Source: a virus (Duplodnaviria > Caudoviricetes). Taken from it: a DNA stretch of 64,000 nt. Below, piece after piece: positions 1 through 64,000 of this stretch (position 1 is the stretch's first letter; each line of letters begins with the position of its first letter). The DNA is taken from IMG/VR virus record IMGVR_UViG_3300022723_000184, positions 1-64,000 of that record, one strand, 5' to 3'. The notes below the pieces were generated by a model that did no database searches, had not been told where the DNA came from, and worked only from the letters and a program-made list of their open reading frames with translations. A program made the translations under genes and the position numbers.

Positions 1-282
1 TTCGACATTCCCAATTGGGTCCGCGACAACCCGTATACCGTGGGCGCCACCGGGGTCGGCCTGCTGGGAGGCGGCCTGCACGGGTACCTGGGTGCCGACG
101 AGGACCGGGACGAGAACCCGTGGATGCAAGCCCTTAGCGGTGCCGGGACGCTGGGCACCATGGGCCTGCTGGGCGGGGGCCTGGTCGACAGCGGCCGCCG
201 CAACCAACAGCTGATGGCCCGGATCCATGAGCTGGAGAACGAGGGCCTGCTCGACAGCCTTCGCCGCCAGTACGGCGGCTGA
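1..282 (+). CDS. Small glycine-zipper protein, 5'-truncated by window edge
   Basis: Frame 1 is open from base 1. Two GxxxG-rich hydrophobic segments flank DEDRDENPW; a similar motif occurs in ORF 59320..60261. Confidence 0.75.
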   Translation, partial: FDIPNWVRDNPYTVGATGVGLLGGGLHGYLGADEDRDENPWMQALSGAGTLGTMGLLGGGLVDSGRRNQQLMARIHELENEGLLDSLRRQYGG

Positions 283-348
283 CACAGACCTGTACCTCCC
301 CCTTGCCCCGATCGGTCCCACCACCGGTCGGGGCTTTAGAGAGCCGGC

Positions 349-1461
349 ATGAACTGGACCAACCCCAACTTCAACCCGATGGGTATGACTGGCCGGGACC
401 AGAGTCCTCTGGGCCGTATTGGGATGGGGGTGACCGCGGTCCAACAGGCCAAGCCCAACCCAGTGAAGCAATTGCAGCCCCAAGTGCGGGGGAACGATTC
501 GATCTGGGCCAAGGCGCAGGGCGCCCGTGGGCGGACGTTCCCCGTGGGACAGATGGCTGGGGCTAAACAGGCCCTTGACGCACACCTGGCCGGGAAACTG
601 GCTGAATGTTGGACCAATGAGTTTCTTGGCCCGGGCTTAAAGACAGCGGGCGAAGCTAAAAAGTACTTTTTGGATCGGGAGGCCGGATCGACCGAGTCCC
701 GTCCGGCCCCTACCCCCTATAACCGGCCAAAAGCCCAAGCCACTAGCAAGAAGCTGGCGGGCGTCGGCCGGATCGCTCTCCGCAAGCATCTGATCAGGAA
801 ACTGGCCGGCGACATGCCGGTGGCGCTGAATCTGCGTATTTTGCCGAACCGGGCGATCGATCTTGGTCCCGGCGCCTCGCTCTCCGGAAGCCTGCGGTGG
901 CAAAACCCGGCGACGTTCGTCCCGACCGTGTACGAGCAGAGCCAGGCGAGCAAGCACGGCAACGACCAGTGGAGCCCGTCGGGATGGAAAAAGGTCACAG
1001 ACCAAGCTCCTCAACACCAAGGCCCTCGGGGCTGGAACCTGAGGGCCATCAAGGGCAAGGCCGGTCCAAAGACGACGATGGCCGCAATGTACAAGCAGGC
1101 CGTGCTCGAACCGATGTGGGGTGCGGCGGGCGGCGCCTACATCGCTCCCAAGGGGCAGCGGCTCGAAGGCATGCTGCGTGGTGCGGGGATCGGGGCGCTC
1201 AGCGGACTCGGGGGTCTGGGCACCGGCCTGGCCGGTTACAATCTTGGGCAGAGCTACCTGCCGGGTGCGGTGAACATCGGGGGCTATGATGTGCCCAAGG
1301 CTGCGTTGCTCGGCCTGGCCTCGATGCTGCCCGGCAACGCCGCCGGCTACATGCTGGGCAAGCGCCTGATGTGGCCGGGCGGCTGGCAGGATCCCGAGAC
1401 CGAAGTGCGCAGGCGGGCCCGGAGGCTGGTTGGACTCAACAACAAGGAAAGCGACCGATGA
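349..1461 (+). CDS. Putative virion protein with K-x-A motifs and C-terminal glycine zippers
   Basis: 370-aa ORF with KKLAG, RKLAG and YKQAV, followed by GAGIGALSGLGGLGTGLAG. Stop overlaps the next ATG. Confidence 0.7.
   Translation: MNWTNPNFNPMGMTGRDQSPLGRIGMGVTAVQQAKPNPVKQLQPQVRGNDSIWAKAQGARGRTFPVGQMAGAKQALDAHLAGKLAECWTNEFLGPGLKTAGEAKKYFLDREAGSTESRPAPTPYNRPKAQATSKKLAGVGRIALRKHLIRKLAGDMPVALNLRILPNRAIDLGPGASLSGSLRWQNPATFVPTVYEQSQASKHGNDQWSPSGWKKVTDQAPQHQGPRGWNLRAIKGKAGPKTTMAAMYKQAVLEPMWGAAGGAYIAPKGQRLEGMLRGAGIGALSGLGGLGTGLAGYNLGQSYLPGAVNIGGYDVPKAALLGLASMLPGNAAGYMLGKRLMWPGGWQDPETEVRRRARRLVGLNNKESDR
658..671. promoter_or_regulatory. AT-rich palindrome AAAAAGTACTTTTT (copy 1)
   Basis: Perfect 14-bp palindrome inside a CDS using rare codons. 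Recurs at 10519, 29722 and 46825. Confidence 0.45.
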
Positions 1462-4400
1462 GCAGGGACCGCTCGATCTTCAACCTCGTCTCGAAGCACG
1501 CGGCCCAGGACAGCTCGGCACCGCAACGCTCGGCGACCGGCGAATCCAAAGGCCTCCGGTACAACCACAAGTCCGACGACTACGCTCAGGGCCAGGACGC
1601 ATGGGCCAGCGTCGGCAAGTACTTCAAGAGCCACCTGCAGAACGGCACGCCGCCCAACCCCTTCCAGGCCAAGCACGCCATGGACGTGTCCAGCCAGCTC
1701 CGCGACCACTTCCTCAAGACTCTTGGCGTGGATACCAAGACCGGTCAGGCCCAGTGGCCCGGCGGTAACGTGCCCAAGACGGGTGCCGAGGCAGACGCCC
1801 TGTACGCCCGGGAGAAGGGCGCCGTGAGCCTGATCCCTGAGGCCATGCGTCAGGGCATCATCCCGGACCCCAGTGCCCCTCAGCAGCCCGCTCCGGCCCC
1901 TGCCGTGCCCCAGCAGCCGGCTCAGGGCCCCGTGGACCCTACGCAGAACGAGGTGGCCGGTGACGGCATGGCCACGGCCATTCAGCTGGCGGCGGCCAAG
2001 CAGGCGACCAGCTACCAGACGCCCGAGAGCACGGTATACGAGGATGCCGACGGCGACCCTGAGAAGGGCGACGAGGAGTGCAAGACGGCCGAGTCAGAGT
2101 CCTCAGGCCAGGATGCTGCGGCGTCCGGCAGCATGAGCACCGGTACCCTGCGGAGCCCGGCCGATCAGATCCCGACGAGCACCGGCCTCCAAGAACACAA
2201 CACGGCTCCCGACGGCCAGGTGGCTCCCAAGCTCAACGTGGGCGGCGGATTGGATTACCAGCAGGCCGCGGCCCGCACCGCCATGAACATCCCACAGACG
2301 CCCAACCCGCTGGCCAACCCCGGGCTCCAGACGACGACGGTCAAAGCGGCGATCGAGGATGTGACGGCAGTCGAACCGCCTTCGATCGGTGAACTGAAGT
2401 CCAAGGCCAACGGCATGCCCACGGCGGCCAAGGGCGTCAATCCCACGAACCAAATGCAGGGCAAGAGCATCCAGCCCAACGCCCACGCCACCAAGATCCG
2501 CCAGCAGCTCGACAAGGCAATTGCCGGCAGGGGCAAGATCGGCATGGACAAGGCCGGCCGATTCGGCTGGCTCGGCAAGATCTTGGGCAAAGGCAACCTG
2601 ACAGCCCGTCCTGGTACGGCGGTGGGCGCCGTTTTCGATTACGGGGCTCCGGCCGCGGTCGGCGGCTACACGTACCACAAGAGCCGTGAGGCCGGCCTCG
2701 ACCCGGTGACCAGCGCCTTGTTCGGGATCTCCGGCGGCTCGATTGCTGCTCCACGGGACATAGCGCGTGCGGTCCGCCTGGGCCGAGCCAGCAGCCTGGC
2801 CAGGGGCGAGAGCCCGGTGACCGGGTTCCTCAAGGAAATGATGCCGGCCGTCGGCCGCAAGGCGGGCTTTGCCGGCCTGGGTCTGGTCCCGGCGGTGGCC
2901 ACCAATGTGGCGCCGGCCGTCGCCAACATCCGCAAGACGACCGAGAACCTGGCCAAGAGCACTGAGCAGGGCGAGGGTGGTGCGAACCTAGGTCAGATCA
3001 TGGACCAGGTGCATGGTGCGATGAGCAACGTGGAACGGACGACCGGGGAAACAGCGCAGGCCGCAAGCGGCTTTAAGTACCTGCCGCACCTGCTGGCTGG
3101 CGGCCTGGGTCTTGGTGCTTTGGGTCTGGGCCACAGCATGTACAAAGACTGGCGTGATGAGCGTCAGGAGGCCGAGAAGGATGAGCGGCGCAAGGAGCGT
3201 CTGGCTGCTGGTCGAGCGTCCCGACGGAAGCGTGCCCCCAAGATCGTCCTCCGCAAGCCGGGTCAGTACACGATCGATTACCCCGATGAAGAATTCAAGG
3301 CGGCTGCGGCCCATGCCAAGGCCGCTGATTGCGGCGTGTGTCCCGAGGATATGGCGCAGGGCGTGGCCGAGGGCAGCCGTGGTCCGGTCAGCCAGTCCGA
3401 TGTCGAGGCGCTGGTCCGTAGCAAAAAGGACGACCGGCTGATGCCTCCGATGTTCGAGCAGGCCGACAAGCCCTCCAAGTGCCGTGTGACTGTTACCCGT
3501 CTTGTCAAAAAAGCTTACAGCGGCGGCGGGCCTGGTGCGGGCATAGGAACCAGCGGGATGACGACGGACGTCGGCATGACCGAGACCCAGGCTGATGACG
3601 CGGTGAGGCCCGATGCGGCTGAGCACCACCCGACGACGGAGAACGACCGGTTCAGTATGACCGGCGGCGGCACTCGGATTGCCAGCGACATCTCGCCTCT
3701 GGCCGTTGGTTTCCTGGATCATTGCGAAATGGCCGGGATGAACGCCATGCAGGTCAAGGAGGCCATCGACCGGATGGAGACGACGTTCGACGACCGGACG
3801 GTCGCCGAGCTGCGTGACGGCTTCCAGAAGCGTGCGTTCGGCGGCGTTCTGAATTTCGGGAGCAAGGCTCTGGGCGCCGGGGCCAAGGCCCTGGGTCTTG
3901 GCGGCCCGAAGATGTCGGAGGCCGGCCGACGCCTGGTGAACGCGGCGATGGGCGTCAAGGGACAGCGTCGTTTCAACCTGGGCTCGACGGCGGCCGGTGC
4001 CTTCGCCCCTGAGATCGGCAACGCACTCCAAGGACGAGGCTTCGAGAGCGAGATGGATTGGTTGGACCGGCGGCGGCTGCTGCTGGGCGCCGCGGGCCTC
4101 GGTGCCGGTCGCCTGGCTACCGGCTCGCCCGCCGCACGCCGGATGATCGCCAACCCGGCGGCCGGCGGGCTTACCGGCGGGTTTGTGGGGGGCGGTGTCG
4201 ACGCCTTGGCCCGTGCCGCGGGCTATGACACCGGGGGCATGGGATCGCGACTTGGAACCATGTTCGGCGCAGCCAGCCGTCTTCCGTGGGCCCGCCGCAT
4301 CGCCGCAGCCAACCGGGGCAATGTTGTGGGCCGGGGTCTGCGAGGTGCCGGACGACTCGCCAACTCCCCGTTGGGCGCCCGGGCCAAAGGTGTCGAGCCC

Positions 4401-5186
4401 CTGAACAGGGTTCGGACAGGCCTGGAGCTTGCTCCGATGTTTCCCGGCCTCTTGGCCACGGCTCCGGCCATGGCCGCCAACCTCCCGACGCTGACCAGCG
4501 ACATCCGTCAGGGCATGCAGGACACGGCCCGGGACACGCTGATGAACGCGGCCGGAGGCCCCAGCGGGATGATCGATGCGGTGCTCGCCGATCCCCAGCA
4601 GCGTGAGCAGGTCTTCAACCACCTGCAGCAGCGGATGGACGCCGATCCCCGTCTCAAGTCCGAGGTCTTCAACCGCTTCGCCCCGGGCATGGGGAACCTG
4701 GCGGTTGGTGCCCGCGGTTTCAGCGACTTCGTGGGCGGCGCCACCAGGATGATGGACCCGTTGCTCGCCACGATCTTTGGCCCCGAGCACGTGGGCCGGA
4801 TGACCACGACCCACAAGCTCATGCTGGGCCTGGGGCTGCTAAGCACAGTGACGGGCGGCGCCGGGATGGCCATGGGCGGAGGCGGTCTGAGTAAGGCCAT
4901 GACCCTCATGGGCCTGCTACTGGCGGCCGGCGGCGTGCTGGGCGGCAGGCAGAGGAACACCCAGACTCAGGGCGGCAACCACCCGGCCAACGCCGAGATC
5001 CAGCGAGCGCTGACGACCGGAGAGGTCAGTCCTCGGGCAGAAATCGAATACCAGATGCGGCAACAGGTGCCTGGTTTGGCTCAGCGACGAGCCCAACAGG
5101 ATCCTGTTGCCCGGATGGCCCAGCAGCAGACTCAGGACGCCGAGGCGGCCCAGGAGAGGGCCCGACAGTTCAACGCCGTCCGATGA
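1458..5186 (+). CDS. Large Gly/Ala/Gln-rich putative internal virion polyprotein
   Basis: ATG overlaps the upstream TGA; about 1240 aa. Segments are delimited by SKHAA, AKQAT, CKTAE, VKAAI, FKAAA, VKKAY and QKRAF. Several GxxxG hydrophobic helices. Confidence 0.8.
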   Translation: MSRDRSIFNLVSKHAAQDSSAPQRSATGESKGLRYNHKSDDYAQGQDAWASVGKYFKSHLQNGTPPNPFQAKHAMDVSSQLRDHFLKTLGVDTKTGQAQWPGGNVPKTGAEADALYAREKGAVSLIPEAMRQGIIPDPSAPQQPAPAPAVPQQPAQGPVDPTQNEVAGDGMATAIQLAAAKQATSYQTPESTVYEDADGDPEKGDEECKTAESESSGQDAAASGSMSTGTLRSPADQIPTSTGLQEHNTAPDGQVAPKLNVGGGLDYQQAAARTAMNIPQTPNPLANPGLQTTTVKAAIEDVTAVEPPSIGELKSKANGMPTAAKGVNPTNQMQGKSIQPNAHATKIRQQLDKAIAGRGKIGMDKAGRFGWLGKILGKGNLTARPGTAVGAVFDYGAPAAVGGYTYHKSREAGLDPVTSALFGISGGSIAAPRDIARAVRLGRASSLARGESPVTGFLKEMMPAVGRKAGFAGLGLVPAVATNVAPAVANIRKTTENLAKSTEQGEGGANLGQIMDQVHGAMSNVERTTGETAQAASGFKYLPHLLAGGLGLGALGLGHSMYKDWRDERQEAEKDERRKERLAAGRASRRKRAPKIVLRKPGQYTIDYPDEEFKAAAAHAKAADCGVCPEDMAQGVAEGSRGPVSQSDVEALVRSKKDDRLMPPMFEQADKPSKCRVTVTRLVKKAYSGGGPGAGIGTSGMTTDVGMTETQADDAVRPDAAEHHPTTENDRFSMTGGGTRIASDISPLAVGFLDHCEMAGMNAMQVKEAIDRMETTFDDRTVAELRDGFQKRAFGGVLNFGSKALGAGAKALGLGGPKMSEAGRRLVNAAMGVKGQRRFNLGSTAAGAFAPEIGNALQGRGFESEMDWLDRRRLLLGAAGLGAGRLATGSPAARRMIANPAAGGLTGGFVGGGVDALARAAGYDTGGMGSRLGTMFGAASRLPWARRIAAANRGNVVGRGLRGAGRLANSPLGARAKGVEPLNRVRTGLELAPMFPGLLATAPAMAANLPTLTSDIRQGMQDTARDTLMNAAGGPSGMIDAVLADPQQREQVFNHLQQRMDADPRLKSEVFNRFAPGMGNLAVGARGFSDFVGGATRMMDPLLATIFGPEHVGRMTTTHKLMLGLGLLSTVTGGAGMAMGGGGLSKAMTLMGLLLAAGGVLGGRQRNTQTQGGNHPANAEIQRALTTGEVSPRAEIEYQMRQQVPGLAQRRAQQDPVARMAQQQTQDAEAAQERARQFNAVR

Positions 5187-5221
5187 AGATCGTCGTGATC
5201 CTGGAGCACTGGCTGTAGGAG

Positions 5222-5279
5222 GTCTCATCTTCCAGGCCGATGAGCGGGCATTGCGACCCTGGTCAGTATAACTTTCAAC
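5222..5279 (+). repeat. 58-bp hairpin/promoter-like element, copy 1
   Basis: Identical to 7620..7677. CTCATC/GATGAG inverted repeat followed by GTCAGTATAAC. Confidence 0.9.
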
Positions 5280-5609
5280 GCACGTAGGAGTAAGAGACGG
5301 CTTCTCGACGTGGTAGGCCCTTCTTTGGACGCCTTGGACCATGGGAAGCCGTTAGGGCCAAGGTGGATGGCCGGGAACCGGACACCGCTGGCCTGGGTCA
5401 TGCCTGGCACAAAAGCCCACGTCGACCATGACCCCGGACCGCCGCCGTGCGGGTGGATCCACGGGAGACCATTAAGGTCGCCAGGGATCTCCTTCCTCCC
5501 CCACACTGGCACGAACCATCCTATCAGGGTGTAAATGGCTGAAACGCCGTGGTGCGGCGGTCCAGCTCCTGCCATGCGCCAGGACAGAGCCGGACACTCG
5601 ACTGACAAT

Positions 5610-5639
5610 TTGTAGGCACCTTGTAGGCGAGTTTGTAGG
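5610..5639. repeat. Three TTGTAGG direct repeats at 11-12 bp spacing
   Basis: TTGTAGG at 5610, 5621 and 5633 in a non-coding gap. Confidence 0.6.
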
Positions 5640-5710
5640 TGATCTCGTCTACCAAGGGATATCTCGGCGCACCGCCCGTGCCTCGGCGTACGAAGTGGCC
5701 CACACGTAAA

Positions 5711-5746
5711 TCCAGTGTTTACGCTTGCCTACACGTAAACACTGGA
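5711..5746. repeat. Perfect 13-bp inverted repeat with 10-nt loop
   Basis: TCCAGTGTTTACG (5711-5723) pairs with CGTAAACACTGGA (5734-5746). Confidence 0.8.
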
Positions 5747-5760
5747 CTTATGATTACGGC

Positions 5761-6255
5761 ATGAGCACGGGACTCTCAGACAAACCGCGGTTGGCCCCCA
5801 GCAGGCCTAAAGCCCAGGAGGGCTGGGGACCGATCGAAGTCGGTGACCGCAATCTGAGAGACAAGGCGATGAAAGACCCTAAGGACTACATTTCGACCCG
5901 TGGCGAGACCTACGCTGAACCCCAGCGTATCGGCTTCCTGTCCGTCCCTGTCATGCCGGTCCTCTGGGGCAAGCCTTGGAACCGTGCTGCTCTGGGCTTC
6001 CTCAAGGGCCTGCGTCCCTCCAAGGTCCGGGTGACGACCGGCGAGGCGACCACGGACCACGTCGACTGGCGTGTGACCGTCCTGATCAGCTCCGACGGAG
6101 TCATCCGCAAGATCTACCAGGAGATCGAGGTGGGCCTGGAGACCAACGCCCGGCACGCTGCCGACATGCTCGCCCAGCTGTACGGACGGGACGGGGACGA
6201 TGCGCAGAGCGTCAACAAGACGTTCGAGAACGTGTCGCTGCCCAACGCCGGCTAA
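5761..6255 (+). CDS. Hypothetical protein, possible I78/potato-inhibitor-like fold
   Basis: VRVTTGEATTDHVDWRVTVLISSDGVIRKI resembles the I78 pattern vRv..pG..vTxD....Rlnv..d..g.I. Start is uncertain (5725, 5761 or 5869). Confidence 0.45.
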   Translation: MSTGLSDKPRLAPSRPKAQEGWGPIEVGDRNLRDKAMKDPKDYISTRGETYAEPQRIGFLSVPVMPVLWGKPWNRAALGFLKGLRPSKVRVTTGEATTDHVDWRVTVLISSDGVIRKIYQEIEVGLETNARHAADMLAQLYGRDGDDAQSVNKTFENVSLPNAG

Positions 6256-6264
6256 ACTACCCGA

Positions 6265-7008
6265 ATGAAGTTGTGGCGTCTTTGGATGGGTCCGGAGCCC
6301 GAGTCGATCAAGTTGTTCGACGAACTGGCTCTGAAACGCAACCCCGATGCAGTTATCCTGCGCAACGACGACTGGCGTGAGTACGTCGGCCGGCATCGCG
6401 GTTTCGAGTTCAGCCCGGCCCGGACCTACGCCCAGCGGGCCGACGTCATCCGGTACATGCTGCTGTGCGCCCACGGCGGGATCTGGCTGGACGCCGACTG
6501 CATCGTCAACCGTAGCCTGTCGCCGATACTTCATGAGCTGAAGGGCAGCGACCTGCTGCTGTTCGAGGAAGAGTACCGCCGGGATGGTGGGCTGGTCCGG
6601 ATCCCTTACGACTGCGCCAACTATTTCATGGCGGCCAACCCACACACCGGCCCGATCCGGTCGTTGCGGAATCTGGCGATCGAGGTGTGTGAGGAGCTGG
6701 GCGACGACAGGGCTCCGCACGAGACGCTGAGCAAGCCGCTGATGCGGCGGATGTACAAGCACCACGGTGACCAGGTCAGGGCGTTGCCCGCTAAATCGTT
6801 CATGCCCATCCACTGGAAGGCCGGCCACCCGAAGGGGCTCTGGTTCCGGAGCGGGACCGACGCCCAGCACGCCGAGCGGTACGACCCACAGGCCTACACC
6901 TACATGCTGAGCAGGGGCGTGATCCACCACACGCGTAACTGGTCACGGCGTCGCTGGCTCAGCGGTGACGAGCTGATCTGTTACATTGTCCGTCGAGCAA
7001 TGGAGTAG
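6265..7008 (+). CDS. DXD-motif glycosyltransferase (GT32-like)
   Basis: RADVIRYMLLCAHGGIWLDADC is the GT32 signature with a DxD motif. Confidence 0.85.
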   Translation: MKLWRLWMGPEPESIKLFDELALKRNPDAVILRNDDWREYVGRHRGFEFSPARTYAQRADVIRYMLLCAHGGIWLDADCIVNRSLSPILHELKGSDLLLFEEEYRRDGGLVRIPYDCANYFMAANPHTGPIRSLRNLAIEVCEELGDDRAPHETLSKPLMRRMYKHHGDQVRALPAKSFMPIHWKAGHPKGLWFRSGTDAQHAERYDPQAYTYMLSRGVIHHTRNWSRRRWLSGDELICYIVRRAME

Positions 7009-7013
7009 CTCCG

Positions 7014-7619
7014 ATGGTCGTTTGTGAAGATCCTCACTGGGCGTACTACGCGCCGCCCAAGACCGGGACACGCACGGTTCTCGACCGGCTCAAGCACTGC
7101 GGCTGGCGACAGCACGAGGGCAACAAGCACGAGATCGCCGTGCCCCCCGACTACAAGAAGTACTTTCACTTCGTCACGGTGCGTAACCCGTTCAGCCGGA
7201 TGGTGAGCATCTGGTCGCACCTCCAGAACAAGATCATCAGCAAGTGGCCGACGCCCCACCGGCAGCGGCTGCACGACGAGACGCAGGGCCTGAGCTTCGA
7301 CCAGTTCCTGCACGATGAGCGGTGGTCGGCTTGGGACATTGAGAAGACGGTTCGCATGCAGTGCGAGTACCTGAGTGCGATGCCCTTCGTCAACCACGTG
7401 ATCCGGCACGAGACTTTCGAGCAGGATTTCCGCCAGCTGCCGTTCGCCGGCCGCAGCGACAAGCCGTTGCCCCGGCTCAACAAGGGCCTGTACCGCAAGG
7501 ACAAGCCTTGGTGGGAGCATTACACGATGTCCGGCGAGCAGCTGGTGCGTGAGCGGTACGCCGAGGACTTCCAGGCGACCGGCTATTCGATGTCGTTGGA
7601 CGAGGCGATCGCTGTCTGA
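7014..7619 (+). CDS. Sulfotransferase family 2 protein
   Basis: PKTGTRT 5'-phosphosulfate loop and VRNPFSRMVSIW 3'-phosphate motif. Confidence 0.85.
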   Translation: MVVCEDPHWAYYAPPKTGTRTVLDRLKHCGWRQHEGNKHEIAVPPDYKKYFHFVTVRNPFSRMVSIWSHLQNKIISKWPTPHRQRLHDETQGLSFDQFLHDERWSAWDIEKTVRMQCEYLSAMPFVNHVIRHETFEQDFRQLPFAGRSDKPLPRLNKGLYRKDKPWWEHYTMSGEQLVRERYAEDFQATGYSMSLDEAIAV

Positions 7620-7677
7620 GTCTCATCTTCCAGGCCGATGAGCGGGCATTGCGACCCTGGTCAGTATAACTTTCAAC
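7620..7677 (+). repeat. 58-bp hairpin/promoter-like element, copy 2
   Basis: Identical to 5222..5279; begins immediately after the sulfotransferase stop. Confidence 0.9.
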
Positions 7678-7791
7678 AAACTCGCGAGTAGGGCTAACTC
7701 CTAATAGAATGGGGGGTAGCAACGCCCATAGGTAGCTCGGGCGTTTCGGGCTACAATACCCACATGTCCCGAAGACAAGGAAGTCTGGTGG

Positions 7792-8274
7792 ATGATGACC
7801 GATACCAACACGACCGGCCTGCCCAGTGGGGATGTGGCCGAGACCGCATACCGAAGCCTGATCGAGTTCGGGGTCGTCGGTGCCGTGCTGGCCATCATCT
7901 TGATGGCGATGCTCGGCATTATTTGGTGGAACCTGATCCAGGCGCGTAAGAAAGACCTGGAGCACCAGAAAGCAGCCAAGGACCAGAGCGAAAAGCACCG
8001 TGCGGCGATGACCCGGGTCATCGAAGATCACCGTGTGGCCATGACCGAGATGGCCGAGCAGTGCCGCGAAGAGCGGATGATCCTGGTCGCCGACTTCAAG
8101 GCCCGGATCGATAACTACGCACAGGTGCTTCGAGAGAAGGACGCGACCCTGGAGCGTATCCAGGAGAAGCGAGTCGAGATGGCGGAGACAGCCGTGGCCG
8201 CAATCACCAAGACCTCGGCCCAGATGGATCAGCTGATCGCCGCCATGGCCATCGACCCGAACGACCCAGGATGA
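7792..8274 (+). CDS. Single-TM coiled-coil membrane protein (holin/spanin-like, unproven)
   Basis: TM segment LIEFGVVGAVLAIILMAMLGIIWW followed by a long charged coiled coil. TACAAT at 7752 upstream. Confidence 0.6.
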   Translation: MMTDTNTTGLPSGDVAETAYRSLIEFGVVGAVLAIILMAMLGIIWWNLIQARKKDLEHQKAAKDQSEKHRAAMTRVIEDHRVAMTEMAEQCREERMILVADFKARIDNYAQVLREKDATLERIQEKRVEMAETAVAAITKTSAQMDQLIAAMAIDPNDPG

Positions 8275-8287
8275 GAGGAGCGACGCC

Positions 8288-8581
8288 ATGAGTCAGGGAC
8301 CTGTCCCGGGGGATAGCGGGAAGGCTGATTTGTGCGGCAGCACCGGTGTGTTCAATGCGTTGGCCGAGTCCCACGAACAGATCGTGGAAGAACACGACGC
8401 GACCGAGGCCGAAGCCCAGCTCAAGGAGCTGGCAAGCCGCAACGGACAGCACGACGCTGAGTTTCAGCAGAAGCTCGCGAAGCTCGACGGCGCGAAGAAG
8501 AAGGGCAGCTTCCAGCGGCTGGTCCGCAACTTGCGGAGGATGTCCGAAAGGGGAGGCGACCAGCAGAAGGTCGCAGGCTGA
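8288..8581 (+). CDS. Hypothetical protein
   Basis: GGAG RBS, genome-typical codon usage, followed by a terminator-like hairpin. Confidence 0.65.
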   Translation: MSQGPVPGDSGKADLCGSTGVFNALAESHEQIVEEHDATEAEAQLKELASRNGQHDAEFQQKLAKLDGAKKKGSFQRLVRNLRRMSERGGDQQKVAG

Positions 8582-8602
8582 GGACTTCTTCTTCTCCATG
8601 GT

Positions 8603-8641
8603 GATGGCCCCGGCACGTACGTCGCTGGGGCCATCTTGTTT
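8603..8641 (+). terminator. Intrinsic terminator-like hairpin
   Basis: 12-bp stem GATGGCCCCGGC/GCTGGGGCCATC, then TTGTTT. Confidence 0.5.
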
Positions 8642-8701
8642 CCAGGGGCCGTGGTCGGGTAGGATTCTGGCGTAACCCCAACACCCTCTGGAGGATTCCC
8701 G

Positions 8702-8956
8702 ATGAACAAGTTGCTCGCCGTCACGGTCCTGGCCCTGATCCCCGTCGGCTGCTGCCCGCCCGGCACCATCCACGTCACCGCCCTGGACCCGGCGCTCAAG
8801 CCCGTGGTCGACGACTACGAGAAGTACGTGGCCACCGGCAAGAAGGCGGACGGCACCGACATGTCCCCCAACTACAAACAGGTCAGGGTCGACGCGATCA
8901 GGCGACTGCGTGAGGTCGTCGACGCGGCCAAGGCCAACGACCAGGCCGACAAGTAA
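8702..8956 (+). CDS. Predicted lipoprotein
   Basis: MNKLLAVTVLALIPVGC: basic N-terminus, hydrophobic core, lipobox-like VGC. GGAGG RBS. Confidence 0.7.
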   Translation: MNKLLAVTVLALIPVGCCPPGTIHVTALDPALKPVVDDYEKYVATGKKADGTDMSPNYKQVRVDAIRRLREVVDAAKANDQADK

Positions 8957-9375
8957 TGGTCTGGTGGAACCCGTTCTCGTGGTTCAGCCTGCCGGTTGAA
9001 CCAGAACCCGAGCCGGACGTGAGCAACGGCGTGGCCTTCGGGCTGCGTTACGTGCATCCGCCGGAGACAAAGGAGCCCAAGGTGGACACCGACACCATTG
9101 CCGACGCAATCAAGGAAGTGATCGAGGAGGGCATCGACGAGATGACCTCGGAGGTCAAGGACAAGGTCCAGAATGAACTCCGGACGCTCGCACACCAGGC
9201 GGCCACGGCCGCGATGGAGGGCGATACTGACACGCTGGAGGTGCTCGCCGGCCAGGTGTTGCTGGTCGGGGAGATCGCCCGGATCACTGGAGATACCATC
9301 GCCCGTGAGAAGGCACGTAAGGTCATTGAAACGGCGTTCGCCACCGCGATGAAGATCGCCGTGGCCAGTCTGTGA
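8956..9375 (+). CDS. Hypothetical protein
   Basis: TAATG overlap with the lipoprotein gene; coherent 139-aa ORF. Confidence 0.65.
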   Translation: MVWWNPFSWFSLPVEPEPEPDVSNGVAFGLRYVHPPETKEPKVDTDTIADAIKEVIEEGIDEMTSEVKDKVQNELRTLAHQAATAAMEGDTDTLEVLAGQVLLVGEIARITGDTIAREKARKVIETAFATAMKIAVASL

Positions 9376-10520
9376 TGAACGGCGTCGACGACGTCCCTGA
9401 TCTTGGAAAAGCGGAAGGGATCTTCGCTTACTTCGATCGGCGTCGAGGAACCTGTAACCGCTTGCGAGGCCTTAGCGCCCTGTCGGTCATTGGCCTGGCG
9501 CTGGGCAAACCTGTCTACGTCACGTGGGCTTATAACGACCCTGACCAGAAGCTCTCTGACCTGTTGTATTGTCAGGATCTCATAGAGGTCCCTGTCGGCG
9601 GAGTACCGTTGGGCCCGATGTGGGTTGCCAATACTAAGACGGACCCGGGCCGAAACGCTCTCGACTTCTACCGGTTTATCGATAACCGGATGAGCCAGGA
9701 GCTGTTTTCGTTCCGGTGCGTTGCTGCTCGCCAGCGGTGGAGGCCCAGTGACCAGGTACAGAATCGGATCGACAGGGTTCACGCTCGCCACGGACGCAAC
9801 CTGTCCGAGGTACTAGGCGTGCACATCCGACGCACCGACTTCAACTGGAAGGGCCACGCACCTCTCGATGAGGACTTGTTGCGACTGGTCCTGGACGAAT
9901 TGGCTGATAGCGGTGCCGCCAGGGTCTTCCTGGCCACGGACAACCTAAAGGACCGGGAGATGTTCAAGGCCGAGTTCGGCGACAAGCTGTTTACGTCCGA
10001 GGCCGACTACGAACCCGGAGCGTTCAGGCAGACCAGCATGGTCGATGCCCTGGCCGACGTGTACCTGTTGTCCAGGTGTAAGTACGTCTACGGGACCCGG
10101 GGCAGTTCCTTCAGCGAGTACGCCTCTACCCTTGGCAACGTGCTGCTACGGCACATCGGCTCATCGGTCGACCAGGACCCAGGAACATCTCAGAACAAGA
10201 TAGTGTCGCGGTCACCGGTACCGGCGTCTAACGACGACCCGGACATGCGACCGTTGCCGGAGGTCACTCCCGAGAAGCAGGCCGAAAGGTTGGTCTGGAT
10301 CATGGGCAAGTTATGCCGTTCGGCACCTCGCACGATTGACATAACCAACAAAACGATCGGGGACGGTGGCTTCGACCCGGCCGATATCGCTGCCCATATG
10401 AGCAGAGAGCACCGCATCTTGTTCGATCGGTTCAAAGAACACATACTGGGCCTGACCAAGATCGGCCACGAACACTTCGACGGCAGGACGGTCAGGCCGG
10501 TGCAGTTCCCCGGAAGTTAA
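9372..10520 (+). CDS. GT-B fucosyltransferase-like glycosyltransferase
   Basis: GVHIRRTDF, VFLATDN and ALADVYLLSRC..GTRGSSFS motifs typical of GT11/GT23/NodZ-like enzymes. Confidence 0.75.
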   Translation: MMNGVDDVPDLGKAEGIFAYFDRRRGTCNRLRGLSALSVIGLALGKPVYVTWAYNDPDQKLSDLLYCQDLIEVPVGGVPLGPMWVANTKTDPGRNALDFYRFIDNRMSQELFSFRCVAARQRWRPSDQVQNRIDRVHARHGRNLSEVLGVHIRRTDFNWKGHAPLDEDLLRLVLDELADSGAARVFLATDNLKDREMFKAEFGDKLFTSEADYEPGAFRQTSMVDALADVYLLSRCKYVYGTRGSSFSEYASTLGNVLLRHIGSSVDQDPGTSQNKIVSRSPVPASNDDPDMRPLPEVTPEKQAERLVWIMGKLCRSAPRTIDITNKTIGDGGFDPADIAAHMSREHRILFDRFKEHILGLTKIGHEHFDGRTVRPVQFPGS

Positions 10521-10532
10521 AAAGTACTTTTT
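10519..10532. promoter_or_regulatory. AT-rich palindrome AAAAAGTACTTTTT (copy 2)
   Basis: Perfect 14-bp palindrome at a gene boundary. Confidence 0.5.
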
Positions 10533-10684
10533 GAAATGACCACGGTGATGTCTTCCAGAGAGCGGCGGATGATCAACAACAAGTTGCAGCTGATGTACTG
10601 GCTCAAGCTCAAACGGTTTAGCATCCGCCCCGAGGCCCGGTTCTACGTCCAAGAGCTGCACGACGGGTCGTTGGTCTTCAGCCA

Positions 10685-10872
10685 GTGAAGCAGGACCAGG
10701 AAGACGTCCGGATCAAGATGCGGCGGACGCCTGAACTCCGGGAGACCGGCTTCCACACGCTGCTCGATGATTCCGGACACCAATTGGAACAAGCTGACCA
10801 AGGCCGGCAAGCGTGACTTCGTCGACGACCGGAAGAAGGCCCTGAAACAAGAGCCTTACCAGAAGAAGATGT
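10685..10872 (+). pseudogene. Small gene apparently split by a frameshift
   Basis: VKQDQEDVRIKMRRTPELRETGFHTLL continues as IPDTNWNKLTKAGKRDF in another frame near 10768. Confidence 0.35.
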
Positions 10873-10920
10873 AGCCGCTATACTGCTTCGACCACGGCCA
10901 TGGAGGGCAAAGGAGCCGCC

Positions 10921-11253
10921 ATGAAACTGTGGACACCAAACAAAAAGATTATCCGCCCAGCCGGCATGAGCCGCAGAGGGTTTCTGCGTGCGCTGGGCGT
11001 TACTGCAACGACCGTCGTCATGGGGCCGACTGCCCTGTCCAACGCCATGGCGCAGTCTGCTTCTGGTTCTTGTCTCACGGAGTTCTACGCCTATGCGACG
11101 ACGGGTGTGACGATTCATGATAACGCTTCGCTGCAGTGGGCCAGGTTCTTGTTTCAAAGTAACGAATCCTTCCGGTACTCATTGGAGAAGGTTAAGGCGG
11201 GTCTGGAGCGTAGCCGGGTTTCCGGGCGGCTTCTGTTCGAGGATGTGGGTTAG
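10921..11253 (+). CDS. Hypothetical protein with twin-arginine-like motif
   Basis: SRRGFL followed by a hydrophobic stretch and AMA. GGAG RBS. Confidence 0.55.
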   Translation: MKLWTPNKKIIRPAGMSRRGFLRALGVTATTVVMGPTALSNAMAQSASGSCLTEFYAYATTGVTIHDNASLQWARFLFQSNESFRYSLEKVKAGLERSRVSGRLLFEDVG

Positions 11254-11261
11254 GGAGTGAC

Positions 11262-11552
11262 ATGGAAATGCTCCGGTCAAACATCGTGTACGACTACGCC
11301 TTCATCATCGGCTTCTGTGTGGGCGGCACGTTTATCGTGGTGCTCTGTTGTGTGATAATCGCCTTGGCCGTCAGGGCCATGTCGATTCTCGTCCGCGAGG
11401 CTAACTGGTCCTACTGCACACGGGACGAACTGGTACAGGAGCAAGCCGAGATCATCCGAAAGCTGTCGGACCGAATAGAACTGGACCCTGTAGACGACTT
11501 GCTGAAGCAGCAGGTGGAAACGGTACTCAAACATGTCCCTACTCGTCGCTGA
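11262..11552 (+). CDS. Single-TM membrane protein
   Basis: Hydrophobic segment YAFIIGFCVGGTFIVVLCCVIIALAV. GGGAG RBS. Confidence 0.65.
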   Translation: MEMLRSNIVYDYAFIIGFCVGGTFIVVLCCVIIALAVRAMSILVREANWSYCTRDELVQEQAEIIRKLSDRIELDPVDDLLKQQVETVLKHVPTRR

Positions 11553-11762
11553 GTTCGTCGGACCGCTGCTGGACGAGCTGACCGAGGCAGTCGCCTTCCA
11601 CATGACACCCGCAGAGACCGGGCGATCTTGGCCCCGCTACGCTGCGGGACAGATAAGCCGGGTATGGTCGAGCAGATGTTCGTCCGGACACCGGTCAGTG
11701 ACGAGGACGTAAACCGCATCGAGAAAGAGTTCAAAGGCAACAAAGGGTTGGTGCTGTTGTGA
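11533..11762 (+). pseudogene. Small gene apparently split by a 1-nt frameshift
   Basis: MSLLVAEFVGPLLDELTEAVAFHMTP continues as RDRAILAPLRCGTDKPGMVEQMF in another frame at a CCC run near 11608. Confidence 0.35.
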
Positions 11763-11965
11763 GCAAGCTGTTCCAGATCTACGAGGACGACCTGGCGACG
11801 TTGGAGGCCGACGTGCCCAAGCTCATCGAGGGACTGATCTCCCCGAACATGACCAACGCCCAGCGGGTGAAGATCCGTCGGGTCAAAGAGATACTCAGCA
11901 ACGTGCGGTGGAACTACGGTCCGCCCGGCGAGGTCGAGGAGATCCCTACAGGAGACGAACCATGA
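11759..11965 (+). CDS. Hypothetical protein
   Basis: GTG start overlapping a TGA; native codon usage. Confidence 0.6.
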   Translation: MSKLFQIYEDDLATLEADVPKLIEGLISPNMTNAQRVKIRRVKEILSNVRWNYGPPGEVEEIPTGDEP

Positions 11966-12171
11966 TCCAGCGGATCGTGCGCAAGTGGAAGAACTGGTGG
12001 GCGCGTCGACGGTGGGCGAAGGCCGGCCAGGCTGAGTATCACCCGCTGGAGCTGCGCCCAGGCAGTCCGCCGCAACCGCAGCGGATCGTCGAGATCAAGA
12101 AGCCCGGCGACACTCCTCAGCAGTTCGAGGACAACAGCGACTACGCCAAGATCCTGCGGGGCGAGTTATGA
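11962..12171 (+). CDS. Hypothetical protein
   Basis: AGGAG RBS and ATGA overlap (MIQRIVRKW...). Confidence 0.6.
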   Translation: MIQRIVRKWKNWWARRRWAKAGQAEYHPLELRPGSPPQPQRIVEIKKPGDTPQQFEDNSDYAKILRGEL

Positions 12172-12449
12172 AGCCTGAAGAGGCGAGTGACGAGCTTGTC
12201 GAGGCGGTCGGGAGGACCACGCTGGCCCGCCTCAAGCGGCTGGAGGCTGCTGCGGACAAGGCAGCGGACAAGTTTCACCGGGAACTGGCGTTGACGATGC
12301 AGGTCGGTAAGCCTGTGCGTTGGGAGTACAACGGCTACCCTCAGACTGGACATGTCGTGATGACGGGTTGCGGAAACCGGGTGAAGGTCGAGAACGAGCG
12401 GACCGGCAAAGAGGTCTGGATCACTTTCTACCAGCTGCTGCCGTATTGA
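12168..12449 (+). CDS. Hypothetical protein (possible SH3-like C-terminus)
   Basis: ATGA overlap. GKPVRWEYNG..TGHVVMTG...RVKVENERTGKEVWI beta-barrel-like pattern. Confidence 0.6.
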   Translation: MKPEEASDELVEAVGRTTLARLKRLEAAADKAADKFHRELALTMQVGKPVRWEYNGYPQTGHVVMTGCGNRVKVENERTGKEVWITFYQLLPY

Positions 12450-12603
12450 CGATGCGTAAGAAGCTCTTATGCTGGATCTGGCGGTTCCGGATCGACCCCA
12501 ACGACGTCGAGGCCGTGCTCGGGCGGAAGACTTACCGTAGCCGGCACAACCACGGCCGGCGAGTAATCTCGCTGGCCGAGAACTCTTTTCCCTGGAGGAC
12601 ACG

Positions 12604-12873
12604 ATGAGCGAAGTGATGGAGAAGACCAAGCCCTTCCTGGGGGCTAAGGTCGAATGGACCAGCCAGGCGGGCGGCCACACCAAGACCAAGCAGGGCGAGG
12701 TGATCGCCGTGATTCCGGCCCTCGCCGACGTCCGCAACTTCTACCCCGCGGGCCGGAAGCTCAGCAACCCGGGCGATCCCCGGAACCATGAGAGCTACCT
12801 GATCCACGTGAAGGGTCACGCCCGGAGCCTGTACTGGCCCCGGGTCAGCAGGCTGAAGGTGATCGAGGACTGA
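12604..12873 (+). CDS. Hypothetical phage protein
   Basis: GGAGG RBS; followed by a terminator. Confidence 0.7.
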   Translation: MSEVMEKTKPFLGAKVEWTSQAGGHTKTKQGEVIAVIPALADVRNFYPAGRKLSNPGDPRNHESYLIHVKGHARSLYWPRVSRLKVIED

Positions 12874-12892
12874 TCGAACCGCCGACGAGCCC

Positions 12893-12930
12893 AAGGCCCT
12901 CTCAGGACATTGCGTCTGGGAGGGCCTTTT
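12893..12930. terminator. Bidirectional intrinsic terminator
   Basis: AAGGCCCTCTCAG/CTGGGAGGGCCTTTT hairpin between convergent genes. Confidence 0.75.
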
Positions 12931-12933
12931 GCA

Positions 12934-13683
12934 TTACAGCTTGTAGGGCTTCTCGCCGAGCAGGTCGACGTAGTTCTTGATAGGGTGGCTGCCGCCGTCC
13001 TTGCGGATGGTGCGGAGGGCCCGCAGGCCGAGGAAGAACGTGCCGAACCAGCCGCGACGCTTCTTCCACTTCTTGCCGTTCCACCAACGGACGGTGCCCA
13101 CGTGCCTGTACCGCCAGCTGAACGGGACCAGGGTGACCGGGTCGCTCTTGTAGATGTAGCGGAAGGTCTTGTCCCCGAGCATCTGCTTATAGACGTGGGC
13201 CGCCTCGCCATTGAAGCACCGGGGCTGGCCGAAGGTGACCACGCTGTCGATGTGGCACTTGATGCCGTCGTCGTTGTGACCGCTGTGCACGATCTGGTGC
13301 TGTAGGCGGCTGGCGAAGACCGCGGCCTCGGCGCCGCCCTTGGAGTGGCCCGTGATGTGGACGTGGGCCGACCCCGCCAGGTAGGCCCGGTTCATGAGCT
13401 TCGACCAGCCGCTGTCGACGCTGTCGTAAAAGCCCTTGTGGCATCGGCCCCAGACATGGAACGCCTGGACGATGGCCCTGGCGTCCTGCACGCCGTCGAG
13501 GATGTCGCTGGTCCCTCGGAACGCGTAGATCAGGTCGCGGCCCTTGGTCAGCACGTAGCACTCCAGGCCCATGCCGGTCTCGATGAACCGGACGGTGTCG
13601 TATTCGTCGGCATACTTTTCCTGGAACTCAGGCTCTTCGAGGTACGCGTCTTTGGCCAGGTAGGCCAGGGTGAGATGGTCCAT
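12934..13683 (-). CDS. Lipase class 3 (alpha/beta hydrolase)
   Basis: FRGT, HKGF, ITGHSKGG nucleophile elbow, TFGQPR, DPV and a C-terminal His. GGAGG RBS before the ATG at 13683. Confidence 0.9.
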   Translation of the reverse strand: MDHLTLAYLAKDAYLEEPEFQEKYADEYDTVRFIETGMGLECYVLTKGRDLIYAFRGTSDILDGVQDARAIVQAFHVWGRCHKGFYDSVDSGWSKLMNRAYLAGSAHVHITGHSKGGAEAAVFASRLQHQIVHSGHNDDGIKCHIDSVVTFGQPRCFNGEAAHVYKQMLGDKTFRYIYKSDPVTLVPFSWRYRHVGTVRWWNGKKWKKRRGWFGTFFLGLRALRTIRKDGGSHPIKNYVDLLGEKPYKL

Positions 13684-13754
13684 CGCAACGCCTCCTTGCA
13701 CGCGAGTGGTGTTCGACAATAATTATAAACGGCACTCAGGGCCTGGGAAGGTTA

Positions 13755-13784
13755 TTGACCGTGTGTCACCCGTTCGGGTATAAC
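13755..13784 (+). promoter_or_regulatory. Sigma70-like promoter
   Basis: TTGACC-N18-TATAAC at the start of a long rightward gene run. Confidence 0.7.
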
Positions 13785-13800
13785 CGTTTTCGCCGATCGA

Positions 13801-13897
13801 TCGGGACACAACACCTCAGACGAGCTATGGAGGGCTGTCCGGCCACCGCAGGAGGCGGACCGAGGCGGTCATGGTCCACGCGGTGTCCCGAGCTTTT
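13801..13897 (+). ncRNA. Candidate structured small RNA or leader
   Basis: 9-bp closing helix 13801-13809/13883-13891 with internal hairpins, followed by TTTT. Directly downstream of the promoter. Confidence 0.4.
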
Positions 13898-13950
13898 GCC
13901 GGCTCCGGGCCGCTCAGGGAGGGGCAGCCCGGAACCGGGCAAGGAAACAA

Positions 13951-14259
13951 ATGAGCGACTACGCCTACTTCAAGAAGGGTACCAAGGTCCGCTACGAGGG
14001 CCAGGAGTGCGAGGTCTACATCACGGCCCACAATTCGGCCAGCGTCTGCGTCAGGGTCCCCAACCCTACAGGCCGAGGCCATTTTTTCGACTGGGTGCCC
14101 GGCCACAAGCTGGAGGTGCTTAGCCGGCCCGACAACAACAAGTTCATCCCGCCGCCTACCGCCTTCGTGACCAAGGAGGAACTGGACCGGCGGAAGGCCG
14201 AGGCGAAAGAGGTCCGCGAGAGCGAGCAGCCCGACGAGATAGACCTGGAGACCACTTGA
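13951..14259 (+). CDS. Hypothetical protein
   Basis: AAGGA RBS; native codon usage. Confidence 0.7.
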   Translation: MSDYAYFKKGTKVRYEGQECEVYITAHNSASVCVRVPNPTGRGHFFDWVPGHKLEVLSRPDNNKFIPPPTAFVTKEELDRRKAEAKEVRESEQPDEIDLETT

Positions 14260-14924
14260 TCCGCTTCGTGATCACAGGCTGCGGACGGTCCGGCACGCTC
14301 TACGCGTCGCAGCTGTTCGACCGCGTGGGCATCTCCTGTGCCCACGAGCAAGTGTTTGGGCCGTTGGCCATGAAGACCGGGCGCCTCTCGAAGGTCCGGC
14401 GGAACAGGCAGGGCGAGGCCAGCTGGATTGCGGCAGGAATCCTTCCTGATCGGCACAGCCCTATACCCGACTTGAGCATCATCCACCTGGTGCGTAATCC
14501 GGTGGCCGTCATCCGGTCGATGATGGGCGTAGGCTCGTTCAGCCGACGCAGCAACTATCGCAAATTCATCTACGAGAAGTTGCCCCACCTCAAAACGATG
14601 CCTCCGCTGCACGCTTGCTGCGAGTTTTGGTGCGACTGGAACCGAAGGACATCGAAACTGCGTCGCGACTACGAGTTGTGTCGGGTGAAGGTGGAGCAAT
14701 TGAGCGATGATGCCGCCAATCTCGAATGGTTGGCCGGGTCGCTGGGCTATACGGTGTCCCGCAGCGACATCAGCGAGGCCATCCGGGCGCTGGGGACCAC
14801 GGTGCACGGCAGGAGCCGTGACGAAGGCGTCTGTTGGGACACGCTGCCCCGGGGGCTCCGCGATCAGGTGAGGGACCTGGCTGAGGTCTACGGCTACAGC
14901 CAGGAGGAGCTTGAGAATGCCTAA
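14256..14924 (+). CDS. Sulfotransferase-like protein
   Basis: ITGCGRSGT P-loop-like PAPS motif and LVRNPVAVIRS. Confidence 0.75.
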   Translation: MIRFVITGCGRSGTLYASQLFDRVGISCAHEQVFGPLAMKTGRLSKVRRNRQGEASWIAAGILPDRHSPIPDLSIIHLVRNPVAVIRSMMGVGSFSRRSNYRKFIYEKLPHLKTMPPLHACCEFWCDWNRRTSKLRRDYELCRVKVEQLSDDAANLEWLAGSLGYTVSRSDISEAIRALGTTVHGRSRDEGVCWDTLPRGLRDQVRDLAEVYGYSQEELENA

Positions 14925-15423
14925 GCACAGGGAACGCATCAGGCCGACGCCTGCAGCCAAAGACAGTATCGCCCACATCATGCAGACTCGCTTTGGTGCC
15001 GGCGACATCCCCAACCGGGTGGCGCCGGGCAACTGTTTCCAGGCGACCGTCGCCTCGATCCTCGGCCTGCAGCTTGAGGATGTCCCGGACGAGGCCGATA
15101 CCATGAACCGGTTGCTTGACGAGGGCAAGAACCCGCAGATCCACCGGGACACCTGGGGCCCGTACTGGCTTGATCTGCAACAGTGGTTGGGCGGCGAGCA
15201 CGGTTGGCAGCTGGCAGACATCGAGAACAAGGTCCTGGAAGGTGTGGTCGACGACATGGTGTACATTGCCAACGGTCCGAGCCCCAGGGGCCTGACGCAC
15301 TCGACGGTGTACTACGGGGCCAACATGATTCACGACCCGCACCCGGACGGCGGCGGCATCAGACGTGTGGACCACCTCACGCTGTTGATCCCGGTGGCCC
15401 CGGCAAGGATGACGATCAAATGA
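14917..15423 (+). CDS. Hypothetical protein, possible papain-like (C39-like) fold
   Basis: GNCFQATVASILG ... HSTVYYG ... HDP pattern. Confidence 0.5.
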   Translation: MPKHRERIRPTPAAKDSIAHIMQTRFGAGDIPNRVAPGNCFQATVASILGLQLEDVPDEADTMNRLLDEGKNPQIHRDTWGPYWLDLQQWLGGEHGWQLADIENKVLEGVVDDMVYIANGPSPRGLTHSTVYYGANMIHDPHPDGGGIRRVDHLTLLIPVAPARMTIK

Positions 15424-15983
15424 AATTGGAAATCGGACCAGGCAGGCATCCGCAGCCCGGCTTTACCACGGTCGACGTCGACCCCGCCGTGAAGCCTGAT
15501 CTGCTCGTGGACGCCGCCGGCCGGATCCCGGTCGACGACGGCAGCTGTGAGATCGTGTTCGCCAGCCACATCCTGGAGCACATCCCGTGGTATCAGAGCC
15601 AGGATGCCTTGCGTGAGTGGGTGCGTGTCCTGAAGCCTGGCGGCCGGCTGGAGGTCTGGGTGCCCAACGGCCTGAAGATCTGCAAGGCGTTCGTCGCTGC
15701 CGAGGAGGCAGGCGACGACAGCGGGATGCGGGAGGACGGCTGGTACCGCAACAACCCCGACAAGATCCCGGCCGTGTGGGCCGCCGGCCGCATCTTCACG
15801 TACGGCGACGGTCGGGGCACGCTCAACCACCCCAACTGGCACCGGGCCCTGTTCAGTCCCAAGTACCTCAGGGGCCTGCTCAAGCGTGCGGGCCTCCGCG
15901 ACGTGCGGATGCTCGACCCGAAGACCGAACGCCGTGGGCCGTCCCACGGCTGGATCGACATGGGGGCGACCGGAACCCGATGA
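15420..15983 (+). CDS. SAM-dependent methyltransferase
   Basis: KLEIGPG motif I, then ASHILEHIP and WVRVLKPGGRLEVWVPN. Confidence 0.85.
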   Translation: MKLEIGPGRHPQPGFTTVDVDPAVKPDLLVDAAGRIPVDDGSCEIVFASHILEHIPWYQSQDALREWVRVLKPGGRLEVWVPNGLKICKAFVAAEEAGDDSGMREDGWYRNNPDKIPAVWAAGRIFTYGDGRGTLNHPNWHRALFSPKYLRGLLKRAGLRDVRMLDPKTERRGPSHGWIDMGATGTR

Positions 15984-16171
15984 CGACCAAAGGCACTTTG
16001 CAGGAAATCGTTGAGGTTGAGAGGTACCAGGTGTTCGGTTGCGCCCGCCACTCCTACTCGGCAACGGTTCACCTGAAGTGCGGTTGCCGCCTGTGGTACA
16101 AGGCCTCCCAGGTCCCGAAGAGCCGGGCCCGTTGTGACGGCCGGTGCAAAGAGGACTGGAACTACGCATGA
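15980..16171 (+). CDS. Small Cys-rich hypothetical protein
   Basis: ATGA overlap; HLKCGC...RCDGRC. Confidence 0.5.
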   Translation: MTTKGTLQEIVEVERYQVFGCARHSYSATVHLKCGCRLWYKASQVPKSRARCDGRCKEDWNYA

Positions 16172-16237
16172 GCCGCGCCATCACCTTCATCGATCTGAAG
16201 AACGACCTGCCGTGCTGTGAGCTGGAGGAGCTGCAAG

Positions 16238-16501
16238 GTGCCTGACGCCAAACGACAAGAAGCCAGGCGGACGCACCGCGGCTACATCATCGAGGTGCAC
16301 CGTGACAAGTGCCTCGGCGGGTGGGGCCAGTGGTACTACACCGTCAGCCGACGCAGCGGCCTGATCGTGCTCGACAACTTCGAGGACTCCAACGAGACCC
16401 TCGACGACATGATCAAGAACATGAAGATCCGGATCGACAACGAACTGGCCAGCGACGACCCCTGGGGTCTGAAGGCCAAGAGGGCGGTGTACGGTGCTTG
16501 A
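16238..16501 (+). CDS. Hypothetical protein
   Basis: GGAGGAG RBS and GTG start; overlaps the next gene. Confidence 0.6.
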   Translation: MPDAKRQEARRTHRGYIIEVHRDKCLGGWGQWYYTVSRRSGLIVLDNFEDSNETLDDMIKNMKIRIDNELASDDPWGLKAKRAVYGA

Positions 16502-16826
16502 GCTGCTCTGCCACCTCGTCGGCGACTACTGCCTCCAGAACCAGTGGATGGCCAGCAACAAGGTCAAGCGGTCGTGGCCCTGCCTCGTCCACTGTCTGTT
16601 GTACACGCTGCCGTTCTTGCTGCTGACGCAGGACTGGGCCGACCTGGCCATCATCTTCAGCACGCACTTCCTGATCGACCGGTTCAGGTTGGCGAGCTAC
16701 TGGGTCCACTGGTACGGGATTGGTAAGGGCGACAACGTCCCGGCGTTCCTTTCGGTGTGGTTGACGATCATCGTAGATAACACCGCGCACCTGGCTATCA
16801 ACCACGTGGTGCTGAACTATGTGTGA
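16494..16826 (+). CDS. DUF3307-like membrane protein
   Basis: HLVGDY.LQ..WMA..K, H..LY, HF.IDR and DNT.H motifs. Confidence 0.75.
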   Translation: MLELLCHLVGDYCLQNQWMASNKVKRSWPCLVHCLLYTLPFLLLTQDWADLAIIFSTHFLIDRFRLASYWVHWYGIGKGDNVPAFLSVWLTIIVDNTAHLAINHVVLNYV

Positions 16827-17118
16827 GCGCGGCGACATCGTCCACATACCGATCGGTGGTCGGGTGTGCGACATCGACCGGTGCATCAGCCACATCGTGG
16901 CGGCGCTCAACGCCGGCGGTCTCAAGACCGTGGCCTGCTGTTGCGGGCACGGACACCGGCCGGGCTCGATTATCTTGGAGGACGGTCGTGAACTGATCGT
17001 GATGCCGGACTGGGATTCGGCCAGGCTGCTCGACCCGCTCTACCCCGACATACACGGGGAGCGACTGGACAAGAGCCTGGGCGATCCGGTGAACGCCAAG
17101 CTGGTCCCCAAGATCTAG
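16819..17118 (+). CDS. Hypothetical protein
   Basis: IDRCISHIVAALNAGGLKTVACCCGHG motif; overlaps the upstream stop. Confidence 0.65.
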   Translation: MCERGDIVHIPIGGRVCDIDRCISHIVAALNAGGLKTVACCCGHGHRPGSIILEDGRELIVMPDWDSARLLDPLYPDIHGERLDKSLGDPVNAKLVPKI

Positions 17119-17127
17119 GAAGCAGAC

Positions 17128-17964
17128 GTGAACAGCCGGACGATCGACGACATGAACGAGGCGATCAAGGCCAACCTGCACAAGGTGCCCTGGCATCCTC
17201 ACGTCGTGGCCGGCGTCCACAAGAGCGGGATGCTCGCCGCGTCGATCTGGGCCTCGCACCTCAACGTGCCGGTCGTCCCGCTCCGCCAGCTCTGGGAGGC
17301 GCCGTGGGTCTACGCAGGCCTGCGTGCCGGGATCAAGGACCAGGACACCTTCCTGATGAAGGCGACCCGGGTCTTGGTCCTGGAGGACGCCGCGGGCACC
17401 GGCAAGACCTCGGCCAAGGAGTTCGCCAAGCTCCCCAAGAAGTTCAAGTACTTCAAGGTCTGCGTGTTCGGCACCAAACCGGGCGTGCCGGGCTTCGACC
17501 TGGTGTGCGACGTGTGCTCCGGCCCCCGGATCTTCGAGTGGAACTGGCGGGACAACAAGCTGCTGGAGAGCAGCATCCTGGACATCGACGGTGTGCTGTG
17601 CCCGGACCCCCCGACGCCCGAGGAGCGGACCGGCCCCTACATCAAGCACATCCAGACGGCCCGCCCGCTCTACGTGCCGAAGCGGAAGGTGCTGGTCCTG
17701 GCCACCAGCCGCCTGGAGAAGTACCGCAAGCACACCGAGCAGTGGTTGGCCAAGAACAAGATCGAGTACGGCACGCTGTACATGGCACAGTTCGACACCC
17801 CGGCCGAGCGACGCAAGTTCGGCAACTTCCGGACCAAGGCCAACGTGTACGCCAACCGGAAGGATGCCCGCCTGTTTGTCGAGAGCCACGACAAACAGGC
17901 CGCTTGGATCCAGCGGGAGACCGGCCGGCCGGTGTTCAGCGTTGAGAGCAGGAGACTGGTTTGA
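17128..17964 (+). CDS. Type I PRTase-fold + HAD phosphatase fusion (paralog 1)
   Basis: VLVLEDAAGTG PRPP loop and DIDGVLC HAD motif I; extensive identity to 24065..24958. Confidence 0.75.
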   Translation: MNSRTIDDMNEAIKANLHKVPWHPHVVAGVHKSGMLAASIWASHLNVPVVPLRQLWEAPWVYAGLRAGIKDQDTFLMKATRVLVLEDAAGTGKTSAKEFAKLPKKFKYFKVCVFGTKPGVPGFDLVCDVCSGPRIFEWNWRDNKLLESSILDIDGVLCPDPPTPEERTGPYIKHIQTARPLYVPKRKVLVLATSRLEKYRKHTEQWLAKNKIEYGTLYMAQFDTPAERRKFGNFRTKANVYANRKDARLFVESHDKQAAWIQRETGRPVFSVESRRLV

Positions 17965-18209
17965 TGGATGAGCGGTTGGAAGCCTTGGCGAAGCAGTACC
18001 GCGACACCTGCGACGCCTTCGATAACGCCTGGTGCTCGGCGCCGCCGCGGGAGCCCGGCGGCAGCAACATGCCGGCCAACGACCATGAACGGATGGTCAT
18101 GGCCCGCAACTCCCGCAACGTGCTGGCCAGGATCCTGATCGAGAACCCCGACATCCGGCGGCGGGATCTACAGGATGCGATTCAGAGGACGGCGCTGTGC
18201 AAGAAGTAG
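17961..18209 (+). CDS. Hypothetical protein
   Basis: Overlapping start; native codon usage. Confidence 0.55.
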   Translation: MMDERLEALAKQYRDTCDAFDNAWCSAPPREPGGSNMPANDHERMVMARNSRNVLARILIENPDIRRRDLQDAIQRTALCKK

Positions 18210-18994
18210 TCGAACTACAACCCGGCCCCATCGACTGGTACGTAAAGCGACTGGGCCTCGGTCTTCCCACGTCGTTCAGCCGCTGGGGCGACGGCGAGTG
18301 GCGGAGCGTGCTGGCCGAGAACGACGCGTGCTGGGAGCGGCTGCGGAGCATCACGCCGGCCTGGCGCAAGGGCAAGACCAACAAGTCGGGCCACAGCTTT
18401 CCGACCAAGATGGGCGAGGAGATGCGGGCGATGCTTCGATCGCGGCCCAAGCACATCCTGCTGTTGGCCAACCGGTACGGCAACCCGAAGAGCCCCATGC
18501 CCCAGATCGGGCTGGCCCGGTGGATCAAGGAGTGGTTGACGGCCAACGGCCTCGATGACCTGCCGTGGGGTCCGGCCGACACCATCGTCCGTGCCCTGTA
18601 TCGGATGGAGTTCGAGCCGTTCATGGACGTGCTGCAGGACAAACGGATCCTGCTCGTGGGGCCCGGCCACCTCAAGGGCCTGGACGTGATCCCGGTCGAC
18701 GAGTTCATCGGCATCCCGCCCCGCGACGCGTACAAGGCCATCGACACGCTGTTCAAACAGATCAACCACTACTGCGAGAAGGCCGGCGAACCGGTGACCG
18801 TTTCGATCAGCATGGGACCGGCCAGCCCCCTGCTCATCGAGCGGCTGACCCGAGAGTGCCCGAGCCACTCGTTCATGGACCTTGGCTCGATCTGGGACGG
18901 GTTCGTGGGTCAACACAGCCGCAGTTACATGAAGGTGGACGACGTGCGTCGGTACACCGAGAAGCTCAAGAAGAAATACGGAGGCGCAGGATGA
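18197..18994 (+). CDS. GT-D-fold (DUF1792-like) glycosyltransferase
   Basis: SFSRWGDGE, ILLVGP, ISMGPASPLL and DLGSIWD motifs. Confidence 0.7.
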   Translation: MQEVVELQPGPIDWYVKRLGLGLPTSFSRWGDGEWRSVLAENDACWERLRSITPAWRKGKTNKSGHSFPTKMGEEMRAMLRSRPKHILLLANRYGNPKSPMPQIGLARWIKEWLTANGLDDLPWGPADTIVRALYRMEFEPFMDVLQDKRILLVGPGHLKGLDVIPVDEFIGIPPRDAYKAIDTLFKQINHYCEKAGEPVTVSISMGPASPLLIERLTRECPSHSFMDLGSIWDGFVGQHSRSYMKVDDVRRYTEKLKKKYGGAG

Positions 18995-19067
18995 ACAAGC
19001 TGTTCGAGTACATGTACGAGGAGCAGGCCAAGAAGTTCCGCGAGGAATCGGAGAAGGCCGAGGCCTG

Positions 19068-19775
19068 ATGTTCGTCAACCATGCCGAGCCCTGGTTTGTC
19101 TGCATGCTGCCCCCGAAGACGGGGACGAGCACGGTCGTCGCCACCCTCCGCATGCTGGTGGGTGGCGATGCCGACATGGAGATGACCGAGTATCGAGACA
19201 ACATCGCCAACCATCCGGGCCTTGCCCGGCAGCCGGTCACCAAGTTCCTGCCGCCGGCCGCCGCCTTGCTCAAGCATTCGTTGTCGTACAAGAACCGTCA
19301 GGGCTACAGCACGCTGGTCACCTGCCGAAACCCGTTCAGTCGAATGGTCAGCCTTTGGGCGTACACCTGGGACACGTACTACCCGGGCATGACGTTTCAA
19401 CAGTTCCTGCGGCACGAGGACATGCCGACGTTCAGCGCCAAGCATTGGATGTGCCTGCCCCAGTATGTCTGGGCATCTGCCTGCTGCCCTGAACACGTAG
19501 GTATGGGTTTCAAGCCGGTCGTGGACCACGTGGTTCGATGTGAGGACATAGTTGGCAGCCTGGAGCGGATCCCGTGGGTGAACCGTGAGATCCCTTCCCT
19601 GAAGATCAACGCCGCCCGGTATGCCCGCCGGGGCTGGTGGGAGTACTACGAGAAGGGCGATGCCGAGATCGTGACCGACCTTTACCTGCCGGACTTCGAC
19701 CTGTTCAGCTACTCGACGGACTTGGAGGACGCGATCGATGGCGATCGATGGCGACTGAAGGGCGGACCAAGGTAG
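19068..19775 (+). CDS. Sulfotransferase family 2 protein
   Basis: PPKTGTST and CRNPFSRMVSLW; paralog of 7014..7619. Confidence 0.85.
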   Translation: MFVNHAEPWFVCMLPPKTGTSTVVATLRMLVGGDADMEMTEYRDNIANHPGLARQPVTKFLPPAAALLKHSLSYKNRQGYSTLVTCRNPFSRMVSLWAYTWDTYYPGMTFQQFLRHEDMPTFSAKHWMCLPQYVWASACCPEHVGMGFKPVVDHVVRCEDIVGSLERIPWVNREIPSLKINAARYARRGWWEYYEKGDAEIVTDLYLPDFDLFSYSTDLEDAIDGDRWRLKGGPR

Positions 19776-20080
19776 AGGCGTTCCGGGTGCGGGTCATGTG
19801 CGAGGTCGAACAGCCGGACAGCGGCCTGGTGTGCGGCGGCGAGCTGGAGTTCACCGGCACCGCTGCACGAAGTGTGGCAACGGGGAGTGGCTCAAGGACC
19901 AGTACCGTCATGATCCGTATCGACTACCACCGTGCCGGCGACAAGCTGGCAGAGCTGTGCGGCTACCAGATGTCCGGGACGTTCCGGACCTACCTTGGCC
20001 AGATGCGGACGCTGGGCCTGATCCCCAAGCGTGGCGACATCCGGGCCACCGAACTCGTTTTCCCGGAGGGAGTGGTATGA
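19748..20080 (+). pseudogene. Mosaic remnant: zinc-ribbon fragment joined to a wHTH-like tail
   Basis: C..CGGELEFTG in frame 2, second CxxC (HRCTKCG) in frame 1, then LAELCGYQMSGTFRTYLGQMRTLGLI. Confidence 0.4.
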
Positions 20081-20256
20081 GTAAGAAAAATTCTGGGTAC
20101 AAGCCGCCGGACCTGCACATTTGTGTCGACTACTCCGGATGCTTTTGCCGCTGAATACCAGCACACGGAATTCTTACTTCTAGGTATGGCGGTTAAGTAC
20201 GCAGGCATCTACGGCGTTGAAGTCCTTATTATCGGCAAAAACAACGACACAACGAA

Positions 20257-20955
20257 ATGAACTCACCCATGGTCAGCGCCATCATGATCACCGGCAAGAC
20301 CCCGAAGCACGAGCGGATGGCTCGGCTCGCGGTCCAGGCCTTCATCGACCAGTCGTACGAGAACCGCGAGCTGGTGGTGATCAACGATGGCGAATACGAG
20401 CTGAAAGTAGGGCACCCGATGGTCCGGGAGGTGCCGGTGGGTAAGGGCCGGACCCTCGGCGAGCTGCGGAACATCGGCATGCTTAACGCCAAGGGCGAGT
20501 GGGTGATCCAGTGGGACGACGACGATCACCACCACCCGCATCGGATCCTCTACCAGATGGCGCACCGACGGCTGGGCTGTGCCGTTCTGCTTCGCAAGCA
20601 GATCAGGGTGGACGTGCTCAACGGTGAAGCGATCTGCATCGAGGACAAGAATGGGATCGCCGGTACCATCCTGCATCCGCATGAGCCATTGCGCAAGTAC
20701 CCGGACATCGAGCGGGCCGAGGACAAGGAGTTCCTCAAGCTGTTCGGCTCGGACAAGGTGCTGCTCGACAACAATTCCGACAGTTGGCCGGGGCCGGCCC
20801 TGTACGTCCGGTTCTACCACGGCAAGAACACGTGGAGCCGAGAGAACATCATGGGCGGCAAGGGGTCGTACTCCCGCCGCTGGAACCCGAACTCCGAGGA
20901 GCGGGCGTACATCGCCCATGTCCTCGAAACCTACGGGCTGAAAATCGCATGGTGA
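20257..20955 (+). CDS. Glycosyltransferase family 2
   Basis: FIDQSYENRELVVINDG, LGELRNIG and QWDDDD. Confidence 0.85.
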   Translation: MNSPMVSAIMITGKTPKHERMARLAVQAFIDQSYENRELVVINDGEYELKVGHPMVREVPVGKGRTLGELRNIGMLNAKGEWVIQWDDDDHHHPHRILYQMAHRRLGCAVLLRKQIRVDVLNGEAICIEDKNGIAGTILHPHEPLRKYPDIERAEDKEFLKLFGSDKVLLDNNSDSWPGPALYVRFYHGKNTWSRENIMGGKGSYSRRWNPNSEERAYIAHVLETYGLKIAW

Positions 20956-21830
20956 GCGGCAAGATCAGTTGTGTCATGGTCACGAGGCCGGCCCGTGTCG
21001 GCCTGGCCCAGCGGGCGATCATCAACTTCCTGGATCAGGGCTACCCTGACAAGGAGCTGGTGGTTGTCGGTTGGAGCGCCCAGAAGCTCGACGAGGTGAT
21101 CTTGCCGATCAAGCATCTGGATCCGGACAACCGGGTCACGGTGATCGACGTCGATTTCAGCCGGCCGCTGTGGAGCTTGTTCAACGTGGCCGTTGAGCAG
21201 ACGACCGGCGAATGGATCACGGCCTGGGACGACGACAACCTGTCGCACCCCGGTCGTCTCCATCGGCAGATGCAAGAGGCTGAGCGGCAGCGGCCCATCC
21301 TGTTCGGATCCAGGCTCTACCATTTCATGGACAGCGACGAGCTGTTCGTGAGGGACCCGGGCAGGGCCGTGTTCGATGGCGACGCCCGGTCCAAGCCCCA
21401 CGCCTTCCTCACCCGGGTGAACCCGTACACGATGCTCGTCCACCGAGATCAGTTTTGTGGTATCCCTGAGGTCAAGGGCCATCCGTGGATCAACACGACC
21501 CTGGCCTTCTACACGATGGGCCTGACCCCCATCCTGATCCCGGGCGAGCCCGGTTGGCACAAGGTGGGTGTCCTGGGCGGCAACGTCATGGGCTACGATC
21601 ACCACCGCAACATGGTGACCGGCCGCGGCTCCGTGAGTTCCCGTGGCCTGATTGATCAGAGGCATTACCTGGACGAGATGCTCGATGCCTACCGGTGGGA
21701 CGGGCCGGTGACGGTTTGCGGGTCCGATCACATCGCTTACGAGTACCGGCCCGAGAAATTCTGGCTCCCGAGCCTGACCCCTGTGGAGCCGCCGATGGAC
21801 GGGGTGACCCGAATCAGCGAAGAGATCTGA
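20949..21830 (+). CDS. Glycosyltransferase family 2 (paralog)
   Basis: FLDQGYPDKELVVV, LFNVAV and AWDDDNLSHPGRL. Confidence 0.8.
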   Translation: MVSGKISCVMVTRPARVGLAQRAIINFLDQGYPDKELVVVGWSAQKLDEVILPIKHLDPDNRVTVIDVDFSRPLWSLFNVAVEQTTGEWITAWDDDNLSHPGRLHRQMQEAERQRPILFGSRLYHFMDSDELFVRDPGRAVFDGDARSKPHAFLTRVNPYTMLVHRDQFCGIPEVKGHPWINTTLAFYTMGLTPILIPGEPGWHKVGVLGGNVMGYDHHRNMVTGRGSVSSRGLIDQRHYLDEMLDAYRWDGPVTVCGSDHIAYEYRPEKFWLPSLTPVEPPMDGVTRISEEI

Positions 21831-22063
21831 TGGCCAAGAGGCGAAGCATGCCGAAGAAGGGCGCCCCGCTCTCCCCCAGGGAGAAGCAGGTGGCTATCCG
21901 GCTGACCACGGGCCTTACGACCCGGGAGATCGCCGAAGAGCTTGGCTTGAGCTACGACACGGTTAAACTGCACCTGGCGAGGATCCGCCGGAAGCTGGGT
22001 GTGCAGCGAAGCACACAGGTCGCCGTCTGGGCGGCCAGGAACTTATTGAAAGGCCGGCGATGA
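21830..22063 (+). CDS. LuxR-type HTH DNA-binding protein
   Basis: LSPREKQV..RL..G.TTREIAEELGLSYDTVKLHLARIRRKLGV. Confidence 0.9.
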   Translation: MAKRRSMPKKGAPLSPREKQVAIRLTTGLTTREIAEELGLSYDTVKLHLARIRRKLGVQRSTQVAVWAARNLLKGRR

Positions 22064-22539
22064 ACTCGCTGACACTGCTCAAGAGTGAAGAGGACTGGTC
22101 CAGGTACCGGCAGATGTTCGCCGAGGCCTCGGGGATCGTCGGCGGCTACATGGGTTGGGGTGACGGTCCCAAGAGCTACCCGTGCCTGGTCTCCTCGTAC
22201 AAGGAGACCGGCGAGATACTCACCGACTTCAAGGTGGTCAGCTGCTTCGTTTACGTGAGCGACGCCCTGTCGCTGATGCGTGCCCACGGCGCTGAGATCA
22301 CCGAGGTGTCGAAGGACGTTCAGGCGGTGAACACCGTTGGCCCGCAGCAGGACGGATTCAACCGGGGCGTCGCCTGCCACATCGGTGCGATCCTCGACAT
22401 CCTGCGGGACACCGGGATCATCACGCCCGAGAAGTACAAGGAGTATTACCTGCGGACGGTGAGCGAGGTGGACCAGAACGTGGAGCGGGATCACCAAAAG
22501 ATCCTGGAGCACGCTTTCGGAGGCAAGAAGAAGTCATGA
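22060..22539 (+). CDS. Hypothetical protein
   Basis: ATGA overlap; native codon usage. Confidence 0.65.
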   Translation: MNSLTLLKSEEDWSRYRQMFAEASGIVGGYMGWGDGPKSYPCLVSSYKETGEILTDFKVVSCFVYVSDALSLMRAHGAEITEVSKDVQAVNTVGPQQDGFNRGVACHIGAILDILRDTGIITPEKYKEYYLRTVSEVDQNVERDHQKILEHAFGGKKKS

Positions 22540-22787
22540 AGATCAAAGAGGTCCACATCGAGCTGCTGCCCAATGACACCGACGTCAACTGCAGCGCCTG
22601 GGTCAAGGACGAGGGTTTCCACGAAGAGACCAACACCGTCAGCTGCGACACCCGGGCTCGCTACCGAACTACGTACGAGCACTTCGACGGAGAAGGCTTG
22701 AAGTCCAAGACGCACCGGGACTGGTGCAAGAACTGTTTGCCGGCCAAGTTTGATGGACCGGCCAAGGAGCTGGAAGAAAAGTCATGA
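22536..22787 (+). CDS. Hypothetical protein
   Basis: ATGA overlaps at both ends. Confidence 0.6.
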   Translation: MKIKEVHIELLPNDTDVNCSAWVKDEGFHEETNTVSCDTRARYRTTYEHFDGEGLKSKTHRDWCKNCLPAKFDGPAKELEEKS

Positions 22788-23056
22788 ACATCTTTGTTGC
22801 CAACCTGCCGTACAGCGCACAGGAACACGAGCTGAAATCTGCTTTCGAGCAGTACGGCGAAGTGGAAAGCGCTAAGATCATCACCGATCGCGAAACCAAC
22901 CGAAGCCGCGGTTTCGGGTTCGTGGAGATGCCCAACGACGATGAGGCCCGTGCGGCCATCGACGGCCTGAACGAGGCCGACTTCGGCGGTCGCCCGCTGA
23001 AGGTCAACGAGGCCAAGCCCAAGGAGCCCCGCAGCCAGGGCTACGGTCGCCGCTAA
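22784..23056 (+). CDS. RRM (RNP-1) RNA-binding protein
   Basis: IFVANLPY (RNP2), SRGFGFVEM (RNP1) and LKVNEAKPKE, as in bacterial Rbp proteins. Confidence 0.95.
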   Translation: MNIFVANLPYSAQEHELKSAFEQYGEVESAKIITDRETNRSRGFGFVEMPNDDEARAAIDGLNEADFGGRPLKVNEAKPKEPRSQGYGRR

Positions 23057-23070
23057 ACCAGAAGGACCAC

Positions 23071-23517
23071 ATGAACAAGTTCGTATACCCCGTGCTCAGC
23101 TACGAGGTCGTTGACGGCGACACGGTCAAGACCGTCCTCGATCTGGGCTTCCAGACCACCAAGTTCGTTTCGGTCAGGATCCAAGACATCGACACGCCCG
23201 AGAAGCGGACCCGCGACAAGCTGGAGAAGCAGGCCGGGCTCTCCGCTACCTTCGCCGTGAAGAAGTGGTTGGAGTGTCGGGTCAAGAACCACGGCTACAC
23301 GTTGATGGTCATCTCGACCGAGTTGGGCAAATACGCCGGCCGGATCGTGGGCGACATCTACTCCCTTGAGCAGGACGCGGCCACGCTCTCGTCCTACATG
23401 CTCAGGCGTGGCTGGGCACGGGTGTACGACGGTGGTCGCAAGAAGAAGTGGTCCAGGGCCGAGCTGAAGGAGATTATCAAGCAGGCGGAGCTGGACTGGC
23501 CCGAGCTGGTGATCTGA
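23071..23517 (+). CDS. Thermonuclease (SNase-like)
   Basis: VVDGDT..V.LDLGF, VRI.DIDTPE and KY.GRIVG. Confidence 0.88.
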   Translation: MNKFVYPVLSYEVVDGDTVKTVLDLGFQTTKFVSVRIQDIDTPEKRTRDKLEKQAGLSATFAVKKWLECRVKNHGYTLMVISTELGKYAGRIVGDIYSLEQDAATLSSYMLRRGWARVYDGGRKKKWSRAELKEIIKQAELDWPELVI

Positions 23518-23717
23518 TGAGCAAGAACAAGAGCAGGACGATGCAAGAAGCGGTCAGGGTGCTCGACATGTTCCTGGCCCTGGACACTGCCGACCCGCAC
23601 GCCCTGCCCGGTTCTTCGATCGGCCACGTGAAGGCTGCGAAGAAGCAGCTGCTGAGGGACATCCGAAAGCGGCGAGACAAACGCGAGCGAGAGTTCGCAC
23701 GACGGAGGATCGAGTAG
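23517..23717 (+). CDS. Hypothetical protein
   Basis: TGATG overlap; basic C-terminus. Confidence 0.55.
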   Translation: MSKNKSRTMQEAVRVLDMFLALDTADPHALPGSSIGHVKAAKKQLLRDIRKRRDKREREFARRRIE

Positions 23718-23864
23718 TGACGACGGGCGAGCCGCTTACGGACGGGCGACAGGGACTCATGGCTCAACGACGGATCGACGGGGCCAAACGGTTCTTCCCG
23801 TTCATGGACGACGGGAAGATCGACGTGAAGGCACTGGAGGCGTGGTCGAAGGGCGGTGACGTTC

Positions 23865-24068
23865 ATGGCTTCCCAACAAATCAACCTCGACGACAAGGTC
23901 ACCATCCCGATCCACGATAAGGAGTCGGTGGTCATTGGTCGTCAGGACGATTGGTTCCTTTGCGAAGTCAAGGATCCTAGCGGTGTCGACTGGGGCGGCT
24001 GGAACCCCAAGGAAAATCCGTACCCCAGATGCTGGTTCCCGGCCAGCAAACTCAGGAAGTTGCCGTGA
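23865..24068 (+). CDS. Hypothetical protein
   Basis: MASQQINLDDKVTIP...RCWFPASKLRKLP; overlaps the next start. Confidence 0.5.
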   Translation: MASQQINLDDKVTIPIHDKESVVIGRQDDWFLCEVKDPSGVDWGGWNPKENPYPRCWFPASKLRKLP

Positions 24069-24958
24069 TTCACTACCGGACCGTTGCCGATCTCAACTGG
24101 ACCATCCGCAACAACCTACACAAGGTGCCCGGGGGCACCGAGGTAATTGCCGGCGTCCACCGCAGTGGTCAGCTGGCTGCTCAGATCCTGGGCGCCCACC
24201 TGAACCTGCCGGTGATCAGCTTCCGCAACCTGCGAGAGACGCACTGGATCTACGCCGGCTACCGCAGCTACATTGAGGCCGAGGAGCAGGACGAATACCT
24301 CCGCAAGATCCGCAAGGTGCTGGTCGTCGACGACGCGAATACCAGCGGCCAGACGATGATCACCGAGCGGCAGCTTTTCGAGAAGGCGGCCGAGGAGAAA
24401 CGGTTGCCGGCGCACAGCGTTACCTACATGTCGATCTACCCGGCGGCGGCCAAGGTCCCGGGCATCGACCTGCACATGGAAGTGGTGCCCGGCCCCAGGA
24501 TCTTTGAGTGGAACTGGGTAAATCACAGCCTGTTGGCCAAATCGTGCGTGGACATGGACGGCGTACTTTGTCACGACCCGTCGCCGGCCGAGTGGGATGA
24601 GCCTGACGGGGCAAAGCAGTACCAGGCGTTCATGAAGACGGCTAGGCCCTTGTTTCTGCCCAAGCGTGGGTTGAGGCACGTGGTGACCAGCCGGCTGGAG
24701 AAGTGGCGGGACCTGACGGTCGATTGGTTCCGCAAGCACCACTTCGACTACGGCAACCTGCACATGATGCCGGTCGACTCACCGGAGGCCCGAGACGCTT
24801 ACGGCCGGGCCAAGTGGAAGGCCGAAGTCTACAGCCATCTGTCGGAGACCAAGCTCTTTTTTGAGTCGGATCGGGAAGAGGCGATGGAGATCTACGCACG
24901 CACCGGCCGCCCGGTGTTCTGCGTCGGTACGCGGGAGATGTTCCAAGATGGCTACTGA
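24065..24958 (+). CDS. Type I PRTase-fold + HAD phosphatase fusion (paralog 2)
   Basis: VLVVDDANTSGQT PRPP loop and DMDGVLC HAD motif; GPRIFEWNW shared with 17128..17964. Confidence 0.75.
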   Translation: MIHYRTVADLNWTIRNNLHKVPGGTEVIAGVHRSGQLAAQILGAHLNLPVISFRNLRETHWIYAGYRSYIEAEEQDEYLRKIRKVLVVDDANTSGQTMITERQLFEKAAEEKRLPAHSVTYMSIYPAAAKVPGIDLHMEVVPGPRIFEWNWVNHSLLAKSCVDMDGVLCHDPSPAEWDEPDGAKQYQAFMKTARPLFLPKRGLRHVVTSRLEKWRDLTVDWFRKHHFDYGNLHMMPVDSPEARDAYGRAKWKAEVYSHLSETKLFFESDREEAMEIYARTGRPVFCVGTREMFQDGY

Positions 24959-25286
24959 CCCGCAAAACATTGTTTCTGACGACCTGTTGGGTGCGGCGCA
25001 AAGCGAATTGCTTTCGACGAGTACGCTCTTGGGTAAGTTTGGTCTGGACCCCAGCGAGGAACTCAAGAAGGCGACCGAGGAGCAGATCAAGCTGCAGCGA
25101 GAGGCCCGTAAGAAGAAGCCGCTCCTGAAGGGCCTGACCCCCAGGCAGAAGACCAAGGTCCTGGGCAACCAGTTCATGGAGCAGATCGAGCTGGGGCCGG
25201 TGCCCCGCAAGATGCCCAGACGCAACGTGGTTGAGCACCCCTGCGACAAGCCGCGGCAACGACGCAAGATCCGGAGGGTGCAGTGA
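24948..25286 (+). CDS. Hypothetical protein
   Basis: Overlapping ATG; basic C-terminus. Confidence 0.55.
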   Translation: MATDPQNIVSDDLLGAAQSELLSTSTLLGKFGLDPSEELKKATEEQIKLQREARKKKPLLKGLTPRQKTKVLGNQFMEQIELGPVPRKMPRRNVVEHPCDKPRQRRKIRRVQ

Positions 25287-25987
25287 GGCGTGTGTCTCTG
25301 CGGACCATGGGCGATCGGTTTGTGATCGCCGCCGTGCCCCGGTGCGGTGGTGGGATGATCGGTTCGGCCCTGGCCTCCCGCCCCGGCACTCGCTGCGTCC
25401 TCGATCTGGCGGCCGCGCCTGAAGATGCCTGGGGCAAGGTCTGGAACCCGAGCGACATGCTCAAGCATCGGGGCGGTGTGGGCTGTGTCCTCGACGCGAC
25501 GCTGGCCCAGACCCACGGCTTCTGGGACATGATCGCCGAGCAGCCCGACATCCGGGTGATCGTGGTCGGTCGCCACAACCAGCTCAAACGGTTCGTGTCC
25601 GAGAAGCTCATGGCCGCGACCGGCGTCGGCCGGCGGTTCAAGCACGCGACGCTGGAGCAGAGCCAGACGCTCGATGTGGACGTGGACGAGCTTCGCCGCG
25701 ACGTGACGTACTATTGGGAGACGGTCAACTATCTCGACGAGCTGTTCCAGGGCCACCGGGTGTTGAGGCTGCAGTACGAGGACGTGGTGTTCAAGCCCAA
25801 CGTCTGGTTCAACCGGGTCCAGGAGTTCCTGGGCCTGGAGCCCTGCAAGATCACGCCGTGGACCGGCAAGCTGCAGCACCGGAAGTTGTCGCAGGTGATC
25901 AACAACTACCACCGCCTGCTCAAGCACATCATGTGGCTGCCCCGGTTTGGGGCCCCGGACTTCGAGCGACCGGAGCCCGAGGCGTGA
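25283..25987 (+). CDS. Stf0-like sulfotransferase
   Basis: AVPRCGGGMIGSAL (PAPS loop variant), GRHNQLKRFVSE, LQYEDV, VQEFLGL. Confidence 0.7.
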   Translation: MRRVSLRTMGDRFVIAAVPRCGGGMIGSALASRPGTRCVLDLAAAPEDAWGKVWNPSDMLKHRGGVGCVLDATLAQTHGFWDMIAEQPDIRVIVVGRHNQLKRFVSEKLMAATGVGRRFKHATLEQSQTLDVDVDELRRDVTYYWETVNYLDELFQGHRVLRLQYEDVVFKPNVWFNRVQEFLGLEPCKITPWTGKLQHRKLSQVINNYHRLLKHIMWLPRFGAPDFERPEPEA

Positions 25988-26757
25988 GGACCGTCATTTT
26001 CACCATTGCGACAGGGGACAAGTGGCGGGGCCTGGCTGGGCTCTTGATCGCCACGCTCCGCCGATTCGGGGGATACCAGGACGACGTCGTGGCGTTCGCC
26101 GATGGCCCGGTGGACGGGGCTCGGGTGCTGCCGGTCTCCGAGATCTACGAGGAGGCGATGGACGGTGAGGCGGCGATCACCAACATCCACGCATGCCGGA
26201 TTGGTGGCGCCCGCAAGATGCTGGAGGCCGGCTACGACCGGATCTTCTATTGCGATGCCGACTGCCTGGCCGTCCGGCCGATCGGCGAGCTGTTGGAGCT
26301 GGTGGACGGCGATCATCTGGTCGTGAACCCGGACAACGCCTGGGTTGAGGGAACGCTGGCCATCGAATCCCGGTGGCATAGCGGCTTCATCCGCACGCCT
26401 GAGGAGCGGCAGCGGTGTAGGGATCTAAGCATGCCGACGATCAACGCCGGCACCTGGCTCGGTACGGCGAGCGCCCTGGGCGAGCTGCTCGACGACTACT
26501 ACAAGATCTGGCGGTACGGCCACTACTCGTCGGCGGCCTCTGAACGGTGCCGGGAGCAGGCGGCGTTCAACTACTGGTGCCTACGGAACCACGAGCGGAT
26601 CCGGTACATGCCGCACCGGTGGATCTTCTGCAACGTGGTGGGGACCTGGGTGAAGCCGCCGGCCTGCACGCGTATCGTTCACTTCTTCCACCAGAACGTG
26701 GGCATGATGCCCGAGTATTACGAACGGATGTTGAGCGGCGACCATGGCCTTCGGTAA
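25984..26757 (+). CDS. GT-A glycosyltransferase (GT8-like)
   Basis: IFYCDADCL DxD motif, INAGTW, EQAAFN and VHF. Confidence 0.75.
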   Translation: MRTVIFTIATGDKWRGLAGLLIATLRRFGGYQDDVVAFADGPVDGARVLPVSEIYEEAMDGEAAITNIHACRIGGARKMLEAGYDRIFYCDADCLAVRPIGELLELVDGDHLVVNPDNAWVEGTLAIESRWHSGFIRTPEERQRCRDLSMPTINAGTWLGTASALGELLDDYYKIWRYGHYSSAASERCREQAAFNYWCLRNHERIRYMPHRWIFCNVVGTWVKPPACTRIVHFFHQNVGMMPEYYERMLSGDHGLR

Positions 26758-27001
26758 CAAGAAGAAAAAGAAGAAGACCAAGGCCCCGGCCACCGTCCTG
26801 TTCACCAGTGAGAAGAACGAGAACGGCCGGCGGCAGAAGTGCGTGTTCGCCCAGTGCCACTTCAGCGGGTACGGCGCCGGCCCCGTCTGGGGCCACGGCG
26901 ACAACTCGGTCAAGAAGGTGTTGGCCCAGCTCACCGCCGAGTGCGACTGCCCGGCCCGCTACCACCAGAACAAAGAGCAGCAGGGAAAGCGTATAATCTG
27001 A
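26744..27001 (+). CDS. Small basic hypothetical protein
   Basis: Poly-Lys N-terminus; several Cys/His residues. Confidence 0.55.
   Translation: MAFGNKKKKKKTKAPATVLFTSEKNENGRRQKCVFAQCHFSGYGAGPVWGHGDNSVKKVLAQLTAECDCPARYHQNKEQQGKRII
26992..26997 (+). promoter_or_regulatory. -10 hexamer upstream of the tRNA-like gene
   Basis: TATAAT 19 nt before the acceptor stem; no clear -35. Confidence 0.55.
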
Positions 27002-27015
27002 CGCCTACAGTGTGC

Positions 27016-27135
27016 CGATCGGTAGCTCAGAGGGCGGATGGAGGACGGGTGGGTAAGCACACCCAGATTCCGATGCCCGCGGCAGAGCGGCGGGGACTAA
27101 CCCGAGAGTCGCAGGTTCGAGTCCTGCCCGATCGA
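27016..27135 (+). tRNA. Atypical tRNA-like RNA with about 50-nt D-loop insertion and 6-nt anticodon loop (GACUAA)
   Basis: 7-bp acceptor stem CGATCGG/CCGATCG, TA-GCTC...GAGC D-stem, GG dinucleotide and T-arm GCAGG-TTCGAGT-CCTGC. Anticodon stem CGGG/CCCG resembles tRNA-fMet. No encoded CCA. Confidence 0.75.
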
Positions 27136-27137
27136 TT

Positions 27138-27211
27138 TGACAGCCGGAGAGACGGCACCCCTGCACGGCCAAGCACAGCGGGTAGAGCCTGACAGCTGGG
27201 AAAAGACCGGC
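27138..27211 (+). repeat. Two TGACAGC-hairpin elements with purine-rich loops
   Basis: TGACAGCCGGAGAGACGGC (27138) and TGACAGCTGGGAAAAGACCGGC (27190). Confidence 0.55.
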
Positions 27212-27231
27212 CGAGTCTGGTTTCTCCTCCG

Positions 27232-27268
27232 CCCTGCGGTCCCAACCCTACGGGACCACAGGGTTTTT
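27232..27268 (+). terminator. Intrinsic terminator
   Basis: CCCTG-C-GGTCCC/GGGACC-A-CAGGG stem, then TTTTT. Confidence 0.75.
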
Positions 27269-27271
27269 CAT

Positions 27272-27301
27272 TTGGCTGGTTCCCGGCCCTGGTGCTACAA
27301 T
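27272..27301 (+). promoter_or_regulatory. Sigma70-like promoter with TGn extension
   Basis: TTGGCT-N18-TACAAT, with TG one base upstream of the -10. Confidence 0.55.
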
Positions 27302-27304
27302 CCC

Positions 27305-27513
27305 GGTGAAAGGCTTTGCCGAGGGCGCCGGCAGGTAGGAGTGGCTCGGGTAGGCATGAGGCCGAACCCGGCCCGGCACGGCAGCATGGCGAGAAGGCCG
27401 GCTGTTAGGTGGAGCGGCGGGGCGCCCGGTAATTCCCGTCGCATTTGGCTCAGACTCGCCCGCGGCGACCTGGGTCACGGACCTGAGGGTAGGGGATCCT
27501 CAGGGGGCCTTTT
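27305..27513 (+). ncRNA. Candidate structured ncRNA
   Basis: About 210 nt between a promoter and a terminal CCTGAGG/CCTCAGG hairpin plus U-run. Three further hairpins; no credible ORF. Confidence 0.45.
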
Positions 27514-27545
27514 CTTCTGAACAGGAAGTCAGGAGCGAGCCGTCG

Positions 27546-28094
27546 GTGACGCTACTCACAGTCCAGGACGGACCTTCTCGGCATCAGCAGCAAGCCTACG
27601 AGCTTGGGCTCAAGATCGCGTCTGCCCCGGAACCGGCCGTTAACCTGGCCGGGACCTTCTACGTCTCTGAGCACAAAGAACGACCGTGGGGACTGCTGTC
27701 GGTGCCGAATGCACTTGTCCGGGGCGTGTTTCAGGCGATGAGCGAGCCGGGCGTTGAGCTACCTCCGCAGAGCGACGGCGGGCTGAACGCACACATCTCC
27801 GTGATGCGCCCTGAAGAAATAGAACTGCTGGGCGGACCCAAGGCCTTGAAGGCGGATCGGGGCAAGCAGTTCGCCTACACCATCCGACGCCTGGAGTCTG
27901 TGAACCCGGCCGGGTGGGAAGAGATGTCCAGGTGTTGGATGCTCCGCGTGCACAGCCCTGCCCTGCAAGACCTTCGCAGGAGCTACGGCCTGACGCCGAA
28001 GCCCAAGGACAACAAGTTCGACTTCCACATCACGGTCGCCGTGCGGAGGAAGAACGTCCTGCGGAACAACGAGGTCTCCAAGGTCGGCGCATGA
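27546..28094 (+). CDS. 2H phosphoesterase family protein
   Basis: Two HxS/T motifs (AHISV, FHITV); N-terminal LKIAS K-x-A motif. Confidence 0.8.
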   Translation: MTLLTVQDGPSRHQQQAYELGLKIASAPEPAVNLAGTFYVSEHKERPWGLLSVPNALVRGVFQAMSEPGVELPPQSDGGLNAHISVMRPEEIELLGGPKALKADRGKQFAYTIRRLESVNPAGWEEMSRCWMLRVHSPALQDLRRSYGLTPKPKDNKFDFHITVAVRRKNVLRNNEVSKVGA

Positions 28095-28124
28095 AAAAGG
28101 CCACCCCCGAAGGGGTGGCCTTTT
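28094..28124. terminator. Bidirectional intrinsic terminator
   Basis: AAAAAGGCCACCCC-CGAA-GGGGTGGCCTTTT between convergent genes. Confidence 0.9.
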
Positions 28125-28143
28125 GGCACTACCGGAGGGTTTA

Positions 28144-28332
28144 TCATCCGGTCTGGGTGTCACGGCCTTCCGCCAGGATCTCTTCGTAGACCTCTTTGCG
28201 GTTGATCGGGATGTTCTTGGGAGCGGTGATGCCGAGTCTGACCTTATCGCCCCGGATGTCCACGACGGTCACCTCGATCTCGCCATCGCCGATGACGATG
28301 GTCTTTCCTTTCTCACGGCTGAGCACGAGCAT
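28144..28332 (-). CDS. csrA: Carbon storage regulator CsrA/RsmA
   Basis: MLVLSR..G.TIVIGD.EIEVTVVDIRGDKVRLGITAPKNIPINRKEVY. GGAG RBS before the ATG at 28332. Confidence 0.95.
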   Translation of the reverse strand: MLVLSREKGKTIVIGDGEIEVTVVDIRGDKVRLGITAPKNIPINRKEVYEEILAEGRDTQTG

Positions 28333-28389
28333 GGTTGGACTCCTTTCCAGGGGCATCTTGAACGCACGGCATTATACTTGATCACCGGC

Positions 28390-29763
28390 ATGAGCAGCGG
28401 ATCAAAAATCATCGACATTGGCCTGCCTGTCGAGAAGACGGCGGAGACCCCCGCAGCCCTCAAGAAACGGGTTGACGAGGGGGCCAGCGGGGCGCAAACC
28501 CGGCTGACCGCCGAGCAGAAGGAGACCGGCCGCTACAAGAAGGGCCGGCTGAGCCTGCACGGCCTCCGCATTGCCGTCGAGAACCCCCGGGGCTCCACCC
28601 GATCTGGCACCTCGCCGGACGGCACCACCTGGTCCAACAAGATGCACGCCCACTACGGGTACATCGTGGGCACCAAGGGTAAGGATACGGACCCGGTCGA
28701 CGTGTTCGTCGGCGACGAGCCGCACTCCGAGTACGTGGTGGTCATCAACCAGGTCGACCCGAAGACTAAGAAGTTTGATGAACATAAGGTGCTTCTTGGT
28801 TACACCTCCAGGAAAGCTGCCGAGAAGTGTTACCTGAAAAACTACGACCCCGGGTGGCAGGGCCTTGGTCACTCGTCAGCGATGACCATGGACCAGTTCA
28901 AGTGGTGGTTGGAAAACCAAGACACCAAGAAAGAGATCAAGGGCGGGACGTTTGCCTCGCCGAACTTACGCAAAGAGGCCGCAGACAAGAAGGACGACGA
29001 TGGTTGCGATCATCAACCCACCGTGGCCGTCGACCTCGACGGCACTCTCGCACGGCACTACGAGCAGTACGATGCCGACAGCATCCCCGACCCACGGCCG
29101 GGGGCGCGGAAGGCTATGGCAGAGTTCCGACGAGACGGATACCGAATCATCATCAACACAGTCCGTGGTGACCGAAAGCTGGTCGGCGAGTGGCTCCAAC
29201 GACACGACATCGAGTTCGACCACATCAACGAGAACCCAGACCAGCCGGACGGTTCGTCTGACAAGGTCTACGCCGACGTCTACGTTGATGACCGAGGAGT
29301 CGACGCCCGAAAGTCCTGGAAGCAGATCACGCAGGAGGTGGGCCGACGGGTCAAGGCCTCGGAGGCCGGCGTCTGGTACACGGCGGAATCGACCATTCAC
29401 GGTTGGGGCGTGTTCGCCGGTCGGGATCTTAAGGCGGGCGAGCGCATTGGCCAGGCGGTAGAACGCAAGGGCGTCGACAAGTTCGATCGCGACGAGCTGG
29501 AACTGACGCAGCTCGGCCTCAAGCTCAACTACGGCAGCCGGGCGACCGTCGAGCTGGTCAAGACCTCCAAGGGTTTCGACCTGGTGGCGAAGGACCGGAT
29601 CACGGAGGGCGACGAGTTCATCGCGTCCAACAACTACCACGCCGAACACAAGGCCATGGGCCTGCCGAACGATGCCGTGCTGCTCAACGGGACCAATCCC
29701 GAGAAGAAGGCCGACGATCCAAAAAGTACTTTTGAGATGTGTGACGTGGAACTGTTCCAGTGA
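28390..29763 (+). CDS. Multi-domain protein: InPase-like + HAD + SET-like domains separated by K-x-A/S linkers
   Basis: VENPRGSTRSG...YGYI..T.G.D.DPVDVF...DEHKV (InPase-like); VDLDGTL...ADVYVDDR (HAD); STIHGWGVFA (SET-like). Linkers EKTAE, RKEAA and VKASE. Confidence 0.8.
   Translation: MSSGSKIIDIGLPVEKTAETPAALKKRVDEGASGAQTRLTAEQKETGRYKKGRLSLHGLRIAVENPRGSTRSGTSPDGTTWSNKMHAHYGYIVGTKGKDTDPVDVFVGDEPHSEYVVVINQVDPKTKKFDEHKVLLGYTSRKAAEKCYLKNYDPGWQGLGHSSAMTMDQFKWWLENQDTKKEIKGGTFASPNLRKEAADKKDDDGCDHQPTVAVDLDGTLARHYEQYDADSIPDPRPGARKAMAEFRRDGYRIIINTVRGDRKLVGEWLQRHDIEFDHINENPDQPDGSSDKVYADVYVDDRGVDARKSWKQITQEVGRRVKASEAGVWYTAESTIHGWGVFAGRDLKAGERIGQAVERKGVDKFDRDELELTQLGLKLNYGSRATVELVKTSKGFDLVAKDRITEGDEFIASNNYHAEHKAMGLPNDAVLLNGTNPEKKADDPKSTFEMCDVELFQ
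29722..29733. promoter_or_regulatory. AT-rich palindrome AAAAGTACTTTT (copy 3)
   Basis: 12-bp palindrome about 30 nt before the next gene start, in a different reading frame from copy 1. Confidence 0.45.
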
Positions 29764-30518
29764 GGATGTTGCTTGTAGGCATGCAGTCCGGCGGCAGCTC
29801 GATCGTAGCGACGCTCCTCGGCCAACGGTCCGGCGCCTTGACCATCCCCGACGCCTGGCTGACGCATCCGTGGGAACGCCACCACGCCATGCGTCCGCCG
29901 GTCCCCGAGTTCCCCAGGCTTCTGGTCAAGACGACCGTCCAATACTGGGACCCGTTTGCTTACATCGATTGGTTCCGAGAGGTGTTCTCGATCGAGCACA
30001 CGATGCTCCTGCTCCGCAACCCGTACTGCACGTTTGTTTCGTTGTGCCAGAAAAAGTGGGGCAAGAGGATTCCGGAGAAGTTCTCGGCCATGGAGCGGTT
30101 GGTGCTCTCCGGGAAGTACCCGGTGGCCTTCTTCGAGGACGCCTTGTTCAGCCCCATGCTGTTTCTTGAACGGTTTGCGTTCTGGGGTCTGGAGCCTCAC
30201 CACTTTATGTTCCCGAAGACGCCTTCGGAGATGGCCGACGAGGCGGCCGAGCAGATCGCTTGGTGCGCCCGGAACAAGGACCGGTGGGGCCTGGGCAATC
30301 AGCACACCAGCCTGCCGTGGGCCAAGGGCCGGGCGTCGCTTAAGTTCGAGTCGGTCTATCGGCCCGCGAGGCCCCAGGACATTGAGAGGGTAGATGAACT
30401 GGCCCCTGAACTGGTAAAGTGGTACTTCGATCGTCGGCCTGAGTATCGGTCGCTGGCAGACCCTGAGCCTACAATGTCTGGATCAGCCACGGAGGGCGTC
30501 TGTGACCCAAGCACTTAA
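29760..30518 (+). CDS. Sulfotransferase-like protein
   Basis: LVGMQSGGSSIV P-loop variant and LLRNPYCTFVS. Confidence 0.65.
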   Translation: MRMLLVGMQSGGSSIVATLLGQRSGALTIPDAWLTHPWERHHAMRPPVPEFPRLLVKTTVQYWDPFAYIDWFREVFSIEHTMLLLRNPYCTFVSLCQKKWGKRIPEKFSAMERLVLSGKYPVAFFEDALFSPMLFLERFAFWGLEPHHFMFPKTPSEMADEAAEQIAWCARNKDRWGLGNQHTSLPWAKGRASLKFESVYRPARPQDIERVDELAPELVKWYFDRRPEYRSLADPEPTMSGSATEGVCDPST

Positions 30519-31770
30519 AAGCGTCGACCAGCTCGCGGCCGAATACAAGGAAGCCGGTTGGGACTGCCTCCCGGACATCGTCGATCAGATGTTCGAGGAT
30601 TGCCTGGTGCCCGCCGTCGACATCAAGCAGGCTGCGGCCGACGTCTTCACCTCGGTGCCCTGCGGCTACTATTATGCCCCCGCCGACAACCTGGCCGCGG
30701 TCCATGCCCCCGAGGGTGCGACCCGGCAGGACGTGGCCCTGTGCAAGGCGGCCATCGACCGGGCGGGGTACGTCGACTTCCCGGGGACCCTGGACAACGA
30801 ACAGCTGATCGGCGGGGCCTGGGTGAAGGTCGCCTACTCGCCGACCGTCAACCGGGCGGCCACCTACCTCAACTTCCTGCCCGGCAAGTACCCCGGCGGC
30901 ATCCCCAACCTCCCGGGCCCGATCAGCTCGATGTTGACCACCGGGCTGCTGGGCGCCGGCCTCGGCTACGGTGCCGGTTGGCTCGGCGAGAAGCTGATGC
31001 CCGGGCGGTGGGAGCGGGGCAAGCTCCGCAAGACGCTGGCCGCCTTGGGCGGTCTGGCCGGTGCGGTGCCCGGTGCGGCGTGGGCCGGGTTCAACGTGGC
31101 CGCGGGCAAGCCCTGGTACTCCAGTGAGCTGTTGCAGGCCCTGCCCCGGCACCCGACCACCGGCAAGCCGATCGAGGTGCCGCTCCACAGCTTCGACCCG
31201 GACCAGCGAGCCCGGTACGAGCAGCAGGCCTTCGAGCAGGCCGGCAAGCAGGGCAGCTACTACGGCCGGCTGGCCGACGAACTGCCCGGGGAGCTGGGCA
31301 AGCAGTACAAAGCGGCCATCGAGAAGGTCGCCCGCGATTGGGGCGCCGAGGCCCGTGCCTTGACCGGCGAGGAAGCCTTCCTGGTCAAGCACGCATTCGG
31401 CCCCGACACGTTCGGCCCTAACCTCTACCAACCCAAGCGGCCCAAGGGCCCGCTGGACGTGGACGTCGACGCCCTGGGCAACGTGCTGTGGGAGGTGGGC
31501 GCCAAGCCCCAGGAGGCGGCCATGACCATGGGCGCCCTGCACGCGGCTCAGCAGATGCCCGGCGGCACGAGCGAGCCGGGGTGGGTGACGCCCAAGCAGA
31601 TGGCCCACCTGGCGGCAAACATGGGCGCGGGCTACGTTTCGGGTGCGTTGGTCGGCTCGGCCCTCGGCCTGCTGACCGGGATGCCCAGGAGCACACAGCA
31701 GACGCTCAAGAACACGGGCATGTACATGGGCATCGTCAACTCGGTAGTGCCCAGGCTGTTCGGGCAGTAG
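30502..31770 (+). CDS. Putative virion protein with K-x-A motifs and glycine zippers
   Basis: IKQAA, VKVAY and VKHAF; TGLLGAGLGYGAGWLG and GAGYVSGALVGSALG. TACAAT at 30470. Confidence 0.8.
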   Translation: MTQALKSVDQLAAEYKEAGWDCLPDIVDQMFEDCLVPAVDIKQAAADVFTSVPCGYYYAPADNLAAVHAPEGATRQDVALCKAAIDRAGYVDFPGTLDNEQLIGGAWVKVAYSPTVNRAATYLNFLPGKYPGGIPNLPGPISSMLTTGLLGAGLGYGAGWLGEKLMPGRWERGKLRKTLAALGGLAGAVPGAAWAGFNVAAGKPWYSSELLQALPRHPTTGKPIEVPLHSFDPDQRARYEQQAFEQAGKQGSYYGRLADELPGELGKQYKAAIEKVARDWGAEARALTGEEAFLVKHAFGPDTFGPNLYQPKRPKGPLDVDVDALGNVLWEVGAKPQEAAMTMGALHAAQQMPGGTSEPGWVTPKQMAHLAANMGAGYVSGALVGSALGLLTGMPRSTQQTLKNTGMYMGIVNSVVPRLFGQ

Positions 31771-31799
31771 AATGTGCTGAACCCGAGGGAGACACACGT

Positions 31800-32183
31800 A
31801 TGAGCACAGCGTCCGTCCCGATCATCGGTGACAACTCCGTGGTCAAGTTCCAGGGCTACCGCTGGTGGGCGGAGCGGGGCATGATCCACTGGGAGAACAT
31901 GAACACGGGGGACTACGGTTCCCAGTCGGTGCGGGTGACGCTTCAACGTCTCCGCGGCCTGAACGACATGGTGAAGAACTCGCTGGACGACGTGAACAAG
32001 TCCGGCCAGAAGCTCTTCTACCACGACGAGGTCGAGGAGCATCAGCGGTACATCGAGTCGATGACCGAGCTGGTTAAGATGGCCCAGGCCCAGGGCACGC
32101 CCGGCGACTCCGGCGTCGCTCGTGACGCCAGACGCCGCCGCAAGAAGACGGTGGTCATGCCCGGGACCCGGGCCAAGTTCTAG
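31800..32183 (+). CDS. Hypothetical protein
   Basis: GGGAG RBS; TAGAAT at 31768. Confidence 0.75.
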   Translation: MSTASVPIIGDNSVVKFQGYRWWAERGMIHWENMNTGDYGSQSVRVTLQRLRGLNDMVKNSLDDVNKSGQKLFYHDEVEEHQRYIESMTELVKMAQAQGTPGDSGVARDARRRRKKTVVMPGTRAKF

Positions 32184-32194
32184 GAGAAGCACGG

Positions 32195-32593
32195 ATGCTC
32201 ACTGACCGCCAGAACTTCAAGCTCGCCTTCATGTCCCGCTGCATCGAGGACGGCATCACGACGCCGGCCGAGATCCATGAGCGGGTGAAGCGGGCGATCG
32301 ACGAGCTGAACAACGGCCCGGAGAAGCAGGCCCTGGTCGGCGAGGTCCTGGACTTCGCCGGCCGCCTCGGCGGCATGGCCTTGCCTATCGCCTTCGCGGC
32401 GCCCCCGGTCCTCGGGGCCGGTGCCGGGTACCTGGCGGCCAGGGCCACGGATGTGGATGACGCGGACATCGAAGAGGTCAAGCGTCAGGAACTGATCGAC
32501 GAACTGCGTCGCCAGACCGCAAAGGCCCGGCGACGCCACGCGGTAAAGGATTACCGCCAAACCGTTGCGCCATTCGGGAGGGCGGCAGGTTAA
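32195..32593 (+). CDS. Small K-x-A/glycine-zipper protein
   Basis: FKLAF and EKQAL; PPVLGAGAGYLAA followed by a charged coil. Confidence 0.8.
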   Translation: MLTDRQNFKLAFMSRCIEDGITTPAEIHERVKRAIDELNNGPEKQALVGEVLDFAGRLGGMALPIAFAAPPVLGAGAGYLAARATDVDDADIEEVKRQELIDELRRQTAKARRRHAVKDYRQTVAPFGRAAG

Positions 32594-32604
32594 GGTGGTA
32601 ACCG

Positions 32605-33060
32605 ATGTCAGAGGGATCGAGTCTCGTCCGGTTCATGAACGAGCGGGGCGAGCAGGACGACAGAGGGAAGTACTTTTGGAGCAGGGCGAGCATCGACGGC
32701 GCCCCGTTCCGTGGCCACTCGCCCCCGATGCTCCGCGACGAGGAGTACGAAAATCGGGTCGTCAGGGTCGGAGATCCGAAGGTCCGGATCTTCAACATCA
32801 ACGACGCTGACGAGCGGCGAGAGTACCAGGGAATCCTGGCCAAGGTCGTCAACGGCGGCTGGGGTCAGGTCCTCCACGTGGACCGGCAGTTCGACTCCGA
32901 ACAGCGGGTCTGGCTGGTTTACCTGGAGTGGGTCGAATGGTTCATGGAAGACGGCAGCCCCGATGCTGCCCAGGCTCAAAGGACGGAGCCCACGAATGGA
33001 CAACAACAAGTCAAAATGCCACCACCTGGCCTCCTCCCTGGCCAAACAGGCCAGCCCTGA
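32605..33060 (+). CDS. Hypothetical protein
   Basis: Native codon usage; located within the structural gene run. Confidence 0.7.
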   Translation: MSEGSSLVRFMNERGEQDDRGKYFWSRASIDGAPFRGHSPPMLRDEEYENRVVRVGDPKVRIFNINDADERREYQGILAKVVNGGWGQVLHVDRQFDSEQRVWLVYLEWVEWFMEDGSPDAAQAQRTEPTNGQQQVKMPPPGLLPGQTGQP

Positions 33061-33790
33061 CCAGCGGGTTCTGCGGGCCTCGGCCGCCAAGGATCTCCAA
33101 AACATCCTCTTGACCGGCCTGGGCATCGGTGCTGGCGCCCGCGGTCTCTACGGCCTCTACAACCTCGCCCAGCGGTCCGGCCGCGGTCCCGAGCAGCCCA
33201 GGACCCCTGGCCCCTTGGTCCTCGACTATCCGATCCCGACCCGGGAAGAGGAAGACGAGCTGCGGCCCAAGCTGGCGGCGGACGACGAGAGCTTCTGGGA
33301 CTCGCAGAGCAAGACCGGGATCCCCTGGTACCTGCCCGGCGGTCTGGCGGCGGGGGCCGGCGGCGTGTACGGCGGCTGGAAGCTGATGGACATGATCCTC
33401 GACCGCCGCCGCAACCAGGAGCAGGAGGACGACCTGGAGCAGGCCCGTGCCGAGTTTCGGGCGGCTCTGACGGGTGGCGGCCCCAAGCTGGCGTCGGACG
33501 GCGGCAACACGCTGGGCCACGACCTGGACCGGCTCTACGACATGCTCCAGGAGAAGCAGGCCGAGTTCGAGAAGACCTCGTCGAGCGCCGTGGGCGATAT
33601 CTGGGGCAAGATCAAGGGCGGCTACGGGGTGTACAGCGGTCTGACCAGTCTGGCGGCCGGGCTCTGGATGTACAATCGAGCCAAGAAGATGCAGCGACGC
33701 ACGCTGCTCGAAAAGGCCAAGAAGGAGCGGGAGCGTCAGCGGTTCGAGCGACGTCCCCCTGCGATCGAGGCACTGCCCACCCCCGCGTGA
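32996..33790 (+). CDS. K-x-A/glycine-zipper protein
   Basis: AKQAS, PKLAA and PKLAS each precede a Gly-rich hydrophobic helix or coil. Confidence 0.8.
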   Translation: MDNNKSKCHHLASSLAKQASPDQRVLRASAAKDLQNILLTGLGIGAGARGLYGLYNLAQRSGRGPEQPRTPGPLVLDYPIPTREEEDELRPKLAADDESFWDSQSKTGIPWYLPGGLAAGAGGVYGGWKLMDMILDRRRNQEQEDDLEQARAEFRAALTGGGPKLASDGGNTLGHDLDRLYDMLQEKQAEFEKTSSSAVGDIWGKIKGGYGVYSGLTSLAAGLWMYNRAKKMQRRTLLEKAKKERERQRFERRPPAIEALPTPA

Positions 33791-33808
33791 GGCGTATAAG
33801 GGGCGAGC

Positions 33809-36800
33809 GTGACGACCATCTCGAACAACCTGTTCGACCAGGACCCTGCCAACTCGATCCTCCCGGATCCGAGTTTTCCACAGCCCGTCCCCAAACCGGC
33901 TCCTCAGGAGGAAGAGCCGGAAATGCGGCGTTTTGGCGACCCGATTGCCACACGCCGCGCCATTTACGACAGGGTTTTCCAGGCGGCCCAGGAGATGGAG
34001 CCGGTCGTGGGCCAGACCCACACGCTGCGACTGTCCAACCTCAACTGGGCGGATCCCGAGGAATACTCCAAGCGGAAGCGGAAGGAAGCGATCCTCTCCG
34101 GCCAGACGCTTGGTCGCCGTCTTCGCGGGACCTGGGAGTTGGTCAACAACGAGACCGGTGAGGTCCAGGACCGCACGGACAAGACGGTCGCTCGCATCCC
34201 TTACGTGACGGGCAGCGGGACGTTCGTCCACCGGGGCAACGAGTACGCGATCAAGAACCAGCAGCGGCTGCGGGCCGGCGTGTTTACCCGGGTCAAGGAC
34301 AACGGGGAGGTCGAGGCCCACGCCAACATCCTCCGCGGCGGCCCGAGCCACCGGTACTTCCTGGACCCGGCCAAGGGTGTGTTCTACATGCGCCTCGGCC
34401 AGGCCAAGATCCCAATGATGCCCCTGCTCAAGGCGATGGGTGCGACCGACGCCCAGCTGCGTGAGGCTTGGGGCCCGGAGATCCACGCCGCCAACTACGG
34501 GGCCAACGACGCCAGCGCCCTGGTCAAGCTCAAGGAGAAGATCCTCAAGGACCGCTCGGCGAAGCAGGAGGAACTGGTCTCGGCCTTCAACCAGATGGAG
34601 CTGGACCCGGAGGTCACGCAGCGGACGCTGGGCCAGCCGTACGAGAACATGGGCCTCGACACGCTGCTCGACACGTCCAAGAAGCTGCTGGCGGTCAGCC
34701 GGCAGGAGGCAGACGTCGACGACCGCGACCACCTGGCCTACCAGACGTTCCTGGGTCCCGAGGATCTGCTCGCCGAGCGGATCCGCAAGGACCGGGGCGG
34801 CGTCCGCCGCAAGCTGCTGTGGAAGCTGGCCCGAGAGGGCAACCTGAGCAAGTTGCCGGCCGCCGTGCTCCAGGACCAGGTGGACAGCGCCCTGCTCGAA
34901 TCGGGCCTGGGTCAGGCCCTCGAAGAGATCAACCCGGCCGAGGTCTTCGACAAGCAGACCCAGATCAGCCGGATGGGTGAGGGCGGCATCCCGTCGCTGC
35001 AGGCGGTGCCCGACGAGGCCCGCGGCGTACAGCCCAGCCACATGGGCTTCATGGACCCGCTGCGCACCCCCGAGTGTTACGACGAGCAGACGGAGGTCAT
35101 GACGAAGCAGGGATGGAAACCGTGGCCTTCCGTTACCGAGAGTGATGAGTTCGCTTGTCTGGTGGACGGTCGTCTGGAGTTTCATCTCGCAGACAAACTG
35201 GTGTCGTACCGGTACGTCGGGCAGATGTGTGGCGCGAAGACAGCCTTGGTCGACTACCTGGTCACGCCGGACCACCGCATGTACGTTCGCCGCGGTTACG
35301 ATACACCTCACTGGCGGATCGAGACGGCGAACGAGACGCATGAGGCTCATGTTCGGATTTTGAAATGCGGCGGCCACTCGCCTTACGTCGGGATGGCGTT
35401 CGATCCCGGTCTACCTGTCTTTGAGTCGCGGTCGAACAACAGCAAGGCGATCGACCTGGCGACCACGGACCCGTGCGACTGGGCGGAGTTTGTCGGGTGG
35501 TACCTGTCGGAAGGCAACTTGGCTGTTTCCGAGTCTAGACAGTCTTATAAGGTCATGATCACTCAGAGCCCGGAAGCGAACCCGGAGAACCATACCCGGA
35601 TCCGGGACTTGTTGGATCGTCTACCGTTCGACTGGTCTTTCTGTAACCACGAGAAAGCATTTGTCGTGAGCCGCCGCCACCTTTATGAGTGGGCCAAACC
35701 GCTAGGAAAGTGTGACGACAAATTCATTCCCGCTCGTTGCTTCGATTGGCCCGAGGAAGCTCGTCGATCGTTGTTGGAGGGTCTGTTACTGGGCGACGGC
35801 CGTAAGGCAGTTAAAGGCGGCAGAGTGGGCCGGCCCACACAGTACTGTTCGACTAGCCGCAGGCTGGCTTATGACGTTCAGAGGCTGTTGTTCACCCTTG
35901 GTGTCTCGTCCCGGGTGGTATTCGAGCCGGACGAACGGGAGGATCACTATCTCGGATGCTGGGTCGTGCATATCCACGCGAGAACGCAGCGGCGAGTTGG
36001 TCGTGCTCATGCAGCTAAAGAAAGCGATTTCCACCTGGAGAGTTACGACGGTCATGTCTACTGCGCTTCTGTTCCTGGTGGGCTTTTGTACGTGCGTCGC
36101 AACGAGAGCTGCGGCATTTGGTGCGGCAACAGCTTCCGGGTCGGTGTCGACGTGCACCTGGCCCGCAATGCCCGCAAGGGGCGTGACGGCAAGCTCTACG
36201 CCCAGTTCCGTGACGCCCGGTCGGGCAAGGACGTGTGGCGCACGCCGCAGGACGTCGCCGACCTGGCCGTGGCGTTCCCCGGCTCCATGAAGTCGGAGGC
36301 CAGGCGGGTGCCGGCCATGAAGAACGGCCGGATCCGGTGGGTGCCCAAGGAGAAGGTTGACCTGGTGCTCAGCACCTTCGAGAACGCCTTCAGCCCGTTG
36401 GGCAACATGGTCCCGCTCAAGAGCATGGTGAAGGGCCAGCGGGTGGCGATGGCCAGCCGGATGAGCGTAACGGGTGACGCCTGGGTTGTAGTGCTGCGAA
36501 AATCTGGTGACGCCTATTACGGCCCGATACGAGATTACGTGTGGAGGAAAGGCGACAAGTCTCCGTCTATCGATAAGGTTACGCACCGGCTGGTGTGGAA
36601 ACCGGTGCGAGCTAAGCTAGTACACCGGAACACGAAACGTCTTATGCGGGTGACGGTTGATAGCGGTAGGAGCTTTGTTGCTACTGAGGATCACAGTTGC
36701 GTTACGCTAGGTAAATCTGGACGTCTTGAAAAGATTAAAACCGGTGATTTATCTAAAGGCCTACCCGTTCCTTATGCCGCGACGCTTGATTGCCCCGAGA

Positions 36801-39800
36801 CGTACCAGAAAACGTGGAATGTGCCGAACGGAAACAAGCACAACGCCCATCCGGGTGTCGCGTTTCCGTTAACACGGGATGTAGGCTGGTTTTTGGGGTT
36901 GTACGTTGCCGAGGGTTACGGGGTCGGCAAAGATGCTCGCGCTGTGGCGCTTGCTAACATCTCTCCCGAAGTGCAGACCAGGGTTTGCCGGTTTATGGCT
37001 GACATTGGTTTGTGCGTGAAGCCGTCTTCCGGCAGCGACGGGGTGAACGACCGGGTTGTTATCAACTGGCTGCAGTTATACAGAAAGTTGCGAGAGGATT
37101 TCGGGGACGGGGCTTATAACAAAAGGCTTCCCGCCTGGGTGCATTTTTCGCCGAAAGCGTTCCGGGAAGGTCTGTTGTCGGGATACATGGCTGGCGATGG
37201 GATCGTATCGAAACCAGTAGCCCGTTCAACAACAACCGGCGGCGGCAGCCGCAGCCTGGACCTGGTCAACGGGTTGACGCTTCTTTGTGCGTCACTCGGT
37301 ATTTCAACGTCTGTGTCCTCGCCCTGGGTTAATACCGGCCCGGGAGGATCCCGGGTGCAACAACACAAGTTCACGATACGTAAAGAGCACCAACATCTAC
37401 TCCCCGTGATCGGCCACCCGGAAAAAGACAAAAAAATGCAACGGTCGTCGTGGTCGGGCAAGCGGTCTTACGACTGGATACCGATTTTCGACGACCTTAG
37501 ACCTATGTTTAATCGGCGAACGCAGCGTCGCGACAACCGCCGCCGGCGGCTGGATAACCGTTATATGGGTCGCTTGGATCGCCGCGACGTAATCGACTTA
37601 TTTGGGGATGACGCGGAGTGGGCTACCAGGGGTTGGTCGTCGTCGTCTGTCTGGTGGGATCGGGTGAAGCGGGTGGACGAAGTCAGTTCGGACCATGAAT
37701 TCGTTTATGACCTTGACATGGAAGACAACGTGTTCCTGGCCAACGGCGTGTTTGTGCACAATACAACGCAGGCCCTGCCCGTGGCTAACCCCGAGGCGCC
37801 ACTCGTCCAGTCGGCGGTTCCCGGCAGCGGCGGGGCAATCAGCTTCGAGGACGAGTACGGATCGCACATGGGTGCGGTGCGTGCCGATCAGCCCGGTCGC
37901 GTGGTGGCGGTCACCGACGACGAGATCACCGTGCAGTACGCCGACAACAGCCGGGCGAACATCGAGCTGTACAACAACCATCCGTACAACCGTAAGAGCG
38001 TGACCGGTGACACCGAGATTCTGATCCGCAGAAGGGCGGAATCTGGGCGGTCGAGGCAAGGGCTTTACATCTGGCGAGGCCCGATTCGCGAGTATCAGTG
38101 GCGAGACGACGACTACGTCCTTTCGGTGTGTCCGAAAACGAAGCAGTCTGCGTGGAAGAAGGTCATCGCGAAAACGGCTCATCCCAACGACAAACGTCTG
38201 TTGCGGGTGAAGACAGCGTCCGGCCGTCATGTTGTGGTGACCGAAGACCACAGCCTGGTGACGATGGGTAGCGATGGAACACTCGTGCCTATCTATCCGG
38301 ACGATTGCCAGGTCGGCAAGACACGGTTGCCTGTGGCTAAGATCCCCGAAATGGTCTCGTCGAAGACGTATCCGGGCAAGTCTCGTAACGACGGTCGCGT
38401 GGTCGGCCTATACCTTGCGGAAGGGCACTGCCCGCCCAGTCAGCCAAACCTGGTGACGATTTCGGTTGAGCCGGACGATCGGGCAGAGACGGTACTGGCT
38501 TTGTTGAGAACCGTTTCGGAGGGCTACGAGCCGTTCCGAAACGGCGGTACCGTTTGTATGACGGCGCCGAAACTGGTCAAGAGGTTGGTGAAACAGTTCG
38601 GACACCGGTCACACAACAAGAAGATCCCGTCGCGATTCCTTCGGTACCCAGCCGAGTTCCGAGAAGGACTGGTCGAAGGGTACATGGGTGGCGACGGTTG
38701 CTTTTGGAAGGACGGAAACGGCGGGACTAATTTGGAGGCGACCAGTGTTTCGCGGGAGCTTCGGGACAACCTCGTCGACCTGCTGCTGTCGTTGGACGTG
38801 TTCACGACGCTGAAGACGTCGCCAAGGAAAAAGTACAAGGATGCGTGGCGGGACGGGTATCGCTTCCGCGTCTTGTCCGGGGAGCTACACAAGCTGCCCC
38901 GATGGTTCGTGTACGACGATCGAGAGGAACGGTTGAACGAATCCATCGATTCGCAGTACCGAGCTTCCGTGTACGAGATGGTTCCGGTCCCCGATAAAGA
39001 AGCCAGGACGCTCGTCTATGCCGGCTTCGACAAGACGCCGCTGCAAGGAAAAGTTGCCAAGCACAGGCTGGCCGGATCCAAAAGCGTGTTCGGCAAGTGG
39101 GGTGTCTCTGACGTCATGTGGGATGAGATCGTGGCGATCGAATCGGCGGACCACGAAGAGGAGGTCTACGACCTTTCCGTGCAAGACTCGGAGATGTTCG
39201 CTGTTTGTCACGGCCTGGTCGTACACAACACATACATCCATCAGACGCCGACGGTCCGGCCTGGCCAGTCCTTCAAGGCCGGAGACCTGCTTGCCCGGTC
39301 GAACTACACCAACGACCAGGGCGCGACGGCCCTGGGCGTCAACGCCCGCGTTGCTTACGTGCCGTGGGGCGGCAAGAACTTTGAAGACGCCATCGTGATC
39401 TCGGACTCCATGGCCAAGCGGTTGAGTTCCGAGCACATGTACCAGCACGACCTTGAGATCAGCGCCCGGACCCGCACTGGCAAGAACACCTACCTCTCGC
39501 TGTTCCCCGGCAAGTACGACAAGAAGACCCTGGAAAACATGGACGCTGACGGCGTCGTCAAACCAGGCACAGTCGTGCAACACGGGGATCCGCTAATCCT
39601 GGCTGCCGAAGAGCGGAGCCGGGCGCTGAACAAGGTTCACAAGAAGCGTCAGCCTGGCTTCCAAGACAACAGCATCACGTGGAAGCATCACGACGAAGGC
39701 GTGGTGACCGATGTGGTGAAGACCAAGAACGGCCCGGTCGTCTTGGTCAAGGGCCGGCAGGAGATGAAGGTCGGCGACAAGATGTGTTACGACCCGGAGA

Positions 39801-40831
39801 CTAGCCTACTCACGCGGCAAGGTTGGAAGCCTGTTGCGGAGGTTACGCTCGACGACGAGTTGGCGACGCTGAACCCGGAAACGGAAGAACTGGAGTACCA
39901 CAAACCAACTCACGTGCACTCGTTTGCTCACACGGGGGAGATGTACTACCTGAATACCAAGCACCTCAACATGCTGGTGACGCCGGAGCATCGCTTGTGG
40001 GTTGCTCGTCCGGGCCAGACCTACGGCGAGGTGACGGCTAAAGACTTCTACGAGTCGAAGGGCGAATGGCAGTTCAAGAAAGACTGCAAGTGGGTTGGCG
40101 AAGAACGCTTGTTGATGGAGTTCGAGCCGTACATCGCGAGGAACAGTCGAGAGCAAGTCCTGGAATCTGTACCCATGGACATTTGGCTCAGGTTCATCGG
40201 GTATTACCTGTCAGAGGGTCGAACTTGTCGTACTTCGAGCGGCGGGTATCAGGTGCAGATCAGCCAGTTCCGAACGTCTTCGGTTTGGGAGGACATTCAC
40301 GACACGCTGGTCGAGCTTGGTCTGCGTTTCTCGTACCGAGAAAACGAAAATAGGTTTGAGATCAACTCCAAGTGGTTGTACGGGGTGTTGCTGCCGTTGG
40401 GCAGCGATGCGTACTCGAAGCGAGTGCCGGAATACGTACAAGAACTGTGCTCTCGCCAGATCTCCGTCTTGTTCGATTCTTACATGGAAGGAGACGGACA
40501 TAAGGGGGCGTGCTGGGAGTTTGGAACGTCGAGCGAGCAGTTGGCTTTCGACCTTCAAGTGTTGTGTTTGAAGTTGGGCTGGTGTGTCAAGTTGAAGCCC
40601 GTCGACCGTGAAGACAACCTTCAAAAGAACCCTCACTGGCGGGGCCGAGTTAATCGTTCTCATCTGCGGCCTTGGTGGAAGAAAGGGCAGGCAAAGACCT
40701 ACGCGTCCAACGAAGAGAAGATGGTGCAGTACGACGGCGAGGTCTACTGCGTGACAGTTCCCAATCACATCGTTTATTGCAAGAGGGAGGACAAAACGTA
40801 CTGGTCGCTGAACAGCGGCCGGTACGGCTAG
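33809..40831 (+). CDS. rpoB: Multi-subunit RNA polymerase beta-like subunit (N-terminal/main part) with 4 inteins
   Basis: After removing inteins: DPLRTPE|SFRVG, QRVAMASRM|TTQALP, PYNRK|TYIHQTP, GKNFEDAIVIS, KVGDKM|SGRYG. Ends at TAG inside the GRxG(N/D)KG motif. Confidence 0.92.
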   Translation: MTTISNNLFDQDPANSILPDPSFPQPVPKPAPQEEEPEMRRFGDPIATRRAIYDRVFQAAQEMEPVVGQTHTLRLSNLNWADPEEYSKRKRKEAILSGQTLGRRLRGTWELVNNETGEVQDRTDKTVARIPYVTGSGTFVHRGNEYAIKNQQRLRAGVFTRVKDNGEVEAHANILRGGPSHRYFLDPAKGVFYMRLGQAKIPMMPLLKAMGATDAQLREAWGPEIHAANYGANDASALVKLKEKILKDRSAKQEELVSAFNQMELDPEVTQRTLGQPYENMGLDTLLDTSKKLLAVSRQEADVDDRDHLAYQTFLGPEDLLAERIRKDRGGVRRKLLWKLAREGNLSKLPAAVLQDQVDSALLESGLGQALEEINPAEVFDKQTQISRMGEGGIPSLQAVPDEARGVQPSHMGFMDPLRTPECYDEQTEVMTKQGWKPWPSVTESDEFACLVDGRLEFHLADKLVSYRYVGQMCGAKTALVDYLVTPDHRMYVRRGYDTPHWRIETANETHEAHVRILKCGGHSPYVGMAFDPGLPVFESRSNNSKAIDLATTDPCDWAEFVGWYLSEGNLAVSESRQSYKVMITQSPEANPENHTRIRDLLDRLPFDWSFCNHEKAFVVSRRHLYEWAKPLGKCDDKFIPARCFDWPEEARRSLLEGLLLGDGRKAVKGGRVGRPTQYCSTSRRLAYDVQRLLFTLGVSSRVVFEPDEREDHYLGCWVVHIHARTQRRVGRAHAAKESDFHLESYDGHVYCASVPGGLLYVRRNESCGIWCGNSFRVGVDVHLARNARKGRDGKLYAQFRDARSGKDVWRTPQDVADLAVAFPGSMKSEARRVPAMKNGRIRWVPKEKVDLVLSTFENAFSPLGNMVPLKSMVKGQRVAMASRMSVTGDAWVVVLRKSGDAYYGPIRDYVWRKGDKSPSIDKVTHRLVWKPVRAKLVHRNTKRLMRVTVDSGRSFVATEDHSCVTLGKSGRLEKIKTGDLSKGLPVPYAATLDCPETYQKTWNVPNGNKHNAHPGVAFPLTRDVGWFLGLYVAEGYGVGKDARAVALANISPEVQTRVCRFMADIGLCVKPSSGSDGVNDRVVINWLQLYRKLREDFGDGAYNKRLPAWVHFSPKAFREGLLSGYMAGDGIVSKPVARSTTTGGGSRSLDLVNGLTLLCASLGISTSVSSPWVNTGPGGSRVQQHKFTIRKEHQHLLPVIGHPEKDKKMQRSSWSGKRSYDWIPIFDDLRPMFNRRTQRRDNRRRRLDNRYMGRLDRRDVIDLFGDDAEWATRGWSSSSVWWDRVKRVDEVSSDHEFVYDLDMEDNVFLANGVFVHNTTQALPVANPEAPLVQSAVPGSGGAISFEDEYGSHMGAVRADQPGRVVAVTDDEITVQYADNSRANIELYNNHPYNRKSVTGDTEILIRRRAESGRSRQGLYIWRGPIREYQWRDDDYVLSVCPKTKQSAWKKVIAKTAHPNDKRLLRVKTASGRHVVVTEDHSLVTMGSDGTLVPIYPDDCQVGKTRLPVAKIPEMVSSKTYPGKSRNDGRVVGLYLAEGHCPPSQPNLVTISVEPDDRAETVLALLRTVSEGYEPFRNGGTVCMTAPKLVKRLVKQFGHRSHNKKIPSRFLRYPAEFREGLVEGYMGGDGCFWKDGNGGTNLEATSVSRELRDNLVDLLLSLDVFTTLKTSPRKKYKDAWRDGYRFRVLSGELHKLPRWFVYDDREERLNESIDSQYRASVYEMVPVPDKEARTLVYAGFDKTPLQGKVAKHRLAGSKSVFGKWGVSDVMWDEIVAIESADHEEEVYDLSVQDSEMFAVCHGLVVHNTYIHQTPTVRPGQSFKAGDLLARSNYTNDQGATALGVNARVAYVPWGGKNFEDAIVISDSMAKRLSSEHMYQHDLEISARTRTGKNTYLSLFPGKYDKKTLENMDADGVVKPGTVVQHGDPLILAAEERSRALNKVHKKRQPGFQDNSITWKHHDEGVVTDVVKTKNGPVVLVKGRQEMKVGDKMCYDPETSLLTRQGWKPVAEVTLDDELATLNPETEELEYHKPTHVHSFAHTGEMYYLNTKHLNMLVTPEHRLWVARPGQTYGEVTAKDFYESKGEWQFKKDCKWVGEERLLMEFEPYIARNSREQVLESVPMDIWLRFIGYYLSEGRTCRTSSGGYQVQISQFRTSSVWEDIHDTLVELGLRFSYRENENRFEINSKWLYGVLLPLGSDAYSKRVPEYVQELCSRQISVLFDSYMEGDGHKGACWEFGTSSEQLAFDLQVLCLKLGWCVKLKPVDREDNLQKNPHWRGRVNRSHLRPWWKKGQAKTYASNEEKMVQYDGEVYCVTVPNHIVYCKREDKTYWSLNSGRYG
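35075..36130 (+). mobile_element. Intein beta-1 (LAGLIDADG, 352 aa)
   Basis: CYDEQTEV...TPDH; LSEG and LLGDG endonuclease motifs; ends GN before Ser. Confidence 0.9.
36464..37762 (+). mobile_element. Intein beta-2 (LAGLIDADG, 433 aa)
   Basis: SVTGDAW...TEDH; YVAEG and MAGDG; ends VHN before Thr. Confidence 0.9.
37997..39229 (+). mobile_element. Intein beta-3 (LAGLIDADG, 411 aa)
   Basis: SVTGDTE...TEDH; YLAEG and MGGDG; ends VHN before Thr. Confidence 0.9.
39785..40813 (+). mobile_element. Intein beta-4 (LAGLIDADG, 343 aa)
   Basis: CYDPETS...TPEH; YLSEG and MEGDG; ends LN before Ser. Confidence 0.9.
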
Positions 40832-40833
40832 GT
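40826..40833 (+). other. Out-of-frame junction inside the beta conserved motif (candidate ribosomal hop site)
   Basis: GGC TAG in frame 2; GGT GAT AAA GGA in frame 1 starting at the G of TAG. Confidence 0.7.
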
Positions 40834-43800
40834 GATAAAGGAGTTGTTGCCGCGATCATCCCCGACAACCAGATGCCCCACGACAAAGCGGGCAGCCCGT
40901 ACGAGGTGCTGCTCAACCCCCTTGGGGTCATCAGCCGCTGTTACGACGAGCAGACTGAGTTCTTGACGGATCGAGGCTGGGTGTTTGGTCGTGACGTTCA
41001 TCAAGACGACCAGTTCGTTTGCTACCACGTCTGGACCGAGAACCTGTACACAATGCCACAGTTGGAGAAGTTTCACGTTGCGGACTACACAGGCAAAATG
41101 CTGAAGTTTGAGAACAAGCTCATGGACTTCTGCGTCACGCCGAATCACCGCATGTGGGCTGCTTGTGGATACCCCGGCGCGCCATGGCAGGAAGTGACGG
41201 CCGAGCGAATTTTCGACCGAAACGGGTGGAAGGTGCCTGTGGCCGGAAACCCGGTACCCGGTGAAGATCGGGACTTCGTGTTGCCGCAGATCGAGCGCCA
41301 CGTGAAGGATACGCAGTCGTCTGTAGAAGAAATTGTGATTGAAGCCGGGGACTGGGCCGAGTTCCTTGGTTGGTACGTGGCCGAAGGTAACGCCGACGAG
41401 AAAGTCCACATCTCTCAGAGTATCGAGGCTAATCCGGAAAACTGTAGCCGGATCGAGGAGCTGTTGAATCGCCTTCCGTTCGCCTGGAACTACAACGCGA
41501 AGAACACGCAGTTCCACATCACATCGAAGCGTCTTTGTGAGCACCTGAAACCGTTGGGGCTGTGTGATGAGAAGCACGTCCCGGACTGGGTCTTCTCGCA
41601 GAGCCCAGAGACACGGCAGCGGTTCCTAGATAGCTATCTGGCCGGTGACGGCGACAAAGATCAGACGAACAGAGACCATGCGTATTGGGGCGCCGGTACA
41701 ACGTCAAAACAGTTGGCGCAGGACCTCCAGCGACTGCTTATCTACCAAGGCTATTCGGCGAATACGTCGAAGCAGCCTTCGGGTATGTGGCGGGTCGGTA
41801 TTCACGCTAAACGGCACCGAATCTTGGAGAAACAGAACTGGGCCGAAGTTGACTACGACGGTAAGATCTATTGCCCGACGGTGCCAACCGGGTACATCGT
41901 GACTCGCCGCAACGGAAAGGTTTTGATCGCGGGCAACACCAACCCGGCCCAGATGGTGGAGGCCGCGTTGGGCAAGCTCGCCAAGCACCGCGGCCAGCCG
42001 ATCAAGGTCGAGGACTTCGACGAGAACATCGAGGACATGACTGAGTGGGCCAGGGATCAGCTGCGTAAGGCGGGGCTCTCGGACACCGAGGACATTGTCG
42101 ACCCTAGCACCGACAAGAAGATCAAGGGGATCAACACCGGCAACCGCTTCTTCATGAAGCTGCACCACACGGCGGAATGTTTTGACGATCAAACCGAGGT
42201 ACTTACAAAGCGAGGGTGGGTCTCGTGGGTTGATGCGCGAGACGATGATGAGTTCGCGACGCTTGATGGCGGCGACCTTGTTTATGAGCAGGCCGAGCGG
42301 GTAGTTCGCAGCGAGTACTACGGGCAATTGTGTTGTTTTGAGGGCAGATACCTTGACTATGCCGTTACCCCGAATCACCGACTCTGGTTGAAATCTTATA
42401 ACTGGCAAAAGGAGTGGGGGTTTCGCGAGGCCGGTGAGGTTCATGGGCGGCGGTTCTCTGTGCAACAATTCGGTCCCTCGGCGGCAGGTAACAATCCCGC
42501 AACCACTAAGATCGGCGATGACGACGTGGATTGGGATGATTACGCGGAGCTTGTTGGGTGGTGGGTCACTGAGGGGTACGCCAAGGTTACGCGTCGCCGG
42601 GCCTGCGTGATGATCTATCAAAGTGAATCCGCGAACCCGGAAAAACTTGCTAGGATTGAGGAGCTTGTGGCTCGTTTGCCGTGGCCCTGGCATTATTACA
42701 AAGTAAAAGGCGAGATTTTCGGTGTTGGCATTAGTAGTAGGGCACTTGCTGAGCATTTGAAGCAGTACGGAACACATTCACACAATAAGCGCTTACCGCG
42801 GCATCTCCTTGAGGGAGGATTGACCGGGCGACAGCGACTATTCGCGTCGATGATGGATGGCGACGGCAATCGGCAGACCACGCCGACTGGAAACATGGAA
42901 AGATTCACGACGACCTCTAAGGGGTTGGCAGATGATTTTCAGGAGTTGTGTGTTCGATCCGGATTCGGTGCGGTTATCCGCCCGGTTAAGCCGAGGAAAG
43001 AGACGCATTATTTGCCTGCGTGGACTTGCGGCGTCGCGTTGTCGCGAACAACCGCCCAGATCGACGGTGACCGCAATCTGGGCGGGTTCTCCCTTCGCAT
43101 GTACAAAGGCGTTGTTTATTGCGCAACGATGCGAACGGGGATGCTATATGTTCGGCGTAACGGTAAGCCGATGTGGAGCGGTAACTCCAAAGGACAGGGA
43201 CGTGGATCCGGAGGTTATACGGCTGAGGATGCACCGGCGAAGGGCGGCGAGACGGGCAGCAAGAGAATTGCGCTGCTCGATGTTAACGCCCTCCTCTCCC
43301 ACGGCGCTACAGAGGTTCTTCGGGATGCTTCTGCGATTCGCGGGCAGAAAAACGAAGACTACTGGCTGCAGTTCATGCAGGGCTACACACCTAAGCAGCC
43401 GAAGGTCCCGCTCGTCTACGAGAAGTTCGTCAACGAGCTGAAGGGCGCCGGGATCAACGTGGTGCGTGACGGGACGCAGACCAACATCATGGCGCTGACC
43501 GATGACGACATCGATCAGCTGGCCGGCGACCGCACGATCAAGTCGGGCGAGACCGTCCACTTCGACAAGGACCTCAAGCCGATCCCGGGCGGCCTGTTCG
43601 ACCCGGCGGTGACCGGCGGTCACCACGGTCGGCGGTGGGCCGCGATCAAGCTGGCCGAGCCCATGCCCAACCCGGTGATGGAAGAGCCGATCCGTCGAGT
43701 GCTCGGGCTGACTGGCAAGAAGTTCCAGGACATTATCGCGGGCAAGGACACGCTGCCCCGTTACGGCACCGGGCTGCGGGCGATTTCCGAGGCACTCGAA

Positions 43801-44877
43801 AACATCAACCTCGACCGCGAGATCCTGAGGACGCAGGGCGAGATCAAGAACGGGACGAAGGCGGCACGCGACGCCGCCGTGCGAAGGCTCGGCTACCTGA
43901 AGAGCGCCAAGCGGCTCAACATCCACCCGCGACAGTGGATGCTCAAGAAGGCCCCGGTCCTGCCTCCGCAGTTCCGCCCGGTCAGCGTGATGACCGACAA
44001 AGAGATCCCGCTCGTCGCCGATCCCAACTTCCTCTACAAGGAGTTGATCGAGGCGAACAACAACCTCATCGACATGAAAGGTGCGGTCGGCGATGAAGTG
44101 GGTGACGAGCGGCTGGCGGTCTACAACGCGTTCAAGGCGGTGACAGGGCTCGGCGACCCGATCACGCAGGAGTCGAAAGAGAAGAACGTCCGCGGCATCC
44201 TCAAGAGCGTGTTCGGCTCCAGCCCGAAGTTCGGCACCGCGCAGCGGAAGCTCATCGGGACGACGGTCGATAACGTGGGGCGTGCGGTGATCACGCCGAA
44301 CCCCTCGCTCGACATGGACAGCGTCGGCCTGCCCGAGGACCGGGCGTTCGAGGTGTACAAGCGGTTCCTGGTCCGCCGGCTCAAGCGGAAGGGGATGCCT
44401 GTGGCCCAGGCCATGCGGCACGTCAACGAGAAGTCGAGCTTGGCCCGAGACGTCTTGATTGAGGAGATGGAGCAGCGGCCGGTGATCATCAACCGGGCGC
44501 CCGTCCTCCACCGGTTCGGGATCATGGCCTTCAAGCCTCGCCTGGTGAAGGGCAGCACCCTGCAGGTGAGCCCGCTGGTCGTGAAGGGGTTCAACGCTGA
44601 CTTCGACGGCGACGCCATGAACTACCACGTGCCGACGGACGAGGAGGCCCGCAAAGAGGCTCTCGACCGGATGCTCCCCAGCCGCCAGTTGCTGAGCCCG
44701 TCCGACTTTAAGTCGCCGGTCCACGCTCCGAGCCAGGAGTACGTCGGCGGTCTGTACCACGCCACCGCAAGCAAGAGCGAGCGGCCGGTTCGGACGTTCG
44801 CCAGCCAGAAGGACGCGATCGCCGCGTACAGGCGAGGCGAGATCAGCATCGACGACCAGGTGCAGATCATCGGGTAG
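40831..44877 (+). CDS. rpoC: RNAP beta C-terminal part fused to beta' N-terminal part (catalytic NADFDGD), with 2 inteins; no independent start
   Basis: DKGVV, NPLGVISR|TNPAQ, MKLHHTAE|SK, then GGLFDP, PVLPPQFRP, GRAVITP, NRAPVLHR, FNADFDGD (44593-44613) and PSQE. Confidence 0.92.
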   Translation, partial: GDKGVVAAIIPDNQMPHDKAGSPYEVLLNPLGVISRCYDEQTEFLTDRGWVFGRDVHQDDQFVCYHVWTENLYTMPQLEKFHVADYTGKMLKFENKLMDFCVTPNHRMWAACGYPGAPWQEVTAERIFDRNGWKVPVAGNPVPGEDRDFVLPQIERHVKDTQSSVEEIVIEAGDWAEFLGWYVAEGNADEKVHISQSIEANPENCSRIEELLNRLPFAWNYNAKNTQFHITSKRLCEHLKPLGLCDEKHVPDWVFSQSPETRQRFLDSYLAGDGDKDQTNRDHAYWGAGTTSKQLAQDLQRLLIYQGYSANTSKQPSGMWRVGIHAKRHRILEKQNWAEVDYDGKIYCPTVPTGYIVTRRNGKVLIAGNTNPAQMVEAALGKLAKHRGQPIKVEDFDENIEDMTEWARDQLRKAGLSDTEDIVDPSTDKKIKGINTGNRFFMKLHHTAECFDDQTEVLTKRGWVSWVDARDDDEFATLDGGDLVYEQAERVVRSEYYGQLCCFEGRYLDYAVTPNHRLWLKSYNWQKEWGFREAGEVHGRRFSVQQFGPSAAGNNPATTKIGDDDVDWDDYAELVGWWVTEGYAKVTRRRACVMIYQSESANPEKLARIEELVARLPWPWHYYKVKGEIFGVGISSRALAEHLKQYGTHSHNKRLPRHLLEGGLTGRQRLFASMMDGDGNRQTTPTGNMERFTTTSKGLADDFQELCVRSGFGAVIRPVKPRKETHYLPAWTCGVALSRTTAQIDGDRNLGGFSLRMYKGVVYCATMRTGMLYVRRNGKPMWSGNSKGQGRGSGGYTAEDAPAKGGETGSKRIALLDVNALLSHGATEVLRDASAIRGQKNEDYWLQFMQGYTPKQPKVPLVYEKFVNELKGAGINVVRDGTQTNIMALTDDDIDQLAGDRTIKSGETVHFDKDLKPIPGGLFDPAVTGGHHGRRWAAIKLAEPMPNPVMEEPIRRVLGLTGKKFQDIIAGKDTLPRYGTGLRAISEALENINLDREILRTQGEIKNGTKAARDAAVRRLGYLKSAKRLNIHPRQWMLKKAPVLPPQFRPVSVMTDKEIPLVADPNFLYKELIEANNNLIDMKGAVGDEVGDERLAVYNAFKAVTGLGDPITQESKEKNVRGILKSVFGSSPKFGTAQRKLIGTTVDNVGRAVITPNPSLDMDSVGLPEDRAFEVYKRFLVRRLKRKGMPVAQAMRHVNEKSSLARDVLIEEMEQRPVIINRAPVLHRFGIMAFKPRLVKGSTLQVSPLVVKGFNADFDGDAMNYHVPTDEEARKEALDRMLPSRQLLSPSDFKSPVHAPSQEYVGGLYHATASKSERPVRTFASQKDAIAAYRRGEISIDDQVQIIG
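40939..41937 (+). mobile_element. Intein beta-5 (LAGLIDADG, 333 aa)
   Basis: CYDEQTEF...TPNH; YVAEG and LAGDG; ends GN before Thr. Confidence 0.9.
42178..43185 (+). mobile_element. Intein beta-6 (LAGLIDADG, 336 aa)
   Basis: CFDDQTEV...TPNH; WVTEG and MDGDG; ends GN before Ser. Confidence 0.9.
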
Positions 44878-44880
44878 TGC

Positions 44881-44909
44881 TTCACTCGCCTAAAGTTGTG
44901 AGGTACACT
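44881..44909 (+). promoter_or_regulatory. Possible sigma70-like promoter
   Basis: TTCACT-N17-TACACT, 28 nt before the ATG at 44937. Confidence 0.4.
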
Positions 44910-44936
44910 GACAGGATCACCACGGAAGGGCCCAAC

Positions 44937-45605
44937 ATGAGCAACCACCAGGTCAACCCTCAGCTGCACACCATGGCCATGCAGGCCGTCGCCGGTTACA
45001 TCGGCAAGGTGGCTGCGGAGGAGAAGAAAGCGTTTATCCCGGGCAGCGATCCGGCGATGGGCGGTGGCGGCATGCCCCCTGGCGGGGACCCGATGGCGGC
45101 GGCCGGCGGCGGCATGCCGATGGACCCTGCGATGATGGGTGGCGGCATGCCCATGGACCCCGCGATGATGGGCGGCGCCATGCCCCCGGCTCCCCCTGCG
45201 GCACCTGCTCCGGCGCCCGCCGCGCCCGCCGCGGCCCCCGAGCAGGTCAAGCCCAAGATCGACGTCAACGTCGAGATCATGCAGATCAAGCACATGCTGG
45301 CCCGCCTCGCCGACGCGATGGGCGTCCAGCTCTCGGCCGCCGAGATGGCGACCACTCCCGAGAAGCTCACCGAGATGGCACAGGGAGGCGGCCCTGGTGG
45401 TGCGGTGGGCGGCGGTGATCCTTCGGCGATTCAGCCCCCGCAACCGATCGATCCCATGCAGGCGGCGACGCCCGCTGAGAAAGGCGCGTCGATCCACGAC
45501 CGCACCGGCTTCAACACGCCGGACACCGCGGGCCTCGGCGAGACCGCCAGCCGGGCCTCCGCGATCTTGGCCATCAGGGGGCGGTCGAACGGTAGCGCTG
45601 CGTGA
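44937..45605 (+). CDS. Pro/Met/Gly low-complexity protein with K-x-A motifs
   Basis: GKVAA and EKKAF; repeated GGGMPMDPAMM; PAAP tract. Confidence 0.75.
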   Translation: MSNHQVNPQLHTMAMQAVAGYIGKVAAEEKKAFIPGSDPAMGGGGMPPGGDPMAAAGGGMPMDPAMMGGGMPMDPAMMGGAMPPAPPAAPAPAPAAPAAAPEQVKPKIDVNVEIMQIKHMLARLADAMGVQLSAAEMATTPEKLTEMAQGGGPGGAVGGGDPSAIQPPQPIDPMQAATPAEKGASIHDRTGFNTPDTAGLGETASRASAILAIRGRSNGSAA

Positions 45606-45868
45606 TCGTCGAAATCATCAGCGACGGCAAACCGCTACGCATCCCGGCGAGTCAGTTGGTCGTCTTTGACGACAACGGCACGCCGATTTGCGTTGCGGGC
45701 GAGTACGGGCCGGACGGTGCGTACAAGGTCTCGCACGCGGCCGACGAAGACTTCAACCAAAGCCTGCGTGCCTTCGGGGTTGGAAGGCACCAGGTCGTCA
45801 CAGATTTCCTAGAGCCACCTCCCGTTCCCGGCGGGGCGAGGCCGCTTACAGGACCATCGAAAGGATGA
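45602..45868 (+). CDS. Hypothetical protein
   Basis: GTGA overlap; coherent 88-aa ORF. Confidence 0.7.
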   Translation: MIVEIISDGKPLRIPASQLVVFDDNGTPICVAGEYGPDGAYKVSHAADEDFNQSLRAFGVGRHQVVTDFLEPPPVPGGARPLTGPSKG

Positions 45869-46794
45869 GCGTCATGTCCGATCACCCCAAGAACACGAAC
45901 CACATCTACGGCAGCAACAACAAATCGGTCGTCGACAACCGGCATGGTGACCGAAAGGGCAGACCGGGTCAGCCATTGAAAGCGAACCCGAGTTACCTAA
46001 CGAACAAGGACAACCCGTCGGCCGACAAGTACTACCGCAACCCGACGGAGGGCGGCCAGGAGGTGGCCCCGAACTCCAACGTTTCGACCAGCTCTTACCT
46101 CCACCCGCAGAGCACGGCTCCCCTCTCGCTCACGAACGAAGCGGACATGGGCGGGGTCTTCGACCTGATCCTCGGCCGCCTGCGTTCGGGCCAGGCCAAG
46201 GTGATCGTCCAGGTGACCGACGCCAACCTGGAGCGGCGTCTCGACGCCCGCCTCGACATGGCCCAGGCCCGCCAGCAAATTGACAACCGACAGCGTGCCG
46301 CCGTCCAGATCGGGCGCCCCGCTGCCTTGTCCGCGGCTACCGTGGCCGCCCCGACGCCCACCCCGACCACCGAGCGTCAGGCCGACGACGACCTGGCGTC
46401 CGACATCGACCCGGAGGCCTACGTGAACGGCGAGCTGCCCGAAGACGCGATCGACACCAACGCCTCGGCCGTGGCCGTCATCGAGGGCCCGGAGGCAGGC
46501 ACCGACGAGGGCGAGGACCTGGGCGAGGAGCCCGGGCCCGAGGGCGAGCCCGGCGAACCGCAGGCCTCGGACGGGGACGGCGGGGACGATGACGACGATG
46601 ACGACGACGGCGATGACGGGGACGACGATGACGACGAGGAGGAGGATGACGACGATGGCGAAGAAGAAGCTCCGGAAGGCGAGGAAGACGAAGAGGACGA
46701 GTTCGGCGACGTGCTAGACGACGTCGAAGAAGAACTCGACGACGACCTGGCGGACCTCGACGAAGAGCCCGAGTCTCATCTTCCAAGCCGATGA
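45865..46794 (+). CDS. Protein with very acidic low-complexity C-terminus
   Basis: D/E tract from about 46560 to 46770; ends SHLPSR inside repeat copy 3. Confidence 0.75.
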   Translation: MSVMSDHPKNTNHIYGSNNKSVVDNRHGDRKGRPGQPLKANPSYLTNKDNPSADKYYRNPTEGGQEVAPNSNVSTSSYLHPQSTAPLSLTNEADMGGVFDLILGRLRSGQAKVIVQVTDANLERRLDARLDMAQARQQIDNRQRAAVQIGRPAALSAATVAAPTPTPTTERQADDDLASDIDPEAYVNGELPEDAIDTNASAVAVIEGPEAGTDEGEDLGEEPGPEGEPGEPQASDGDGGDDDDDDDDGDDGDDDDDEEEDDDDGEEEAPEGEEDEEDEFGDVLDDVEEELDDDLADLDEEPESHLPSR

Positions 46795-46840
46795 GCAGGC
46801 ATTGCGCCCGGTCAGTATAACTTCAAAAGTACTTTTTGAA
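46773..46840 (+). repeat. Hairpin/promoter-like element, copy 3, plus AAAAGTACTTTT palindrome
   Basis: GTCTCATCTTCCAAGCCGATGAGCAGGCATTGCGCCCGGTCAGTATAACTTCAAAAGTACTTTTTGAA, directly upstream of the beta'-C gene. Confidence 0.85.
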
Positions 46841-46857
46841 TCGGGGCACGGAGGCCC

Positions 46858-49800
46858 ATGAAGGCGACGGTCGGTCAACTTCTGGTGAACGACGCACTCC
46901 CGGAGGACATGCGGGACTACCAAATGGTCCTCGACAAAAAGGGTGTGCGGAATCTCATGGCCGACCTGGCCCGTAAGCACCCGGAGGATTACCGGGAGGT
47001 CAGCCACAAGCTCTCACAGATCGGTTGGCGTTCGGCCCAGGAATCCGGCGGCTACAGCTTCGGCTTGGAGCACATGCTCAAAAGCAAGACCGGCCGAGAG
47101 ACCCGCCAACGCATCCAGAAAAAGATCAACGAGATCCTCGCCGACGACCGGCTCACCGACGAGCAGCGTGAGCAGCTGATCCTCAAGCACATCGGCAAGG
47201 AACGCGAGGCCATGCAGTCGGGGATCTTCGACGAGGCCCGCGCCGCGAAGAACCCGCTGGCCATGCAGGTGTTGGGCTCGGGCCGCGGCAACCCGATGAA
47301 CCTGTCGAGCCTGTTGGGCTCGGACCTGCTGTACACCGACCAGCGTGACCGGCTGATTCCGATCCCCGTGCTCCGCAGTTACAGCGAGGGCCTGAGCCCC
47401 GCCGAGTACTGGGCCGGGACCTACGGCGCCCGCAAGGGCGTGATGTGTTTGGCTAAAGGAACTCAGGTGCTGATGGCCGATTACACGGACAAGCCGATCG
47501 AGAAGGTGAAACCTGGTGACTGGGTGATGGGATCTGATCGTCAAGGGCGGATGACGCCTGTGAGGGTTATCCGTCGTTACTACAACGGTGTGCAGCCTTG
47601 CTACCGCTACCGATTTCGCAAAAATAGTTGCCGTTTGCCGTCCTCGCATCGAACACTCGTGGCGACCGAAAAGCATAAGGTCCTTGCCACCGTAAAAGCC
47701 GGACGACCCGGTTCAACCTATGCACACCGGTCAATCTACGTCCCGACACCATTACCGCTTGAAGCGGCGCGTCTGCTTAAAAATCCAGTAAAGAATGAAT
47801 ACGTGGCGACGCCGGCGGCCGGGGAGGCGGGCGAGCAGTCCCGAGTGCGAGAACCGTCGGCCTTGTTGTATGGGTTGATGCTCGGCGACGGGTGTATGGC
47901 AGAATCGACCCGTGGGCGGTATTTGTTGTCGTGCAATGACCCGCTCCTTTTGGACGACCTGCGTGAGTACATCTCATTGTTCGACGTGTTTTTGGACAAA
48001 GCAGGCGGTGATAATTACAACTATACGCTGGCGGGCGATGGGGGGGCTGCGGTTGCGGTCGATTTGAAGACGCGTCTCGGCGAGAAATTGGCCCACGATA
48101 AGGAGCTTCCAGAGGGTTGTTTCGCATGGGACGATGTTTCGGTTGGTCAGTTGCTCGGAGGATTGTTTTCCACCGACGGCTCGATTACTGGCCGAAACGG
48201 TAACGCAACAATTAAGTTGACACTTTCTTCCCGGCGTATGGTGGAACAAGTGCAACGACTGTTGGAACTCCGGTTGGGTATATGGTCCGGCGGGCTGATC
48301 TTCACAGCTAAAGAAAAGAAGAAGAACGCAACGCACGACCAATGGGGTTTTGCGGTGTCACACGCTGCGTCGGTTGCCAGGTTTTTCGCGCGGGTCCCCT
48401 TGTACGGCAAGAAGAGGGTTCAGGCGAAGCGTATCGCGGCTACCATGAAACCGGACCACTCAAACGGGTCACCGGGGTTTAAGATCTACGATCGAGAACC
48501 GGCTGGCGAAATTGCTACATATGATTTGGAGGTTGATCACCCAGACCACCTGTTTGTGCTTTCTAGCGGCCTGGTCGTGTCCAACAGCACGAAGTTCGCC
48601 ACCCAGGAGGCGGGCTTCCTCTCTAAGCAGCTCAACCAGATGGGCCACCGCCTGGTGGTCACAGATGAGGACGGGGACGGCGAGCCCGATTCGCTCCGCG
48701 GCCTGCCGGTGGATGTCGACGACCCGGACTCCGCGGGAAGCCTGCTGGCCCACGACGCCGGCGGCTACAAGCGGAATACGGTGATCACGCCCAAGATCCT
48801 GCACAACCTTCGCCGCCAAGGTCTCAAGCGGATACTGGTCCGCAGCCCCACGGTCGGTGGTAGCCCTGAGGGTGGTATCTACAGCCGTGACGCCGGCGTC
48901 CGCGAGAAGGGCGGGCTCCCGGGTCGCGGCGAGAACATCGGCCTGGCCGCTGCCCAGGCGTTGTGTTTGTCTGGAGGGACGAGAGTCCAGATGGCCAACG
49001 GAGAGGTCAAAGCGGTGGAGGACGTTAAGCCCGGAGATGTAGTTCTGGGATGCAGTGTCGACGGGGTGTTGCGGCCTGTTCCTGTGCTTGACGCTTGTTT
49101 CAGCGGCATTAAATCGTGTGTGAAGGCCCTGTTCAGGCGGGGCACGGGTAAGGCCGCCAAAGACAATCTGCTAGAGCTGGTCGCGACTCCAGAGCACAAA
49201 ATACTCTCCGAGATTGTTGTTCGTTCGGGTAGGGGTTCGGTAAAACGTGTTCCTTACTTCGATCCGGTTGCCGTTCGCCCGCTCGGAACCAAAATCCCAC
49301 ATGAAAAGCGATCAGGGGGCGATCGGTTCTGCGCTAAACTGGCGTCGTCCTTTGACGATACCGGGCTTGGTGTTCAACCTTTAGCTTTTCTTTTGGGTCT
49401 GGTAATCGGTGATGGTTGCTATAGCGGATCAGCGAACTGCGTAGGGTTCAGCTGTTATGATCCGGTGCTCGCCGCTGACGTCGGTGCGTATCTCAAGCCG
49501 TTGAACTTCGAGATCAAAAACAACACGGATAACGAGTACCGCGTTGTCGATACAACGCACCGCCAAGTGAAGCGACGCGAAGATGGTAGCTGGTATCGCA
49601 GCCGTCTTATTGAGCTGCTTCGTGTCGAGGGAATGTTCGGGCAGACGAGCAGTATTAAGACTTTGCCGAAGTCCGTGCACTCGTGGGATAACGCGTCTGT
49701 GGCTGCGCTGATCGCCGGTCTGCTCGTAACGGACGGGTACGTGATATCGACGGGCGGTTTGGGGTTCGGATCGAACTCTAAGTGCTTGCTGGATGGCGTT

Positions 49801-52800
49801 CGGCAGCTTCTAGGGTTGCGGTGGGGCGTCTGGGGTTCGTCGGTTATATCTTCCACGAAGAAGCGTGCTGATGGTGATGAGTACGCCCCTAACTGGCGGT
49901 TTACGGTTAATCGCAGAGACGATGTTAATCTTCTTCGTTCTATTCTTCCTGTCGCTGGCGTGAAACGTGGTCGGCTAGACTCGCTGTTATCGAAGTGGAA
50001 CTCGAAACGGCGTTCGGCAAGAGGCGCGCCTAGAGTCAAGGGTCGGTGTACTCGTATTTCATTGGAACGGGTCGGCGAGTTGCCGACATACGACCTGTAC
50101 ATCGCACACCCTGATCACCTTTTCGTGTTGGCCAACGGACTGGTTGTTTCCAACTCCGAGCCCCTGAGTCAGGCTCAGCTTTGCCTTGCAGCAGGGACTC
50201 TAGTGCGGATGGCCGACTGGACGGTGAAACGGATCGAGCAGGTCCGGGCTGACGAACAAATCATGGGAGCCGACAAATCCGGGCGGCTGTTTCCGGTGCG
50301 CGTTGTCCGGGTCTACGACAACGGAGAGCGGGAGTGTGTTCGGACGGTATTCCGGGAAGCCAAAACGAAGCAACACGTCGATCTGGTCAGCACCGGAGAC
50401 CACAAACTCTTGTCCAAGACAAGGCATTGGGCGATACCGTCCGAGCGAGTGGAACACGGCGTGTTTCCGGTCGCCCGGAAATGTGTTGGCTACTCGGCCA
50501 AGATGCCGTTCGCGGTCGTAAACGATCACGGCTGTGCAGAACCGTTTGCCGGCCTGTGCGGTCTGCTGCTGGGTGATGGAGGGTATACTGTCAGCGTTCA
50601 CGGGGTTCACTGGTCTTGTTTCGAGCCGGACCTGGTGGAAGAGATGCAGCCTTACCTGGCAGGACTGGGTTTGAAGGCTACGAAGCTCCAAGGGCACGAA
50701 GGGCACGAAGGCTATTACCGAATCAGCCAGGTCGAAGACGCGATTCGGCAAGACCCGGAGACCGGACGAGTGCTGCCCGGAGACCGTAATCCGGCACTGA
50801 TCTGGTTGAAGCAGCACCGGATGTACGGCAAGTACGCACACGAGAAAGAGATTCCCGAGGAGATTTGGAGTTGGGACCAAAACTCGGTTGCACGATTGCT
50901 GGGCTGCCTGTTTGCGACAGACGGTAGCGTTTATCCGCCGACGCAGCGACCCGATGAACTCTATATCAACTTCAGCTCAACTTCTTTGGAGCTTGCGAAG
51001 CAGGTCAAGGAACTAATTCAGGTCCGCTTTGCGATTCATAGCTCGTCGATCGGAAGCCACAAGGGAAAACGCAAGCGGAAGCTTTATTCGTTCACGATCA
51101 CCCGCAAAGAACAGGTCAGACGGTTCGCGTCTCGGATCGCGGTTCCGGCGCGTAAAGGACAGATGCTGGCCGACTATCTGCCAAAACTCCAGGAAGACGA
51201 GTCCACCGAGTATTTCCATCGCCAGCGGCAGGAACCCGTGGGCACGGTTGCGACATACGATCTCGAAGTCGACCATCCGGACCATCTTTTCGTGCTGGCC
51301 AACGGTCTGATTGTTTCTAACTCGGCCAAGCACTCGGGCGGCGTGGCCGGCAGCGAGAAGGCGGTCTCCGGGTTCGACTACATCAACCAGCTGATCCAGG
51401 TGCCCAAGAAGTTCAAGGGTGGTGCGGCCCATGCCCAGGTCGACGGCATCGTGAGCCGGATCGAAGAGGCTCCGGCCGGTGGCAAGTACGTCGTGATCAA
51501 TAACGAGAAGCACTACGTCGGTCCGGACTTCTCGTTGAAGGTTAAGCGAGGCGACGAGATTGAGGCGGGCGACGTCCTGAGCGAGGGCATCCCGAACCCG
51601 TCGGAGGTCGTGCGCCACAAGGGCGTTGGCGAAGGTCGGCGGTACTTCACCCAGGCCTTCCGCCAGGCGATGCATGAAGCTGGGATACACGCCAGCCGCC
51701 GCAACGTGGAACTGTTGGGTCGGGGCCTGATCGACCATGTGCGGATGACGGATGAGTACGATCAGTACGTCCCGGACGATGTGGTACCCTACAGTGCACT
51801 GGAGCACCGGTGGCAACCCCGGGAAGGGAGCCGCCGGGTCCCGTACAAGCAGGCGGTTGGCAAGTACCTGGAGCGTCCGGTCCTCCACTACACGATCGGC
51901 ACGAAGATCCGGAAATCGATGCTCAAGGACTTCGAGGACTTCGGGGTCGAGGAGCTGGAGACCCATGACGAGCCGCCGCCGTTCGAGCCCGAGATGATCC
52001 GGGGCATGTACTCGGTCCAACACGATCCCGACTGGATGACCAGGATGTACGGCTCAGGCCAGAAGAAGAGCTTGCTGAGTGCCGTGCACCGTGGCGGGAC
52101 CAGTGACGAGCTGGGCACCTCGTTCGTCCCGGGCCTGGCCCGTGGCGTCGACTTCGGCCGGCAGGGCCTGGTCACGCCGCCCGCCCCACCCCAGAAGATG
52201 GGCAGCGACATGCAGAAGGAAGCGGAGGGCATGTGGGGAACCGGGGCCATCCCGGGCTCACCCAACTTCAACCTGCAGCAGCAGGCCCGCCAGTCGTACA
52301 ACGTCGGCAACAGCATGCTCAGCAGTATGCGTGGCGGCGGTGGCGTGGGTCCGGCAACGGCCGGCGACGCCAACCGGTTCCGACAGTACCTCTCGTCTTT
52401 CGCCGCTGCCCCCGGCCCCACCGGGGCACCTGCCGGTCAGGCTGCTGCGTCCGTGGCCCGCCCGGCGGCTGCTACGGCCGGCAGTGCCGCGACCGGCAAC
52501 GGCCTGACCACCGCCGACTGGCACGCGTGGAGTGCTGGACCGATGGGGGCGGGCGCCGCGACCAAGGCCGGGACCCGTCCGCTGGCCGCTGCTGCCCTGC
52601 GGTACGCACCGGCCGTGGCCAAGGCCCCGGGCATCCGCAACCTGGTGGGCGCTATGGCCCGGCCCTCGGCCGCCGCCCAGGCGTTGAGCGGGGTGAAGCC
52701 GCAGATGCCGGGCACCGTCTCGAAGTGGCTGCGGCCCGGCTACCACCAGTACGCGACCAAGGTCCTGGGTCAGTCCCACAACCTGGCTCAGGGTGCCGGC

Positions 52801-53604
52801 AAGTTCGGGCGGTTCGCGGGCAAGGCTGGGCGACTCGCTGGTCCGTTGGGCCTGGCGGTCGCCCCGCTGGAGTTCGGGATCCGTGGCGGCAGCGAGCTTT
52901 ACGACATGGCCACGGGTCAGGACACCTTCGGGAACATGGTCGACCAGCGGCTGCGGGACGCTGGCAACTGGCAGGGGCCGACGGGTTATGCGGGCGCCGT
53001 GCTCAACACACCGTTCAGTCCGTCGAGCGTGGCGGCCTTGGGCAAAGCCAAATACGACCTGGCGATGGCCCCCATCCAATCGTTTGCCCAACGACGCCAA
53101 TCGCTGGCCGCGGGCAACCGGCTCAACGAGCAGCTGGCCGAGAACCGCGAGGCGGCGGGTGGCGTCGACGAGCTGCTGCAGCACGCTCCGAAGGACATCG
53201 CCAGCCGGTACGCCCGGAAATACGTGGACGACACGCCCTGGTACGGTCTGGGCGGGTTCAATCCGTTCGTGAACGATCAGGGCCGCATGACGTGGGTCGA
53301 CAAGGGGACCGGCGAGGAAGCTGGTTCCGGGGCCATGCAGGCGATCGAGCAGGTCAAACAGCAGAACCAAGATCGTGAAGCGGCACAGGAGGCCGCGAGG
53401 TACGCGAGGCAAAAACCGCAGCAGGCCGCGGTGGTCCAGGCGAAACCGGCTGCTCCGGCACCCGCTCAAGAGGCCCGTGCGGCGTCGCTCCTCGGCAACC
53501 CGATCTACCGACAAGTGCTCAGCCAGGTCAGCGCCCAGAGCCCGGAAATGGGAGCGATGCTCCTGCTGTCAGGTGCCGATCCGTCTCATCTTATGGGCCG
53601 ATGA
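46858..53604 (+). CDS. rpoC: RNAP beta' C-terminal part with 3 inteins and a ~460-aa non-RNAP C-terminal extension
   Basis: ATVGQLLVN, GARKGVM|STKFATQEAGFLSKQL (bridge helix), IGLAAAQAL|SEPLSQAQL|SAKHSGG (trigger loop). A Gly/Ala-rich tail follows QKEAE. Confidence 0.92.
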   Translation: MKATVGQLLVNDALPEDMRDYQMVLDKKGVRNLMADLARKHPEDYREVSHKLSQIGWRSAQESGGYSFGLEHMLKSKTGRETRQRIQKKINEILADDRLTDEQREQLILKHIGKEREAMQSGIFDEARAAKNPLAMQVLGSGRGNPMNLSSLLGSDLLYTDQRDRLIPIPVLRSYSEGLSPAEYWAGTYGARKGVMCLAKGTQVLMADYTDKPIEKVKPGDWVMGSDRQGRMTPVRVIRRYYNGVQPCYRYRFRKNSCRLPSSHRTLVATEKHKVLATVKAGRPGSTYAHRSIYVPTPLPLEAARLLKNPVKNEYVATPAAGEAGEQSRVREPSALLYGLMLGDGCMAESTRGRYLLSCNDPLLLDDLREYISLFDVFLDKAGGDNYNYTLAGDGGAAVAVDLKTRLGEKLAHDKELPEGCFAWDDVSVGQLLGGLFSTDGSITGRNGNATIKLTLSSRRMVEQVQRLLELRLGIWSGGLIFTAKEKKKNATHDQWGFAVSHAASVARFFARVPLYGKKRVQAKRIAATMKPDHSNGSPGFKIYDREPAGEIATYDLEVDHPDHLFVLSSGLVVSNSTKFATQEAGFLSKQLNQMGHRLVVTDEDGDGEPDSLRGLPVDVDDPDSAGSLLAHDAGGYKRNTVITPKILHNLRRQGLKRILVRSPTVGGSPEGGIYSRDAGVREKGGLPGRGENIGLAAAQALCLSGGTRVQMANGEVKAVEDVKPGDVVLGCSVDGVLRPVPVLDACFSGIKSCVKALFRRGTGKAAKDNLLELVATPEHKILSEIVVRSGRGSVKRVPYFDPVAVRPLGTKIPHEKRSGGDRFCAKLASSFDDTGLGVQPLAFLLGLVIGDGCYSGSANCVGFSCYDPVLAADVGAYLKPLNFEIKNNTDNEYRVVDTTHRQVKRREDGSWYRSRLIELLRVEGMFGQTSSIKTLPKSVHSWDNASVAALIAGLLVTDGYVISTGGLGFGSNSKCLLDGVRQLLGLRWGVWGSSVISSTKKRADGDEYAPNWRFTVNRRDDVNLLRSILPVAGVKRGRLDSLLSKWNSKRRSARGAPRVKGRCTRISLERVGELPTYDLYIAHPDHLFVLANGLVVSNSEPLSQAQLCLAAGTLVRMADWTVKRIEQVRADEQIMGADKSGRLFPVRVVRVYDNGERECVRTVFREAKTKQHVDLVSTGDHKLLSKTRHWAIPSERVEHGVFPVARKCVGYSAKMPFAVVNDHGCAEPFAGLCGLLLGDGGYTVSVHGVHWSCFEPDLVEEMQPYLAGLGLKATKLQGHEGHEGYYRISQVEDAIRQDPETGRVLPGDRNPALIWLKQHRMYGKYAHEKEIPEEIWSWDQNSVARLLGCLFATDGSVYPPTQRPDELYINFSSTSLELAKQVKELIQVRFAIHSSSIGSHKGKRKRKLYSFTITRKEQVRRFASRIAVPARKGQMLADYLPKLQEDESTEYFHRQRQEPVGTVATYDLEVDHPDHLFVLANGLIVSNSAKHSGGVAGSEKAVSGFDYINQLIQVPKKFKGGAAHAQVDGIVSRIEEAPAGGKYVVINNEKHYVGPDFSLKVKRGDEIEAGDVLSEGIPNPSEVVRHKGVGEGRRYFTQAFRQAMHEAGIHASRRNVELLGRGLIDHVRMTDEYDQYVPDDVVPYSALEHRWQPREGSRRVPYKQAVGKYLERPVLHYTIGTKIRKSMLKDFEDFGVEELETHDEPPPFEPEMIRGMYSVQHDPDWMTRMYGSGQKKSLLSAVHRGGTSDELGTSFVPGLARGVDFGRQGLVTPPAPPQKMGSDMQKEAEGMWGTGAIPGSPNFNLQQQARQSYNVGNSMLSSMRGGGGVGPATAGDANRFRQYLSSFAAAPGPTGAPAGQAAASVARPAAATAGSAATGNGLTTADWHAWSAGPMGAGAATKAGTRPLAAAALRYAPAVAKAPGIRNLVGAMARPSAAAQALSGVKPQMPGTVSKWLRPGYHQYATKVLGQSHNLAQGAGKFGRFAGKAGRLAGPLGLAVAPLEFGIRGGSELYDMATGQDTFGNMVDQRLRDAGNWQGPTGYAGAVLNTPFSPSSVAALGKAKYDLAMAPIQSFAQRRQSLAAGNRLNEQLAENREAAGGVDELLQHAPKDIASRYARKYVDDTPWYGLGGFNPFVNDQGRMTWVDKGTGEEAGSGAMQAIEQVKQQNQDREAAQEAARYARQKPQQAAVVQAKPAAPAPAQEARAASLLGNPIYRQVLSQVSAQSPEMGAMLLLSGADPSHLMGR
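47446..48585 (+). mobile_element. Intein beta'-1 (LAGLIDADG, 380 aa)
   Basis: CLAKGTQV...TEKH; MLGDG and FSTDG; ends DHPDHLFVLSSGLVVSN before Ser. Confidence 0.9.
48964..50154 (+). mobile_element. Intein beta'-2 (LAGLIDADG, 397 aa)
   Basis: CLSGGTRV...TPEH; VIGDG and LVTDG; ends HPDHLFVLANGLVVSN before Ser. Confidence 0.9.
50182..51321 (+). mobile_element. Intein beta'-3 (LAGLIDADG, 380 aa)
   Basis: CLAAGTLV...TGDH; LLGDG and FATDG; ends DHPDHLFVLANGLIVSN before Ser. Confidence 0.9.
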
Positions 53605-53654
53605 GCAGGCATTGCGATCTCGGTCAGTGTACCCTCAAAAGCACTTTCGAAAAG
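53583..53654 (+). repeat. Hairpin/promoter-like element, copy 4 (diverged)
   Basis: GTCTCATCTTATGGGCCGATGAGCAGGCATTGCGATCTCGGTCAGTGTACCCTCAAAAGCACTTTCGAAAAG. Stem arms intact, loop changed. Confidence 0.8.
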
Positions 53655-53686
53655 ACGTATGCCGACGCAAAGCCCCGAAGTAGAGC

Positions 53687-53716
53687 TTGGCAATCGTTTC
53701 AGAGCGGGTTTATAAT
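53687..53716 (+). promoter_or_regulatory. Sigma70-like promoter
   Basis: TTGGCA-N18-TATAAT upstream of the AGGAG RBS and ATG at 53747. Confidence 0.6.
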
Positions 53717-53746
53717 CGCTGAGACGGACAAAATCAGGAGAGCGGC

Positions 53747-56284
53747 ATGGAAGCGACGGCTCAACTTGGCAAGGTAGCCAGCCGTGAGGACTTGGAGCGC
53801 CTGAAGAAGGCTTGTCTCAAGTTCAATCCGAACGAGAAAATGGCGAGCTTGGGTGGTGAGCAGGAGGCCGGCTTCGAGCAGGCGTTCAGCTCGCTGGCCT
53901 ACGCCTACCTCAAGGACAAGGCTCCCCGTCTGCTCGATTACATCGTCGGGTTCCAGCTCGTCGATCGCAACGAGGACAACACCAAGGCCATGGGCGTCTT
54001 CGGGTTCAAGATCGGAGAGCGGTGGCTCTACGCCCCGGTTTTCTTCCTGAACGGCGACCTGAAGGGGCACGAGCTGCTGTACGTTAAGCGGCAGGACATG
54101 TTCGTGCCTATGAAGGAGAACTGGGTCAACTACCTGATGGCCAAAAAGCCGCACACCTTAGGCGAGCGGTCGCCTAAGGACACGTTCCAGCTCGGCGGTA
54201 TGGCCCCGAACATCGAGCAATTGGCGTGGCCCCCGGAGCAAAGCAAGTTCGGGTCCGACCGCGGTGGTCGTCGGATTGCTGACTGGGCCCAGGGCGTCAT
54301 GCCCATGATCGGGGCCGGCGCCACGAAGAAGGCCCGGTTCATGTACCGCGGTCAGGAGTGGGGCCGAGGCCTGCTACTCGACAAGGTCGCTAGCAGGCCG
54401 ATGCATGCGGCGATGGCCGGCATCAAGCTCGACTTGCCCGGACTGCTCCGGTCCAACGTCCACATCGCGAAGCGTGCCCACATGTTGTCGCAGACCTACC
54501 CCGGCATCAAGAAGGCCTTCGATCGGTTCTACGGTAAGGACTTCTTCAAGGACGTGGCCCTCGACATCAAGAAGGCCTACGACCGCGAGCAGAAGAACAT
54601 CGTCCCCCGCACCAAGAAGGCGGCGGCACCCGCACGCGGCAAGTTCCTGATCCCCGAGGAGCAGGAGAAGAAGGCCGCCGGCCCGCCGGTCAAGGTCATC
54701 ACCCGCGACGACGTGGCCACGGTCCAGAACCTGCCTGACCTGACGGAAGAGGAGCGGCGAAAACTGCTCAACGACGGTGTGCTCATTGTCGACCGCCGGA
54801 AGGGTGACGAGGTCAGTGTCTCGTACAACACGCAGGCCTCGCCGCAGCGGCTGGTGAATCCGGCGGAGACAGGGCTCTACGACATCCTGGAGAAACCGGC
54901 CGAGTGGAACGAGTTCCTCGTGATCTCGAACCCCTACTCCAACCGTCGGCAGCACAACGCCGTGGTCGCCGTGCGTCTGGCCGACGGCGGCAACCAGGCC
55001 TGGCAGTGCATCAGCCGCCAGGCCCTGTGGTCTCGCCACGCCTCGACCCGCGAGGACTTCCAGAAGTGGTTCGACGGCCTGGACGACAAGGAGACGCTGC
55101 AGAAGGGCGGCACGTACCTGGCGATCGGTGAGCGTGGTCAGGGCACCGTCCCGTTCAAGGTCACCGCGGTCTACGACGACGGCTGCTACAAGGTCAACTT
55201 CCTGGACAACTTCCAGCATGGCCCCAAGCACCCCGGCGATCTGTCGCACACGTTCTACGACGACTTCAACAACCACGACGGCGGCTACGTTTCGTCGTAT
55301 GGCGCCAAGCTGTTCATCAACAAGCGTCCCGACGCCGAGATCCGGGCGATTGCCGGCGAGCTGCACATCCCAGACAAGTGCAAGATCATCCAGCTCAAGA
55401 GCCCGCCCAGACCCCGAAAGGCCGAGAACAATATTGTTACCGAGGTCGGCTCAGACGAGTACGAACCGGGCGCCAGCGACCCGCCGCCGATCAAGCCCGG
55501 CAACATCGCAGACATCCAGCTGAGCTTCACGCAGAAGACGGCTCGGATGAAGATCTACGCCGACCACAACGAGGTGACGATTACCACCGAGAAGACGGGC
55601 AGCGACCGGATGAGCGCCCGCCAAGGTCTGATCGAGCTGGTGCGTCGCCACGGCCTGGCCGAGAAGCAGGCCCGGGAGATGCTCAAGCAGGCCCAGACCA
55701 AGGGCAGCAGGATCTTCCGCATCAAGTACGCGATGCCCTTCCCGTTCGCCGAGACGGTGGGCGCTGGTCCCGGCAGCCCGCAGTTCCCGGCCCCCGAGAT
55801 GGGCAGTGAGCAGCGAGGCTACGGCAGCACTCCGGCCATCTACCCGCAGGAAGAGTTCATCCCGGTCGAAGGGCTGCAGTCGGACATGACCGATCCGCAG
55901 ATTTACGATCCGTTCATGATGCCCGATCCGCACGCGGTTAGCATGGCCGAGCAGGCCGGGGCCTCGGGGCAGAAGGAAGTGTTCGACGTCGGCATGATCA
56001 GCGGCCTGCTCAAGGCCGTGCGACAGGACAGCCTGGTCGACCGGTACCTCGGCGACCTCATGAAGGCCCTGGACCGTCTGGGGCGCATGCTGTTCCTGTT
56101 CTACTGGCACCAGGAGGAGTTCGAGGACCGCTACGGCAAGGCCGACTTGCCGGAGCTGGAGGACTCCATCCGCAACGCGTTCGAGACGCTCGGTGACGTG
56201 ACGCTCTTCCTCAAGGAGAAGACGATCGGCGCCGGCCGGGACGAGCTTGGCGATCCTTCGATCGAGGAAGCAGCGAGGAACTAA
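53747..56284 (+). CDS. Large putative virion structural protein with K-x-A motifs
   Basis: 845 aa; GKVAS, EKMAS, DKVAS, TKKAA and EKKAA. Function not recognised. Confidence 0.8.
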   Translation: MEATAQLGKVASREDLERLKKACLKFNPNEKMASLGGEQEAGFEQAFSSLAYAYLKDKAPRLLDYIVGFQLVDRNEDNTKAMGVFGFKIGERWLYAPVFFLNGDLKGHELLYVKRQDMFVPMKENWVNYLMAKKPHTLGERSPKDTFQLGGMAPNIEQLAWPPEQSKFGSDRGGRRIADWAQGVMPMIGAGATKKARFMYRGQEWGRGLLLDKVASRPMHAAMAGIKLDLPGLLRSNVHIAKRAHMLSQTYPGIKKAFDRFYGKDFFKDVALDIKKAYDREQKNIVPRTKKAAAPARGKFLIPEEQEKKAAGPPVKVITRDDVATVQNLPDLTEEERRKLLNDGVLIVDRRKGDEVSVSYNTQASPQRLVNPAETGLYDILEKPAEWNEFLVISNPYSNRRQHNAVVAVRLADGGNQAWQCISRQALWSRHASTREDFQKWFDGLDDKETLQKGGTYLAIGERGQGTVPFKVTAVYDDGCYKVNFLDNFQHGPKHPGDLSHTFYDDFNNHDGGYVSSYGAKLFINKRPDAEIRAIAGELHIPDKCKIIQLKSPPRPRKAENNIVTEVGSDEYEPGASDPPPIKPGNIADIQLSFTQKTARMKIYADHNEVTITTEKTGSDRMSARQGLIELVRRHGLAEKQAREMLKQAQTKGSRIFRIKYAMPFPFAETVGAGPGSPQFPAPEMGSEQRGYGSTPAIYPQEEFIPVEGLQSDMTDPQIYDPFMMPDPHAVSMAEQAGASGQKEVFDVGMISGLLKAVRQDSLVDRYLGDLMKALDRLGRMLFLFYWHQEEFEDRYGKADLPELEDSIRNAFETLGDVTLFLKEKTIGAGRDELGDPSIEEAARN

Positions 56285-56287
56285 ACC

Positions 56288-56917
56288 ATGGCGACGCCAT
56301 ACGAACGCGAGTTTTACGAAGCATGGACCGCGGGCGAGGTCAAGGCCCTGGACTTCCCCGGCCGGTGCGAGATCACCAAGATCGCCATCGTCCGGATCGG
56401 GACCGGGGCGATCGCTGCGGACATCTACAACCGCCTGTTCGAGGGCCCGACGCACGACGTCTTCGAGATCGTCGACGACGGCAGCGGCAACGTCCAGATC
56501 AACCTGGCGGCCGGCGCCGCGGACCTCGACGACGTGAAGGTCGGCGACGTCCTGGAGGTGGCTGGCAGCTCGGTCGGTGGCTACAACGTCGCCACCCACC
56601 GCATCACGTCGATTGCCGAAGACCTTCGGTCGGTCGTGACCAGCGAGTCGTTCACCTCGGTGGGCACCGGCGGTACGGTGAAGCTCAACATCCCGACCGC
56701 CGAGCAGCCGGCGTACCAGGTGATGCCGCAGATCACGGGCACGGACAGCGTGCTGACCATTCCGCCGGGCACCGGCGACCGGGTCATCTATGTGAACCAG
56801 GACCCGCTGCCCAACGTGAACATCGGCGTCAACCGCAAGCTCTACCTGAAGATGGCCGACGCCGGCACATACCGCGTGCTGGTCAGTGCCGGCCTCAGCG
56901 TGGCGGGTGAGGGCTAA
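56288..56917 (+). CDS. Putative beta-rich structural protein
   Basis: 209 aa, beta-strand-like composition; AGGA RBS. Confidence 0.75.
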   Translation: MATPYEREFYEAWTAGEVKALDFPGRCEITKIAIVRIGTGAIAADIYNRLFEGPTHDVFEIVDDGSGNVQINLAAGAADLDDVKVGDVLEVAGSSVGGYNVATHRITSIAEDLRSVVTSESFTSVGTGGTVKLNIPTAEQPAYQVMPQITGTDSVLTIPPGTGDRVIYVNQDPLPNVNIGVNRKLYLKMADAGTYRVLVSAGLSVAGEG

Positions 56918-56929
56918 GCAGACCACCGC

Positions 56930-57979
56930 ATGCAACACATCGGCTTCAACAAGTTCCACCCCTTCCGTGAGCCGGACTGGCGTTACAAGCGAGTCCTGCA
57001 AATGGTTGACACGTTGGGTAACCCCGGTCGGTCGACGAAGCACGACGACGACTGGGTGCGTGGTCTGCGCAACTTCATCCTGCGGTACCGCAACGGAACG
57101 CGTGAAGCCCGCCGGCGGCTGTCGTACGAGAACCACGACCTCTACTTCGCCTGGACCATCCACGAGCGGGCGGACGACGACTTCGAGACGGCGTTCATGA
57201 TCGAGGCCAGGCTTCTGGCCCAACAGTCGTCCGAGGACATCGCCAAGGAGTGCCACACGCTCCCCGGGGCGATCGACTGGTACGAGGCCCTGTTCTTCAA
57301 CGTCCGTGACCGGATCCACGCACACGACTGGATCCTGAAGCACGTGCTGATGAAGGCCATCTCGCAGAGTGCCGAGCGCCTCAAGGAGGAGGGCGGCGCC
57401 GAGGCCCGATTCACACGAGCACCGTTGTCTGAGCCGTTCTGGGATTCGAGCCTGAAGTTCATGGGCTACTTCGGCGGCCCGATCATGATCGACTTCATGC
57501 TCACCGGCTACCGCCGCGGCGTGCACGCCAACAGCATGGACGACGTCTCGAACTGGCTGACCGATTACGTGGCCCACCAGGTCCACCGCCGGACGGGCAT
57601 GGCTGTTGGCCACTTCGAGGTCAACAAGTACAACGTCCTGGAGCTGGTCGGGCACCACACGCAGCTGGTGCAGCTGCAGAAGGCTCTGGCCGACCAGGGC
57701 GGTGCCCAGAACACGTTCGAGAAGAACGTCGAGCAGTTCCTGTCCGACATCCCGTGGAGCGTGGGCAAGGACGGGGCCACCAACTTCCAGGGGACCCCGG
57801 TCGCCGAGTTCGACGGGGGTGCGGCGGAACTACGAGACGACGAGTTGTTGCTGCTGTCCTCGGGCGAGTCTGCCGATACAATCAGCAAGGAAGTGGCGTC
57901 GATGAGCTTGCCGGCTGCCAAGCCGATGGAAAAGCGTGGTCAGGAGGACCAAGATGCAGACCCTCAGCAAGGAGCGTGA
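56930..57979 (+). CDS. Hypothetical protein
   Basis: 349 aa, native codon usage, in the structural gene run. Confidence 0.8.
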   Translation: MQHIGFNKFHPFREPDWRYKRVLQMVDTLGNPGRSTKHDDDWVRGLRNFILRYRNGTREARRRLSYENHDLYFAWTIHERADDDFETAFMIEARLLAQQSSEDIAKECHTLPGAIDWYEALFFNVRDRIHAHDWILKHVLMKAISQSAERLKEEGGAEARFTRAPLSEPFWDSSLKFMGYFGGPIMIDFMLTGYRRGVHANSMDDVSNWLTDYVAHQVHRRTGMAVGHFEVNKYNVLELVGHHTQLVQLQKALADQGGAQNTFEKNVEQFLSDIPWSVGKDGATNFQGTPVAEFDGGAAELRDDELLLLSSGESADTISKEVASMSLPAAKPMEKRGQEDQDADPQQGA

Positions 57980-59333
57980 GGAAGCGCTGGTCGAGGGCGT
58001 GAAGCGGGCCGTGGACCTGGTGGACAACCAAGGCCTGACGCCCGACGCCGCAATCGAGAAGGTGGCCCGGTCGAACAAGTGGGGCGAAGGGATGATCCGC
58101 TTCGCCTCGCACGCCTACAACACCGGCCGGCAAACCGCTCAACGTGAGACCAACACCAGCATCCTCGACAAGTTCGCCGAGTTCCCCCTGGCCGATCCGG
58201 CCAAGGTGATCGAGGCCATCTACCCGTCGAGCGTGAAGTCGGCCGCCGATCTCCAGCAGGAGACCGGCGTCTCGTCCGACTACATCGCCCCGCCCGCCTG
58301 GCTGGGCCGGCGTCGCAAGGTCGCTTCGATGGAGAAGGCTGCTGCGGCAGACGACCTGCTCGCCAGGCAGCCGCGGCCCGAGCCCTACCAGCCCGACCCG
58401 CGGGTCAAGATGGCCAAGACGCACAGCCAGTACGTCGAGCTGCAGAAGGAGGCCGAGGAGGCCCGCCACCAGGCGGCCGTGGCCCACGAGAGCCTGATCG
58501 GCTCGATGGGCCGCCTCGCCGAGTACTTCAAGAAGCAGGCCCGCGACCGCTACCCGTTCCACGTGGTGGAGCACGCGGTGCAAACGTACTACCCCGAGTC
58601 GGCCGGGACCCTGATGGACTTCGCCTACAAGCGGAGCCGCCTGAAGGAGGCCCGGGCCAAGGACACCAAGCTCCCCCACGTGGCGATCGATCATGACGCC
58701 GCGCCGTTCAACCTGATCAAGGAGTGCATCGACCAGGGCGGCCGTGTCGTGCGACTCCGCGAACACCACAAAGAGGCGCAGGACGCCGTCGCTCGCTTCA
58801 AGGAGGGCGAGCTTGCCCCTTTTGTGGCAGCGCCTCCGGCGTCGCCGGAGGAAGTCAAGACGGCTTCCTCTCGCTATCTGATTGACGAGGAGCCCGCCCC
58901 CGCGAAGGAGGCCGGGTTCATGTCGTCGGTGGCCGGCTCGTCGGTGGCCGACCGGACCAAGAGCATTCTGGATCGGGCCATGTCCGATGCCCCGGTGCAG
59001 GAGGCGAACTACGCGACCCTGGAGGAACTCTCCGACCCGTCGCACGAGGCTGAGCTGAGGAAGATCCGGGCCCAGTCGTTGCTCTCGGAGATGATGGACG
59101 ACGAGGTGATCGGCGGCTATCGGCCTGAGCAGGTGTTGCAGGCGTACAACGAGATCTCGCAGCTCTCGCCCCGGGGGGCCATGCAGCCGCTGATCGCACG
59201 TTCGCTTCTCCGCCGGCACCTGCAAGGCAACATGGAGCCGTTCGAGGCCAAGGAGATCACGGACATCGAGAAAGGGGTCGGCGCCACCGAGGGGCCGAAC
59301 CTGTTGGGGCAACCTGCCAATGCACTCGTCTGA
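57954..59333 (+). CDS. Putative virion protein with K-x-A motifs
   Basis: AGGAGG RBS; VKSAA, RKVAS, EKAAA, VKTAS and AKEAG. Confidence 0.8.
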   Translation: MQTLSKEREEALVEGVKRAVDLVDNQGLTPDAAIEKVARSNKWGEGMIRFASHAYNTGRQTAQRETNTSILDKFAEFPLADPAKVIEAIYPSSVKSAADLQQETGVSSDYIAPPAWLGRRRKVASMEKAAAADDLLARQPRPEPYQPDPRVKMAKTHSQYVELQKEAEEARHQAAVAHESLIGSMGRLAEYFKKQARDRYPFHVVEHAVQTYYPESAGTLMDFAYKRSRLKEARAKDTKLPHVAIDHDAAPFNLIKECIDQGGRVVRLREHHKEAQDAVARFKEGELAPFVAAPPASPEEVKTASSRYLIDEEPAPAKEAGFMSSVAGSSVADRTKSILDRAMSDAPVQEANYATLEELSDPSHEAELRKIRAQSLLSEMMDDEVIGGYRPEQVLQAYNEISQLSPRGAMQPLIARSLLRRHLQGNMEPFEAKEITDIEKGVGATEGPNLLGQPANALV

Positions 59334-60261
59334 CGAACAACTCGACATGGCTTCGATGACGCTCGCCAAGCGGGCGGCCGTCGTGCGCATGCTCCCCCCG
59401 ACCCGAGAGAAGCGGGCCCAGACCGGGTCCAACAGTTTCCTGAGCAACCTGGGCGCGATGTGGGCGGCGACCCCCGACGCGGCCAAAGGTGCCCTGATGG
59501 GTGCGGGTCTCGGCGGGGTGGGCGGTTACCTGAGCCAGGCGGGCCGGGACGAGGAAGACAGGCGGCCATGGGGCTCGGCGTTGACCGGGGCCCTGGCCGG
59601 CGGCGCCCTCGGCGGTGGCATGGGCTTGGCGGCACCCCGTCTCCGCGAGCTGTACGACACGCATCAGCTGGACCGTCAGATCGCCGAACTTGAGGCGAAG
59701 ACTCAGCCCGGCGTGGCCAACGAACTGGGACACAAGGCGGTGGGCGCAGTGAGCGGCGCTGCCCCCGGCCTCCTGGGCCTCGGCGCGTACCACGCCCACC
59801 GTAACCTGCCGGAGTACGTTGGGCAGGGCCGCTGGTTCGGCGGGCGTATGGTGAACCCCGACGACCTGGCGGCCAGGGTCCAGGCCGGCACGGCCAGTGC
59901 CGCCGACCGGAAGTTCGTTGAGCGGATCACTGAAGGAGGCCGCAAGTCGCTTTCCGAAACGCTCAAGAGCGGTTACGGCGCGTCGGGAGGTAAGGGCGGT
60001 CCGTGGTCCGCGACCAAGTTCACGCCGGGCGGGGCCCCGTACCTTCGTCGTGAGCACGGCTTCCTTCAAAAACTCCTCGGCAGCGGTCGGTACTACCCGA
60101 CTGGTACTGGACGGGCCAAGATACGGGGATCGCTCGGATCCATCGCCGCGTTCGCCCTGCCGATGCTCTTGCAGCGGATGGGTGAAAAGGCCATGCCCAG
60201 CGACGATTCGCGGCAGCTTCAGGAGCTGTACCGACAGCGTGCGGCGGCAGTCGCCAGGTAA
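59320..60261 (+). CDS. K-x-A/glycine-zipper protein
   Basis: AKRAA and EKRAQ; GALMGAGLGGVGGYL and GALAGGALGGGMGLA. Confidence 0.8.
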   Translation: MHSSDEQLDMASMTLAKRAAVVRMLPPTREKRAQTGSNSFLSNLGAMWAATPDAAKGALMGAGLGGVGGYLSQAGRDEEDRRPWGSALTGALAGGALGGGMGLAAPRLRELYDTHQLDRQIAELEAKTQPGVANELGHKAVGAVSGAAPGLLGLGAYHAHRNLPEYVGQGRWFGGRMVNPDDLAARVQAGTASAADRKFVERITEGGRKSLSETLKSGYGASGGKGGPWSATKFTPGGAPYLRREHGFLQKLLGSGRYYPTGTGRAKIRGSLGSIAAFALPMLLQRMGEKAMPSDDSRQLQELYRQRAAAVAR

Positions 60262-60273
60262 AGGAATACCGAC

Positions 60274-63200
60274 ATGTCCATGGTGAAAATCGTCGACCCT
60301 CGTGGCTGGAACTGGGACCGTCCCGTGGCCCAGGCCATCAAGGTTTCGAGTCGAGGTCTGATCGGCAACGACCGGTCTGACTTCCTCAAGACCGCGAGCC
60401 ATGAGTTCGTGGACATGATCGACAACATGAAGGTGGCCAAGGACGAGCAGCCGGTGCATTTGATTGCGCTCGGCGCCAGTGAGGCATATGGCTGCTTTCC
60501 TGCCGGTACCCCTGTCCGAATGTCTGACGGAACACTAAAGGCAATCGATCAAATTGCTGAAAACGAGTACGTTGTTGATCGTCTTGGTCGACCAGCCAAA
60601 GTGCTAAAAACATGGCAGAAACCGTGGGACGGTCCTGGAATCTCGCTGAAGGTAGAAGGGCTGTTAGACAATCTGGTGCAGACAGCTGATCATCGTTTTT
60701 ACGTGATCAAAGGGTCGCAGGTTGAATGTCTAATAGACAAGGCCAAGCACTGTAAACCGGATACCTGCCAACAGAACAAGATCTGTTCGACGCGTAATTG
60801 TGCCCGCGCATCGGTGTCGTACGACCCTGGGTGGGTAGAAGCCAAGGACATCGTGGCAGGTGATTACGTGTTGGCGGCTGTTCCGGACCGCGGTGTAGGC
60901 GAGCAAACATGGGGTTGGTCGAAGCCGTTGGCCCGCGTCATCGGCTACTTCCTGGCAGAAGGCTCTTACGAGAAATCTAAAAGCGACGGTACCCGGAAAG
61001 CACTGAGATTCGATTTTGGATTCGACGATGAACCCCATATTATCCCGGACTTTTTGGATTGCGCTTCGGCCCTCCTCGAAGACTATGACGGGCTGACGAT
61101 CAAAGGCCCATACCGCAGCGAAGACAAGCACACTATTACATACGCTCTTCGGCACGACGCTCTGGTGTCGCGAGTGCATGCTGCTGTCGGAGAGTACTCT
61201 ACCGGGAAGCGATTGTATGGGTCTGTTTTCTCACAACACCCGGACATAATTGCCGAAATGGTCGGGGCCTATCTGGACGGGGACGGTACTTGTCCTCGCT
61301 ACGCCAGGCGGGATTTGGGTACCGACGAAGGTAGGTTCGCGTGTGGTACGGCTTCACGCGATCTCGCGATCGATCTTCAATGGCTCCTTGGAAGGCTGGG
61401 CGTACCGGCGACGGTCTGTGCTGTGTCCGAAGACGCTTTGGCCGAAAACGCCTCGGGATTTTATCACGTAGGTTTTTCTAATACCGCCGGCTCGTTCTTG
61501 CAAGGGCGGTGCTCCAAGTACCGGCGGGAGGAACCTCGACAGAGTAAGCAGAGATCGTTCGCTTGGAATGGTTACATTGCTCGCCCGGTACGTGAGGTGA
61601 ATCCGGTGAGGTTGGAAGAGCCTGTGTTCAACCTGGAAGTGGAAGGTGATCATACTTACACCGTCGGTAACGGCGTGGTTGTTCACAACTCAAACCGAAA
61701 CGGCGACGGCTTCAAGGAGGCCACCTGCAAGAAGTACCACCACACGTTCAAGAAACACGCACGGTGGTACCGTAACCACCGCAACAAGAACCCCGAAAAG
61801 TCCTACGGCTACATCAAGGCCTCGGCCTACAACCATCCGATGCGTCGTGTCGAGTTGCTGACGATGCTCAACAAGACCAAGGAGGCCGCGGAGCGGAACG
61901 GCGGCCTGGTCGCCGACAAGGAGATGGCCAAGATCGCGGCCGGTGACGACATACCCGTAAGTATGGCTTGCTTTCCGGGGGATACGTTGGTGCGTAGGTG
62001 GACCGGAGAACACGTACCCATCGCTGAAATTTGCCACGGCGATCGGGTGCGGACTCATCACGGGAATGAGGGGGAAGTGACGCTGACGTCTCGCCGCCTT
62101 TACGCCGGGGATTTCGCGAGAATTTACGCTTACGGTCTGCCTGACGCGTTGTCGGCGACTGAAAATCACAGGATTTGGGTTCGCCCCGCGCTGAAAGGAA
62201 AAACACCTCGGTGTCCGGTGTGTGGAAAGCAATTCAAATCTTTGGGGTGCCATTTCCGAGAACAGAAGGACGCGCAGCACGCGTTGGCTGCGGCAAACTA
62301 CGGCCGGTACGCCGAGGGCTGGGTAGAGGCAGGCCAGGTCGTAGCCGGCGATTTTGTCCGCGTTCCGATCGACCAGGAAGTGCTCGAAGAGGGCGACGCG
62401 ACCTATGCGGCCTTGCTGGGTCTCTACTTGGCGGAAGGTAACACTTGGCAATACGCAAGGTACGAGAAGTCTCCGCTAGACACCTATCGCGGTGTCGATT
62501 TCTCGTTCCACCGAGAAGAAAAGGAACTGGCGGACAAAACGATCGGACTGCTTCACGAACTGGGTTATCGTCGTACGCACGTATATTTGAGGAAGAACAA
62601 CGTGCGACTGGTTCGTGTTTGCTCGGCAGAGTTGGCGGATCGTCTGGAGGTTGACGGAGGCAAAGGAGCCTGGGGCAAGCGAATTTCTCCGGGCATCATG
62701 AAGTGGTCGCCCCCGACGCAAAAGCTGATCCTTGAGAACTGGCTGGAAGGTGACGGTACGTTCAGCCGCCAACACCAAACGGTAGTCGGCGTGTCGGTAT
62801 CCCGCGAACTATGTCGGCAGATGGCGGAGATCGGCTGGCGCAACGGTATTTGCGTCAAACTCGGGAGACAAAAAAGAGGGAAAGGGTGCGACACCTGTAC
62901 GATTCGTCGCTCCGAAGTGAGTAGGCTTTCGTTGTCTAAGGTCCCGGCCGATTTCTTTCCGCCTTCGCCTGTGTCTGTTTCCTGCGGGCACCTGAAAAAC
63001 CAGGCAACGGCCGCCACGACTAAGCCACGTATTTCTTCCAAACCGATGACGTTTATCGAAAACGGTTTCCTTTACTTGCGGGTAAGGAAAGTAGAGCGGT
63101 TCTACGACGAGACGTATGTGTACAACATGACCGTCGAGTCGGACCACTCGTACACTGCCAACGACGTGGGCGTGTCCAACTGCCGCGTCCCTTACGACGA

Positions 63201-64000
63201 GTGCAGCGGTTGTGGTAACAAGGCCAGGACCCGCGACGAGTATTGCACCAGTGCCACCTGCAAGTACGGCGGGTGCCGCGACAACCTGACGAAGGTGGCG
63301 GCCGATGGTCACATCCTTCACGTCGACAACCCGAATCCCAACTGGTTCGACATTTCCAACGTCTACCGCCCGGCCGACCGGATCGCTTACGGCGGTGCCG
63401 CCGACTACCTGCAGAAGGCGGCGAGCGCCATCGACTTCATGGGCGGTGCCGAGCTGGCGCAGCACCTGGGCGTGACCGCCCCGCTCAACGTGATCCTCAA
63501 CCAGGACGAGCCGTACCACTGGAACACGGCGATCGACGGACAGATCAAGCTCGCCTACGGCCTGGCCATGCTGGAGAAGAAGGGCCACAACGTGCCCAGC
63601 GAAACCCTCCGGGCTTTCGCCGCTCCGGTCCAGCCCCAGATGAACCAGGAGATGTTCTTGCTCCTGGGAAGCCCGGGCACCGAGAAGTCGGCCACGGCCC
63701 TCGCCGCCTTGGCCGATCGGAAGGTGGTCCTGCCCCTCCGTGAGTTTGCTCGCTGGACCGGCAAGTCGGCTTCGGCCGATGCCGCTGAGGCCCTGCTCCC
63801 TGGCGTGTTCGGACGCCTGGTGGAGCGTGGCGATCTCGAAAGTCGCTTGACGGTCAACCGTTACGCGACTACCGAGAAGACGGCGTCGATCGCCCAGCGG
63901 ACCCTGGCCACCAACCTGGAGGGCGGTTACGGTCTGACCTCGACTGCGGTCAGGGACCGGGCCATGCGGTCCTCGATCCGGCAGGCTCCGGCCCCGGATT
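60274..64000 (+). CDS. HK97-type prohead (maturation) protease with 2 inteins, 3'-truncated by window
   Basis: Manual translation: frame 1 is open from ATG 60274 (AAGGA RBS) to the window end. Spliced core EAYG|SNRNGDGF...RNHRN...SYG...VSMA|CRVPYDECSGCG...FDISNVYRPAD matches the His, Ser and (E/D)xSxVxxPA motifs. Confidence 0.85.
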   Translation, partial: MSMVKIVDPRGWNWDRPVAQAIKVSSRGLIGNDRSDFLKTASHEFVDMIDNMKVAKDEQPVHLIALGASEAYGCFPAGTPVRMSDGTLKAIDQIAENEYVVDRLGRPAKVLKTWQKPWDGPGISLKVEGLLDNLVQTADHRFYVIKGSQVECLIDKAKHCKPDTCQQNKICSTRNCARASVSYDPGWVEAKDIVAGDYVLAAVPDRGVGEQTWGWSKPLARVIGYFLAEGSYEKSKSDGTRKALRFDFGFDDEPHIIPDFLDCASALLEDYDGLTIKGPYRSEDKHTITYALRHDALVSRVHAAVGEYSTGKRLYGSVFSQHPDIIAEMVGAYLDGDGTCPRYARRDLGTDEGRFACGTASRDLAIDLQWLLGRLGVPATVCAVSEDALAENASGFYHVGFSNTAGSFLQGRCSKYRREEPRQSKQRSFAWNGYIARPVREVNPVRLEEPVFNLEVEGDHTYTVGNGVVVHNSNRNGDGFKEATCKKYHHTFKKHARWYRNHRNKNPEKSYGYIKASAYNHPMRRVELLTMLNKTKEAAERNGGLVADKEMAKIAAGDDIPVSMACFPGDTLVRRWTGEHVPIAEICHGDRVRTHHGNEGEVTLTSRRLYAGDFARIYAYGLPDALSATENHRIWVRPALKGKTPRCPVCGKQFKSLGCHFREQKDAQHALAAANYGRYAEGWVEAGQVVAGDFVRVPIDQEVLEEGDATYAALLGLYLAEGNTWQYARYEKSPLDTYRGVDFSFHREEKELADKTIGLLHELGYRRTHVYLRKNNVRLVRVCSAELADRLEVDGGKGAWGKRISPGIMKWSPPTQKLILENWLEGDGTFSRQHQTVVGVSVSRELCRQMAEIGWRNGICVKLGRQKRGKGCDTCTIRRSEVSRLSLSKVPADFFPPSPVSVSCGHLKNQATAATTKPRISSKPMTFIENGFLYLRVRKVERFYDETYVYNMTVESDHSYTANDVGVSNCRVPYDECSGCGNKARTRDEYCTSATCKYGGCRDNLTKVAADGHILHVDNPNPNWFDISNVYRPADRIAYGGAADYLQKAASAIDFMGGAELAQHLGVTAPLNVILNQDEPYHWNTAIDGQIKLAYGLAMLEKKGHNVPSETLRAFAAPVQPQMNQEMFLLLGSPGTEKSATALAALADRKVVLPLREFARWTGKSASADAAEALLPGVFGRLVERGDLESRLTVNRYATTEKTASIAQRTLATNLEGGYGLTSTAVRDRAMRSSIRQAPAPD
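60493..61689 (+). mobile_element. Intein protease-1 (LAGLIDADG, 399 aa)
   Basis: CFPAGTPV...TADH; FLAEG and YLDGDG; ends VVHN before Ser. Confidence 0.9.
61969..63180 (+). mobile_element. Intein protease-2 (LAGLIDADG, 404 aa)
   Basis: CFPGDTLV...TENH; YLAEG and WLEGDG; ends DHSYTANDVGVSN before Cys. Confidence 0.9.

Follow-up and report, generated by a model that had tools for sequence, protein, structure and literature searches.

The beta'-C subunit of the sole multisubunit RNA polymerase (RNAP) of a ~200-kb uncultured phage, encoded at 46858-53604 of the 64,000-nucleotide stretch of DNA analysed here (the window), carries behind its RNAP fold a long tail that is no part of the RNAP core. 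On balance, this tail is probably a lineage-specific passenger that rides on beta'-C and is not needed by the RNAP. It is an orphan protein, mostly disordered apart from a small folded region at its C-terminal end, and has a single conserved Gly/Ala-hydrophobic block. It lies in a hypervariable slot that is empty in most lineages and in the others is filled either by separate genes, singly or several together, or by a protein fused in frame to beta'-C. A preliminary description of the sequence had proposed that the tail loads the RNAP into the phage head; under the reading preferred here, the dependency would be reversed, with the tail being carried by the RNAP.

The beta'-C gene and the end of its RNAP part

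Positions 46858-53604 (+) form a single unbroken open reading frame (ORF) of 2248 aa, a beta'-C precursor with three inteins and the C-terminal tail (spliced product, 1091 aa). Intein 1 (380 aa, LAGLIDADG; 47446-48585, +) lies at GARKGVM/STKFATQE, intein 2 (397 aa; 48964-50154, +) at AAAQAL/SEPLSQAQL, and intein 3 (380 aa; 50182-51321, +) at SQAQL/SAKHSGG. All three are supported by Pfam matches (Hint/LAGLIDADG_3 for the first) and by their boundaries, the second and third also by the intein-less homologue P0004, in which the intein 1 site is likewise continuous (GARKGVMATKFATQE). The motifs GARKGVM/STKFATQEAG and GLAAAQAL/SEPLSQAQL/SAKHSGG are intact across the intein sites, and removal of the three inteins leaves an RNAP part of ~618 aa. 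Two solo copies of the phage's own CRISPR (Cas12m) repeat lie at the two ends of the gene. One (46773-46808, +) overlaps the stop codon of the acidic-protein gene upstream and lies 50 nt ahead of the start of beta'-C; the other (53583-53618, +) overlaps the last six tail codons (SHLMGR) and the TGA.

The last RNAP extein (51322-52182, +), which ends in ...TSFVPGLARGVDFGRQGLVTPP and is modelled by AF2 as a confident domain, is the last part that can be aligned with more than 1000 phage beta'-C proteins. In BLAST and tblastn alignments, other phage beta'-C proteins match no farther than residues 1767-1775 (TSFVPGLARGVDFGRQGLVTPP, nt 52117-52182); RNAP homology stops at FGRQGLVTPP, residue 1775, and 473 aa remain before the stop codon. 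The preliminary description, in which RNAP similarity gave way to a ~460-aa tail in the same ORF, agrees with these limits, the distance from EGMWG to the stop being 459 aa. On the intein-laden precursor, PF04998 (RNA_pol_Rpb1_5) remains sub-threshold (E = 0.002, 18 bits versus a 28.5-bit cut-off), and a precomputed PF04998 match is found in homologues without inteins whose last 223 aa are 62-76% identical. By sequence similarity, with the bridge-helix and trigger-loop motifs included, residues 1-1775 minus the inteins are assigned to the C-terminal part of a multisubunit RNAP beta' (PF04998 class). The RNAP genes are laid out as beta, then beta-C/beta'-N, then beta'-C; the 202-kb record (~90% complete) contains a single Rpb2_6-bearing locus, at 39-42 kb, and no second RNAP beta set, and no match to a sigma70 homologue was found in the genome.

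Composition, structure and family of the tail

The Gly/Ala/Gln-rich character ascribed to the tail in the preliminary description is borne out by its composition (19% Ala, 13% Gly, 8% Gln, and 7% Pro). GC3 in the tail frame is 0.82, compared with 0.81-0.88 in confirmed genes of the phage; given this value and the blocks conserved with three relatives, the tail is a coding sequence and no chance read-through. Its first large element is an Ala/Gly/Pro/Gln-rich low-complexity region of ~190 aa (52246-52815, +), poorly conserved and predicted to be disordered (AF2 pLDDT 28-42). There follows the most conserved block of the tail, AGKAGRLAGPLGLAVAPLEFGI (52816-52881, +), which is hydrophobic (hydropathy 1.11), Gly/Ala-rich, and marked by invariant columns. 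The conserved C-terminal half (52882-53601, +) comprises, according to the alignments and AF2, NTPFSPS, DTPWY, NPF, a beta-hairpin (GRMTWVDKGTGEE), long helices, and SLLGNPIY...MLLL. AF2 pLDDT reaches 70-82 at tail residues ~340-425 and 451-476; a model of the whole tail from four sequences is poor (pLDDT 43), and ~300 tail residues are predicted to be disordered. The 'hydrophobic helices' of the preliminary description fall short of transmembrane level, and no transmembrane segment was detected in the tail (best 19-residue Kyte-Doolittle mean 1.11, below threshold).

Searches of the tail (P0002) against Pfam, PHROGs, and NCBIfam returned no significant match and no lytic or peptidase domain; its alignment gave no significant match among PDB sequences, and all of its matches in the ESM Atlas were sub-threshold (best score 0.86). 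TRF found no tandem repeats in 52100-53700, where no repeat of any period is present, and an Rfam scan of 52.0-53.8 kb was empty. A likeness of the tail to the ORF at the start of the window (1371-5186), also put forward in the preliminary description, extends to composition but not to homology (best pairwise BLASTP E = 0.035). Because no recognisable domain, fold, or transmembrane segment was found, the function of the tail can be judged only from its context.

The orphan tail family has four members (the window and loci L004, L005, and L008), and alignments of these share the blocks AGKxGRxxGPxGLAVAPxEF, (N/R)T(P/S)FSPS, (E/D)TPWY, NP(F/W), GRMxWVDKxTGEE, and LLxNPxY...MLLL. Only two tail homologues (E = 2e-30 and 1e-25) emerged when 1.8 billion representatives were searched exhaustively with HMMER. 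Neither the tail nor its alignment gave confirmed matches among viral and metagenome contigs, a word-indexed protein search with the tail or the P0004 tail region returned nothing new (low-complexity words saturated the candidates), and the tail-family HMM revealed no remote link to 103 other tails and slot proteins. In P0004 (L005; 1041 aa, no inteins), the tail is fused in frame, and the RNAP domain is ~70% identical to that of the window over its last 223 aa, versus only 35-41% in the tail. P0005 (L008) is likewise fused (BLASTP of the tail to P0005, E = 6e-18), with its C-terminal tail motif in another frame, and in L004, the closest family member, the tail sits in the +1 frame behind a TAA. 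The L004 shift and the L008 frame break could be metagenome indel errors.

The linker, its K-x-G/A tripeptides and the aromatic-Gly motif

The RNAP fold is joined to the tail by the linker APPQKMGSDMQKEAE (52183-52227, +), which contains the tripeptides K-M-G (52195-52203) and K-E-A (52216-52224), the latter where the preliminary description had located it. K-x-A occurs at the homologous spot in three of the four family members, directly preceding G-[ML]-[FW]-G (KEA, KQA, and KEA); L004 has KYA instead, four residues earlier. The adjoining GMWGTG (52228-52245, +) is a weak local form of the FFGG[KR][FY] motif, which in relatives lies 25-47 residues past the RNAP fold. A Phi[FWY]G[GT] motif is present in 22 of 64 extended homologues, versus 0.55 in shuffles, and the conserved element in the wider family is the aromatic FFGG[KR][FY] without K-x-A. 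In nine relatives the aromatic-Gly motif constitutes the extreme C-terminus, so that a cut there would free only ~8 residues. Beyond the four-member family, nothing was found to favour cleavage at K-x-A.

Within beta'-C and its tail, K-x-A shows no enrichment (10 seen versus 12 expected). The modest genome-wide excess (256 versus 202 expected, z = 3.7) and the strong excess in the neighbouring protein p845 (17 versus 5.4 expected) are weak evidence, K-x-A being a tripeptide in an Ala-rich proteome. GMWG/FFGG was also considered as a genome-wide packaging tag and was rejected, occurring a single time in this genome. An AF2 model of the last extein with the linker leaves linker and motif unstructured and undocked on the beta'-C domain, which is uninformative either way.

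A hypervariable slot between beta'-C and p845

The far edge of the variable slot is set by p845 (53747-56284, +), a conserved 845-aa gene homologous to the virion protein gp218 of a cultured relative, Salmonella phage Arash; p845 had no match in Pfam, PHROGs, NCBIfam, or the ESM Atlas, and its profile had none among PDB sequences. Farther downstream, an intein-bearing protease-like ORF begins at 60274. A census of 80 related IMG/VR loci showed a tail-less beta'-C and an empty slot in 56, with p845 starting 27-248 nt later, unrelated fused tails of 399-840 aa in 11, and separate slot genes, often overlapping beta'-C, in nine, the slot state being left unassigned in four. L006 has an overlap of 17 nt, L084 one of 4 nt, and L032 and L057 one of 1 nt each, and the tail or its analogues are also separate genes in L004, L006, and L007. 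Arash gp216 and Vibrio phage D69 0264 end 8 codons past RNAP homology. A separate slot gene in each tail-less genome was also considered and rejected, the slot being mostly empty.

A tree built from 85 beta'-C C-domains has a clade of 36 that takes in every one of the 14 fused cases and 11 of the 12 separate ones. At least seven gains or losses are required on this tree for the fused label, and as many for the separate label, so that fusion and separation have replaced each other several times. The fusion of two genes by stop loss, which the preliminary description had offered as its alternative, is supported as evolutionary history by the separate overlapping slot genes and by the TAA of L004.

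The contents of the slot range from orphan low-complexity proteins to enzymes. Extensions of beta'-C of at least 90 aa form at least 19 BLAST-unlinked groups; the L061 tail includes LigD 3'-phosphoesterase and ATP-dependent ligase domains, and the L010 tail acylphosphatase, P-loop kinase, and DUF5661 domains. Compared with all tails, the stand-alone slot proteins P0124 and P0125 gave one 23-residue match only (P0125-P0036). An N-terminal 'ELG+LAA' helix is common to five slot proteins, and a short HMM of this helix found no further significant matches. Since the tail-family HMM matches no other family, the reading of one slot with many passengers draws on position and composition.

A probable passenger on a putative virion RNAP

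A virion RNAP, as supposed in the preliminary description, is plausible by analogy, given that the phage has one RNAP set and no sigma70 homologue, that the gp218 homologue adjoins the RNAP genes, and that RNAP is present in the virion preparation of Arash (PMC10585845). RNAP beta and beta' are among the proteins most detected in that preparation (MS spectra: beta gp206, 3516; beta' gp216, 1210; slot helicase gp217, 1148; gp218, 1149), with the authors' caution that abundant enzymes may co-purify (PMC10585845). Because the RNAP of this phage group is probably packed in the virion, the passenger would most likely be co-packaged and co-delivered at infection. It would work beside the RNAP, fusion or tight translational coupling would give it 1:1 stoichiometry and co-localisation with beta'-C, and the Pro-rich linker with the aromatic-Gly motif (GMWG) would likely act as a flexible joint or docking element. 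A bolder and rather unlikely version of this proposal is that, throughout a large uncultured clade of ~200-kb phages, the C-terminus of beta'-C might be a modular cargo adaptor, made of linker and docking motif, whose fused or coupled passengers would be packaged and injected with the virion RNAP. The passengers would then include orphan disordered proteins, LigD-type ligase/phosphoesterase, P-loop kinases, and the Arash helicase.

The proposal of a tail that brings RNAP into the prohead, where the prohead protease would cut at KMG/KEA and leave an EGMWG neo-N-terminus on the released tail, appears improbable. It accords with the RNAP genes adjoining head-module genes (p845, akin to Arash gp218) and with the protease-like ORF at 60274, as well as with the placement of K-x-A right before G-[ML]-[FW]-G in three of four family members and its modest genome-wide enrichment (z = 3.7); moreover, the C-terminal domain of the N4 virion RNAP (vRNAP) is reported, from unpublished data, to be needed for encapsidation (PMC4496689). 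However, 56 of the 80 relatives have neither tail nor slot gene, the tail or its analogues are separate in nine loci and in L004, L006, and L007, K-x-A in beta'-C and its tail stays at 10 against 12 expected, and other tail families keep FFGG[KR][FY] without K-x-A, at the extreme C-terminus in nine relatives. The tail is, furthermore, needless for RNAP loading, as tail-less Arash has RNAP in its virion preparation (PMC10585845). The preliminary description had itself named separate coding of the tail in relatives as evidence against loading, and relatives indeed encode the tail separately or lack it.

A disordered platform that resembles the C-terminal domain (CTD) of Rpb1 and that brings nucleic-acid-processing factors to the enzyme during transcription or drives condensates, packaged or not, is improbable to much the same degree as a loader: the position at the C-terminus of a beta'/Rpb1 homologue, the ~300 residues of predicted disorder, the aromatic 'sticker' motifs, and the ligase, phosphoesterase, and kinase domains acting on nucleic-acid ends in relatives' tails would suit it, but the tail has no repeats and no similarity to any CTD, is missing from most of the clade, is conserved in its folded C-terminal blocks and not in the disordered region, and has around it genes for head morphogenesis instead of RNA processing. 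It is quite improbable that the tail is an ejection protein or other internal head protein, of the kind of T7 gp14-16 or the P22 E-proteins, that forms an envelope conduit and pulls the RNAP in. Many internal and ejection proteins are, like the tail, Ala/Gly/Gln-rich and largely unfolded, and the Gly/Ala-hydrophobic block is invariant in the family and set in a virion context; nevertheless, the hydropathy maximum of 1.11 lies below transmembrane level, no lytic or peptidase domain and no homology to ORF 1371-5186 or any PHROG was found, and a contractile tail, if present as in the myovirus Arash (PMC10585845), would make a conduit protein less obviously needed. Lastly, a functionless read-through or assembly artefact, with two frames joined through stop loss or an indel, is very improbable: frame disagreements do occur at or inside the tail (the +1 frame of L004 and the C-terminal motif of L008), but ~450 codons are kept in frame with conserved blocks in both the window and L005, which are independent contigs and strongly diverged, GC3 in the tail is 0.82, and eleven other loci have long tails in frame, of which some include intact enzyme domains.

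Implications

Phages that inject a polymerase can begin infection independently of the host polymerase. To our knowledge, little has been learned about how large multisubunit enzymes and their helpers enter and leave capsids, except for N4 and the phiKZ group. Within a single large uncultured clade, the end of beta'-C forms a hot spot where very different proteins are repeatedly joined to it or encoded by overlapping genes. If these passengers are co-delivered, the slot would be a catalogue of candidate early phage effectors and a site for engineering cargo delivery; should the beta'-C C-terminus prove a cargo adaptor, it would represent a previously undescribed, evolvable delivery route for early effector proteins. 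If there is no co-delivery, the slot would still show plainly that genes have repeatedly fused to, and split from, that of an essential enzyme. The findings also carry a warning for annotation, as 'beta-prime' ORFs of 950-2250 aa in such phages are composed of RNAP, inteins, and unrelated tails.

Comparison with known systems

Short capsid-targeting peptides beside prohead-protease sites, which send internal proteins to the prohead, are found in T4 (the CTS, with gp21 cutting at L/I-x-E) and in phiKZ (gp175, S/A/G-x-E). In those phages the signals sit at the N-terminus of numerous head proteins, whereas the candidate site in the window is internal, ~460 residues from the C-terminus; a targeting peptide would be expected wherever its protein is packaged, and 56 of 80 relatives as well as Arash do without the tail. 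In encapsulin cargo, a loading peptide docks inside an HK97-fold shell. Nine relatives show a similar architecture, namely a folded domain, a Pro-rich linker of 30-45 residues, and a C-terminal Gly/hydrophobic motif (e.g., ...PKPAMFFGGKFNVGAK); the version in the window, GMWGTG, is degenerate and internal and is followed by 450 more residues, the likeness to encapsulin cargo being architectural. The CTD of Rpb1 in RNA polymerase II is a long disordered C-terminal extension of heptad repeats. Both it and the window tail are disordered and C-terminal on the largest catalytic subunit homologue, but the tail has no repeats, shares no sequence similarity with the CTD, and is optional within its clade. 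Neither the transmembrane or strongly hydrophobic helices nor the lytic domain by which membrane-inserting ejection proteins are recognised (T7 gp14-16; P22 gp7/gp16/gp20) were found in the tail.

The N4 vRNAP resembles the window enzyme in being a polymerase with large non-catalytic terminal domain(s), and the N4 enzyme is packaged; its N-terminal domain is reported to be needed for genome injection and its C-terminal domain, with unpublished data cited, for encapsidation (PMC4496689). Nevertheless, N4 vRNAP is single-subunit and T7-like, without sequence relation to the window RNAP, and its terminal domains are kept in all N4-like phages, whereas the window tail is missing from most relatives. 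A precedent for a non-RNAP accessory domain fused to a multisubunit phage RNAP subunit is provided by the virion RNAP of the Bacillus jumbo phages AR9/PBS1, in which the beta-C subunit carries a fused HD nuclease domain (PMC7598289). The HD domain is N-terminal, sits on beta, and is a recognisable enzyme domain shared across its group, whereas the window tail is an orphan, optional, C-terminal, and on beta'. AR9 also has a second, non-virion RNAP, whereas the window genome has one set; the phiKZ/AR9-type combination of a second RNAP set with beta/beta' divided among 4-5 polypeptides was not found there.

A further parallel is Arash (OQ632216; PMC10585845), which shares with the window the order of beta'-C, variable slot, and gp218/p845 homologue, and a split multisubunit RNAP that adjoins head genes. 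Similar spectral counts were obtained for its RNAP subunits and its slot product in the virion preparation (PMC10585845). Unlike that of the window, Arash beta'-C (29% identical) lacks inteins and stops 8 codons past the RNAP fold, and the slot that is filled in Arash by a separate helicase gene is filled in the window by a fused disordered protein.

The beta'-C reading frame and its tail

The full IMG/VR record of the phage spans 201,946 bp, and its first 64 kb, the window, carry nearly all genes on the + strand at a GC content of ~63%. The gene for beta'-C, the C-terminal part of the beta' subunit of the phage multisubunit RNA polymerase (RNAP), is an uninterrupted ORF of 2248 aa (46858-53604, + strand), in whose precursor Pfam recognizes three inteins (Hint/LAGLIDADG) and, weakly, Rpb1 domain 5. 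Together with boundary mapping, these matches place the inteins at 47446-48585, 48964-50154, and 50182-51321 (all + strand); the three insertion sites are uninterrupted in intein-less homologues (GARKGVMATKFATQE..., AAAQALSEPLSQAQLSAKHSGG), and removal of the inteins leaves 1091 aa. The inteins are consistent with horizontal acquisition, and the GC3 of intein 3, the one checked (0.67 vs 0.86-0.88 in the flanking exteins), fits an acquisition more recent than the exteins. The gene just 5' of beta'-C (45688-46794) encodes a 368-aa protein with no family match and a ~70-residue run of nearly pure Asp/Glu, especially at 46540-46755, encoded by GAC/GAT/GAG repeats.

The match to other phage beta'-C proteins stops at ...TSFVPGLARGVDFGRQGLVTPP (residue 1775, nt 52182) and is followed by the linker APPQKMGSDMQKEAE, which contains KEA (52216-52224), the motif GMWGTG, and 450 further residues. 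Homologue comparison and a position check thus confirm the preliminary description, in which RNAP similarity ended and a long tail with this KEA continued in the same ORF. Judged by its sequence, the tail is translated; its GC3 of 0.82 is similar to that of the phage's other genes. Searched exhaustively with HMMER, 1.84 billion representatives yielded two tail homologues only, and BLAST among the proteins gathered in the analysis added a third. An intein-less beta'-C of 1041 aa (P0004, locus L005) carries the homologous tail fused in frame, as does the beta'-C of locus L008 (P0005), in which the conserved C-terminal LLxNPxY motif lies in another frame than the remaining tail (about 3900-4250). 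In locus L004 (P0003), the homologous tail lies in the +1 frame, which is open from 17 nt upstream of the TAA closing beta'-C (...FGRQGLTAQGD; overlap at 1476-1500). All of these relatives are short metagenome contigs, and the frame irregularities in two of the three, the closest relatives L004 and L008, may reflect genuine splits, sites of frameshifting, or indel errors. Identity to the window is 70-76% in the RNAP domain (last 223 aa) but only ~28-41% in the tail; invariant blocks nevertheless persist despite this divergence (AGKxGRxxGPxGLAVAPxEF, FSPS, TPWY, NPF, GRMxWVDKxTGEE, and the terminal LLxNPxY...MLLL).

No match to the tail was found in Pfam, PHROGs, NCBIfam, PDB sequences, or Atlas; no repeats were found, and no segment reaches transmembrane hydropathy. 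AF2, run on a shallow alignment, predicts ~316 disordered residues followed by a hairpin-plus-helix region (pLDDT 70-82). The proposed resemblance to ORF 1371-5186 holds for composition and does not extend beyond it.

The phage has its own CRISPR (Cas12m) array (G000, record-wide coordinates ~151505-152250, - strand), whose 36-nt repeat also stands alone at four gene ends in the window (5222-5257, 7620-7655, 46773-46808, and 53583-53618, all + strand) and once more at ~72.7 kb of the record. The four window copies share an extension of ~25 nt on the 3' side (CCYGGTCAGTRTAMCYT..CAA). In two cases the repeat itself provides the final codons and TGA stop of the gene before it: the copy at 46773-46808 overlaps the stop of the gene upstream of beta'-C, and that at 53583-53618 overlaps the tail's last six codons and stop. 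Because the repeat covers both gene ends, the tail and the upstream protein both end in SHL..R; no bearing on tail function is evident.

The linker and its motif

Within the tail family, K-x-A stands just ahead of G-[ML]-[FW]-G in three of the four members (KEA, KQA, KEA), and L004 has KYA four residues earlier. The wider family keeps an aromatic-Gly motif, typically [FWM]FGG[KR][FY], 25-47 residues past the beta'-C fold and behind a Pro-rich linker (22 of 64 extended homologues vs 0.55 in shuffles; carriers include P0094, P0074, P0031, P0008, P0048, P0059, and P0072 and loci L009, L011, and L012, and the window counterpart is GMWGTG at 52228-52245), but K-x-A is no part of it. In nine relatives the motif is the extreme C-terminus (e.g., ...PKPAMFFGGKFNVGAK), an architecture resembling that of cargo-docking peptides. 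AF2 predicts no structure for the linker and motif, and the region behind the fold is preferably read as a flexible linker with a putative short docking motif; cleavage there may also occur. A GMWG-type motif as a general packaging tag was rejected since it occurs in this context only once in this genome. Another group of short beta'-C tails ends in ...PLGSEPRTL or ...GVLEGL.

Genome-wide, K-x-A is in modest excess (256 vs 202 expected, z = 3.7). The strongest excess in the window falls in p845, the 845-aa product of the next conserved gene (17 vs 5.4 expected, z = 5.5), and the intein-bearing ORF at 60274 has 16 vs 7.5; beta'-C plus tail shows none (10 vs 12 expected).

Variable gene content behind beta'-C

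Among the best 120 of >1000 beta'-C homologues found in a search of 5.8 billion proteins, 67 extend at most 57 residues past the fold and 53 carry extensions of 93-772 aa, in a list biased by a query that contained the tail and by limited candidate lengths; BLAST leaves these 53 in at least 19 mutually unlinked groups, almost all of them rich in Ala, Gly, Pro, and Gln. A less biased sample consisted of 80 loci retrieved from IMG/VR by a profile restricted to the RNAP domain, and the beta'-C stop and p845 start were located in them. In 56 of the 80, beta'-C lacks a tail and p845 begins 27-248 nt downstream; 11 have in-frame tails of 399-840 aa, nine combine a tail-less beta'-C with at least one separate gene ahead of p845, and four loci are cut off. 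In the RNAP-domain tree, a clade of 49 essentially always has an empty slot between beta'-C and p845; a clade of 36, including the window, holds all fused and 11 of the 12 separate cases, with at least seven gains or losses for each label.

Fused tails include a LigD 3'-phosphoesterase plus ATP-dependent ligase (L061, 10667-12958) and a protein with acylphosphatase-like, P-loop kinase, and DUF5661 domains (L010, 10670-12916), the last recurring in three other fused tails. Where the slot gene is separate, overlap with the beta'-C stop is common (17 nt in L006, 4 nt in L084, 1 nt in L032 and L057). Such varied fused and separate contents, some of them enzymes, mark the beta'-C end as a site to which unrelated proteins have been joined repeatedly; the window tail is one orphan case, known from four contigs.

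The overlapping gene of L084 (10714-13221) encodes a separate 836-aa DUF6321 protein. Five otherwise unrelated slot proteins (L010, 12922-14361 and 14405-15949; L027, 11131-11655; L084, 13275-14207 and 15713-16243) resemble one another in their amphipathic N-terminal helix (M..ASELG+LAARVKMA or close to it), a likeness that may be chance, as a short HMM brought up no other significant match.

Virion context and role of the tail

The product of p845 (53747-56284), without a match in Pfam, PHROGs, or PDB, is homologous at both ends to gp218 of the cultured Salmonella phage Arash and to 0266 of Vibrio phage D69; this gene order (beta'-C, slot, gp218-like gene) thus extends from the window's clade to these distantly related phages. 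Beta'-C stops eight codons past the last aligned residue in Arash, where it is gp216, and in the likewise cultured Vibrio phages D69, D148, and D181; the Arash slot holds the helicase gp217. LC-MS of Arash virions detected RNAP beta (gp206) most, gave nearly equal counts for beta' gp216 (1210), gp217 (1148), and gp218 (1149), and included a sigma factor, although the study itself warns of possible co-purification of abundant enzymes (PMC10585845). Given these data, together with a single RNAP beta set and no sigma70 match in the present genome, a virion RNAP is plausible here.

The preliminary description went further, proposing that the tail loads RNAP into the head and is cut off by the prohead protease at K-x-G/A. 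Most relatives lack the tail, others encode it separately, which the preliminary description had itself named as a refuting outcome, and tail-less Arash apparently still packages its RNAP; these findings argue against the tail as loader. A protease-released loader, a CTD-like platform, a component of the ejection apparatus, and an artefactual fusion are rival readings of lower probability. The tail is instead considered a passenger on RNAP: fusion to, or overlap with, beta'-C would have it co-expressed and co-localised with RNAP at 1:1 stoichiometry, and the passenger would probably be co-packaged and co-injected with it. Likenesses to such a tail are already known, namely the HD domain fused as an accessory to a virion RNAP subunit, beta-C of AR9/PBS1 (PMC7598289), and the terminal domains of N4 vRNAP, with their packaging and injection roles (PMC4496689).
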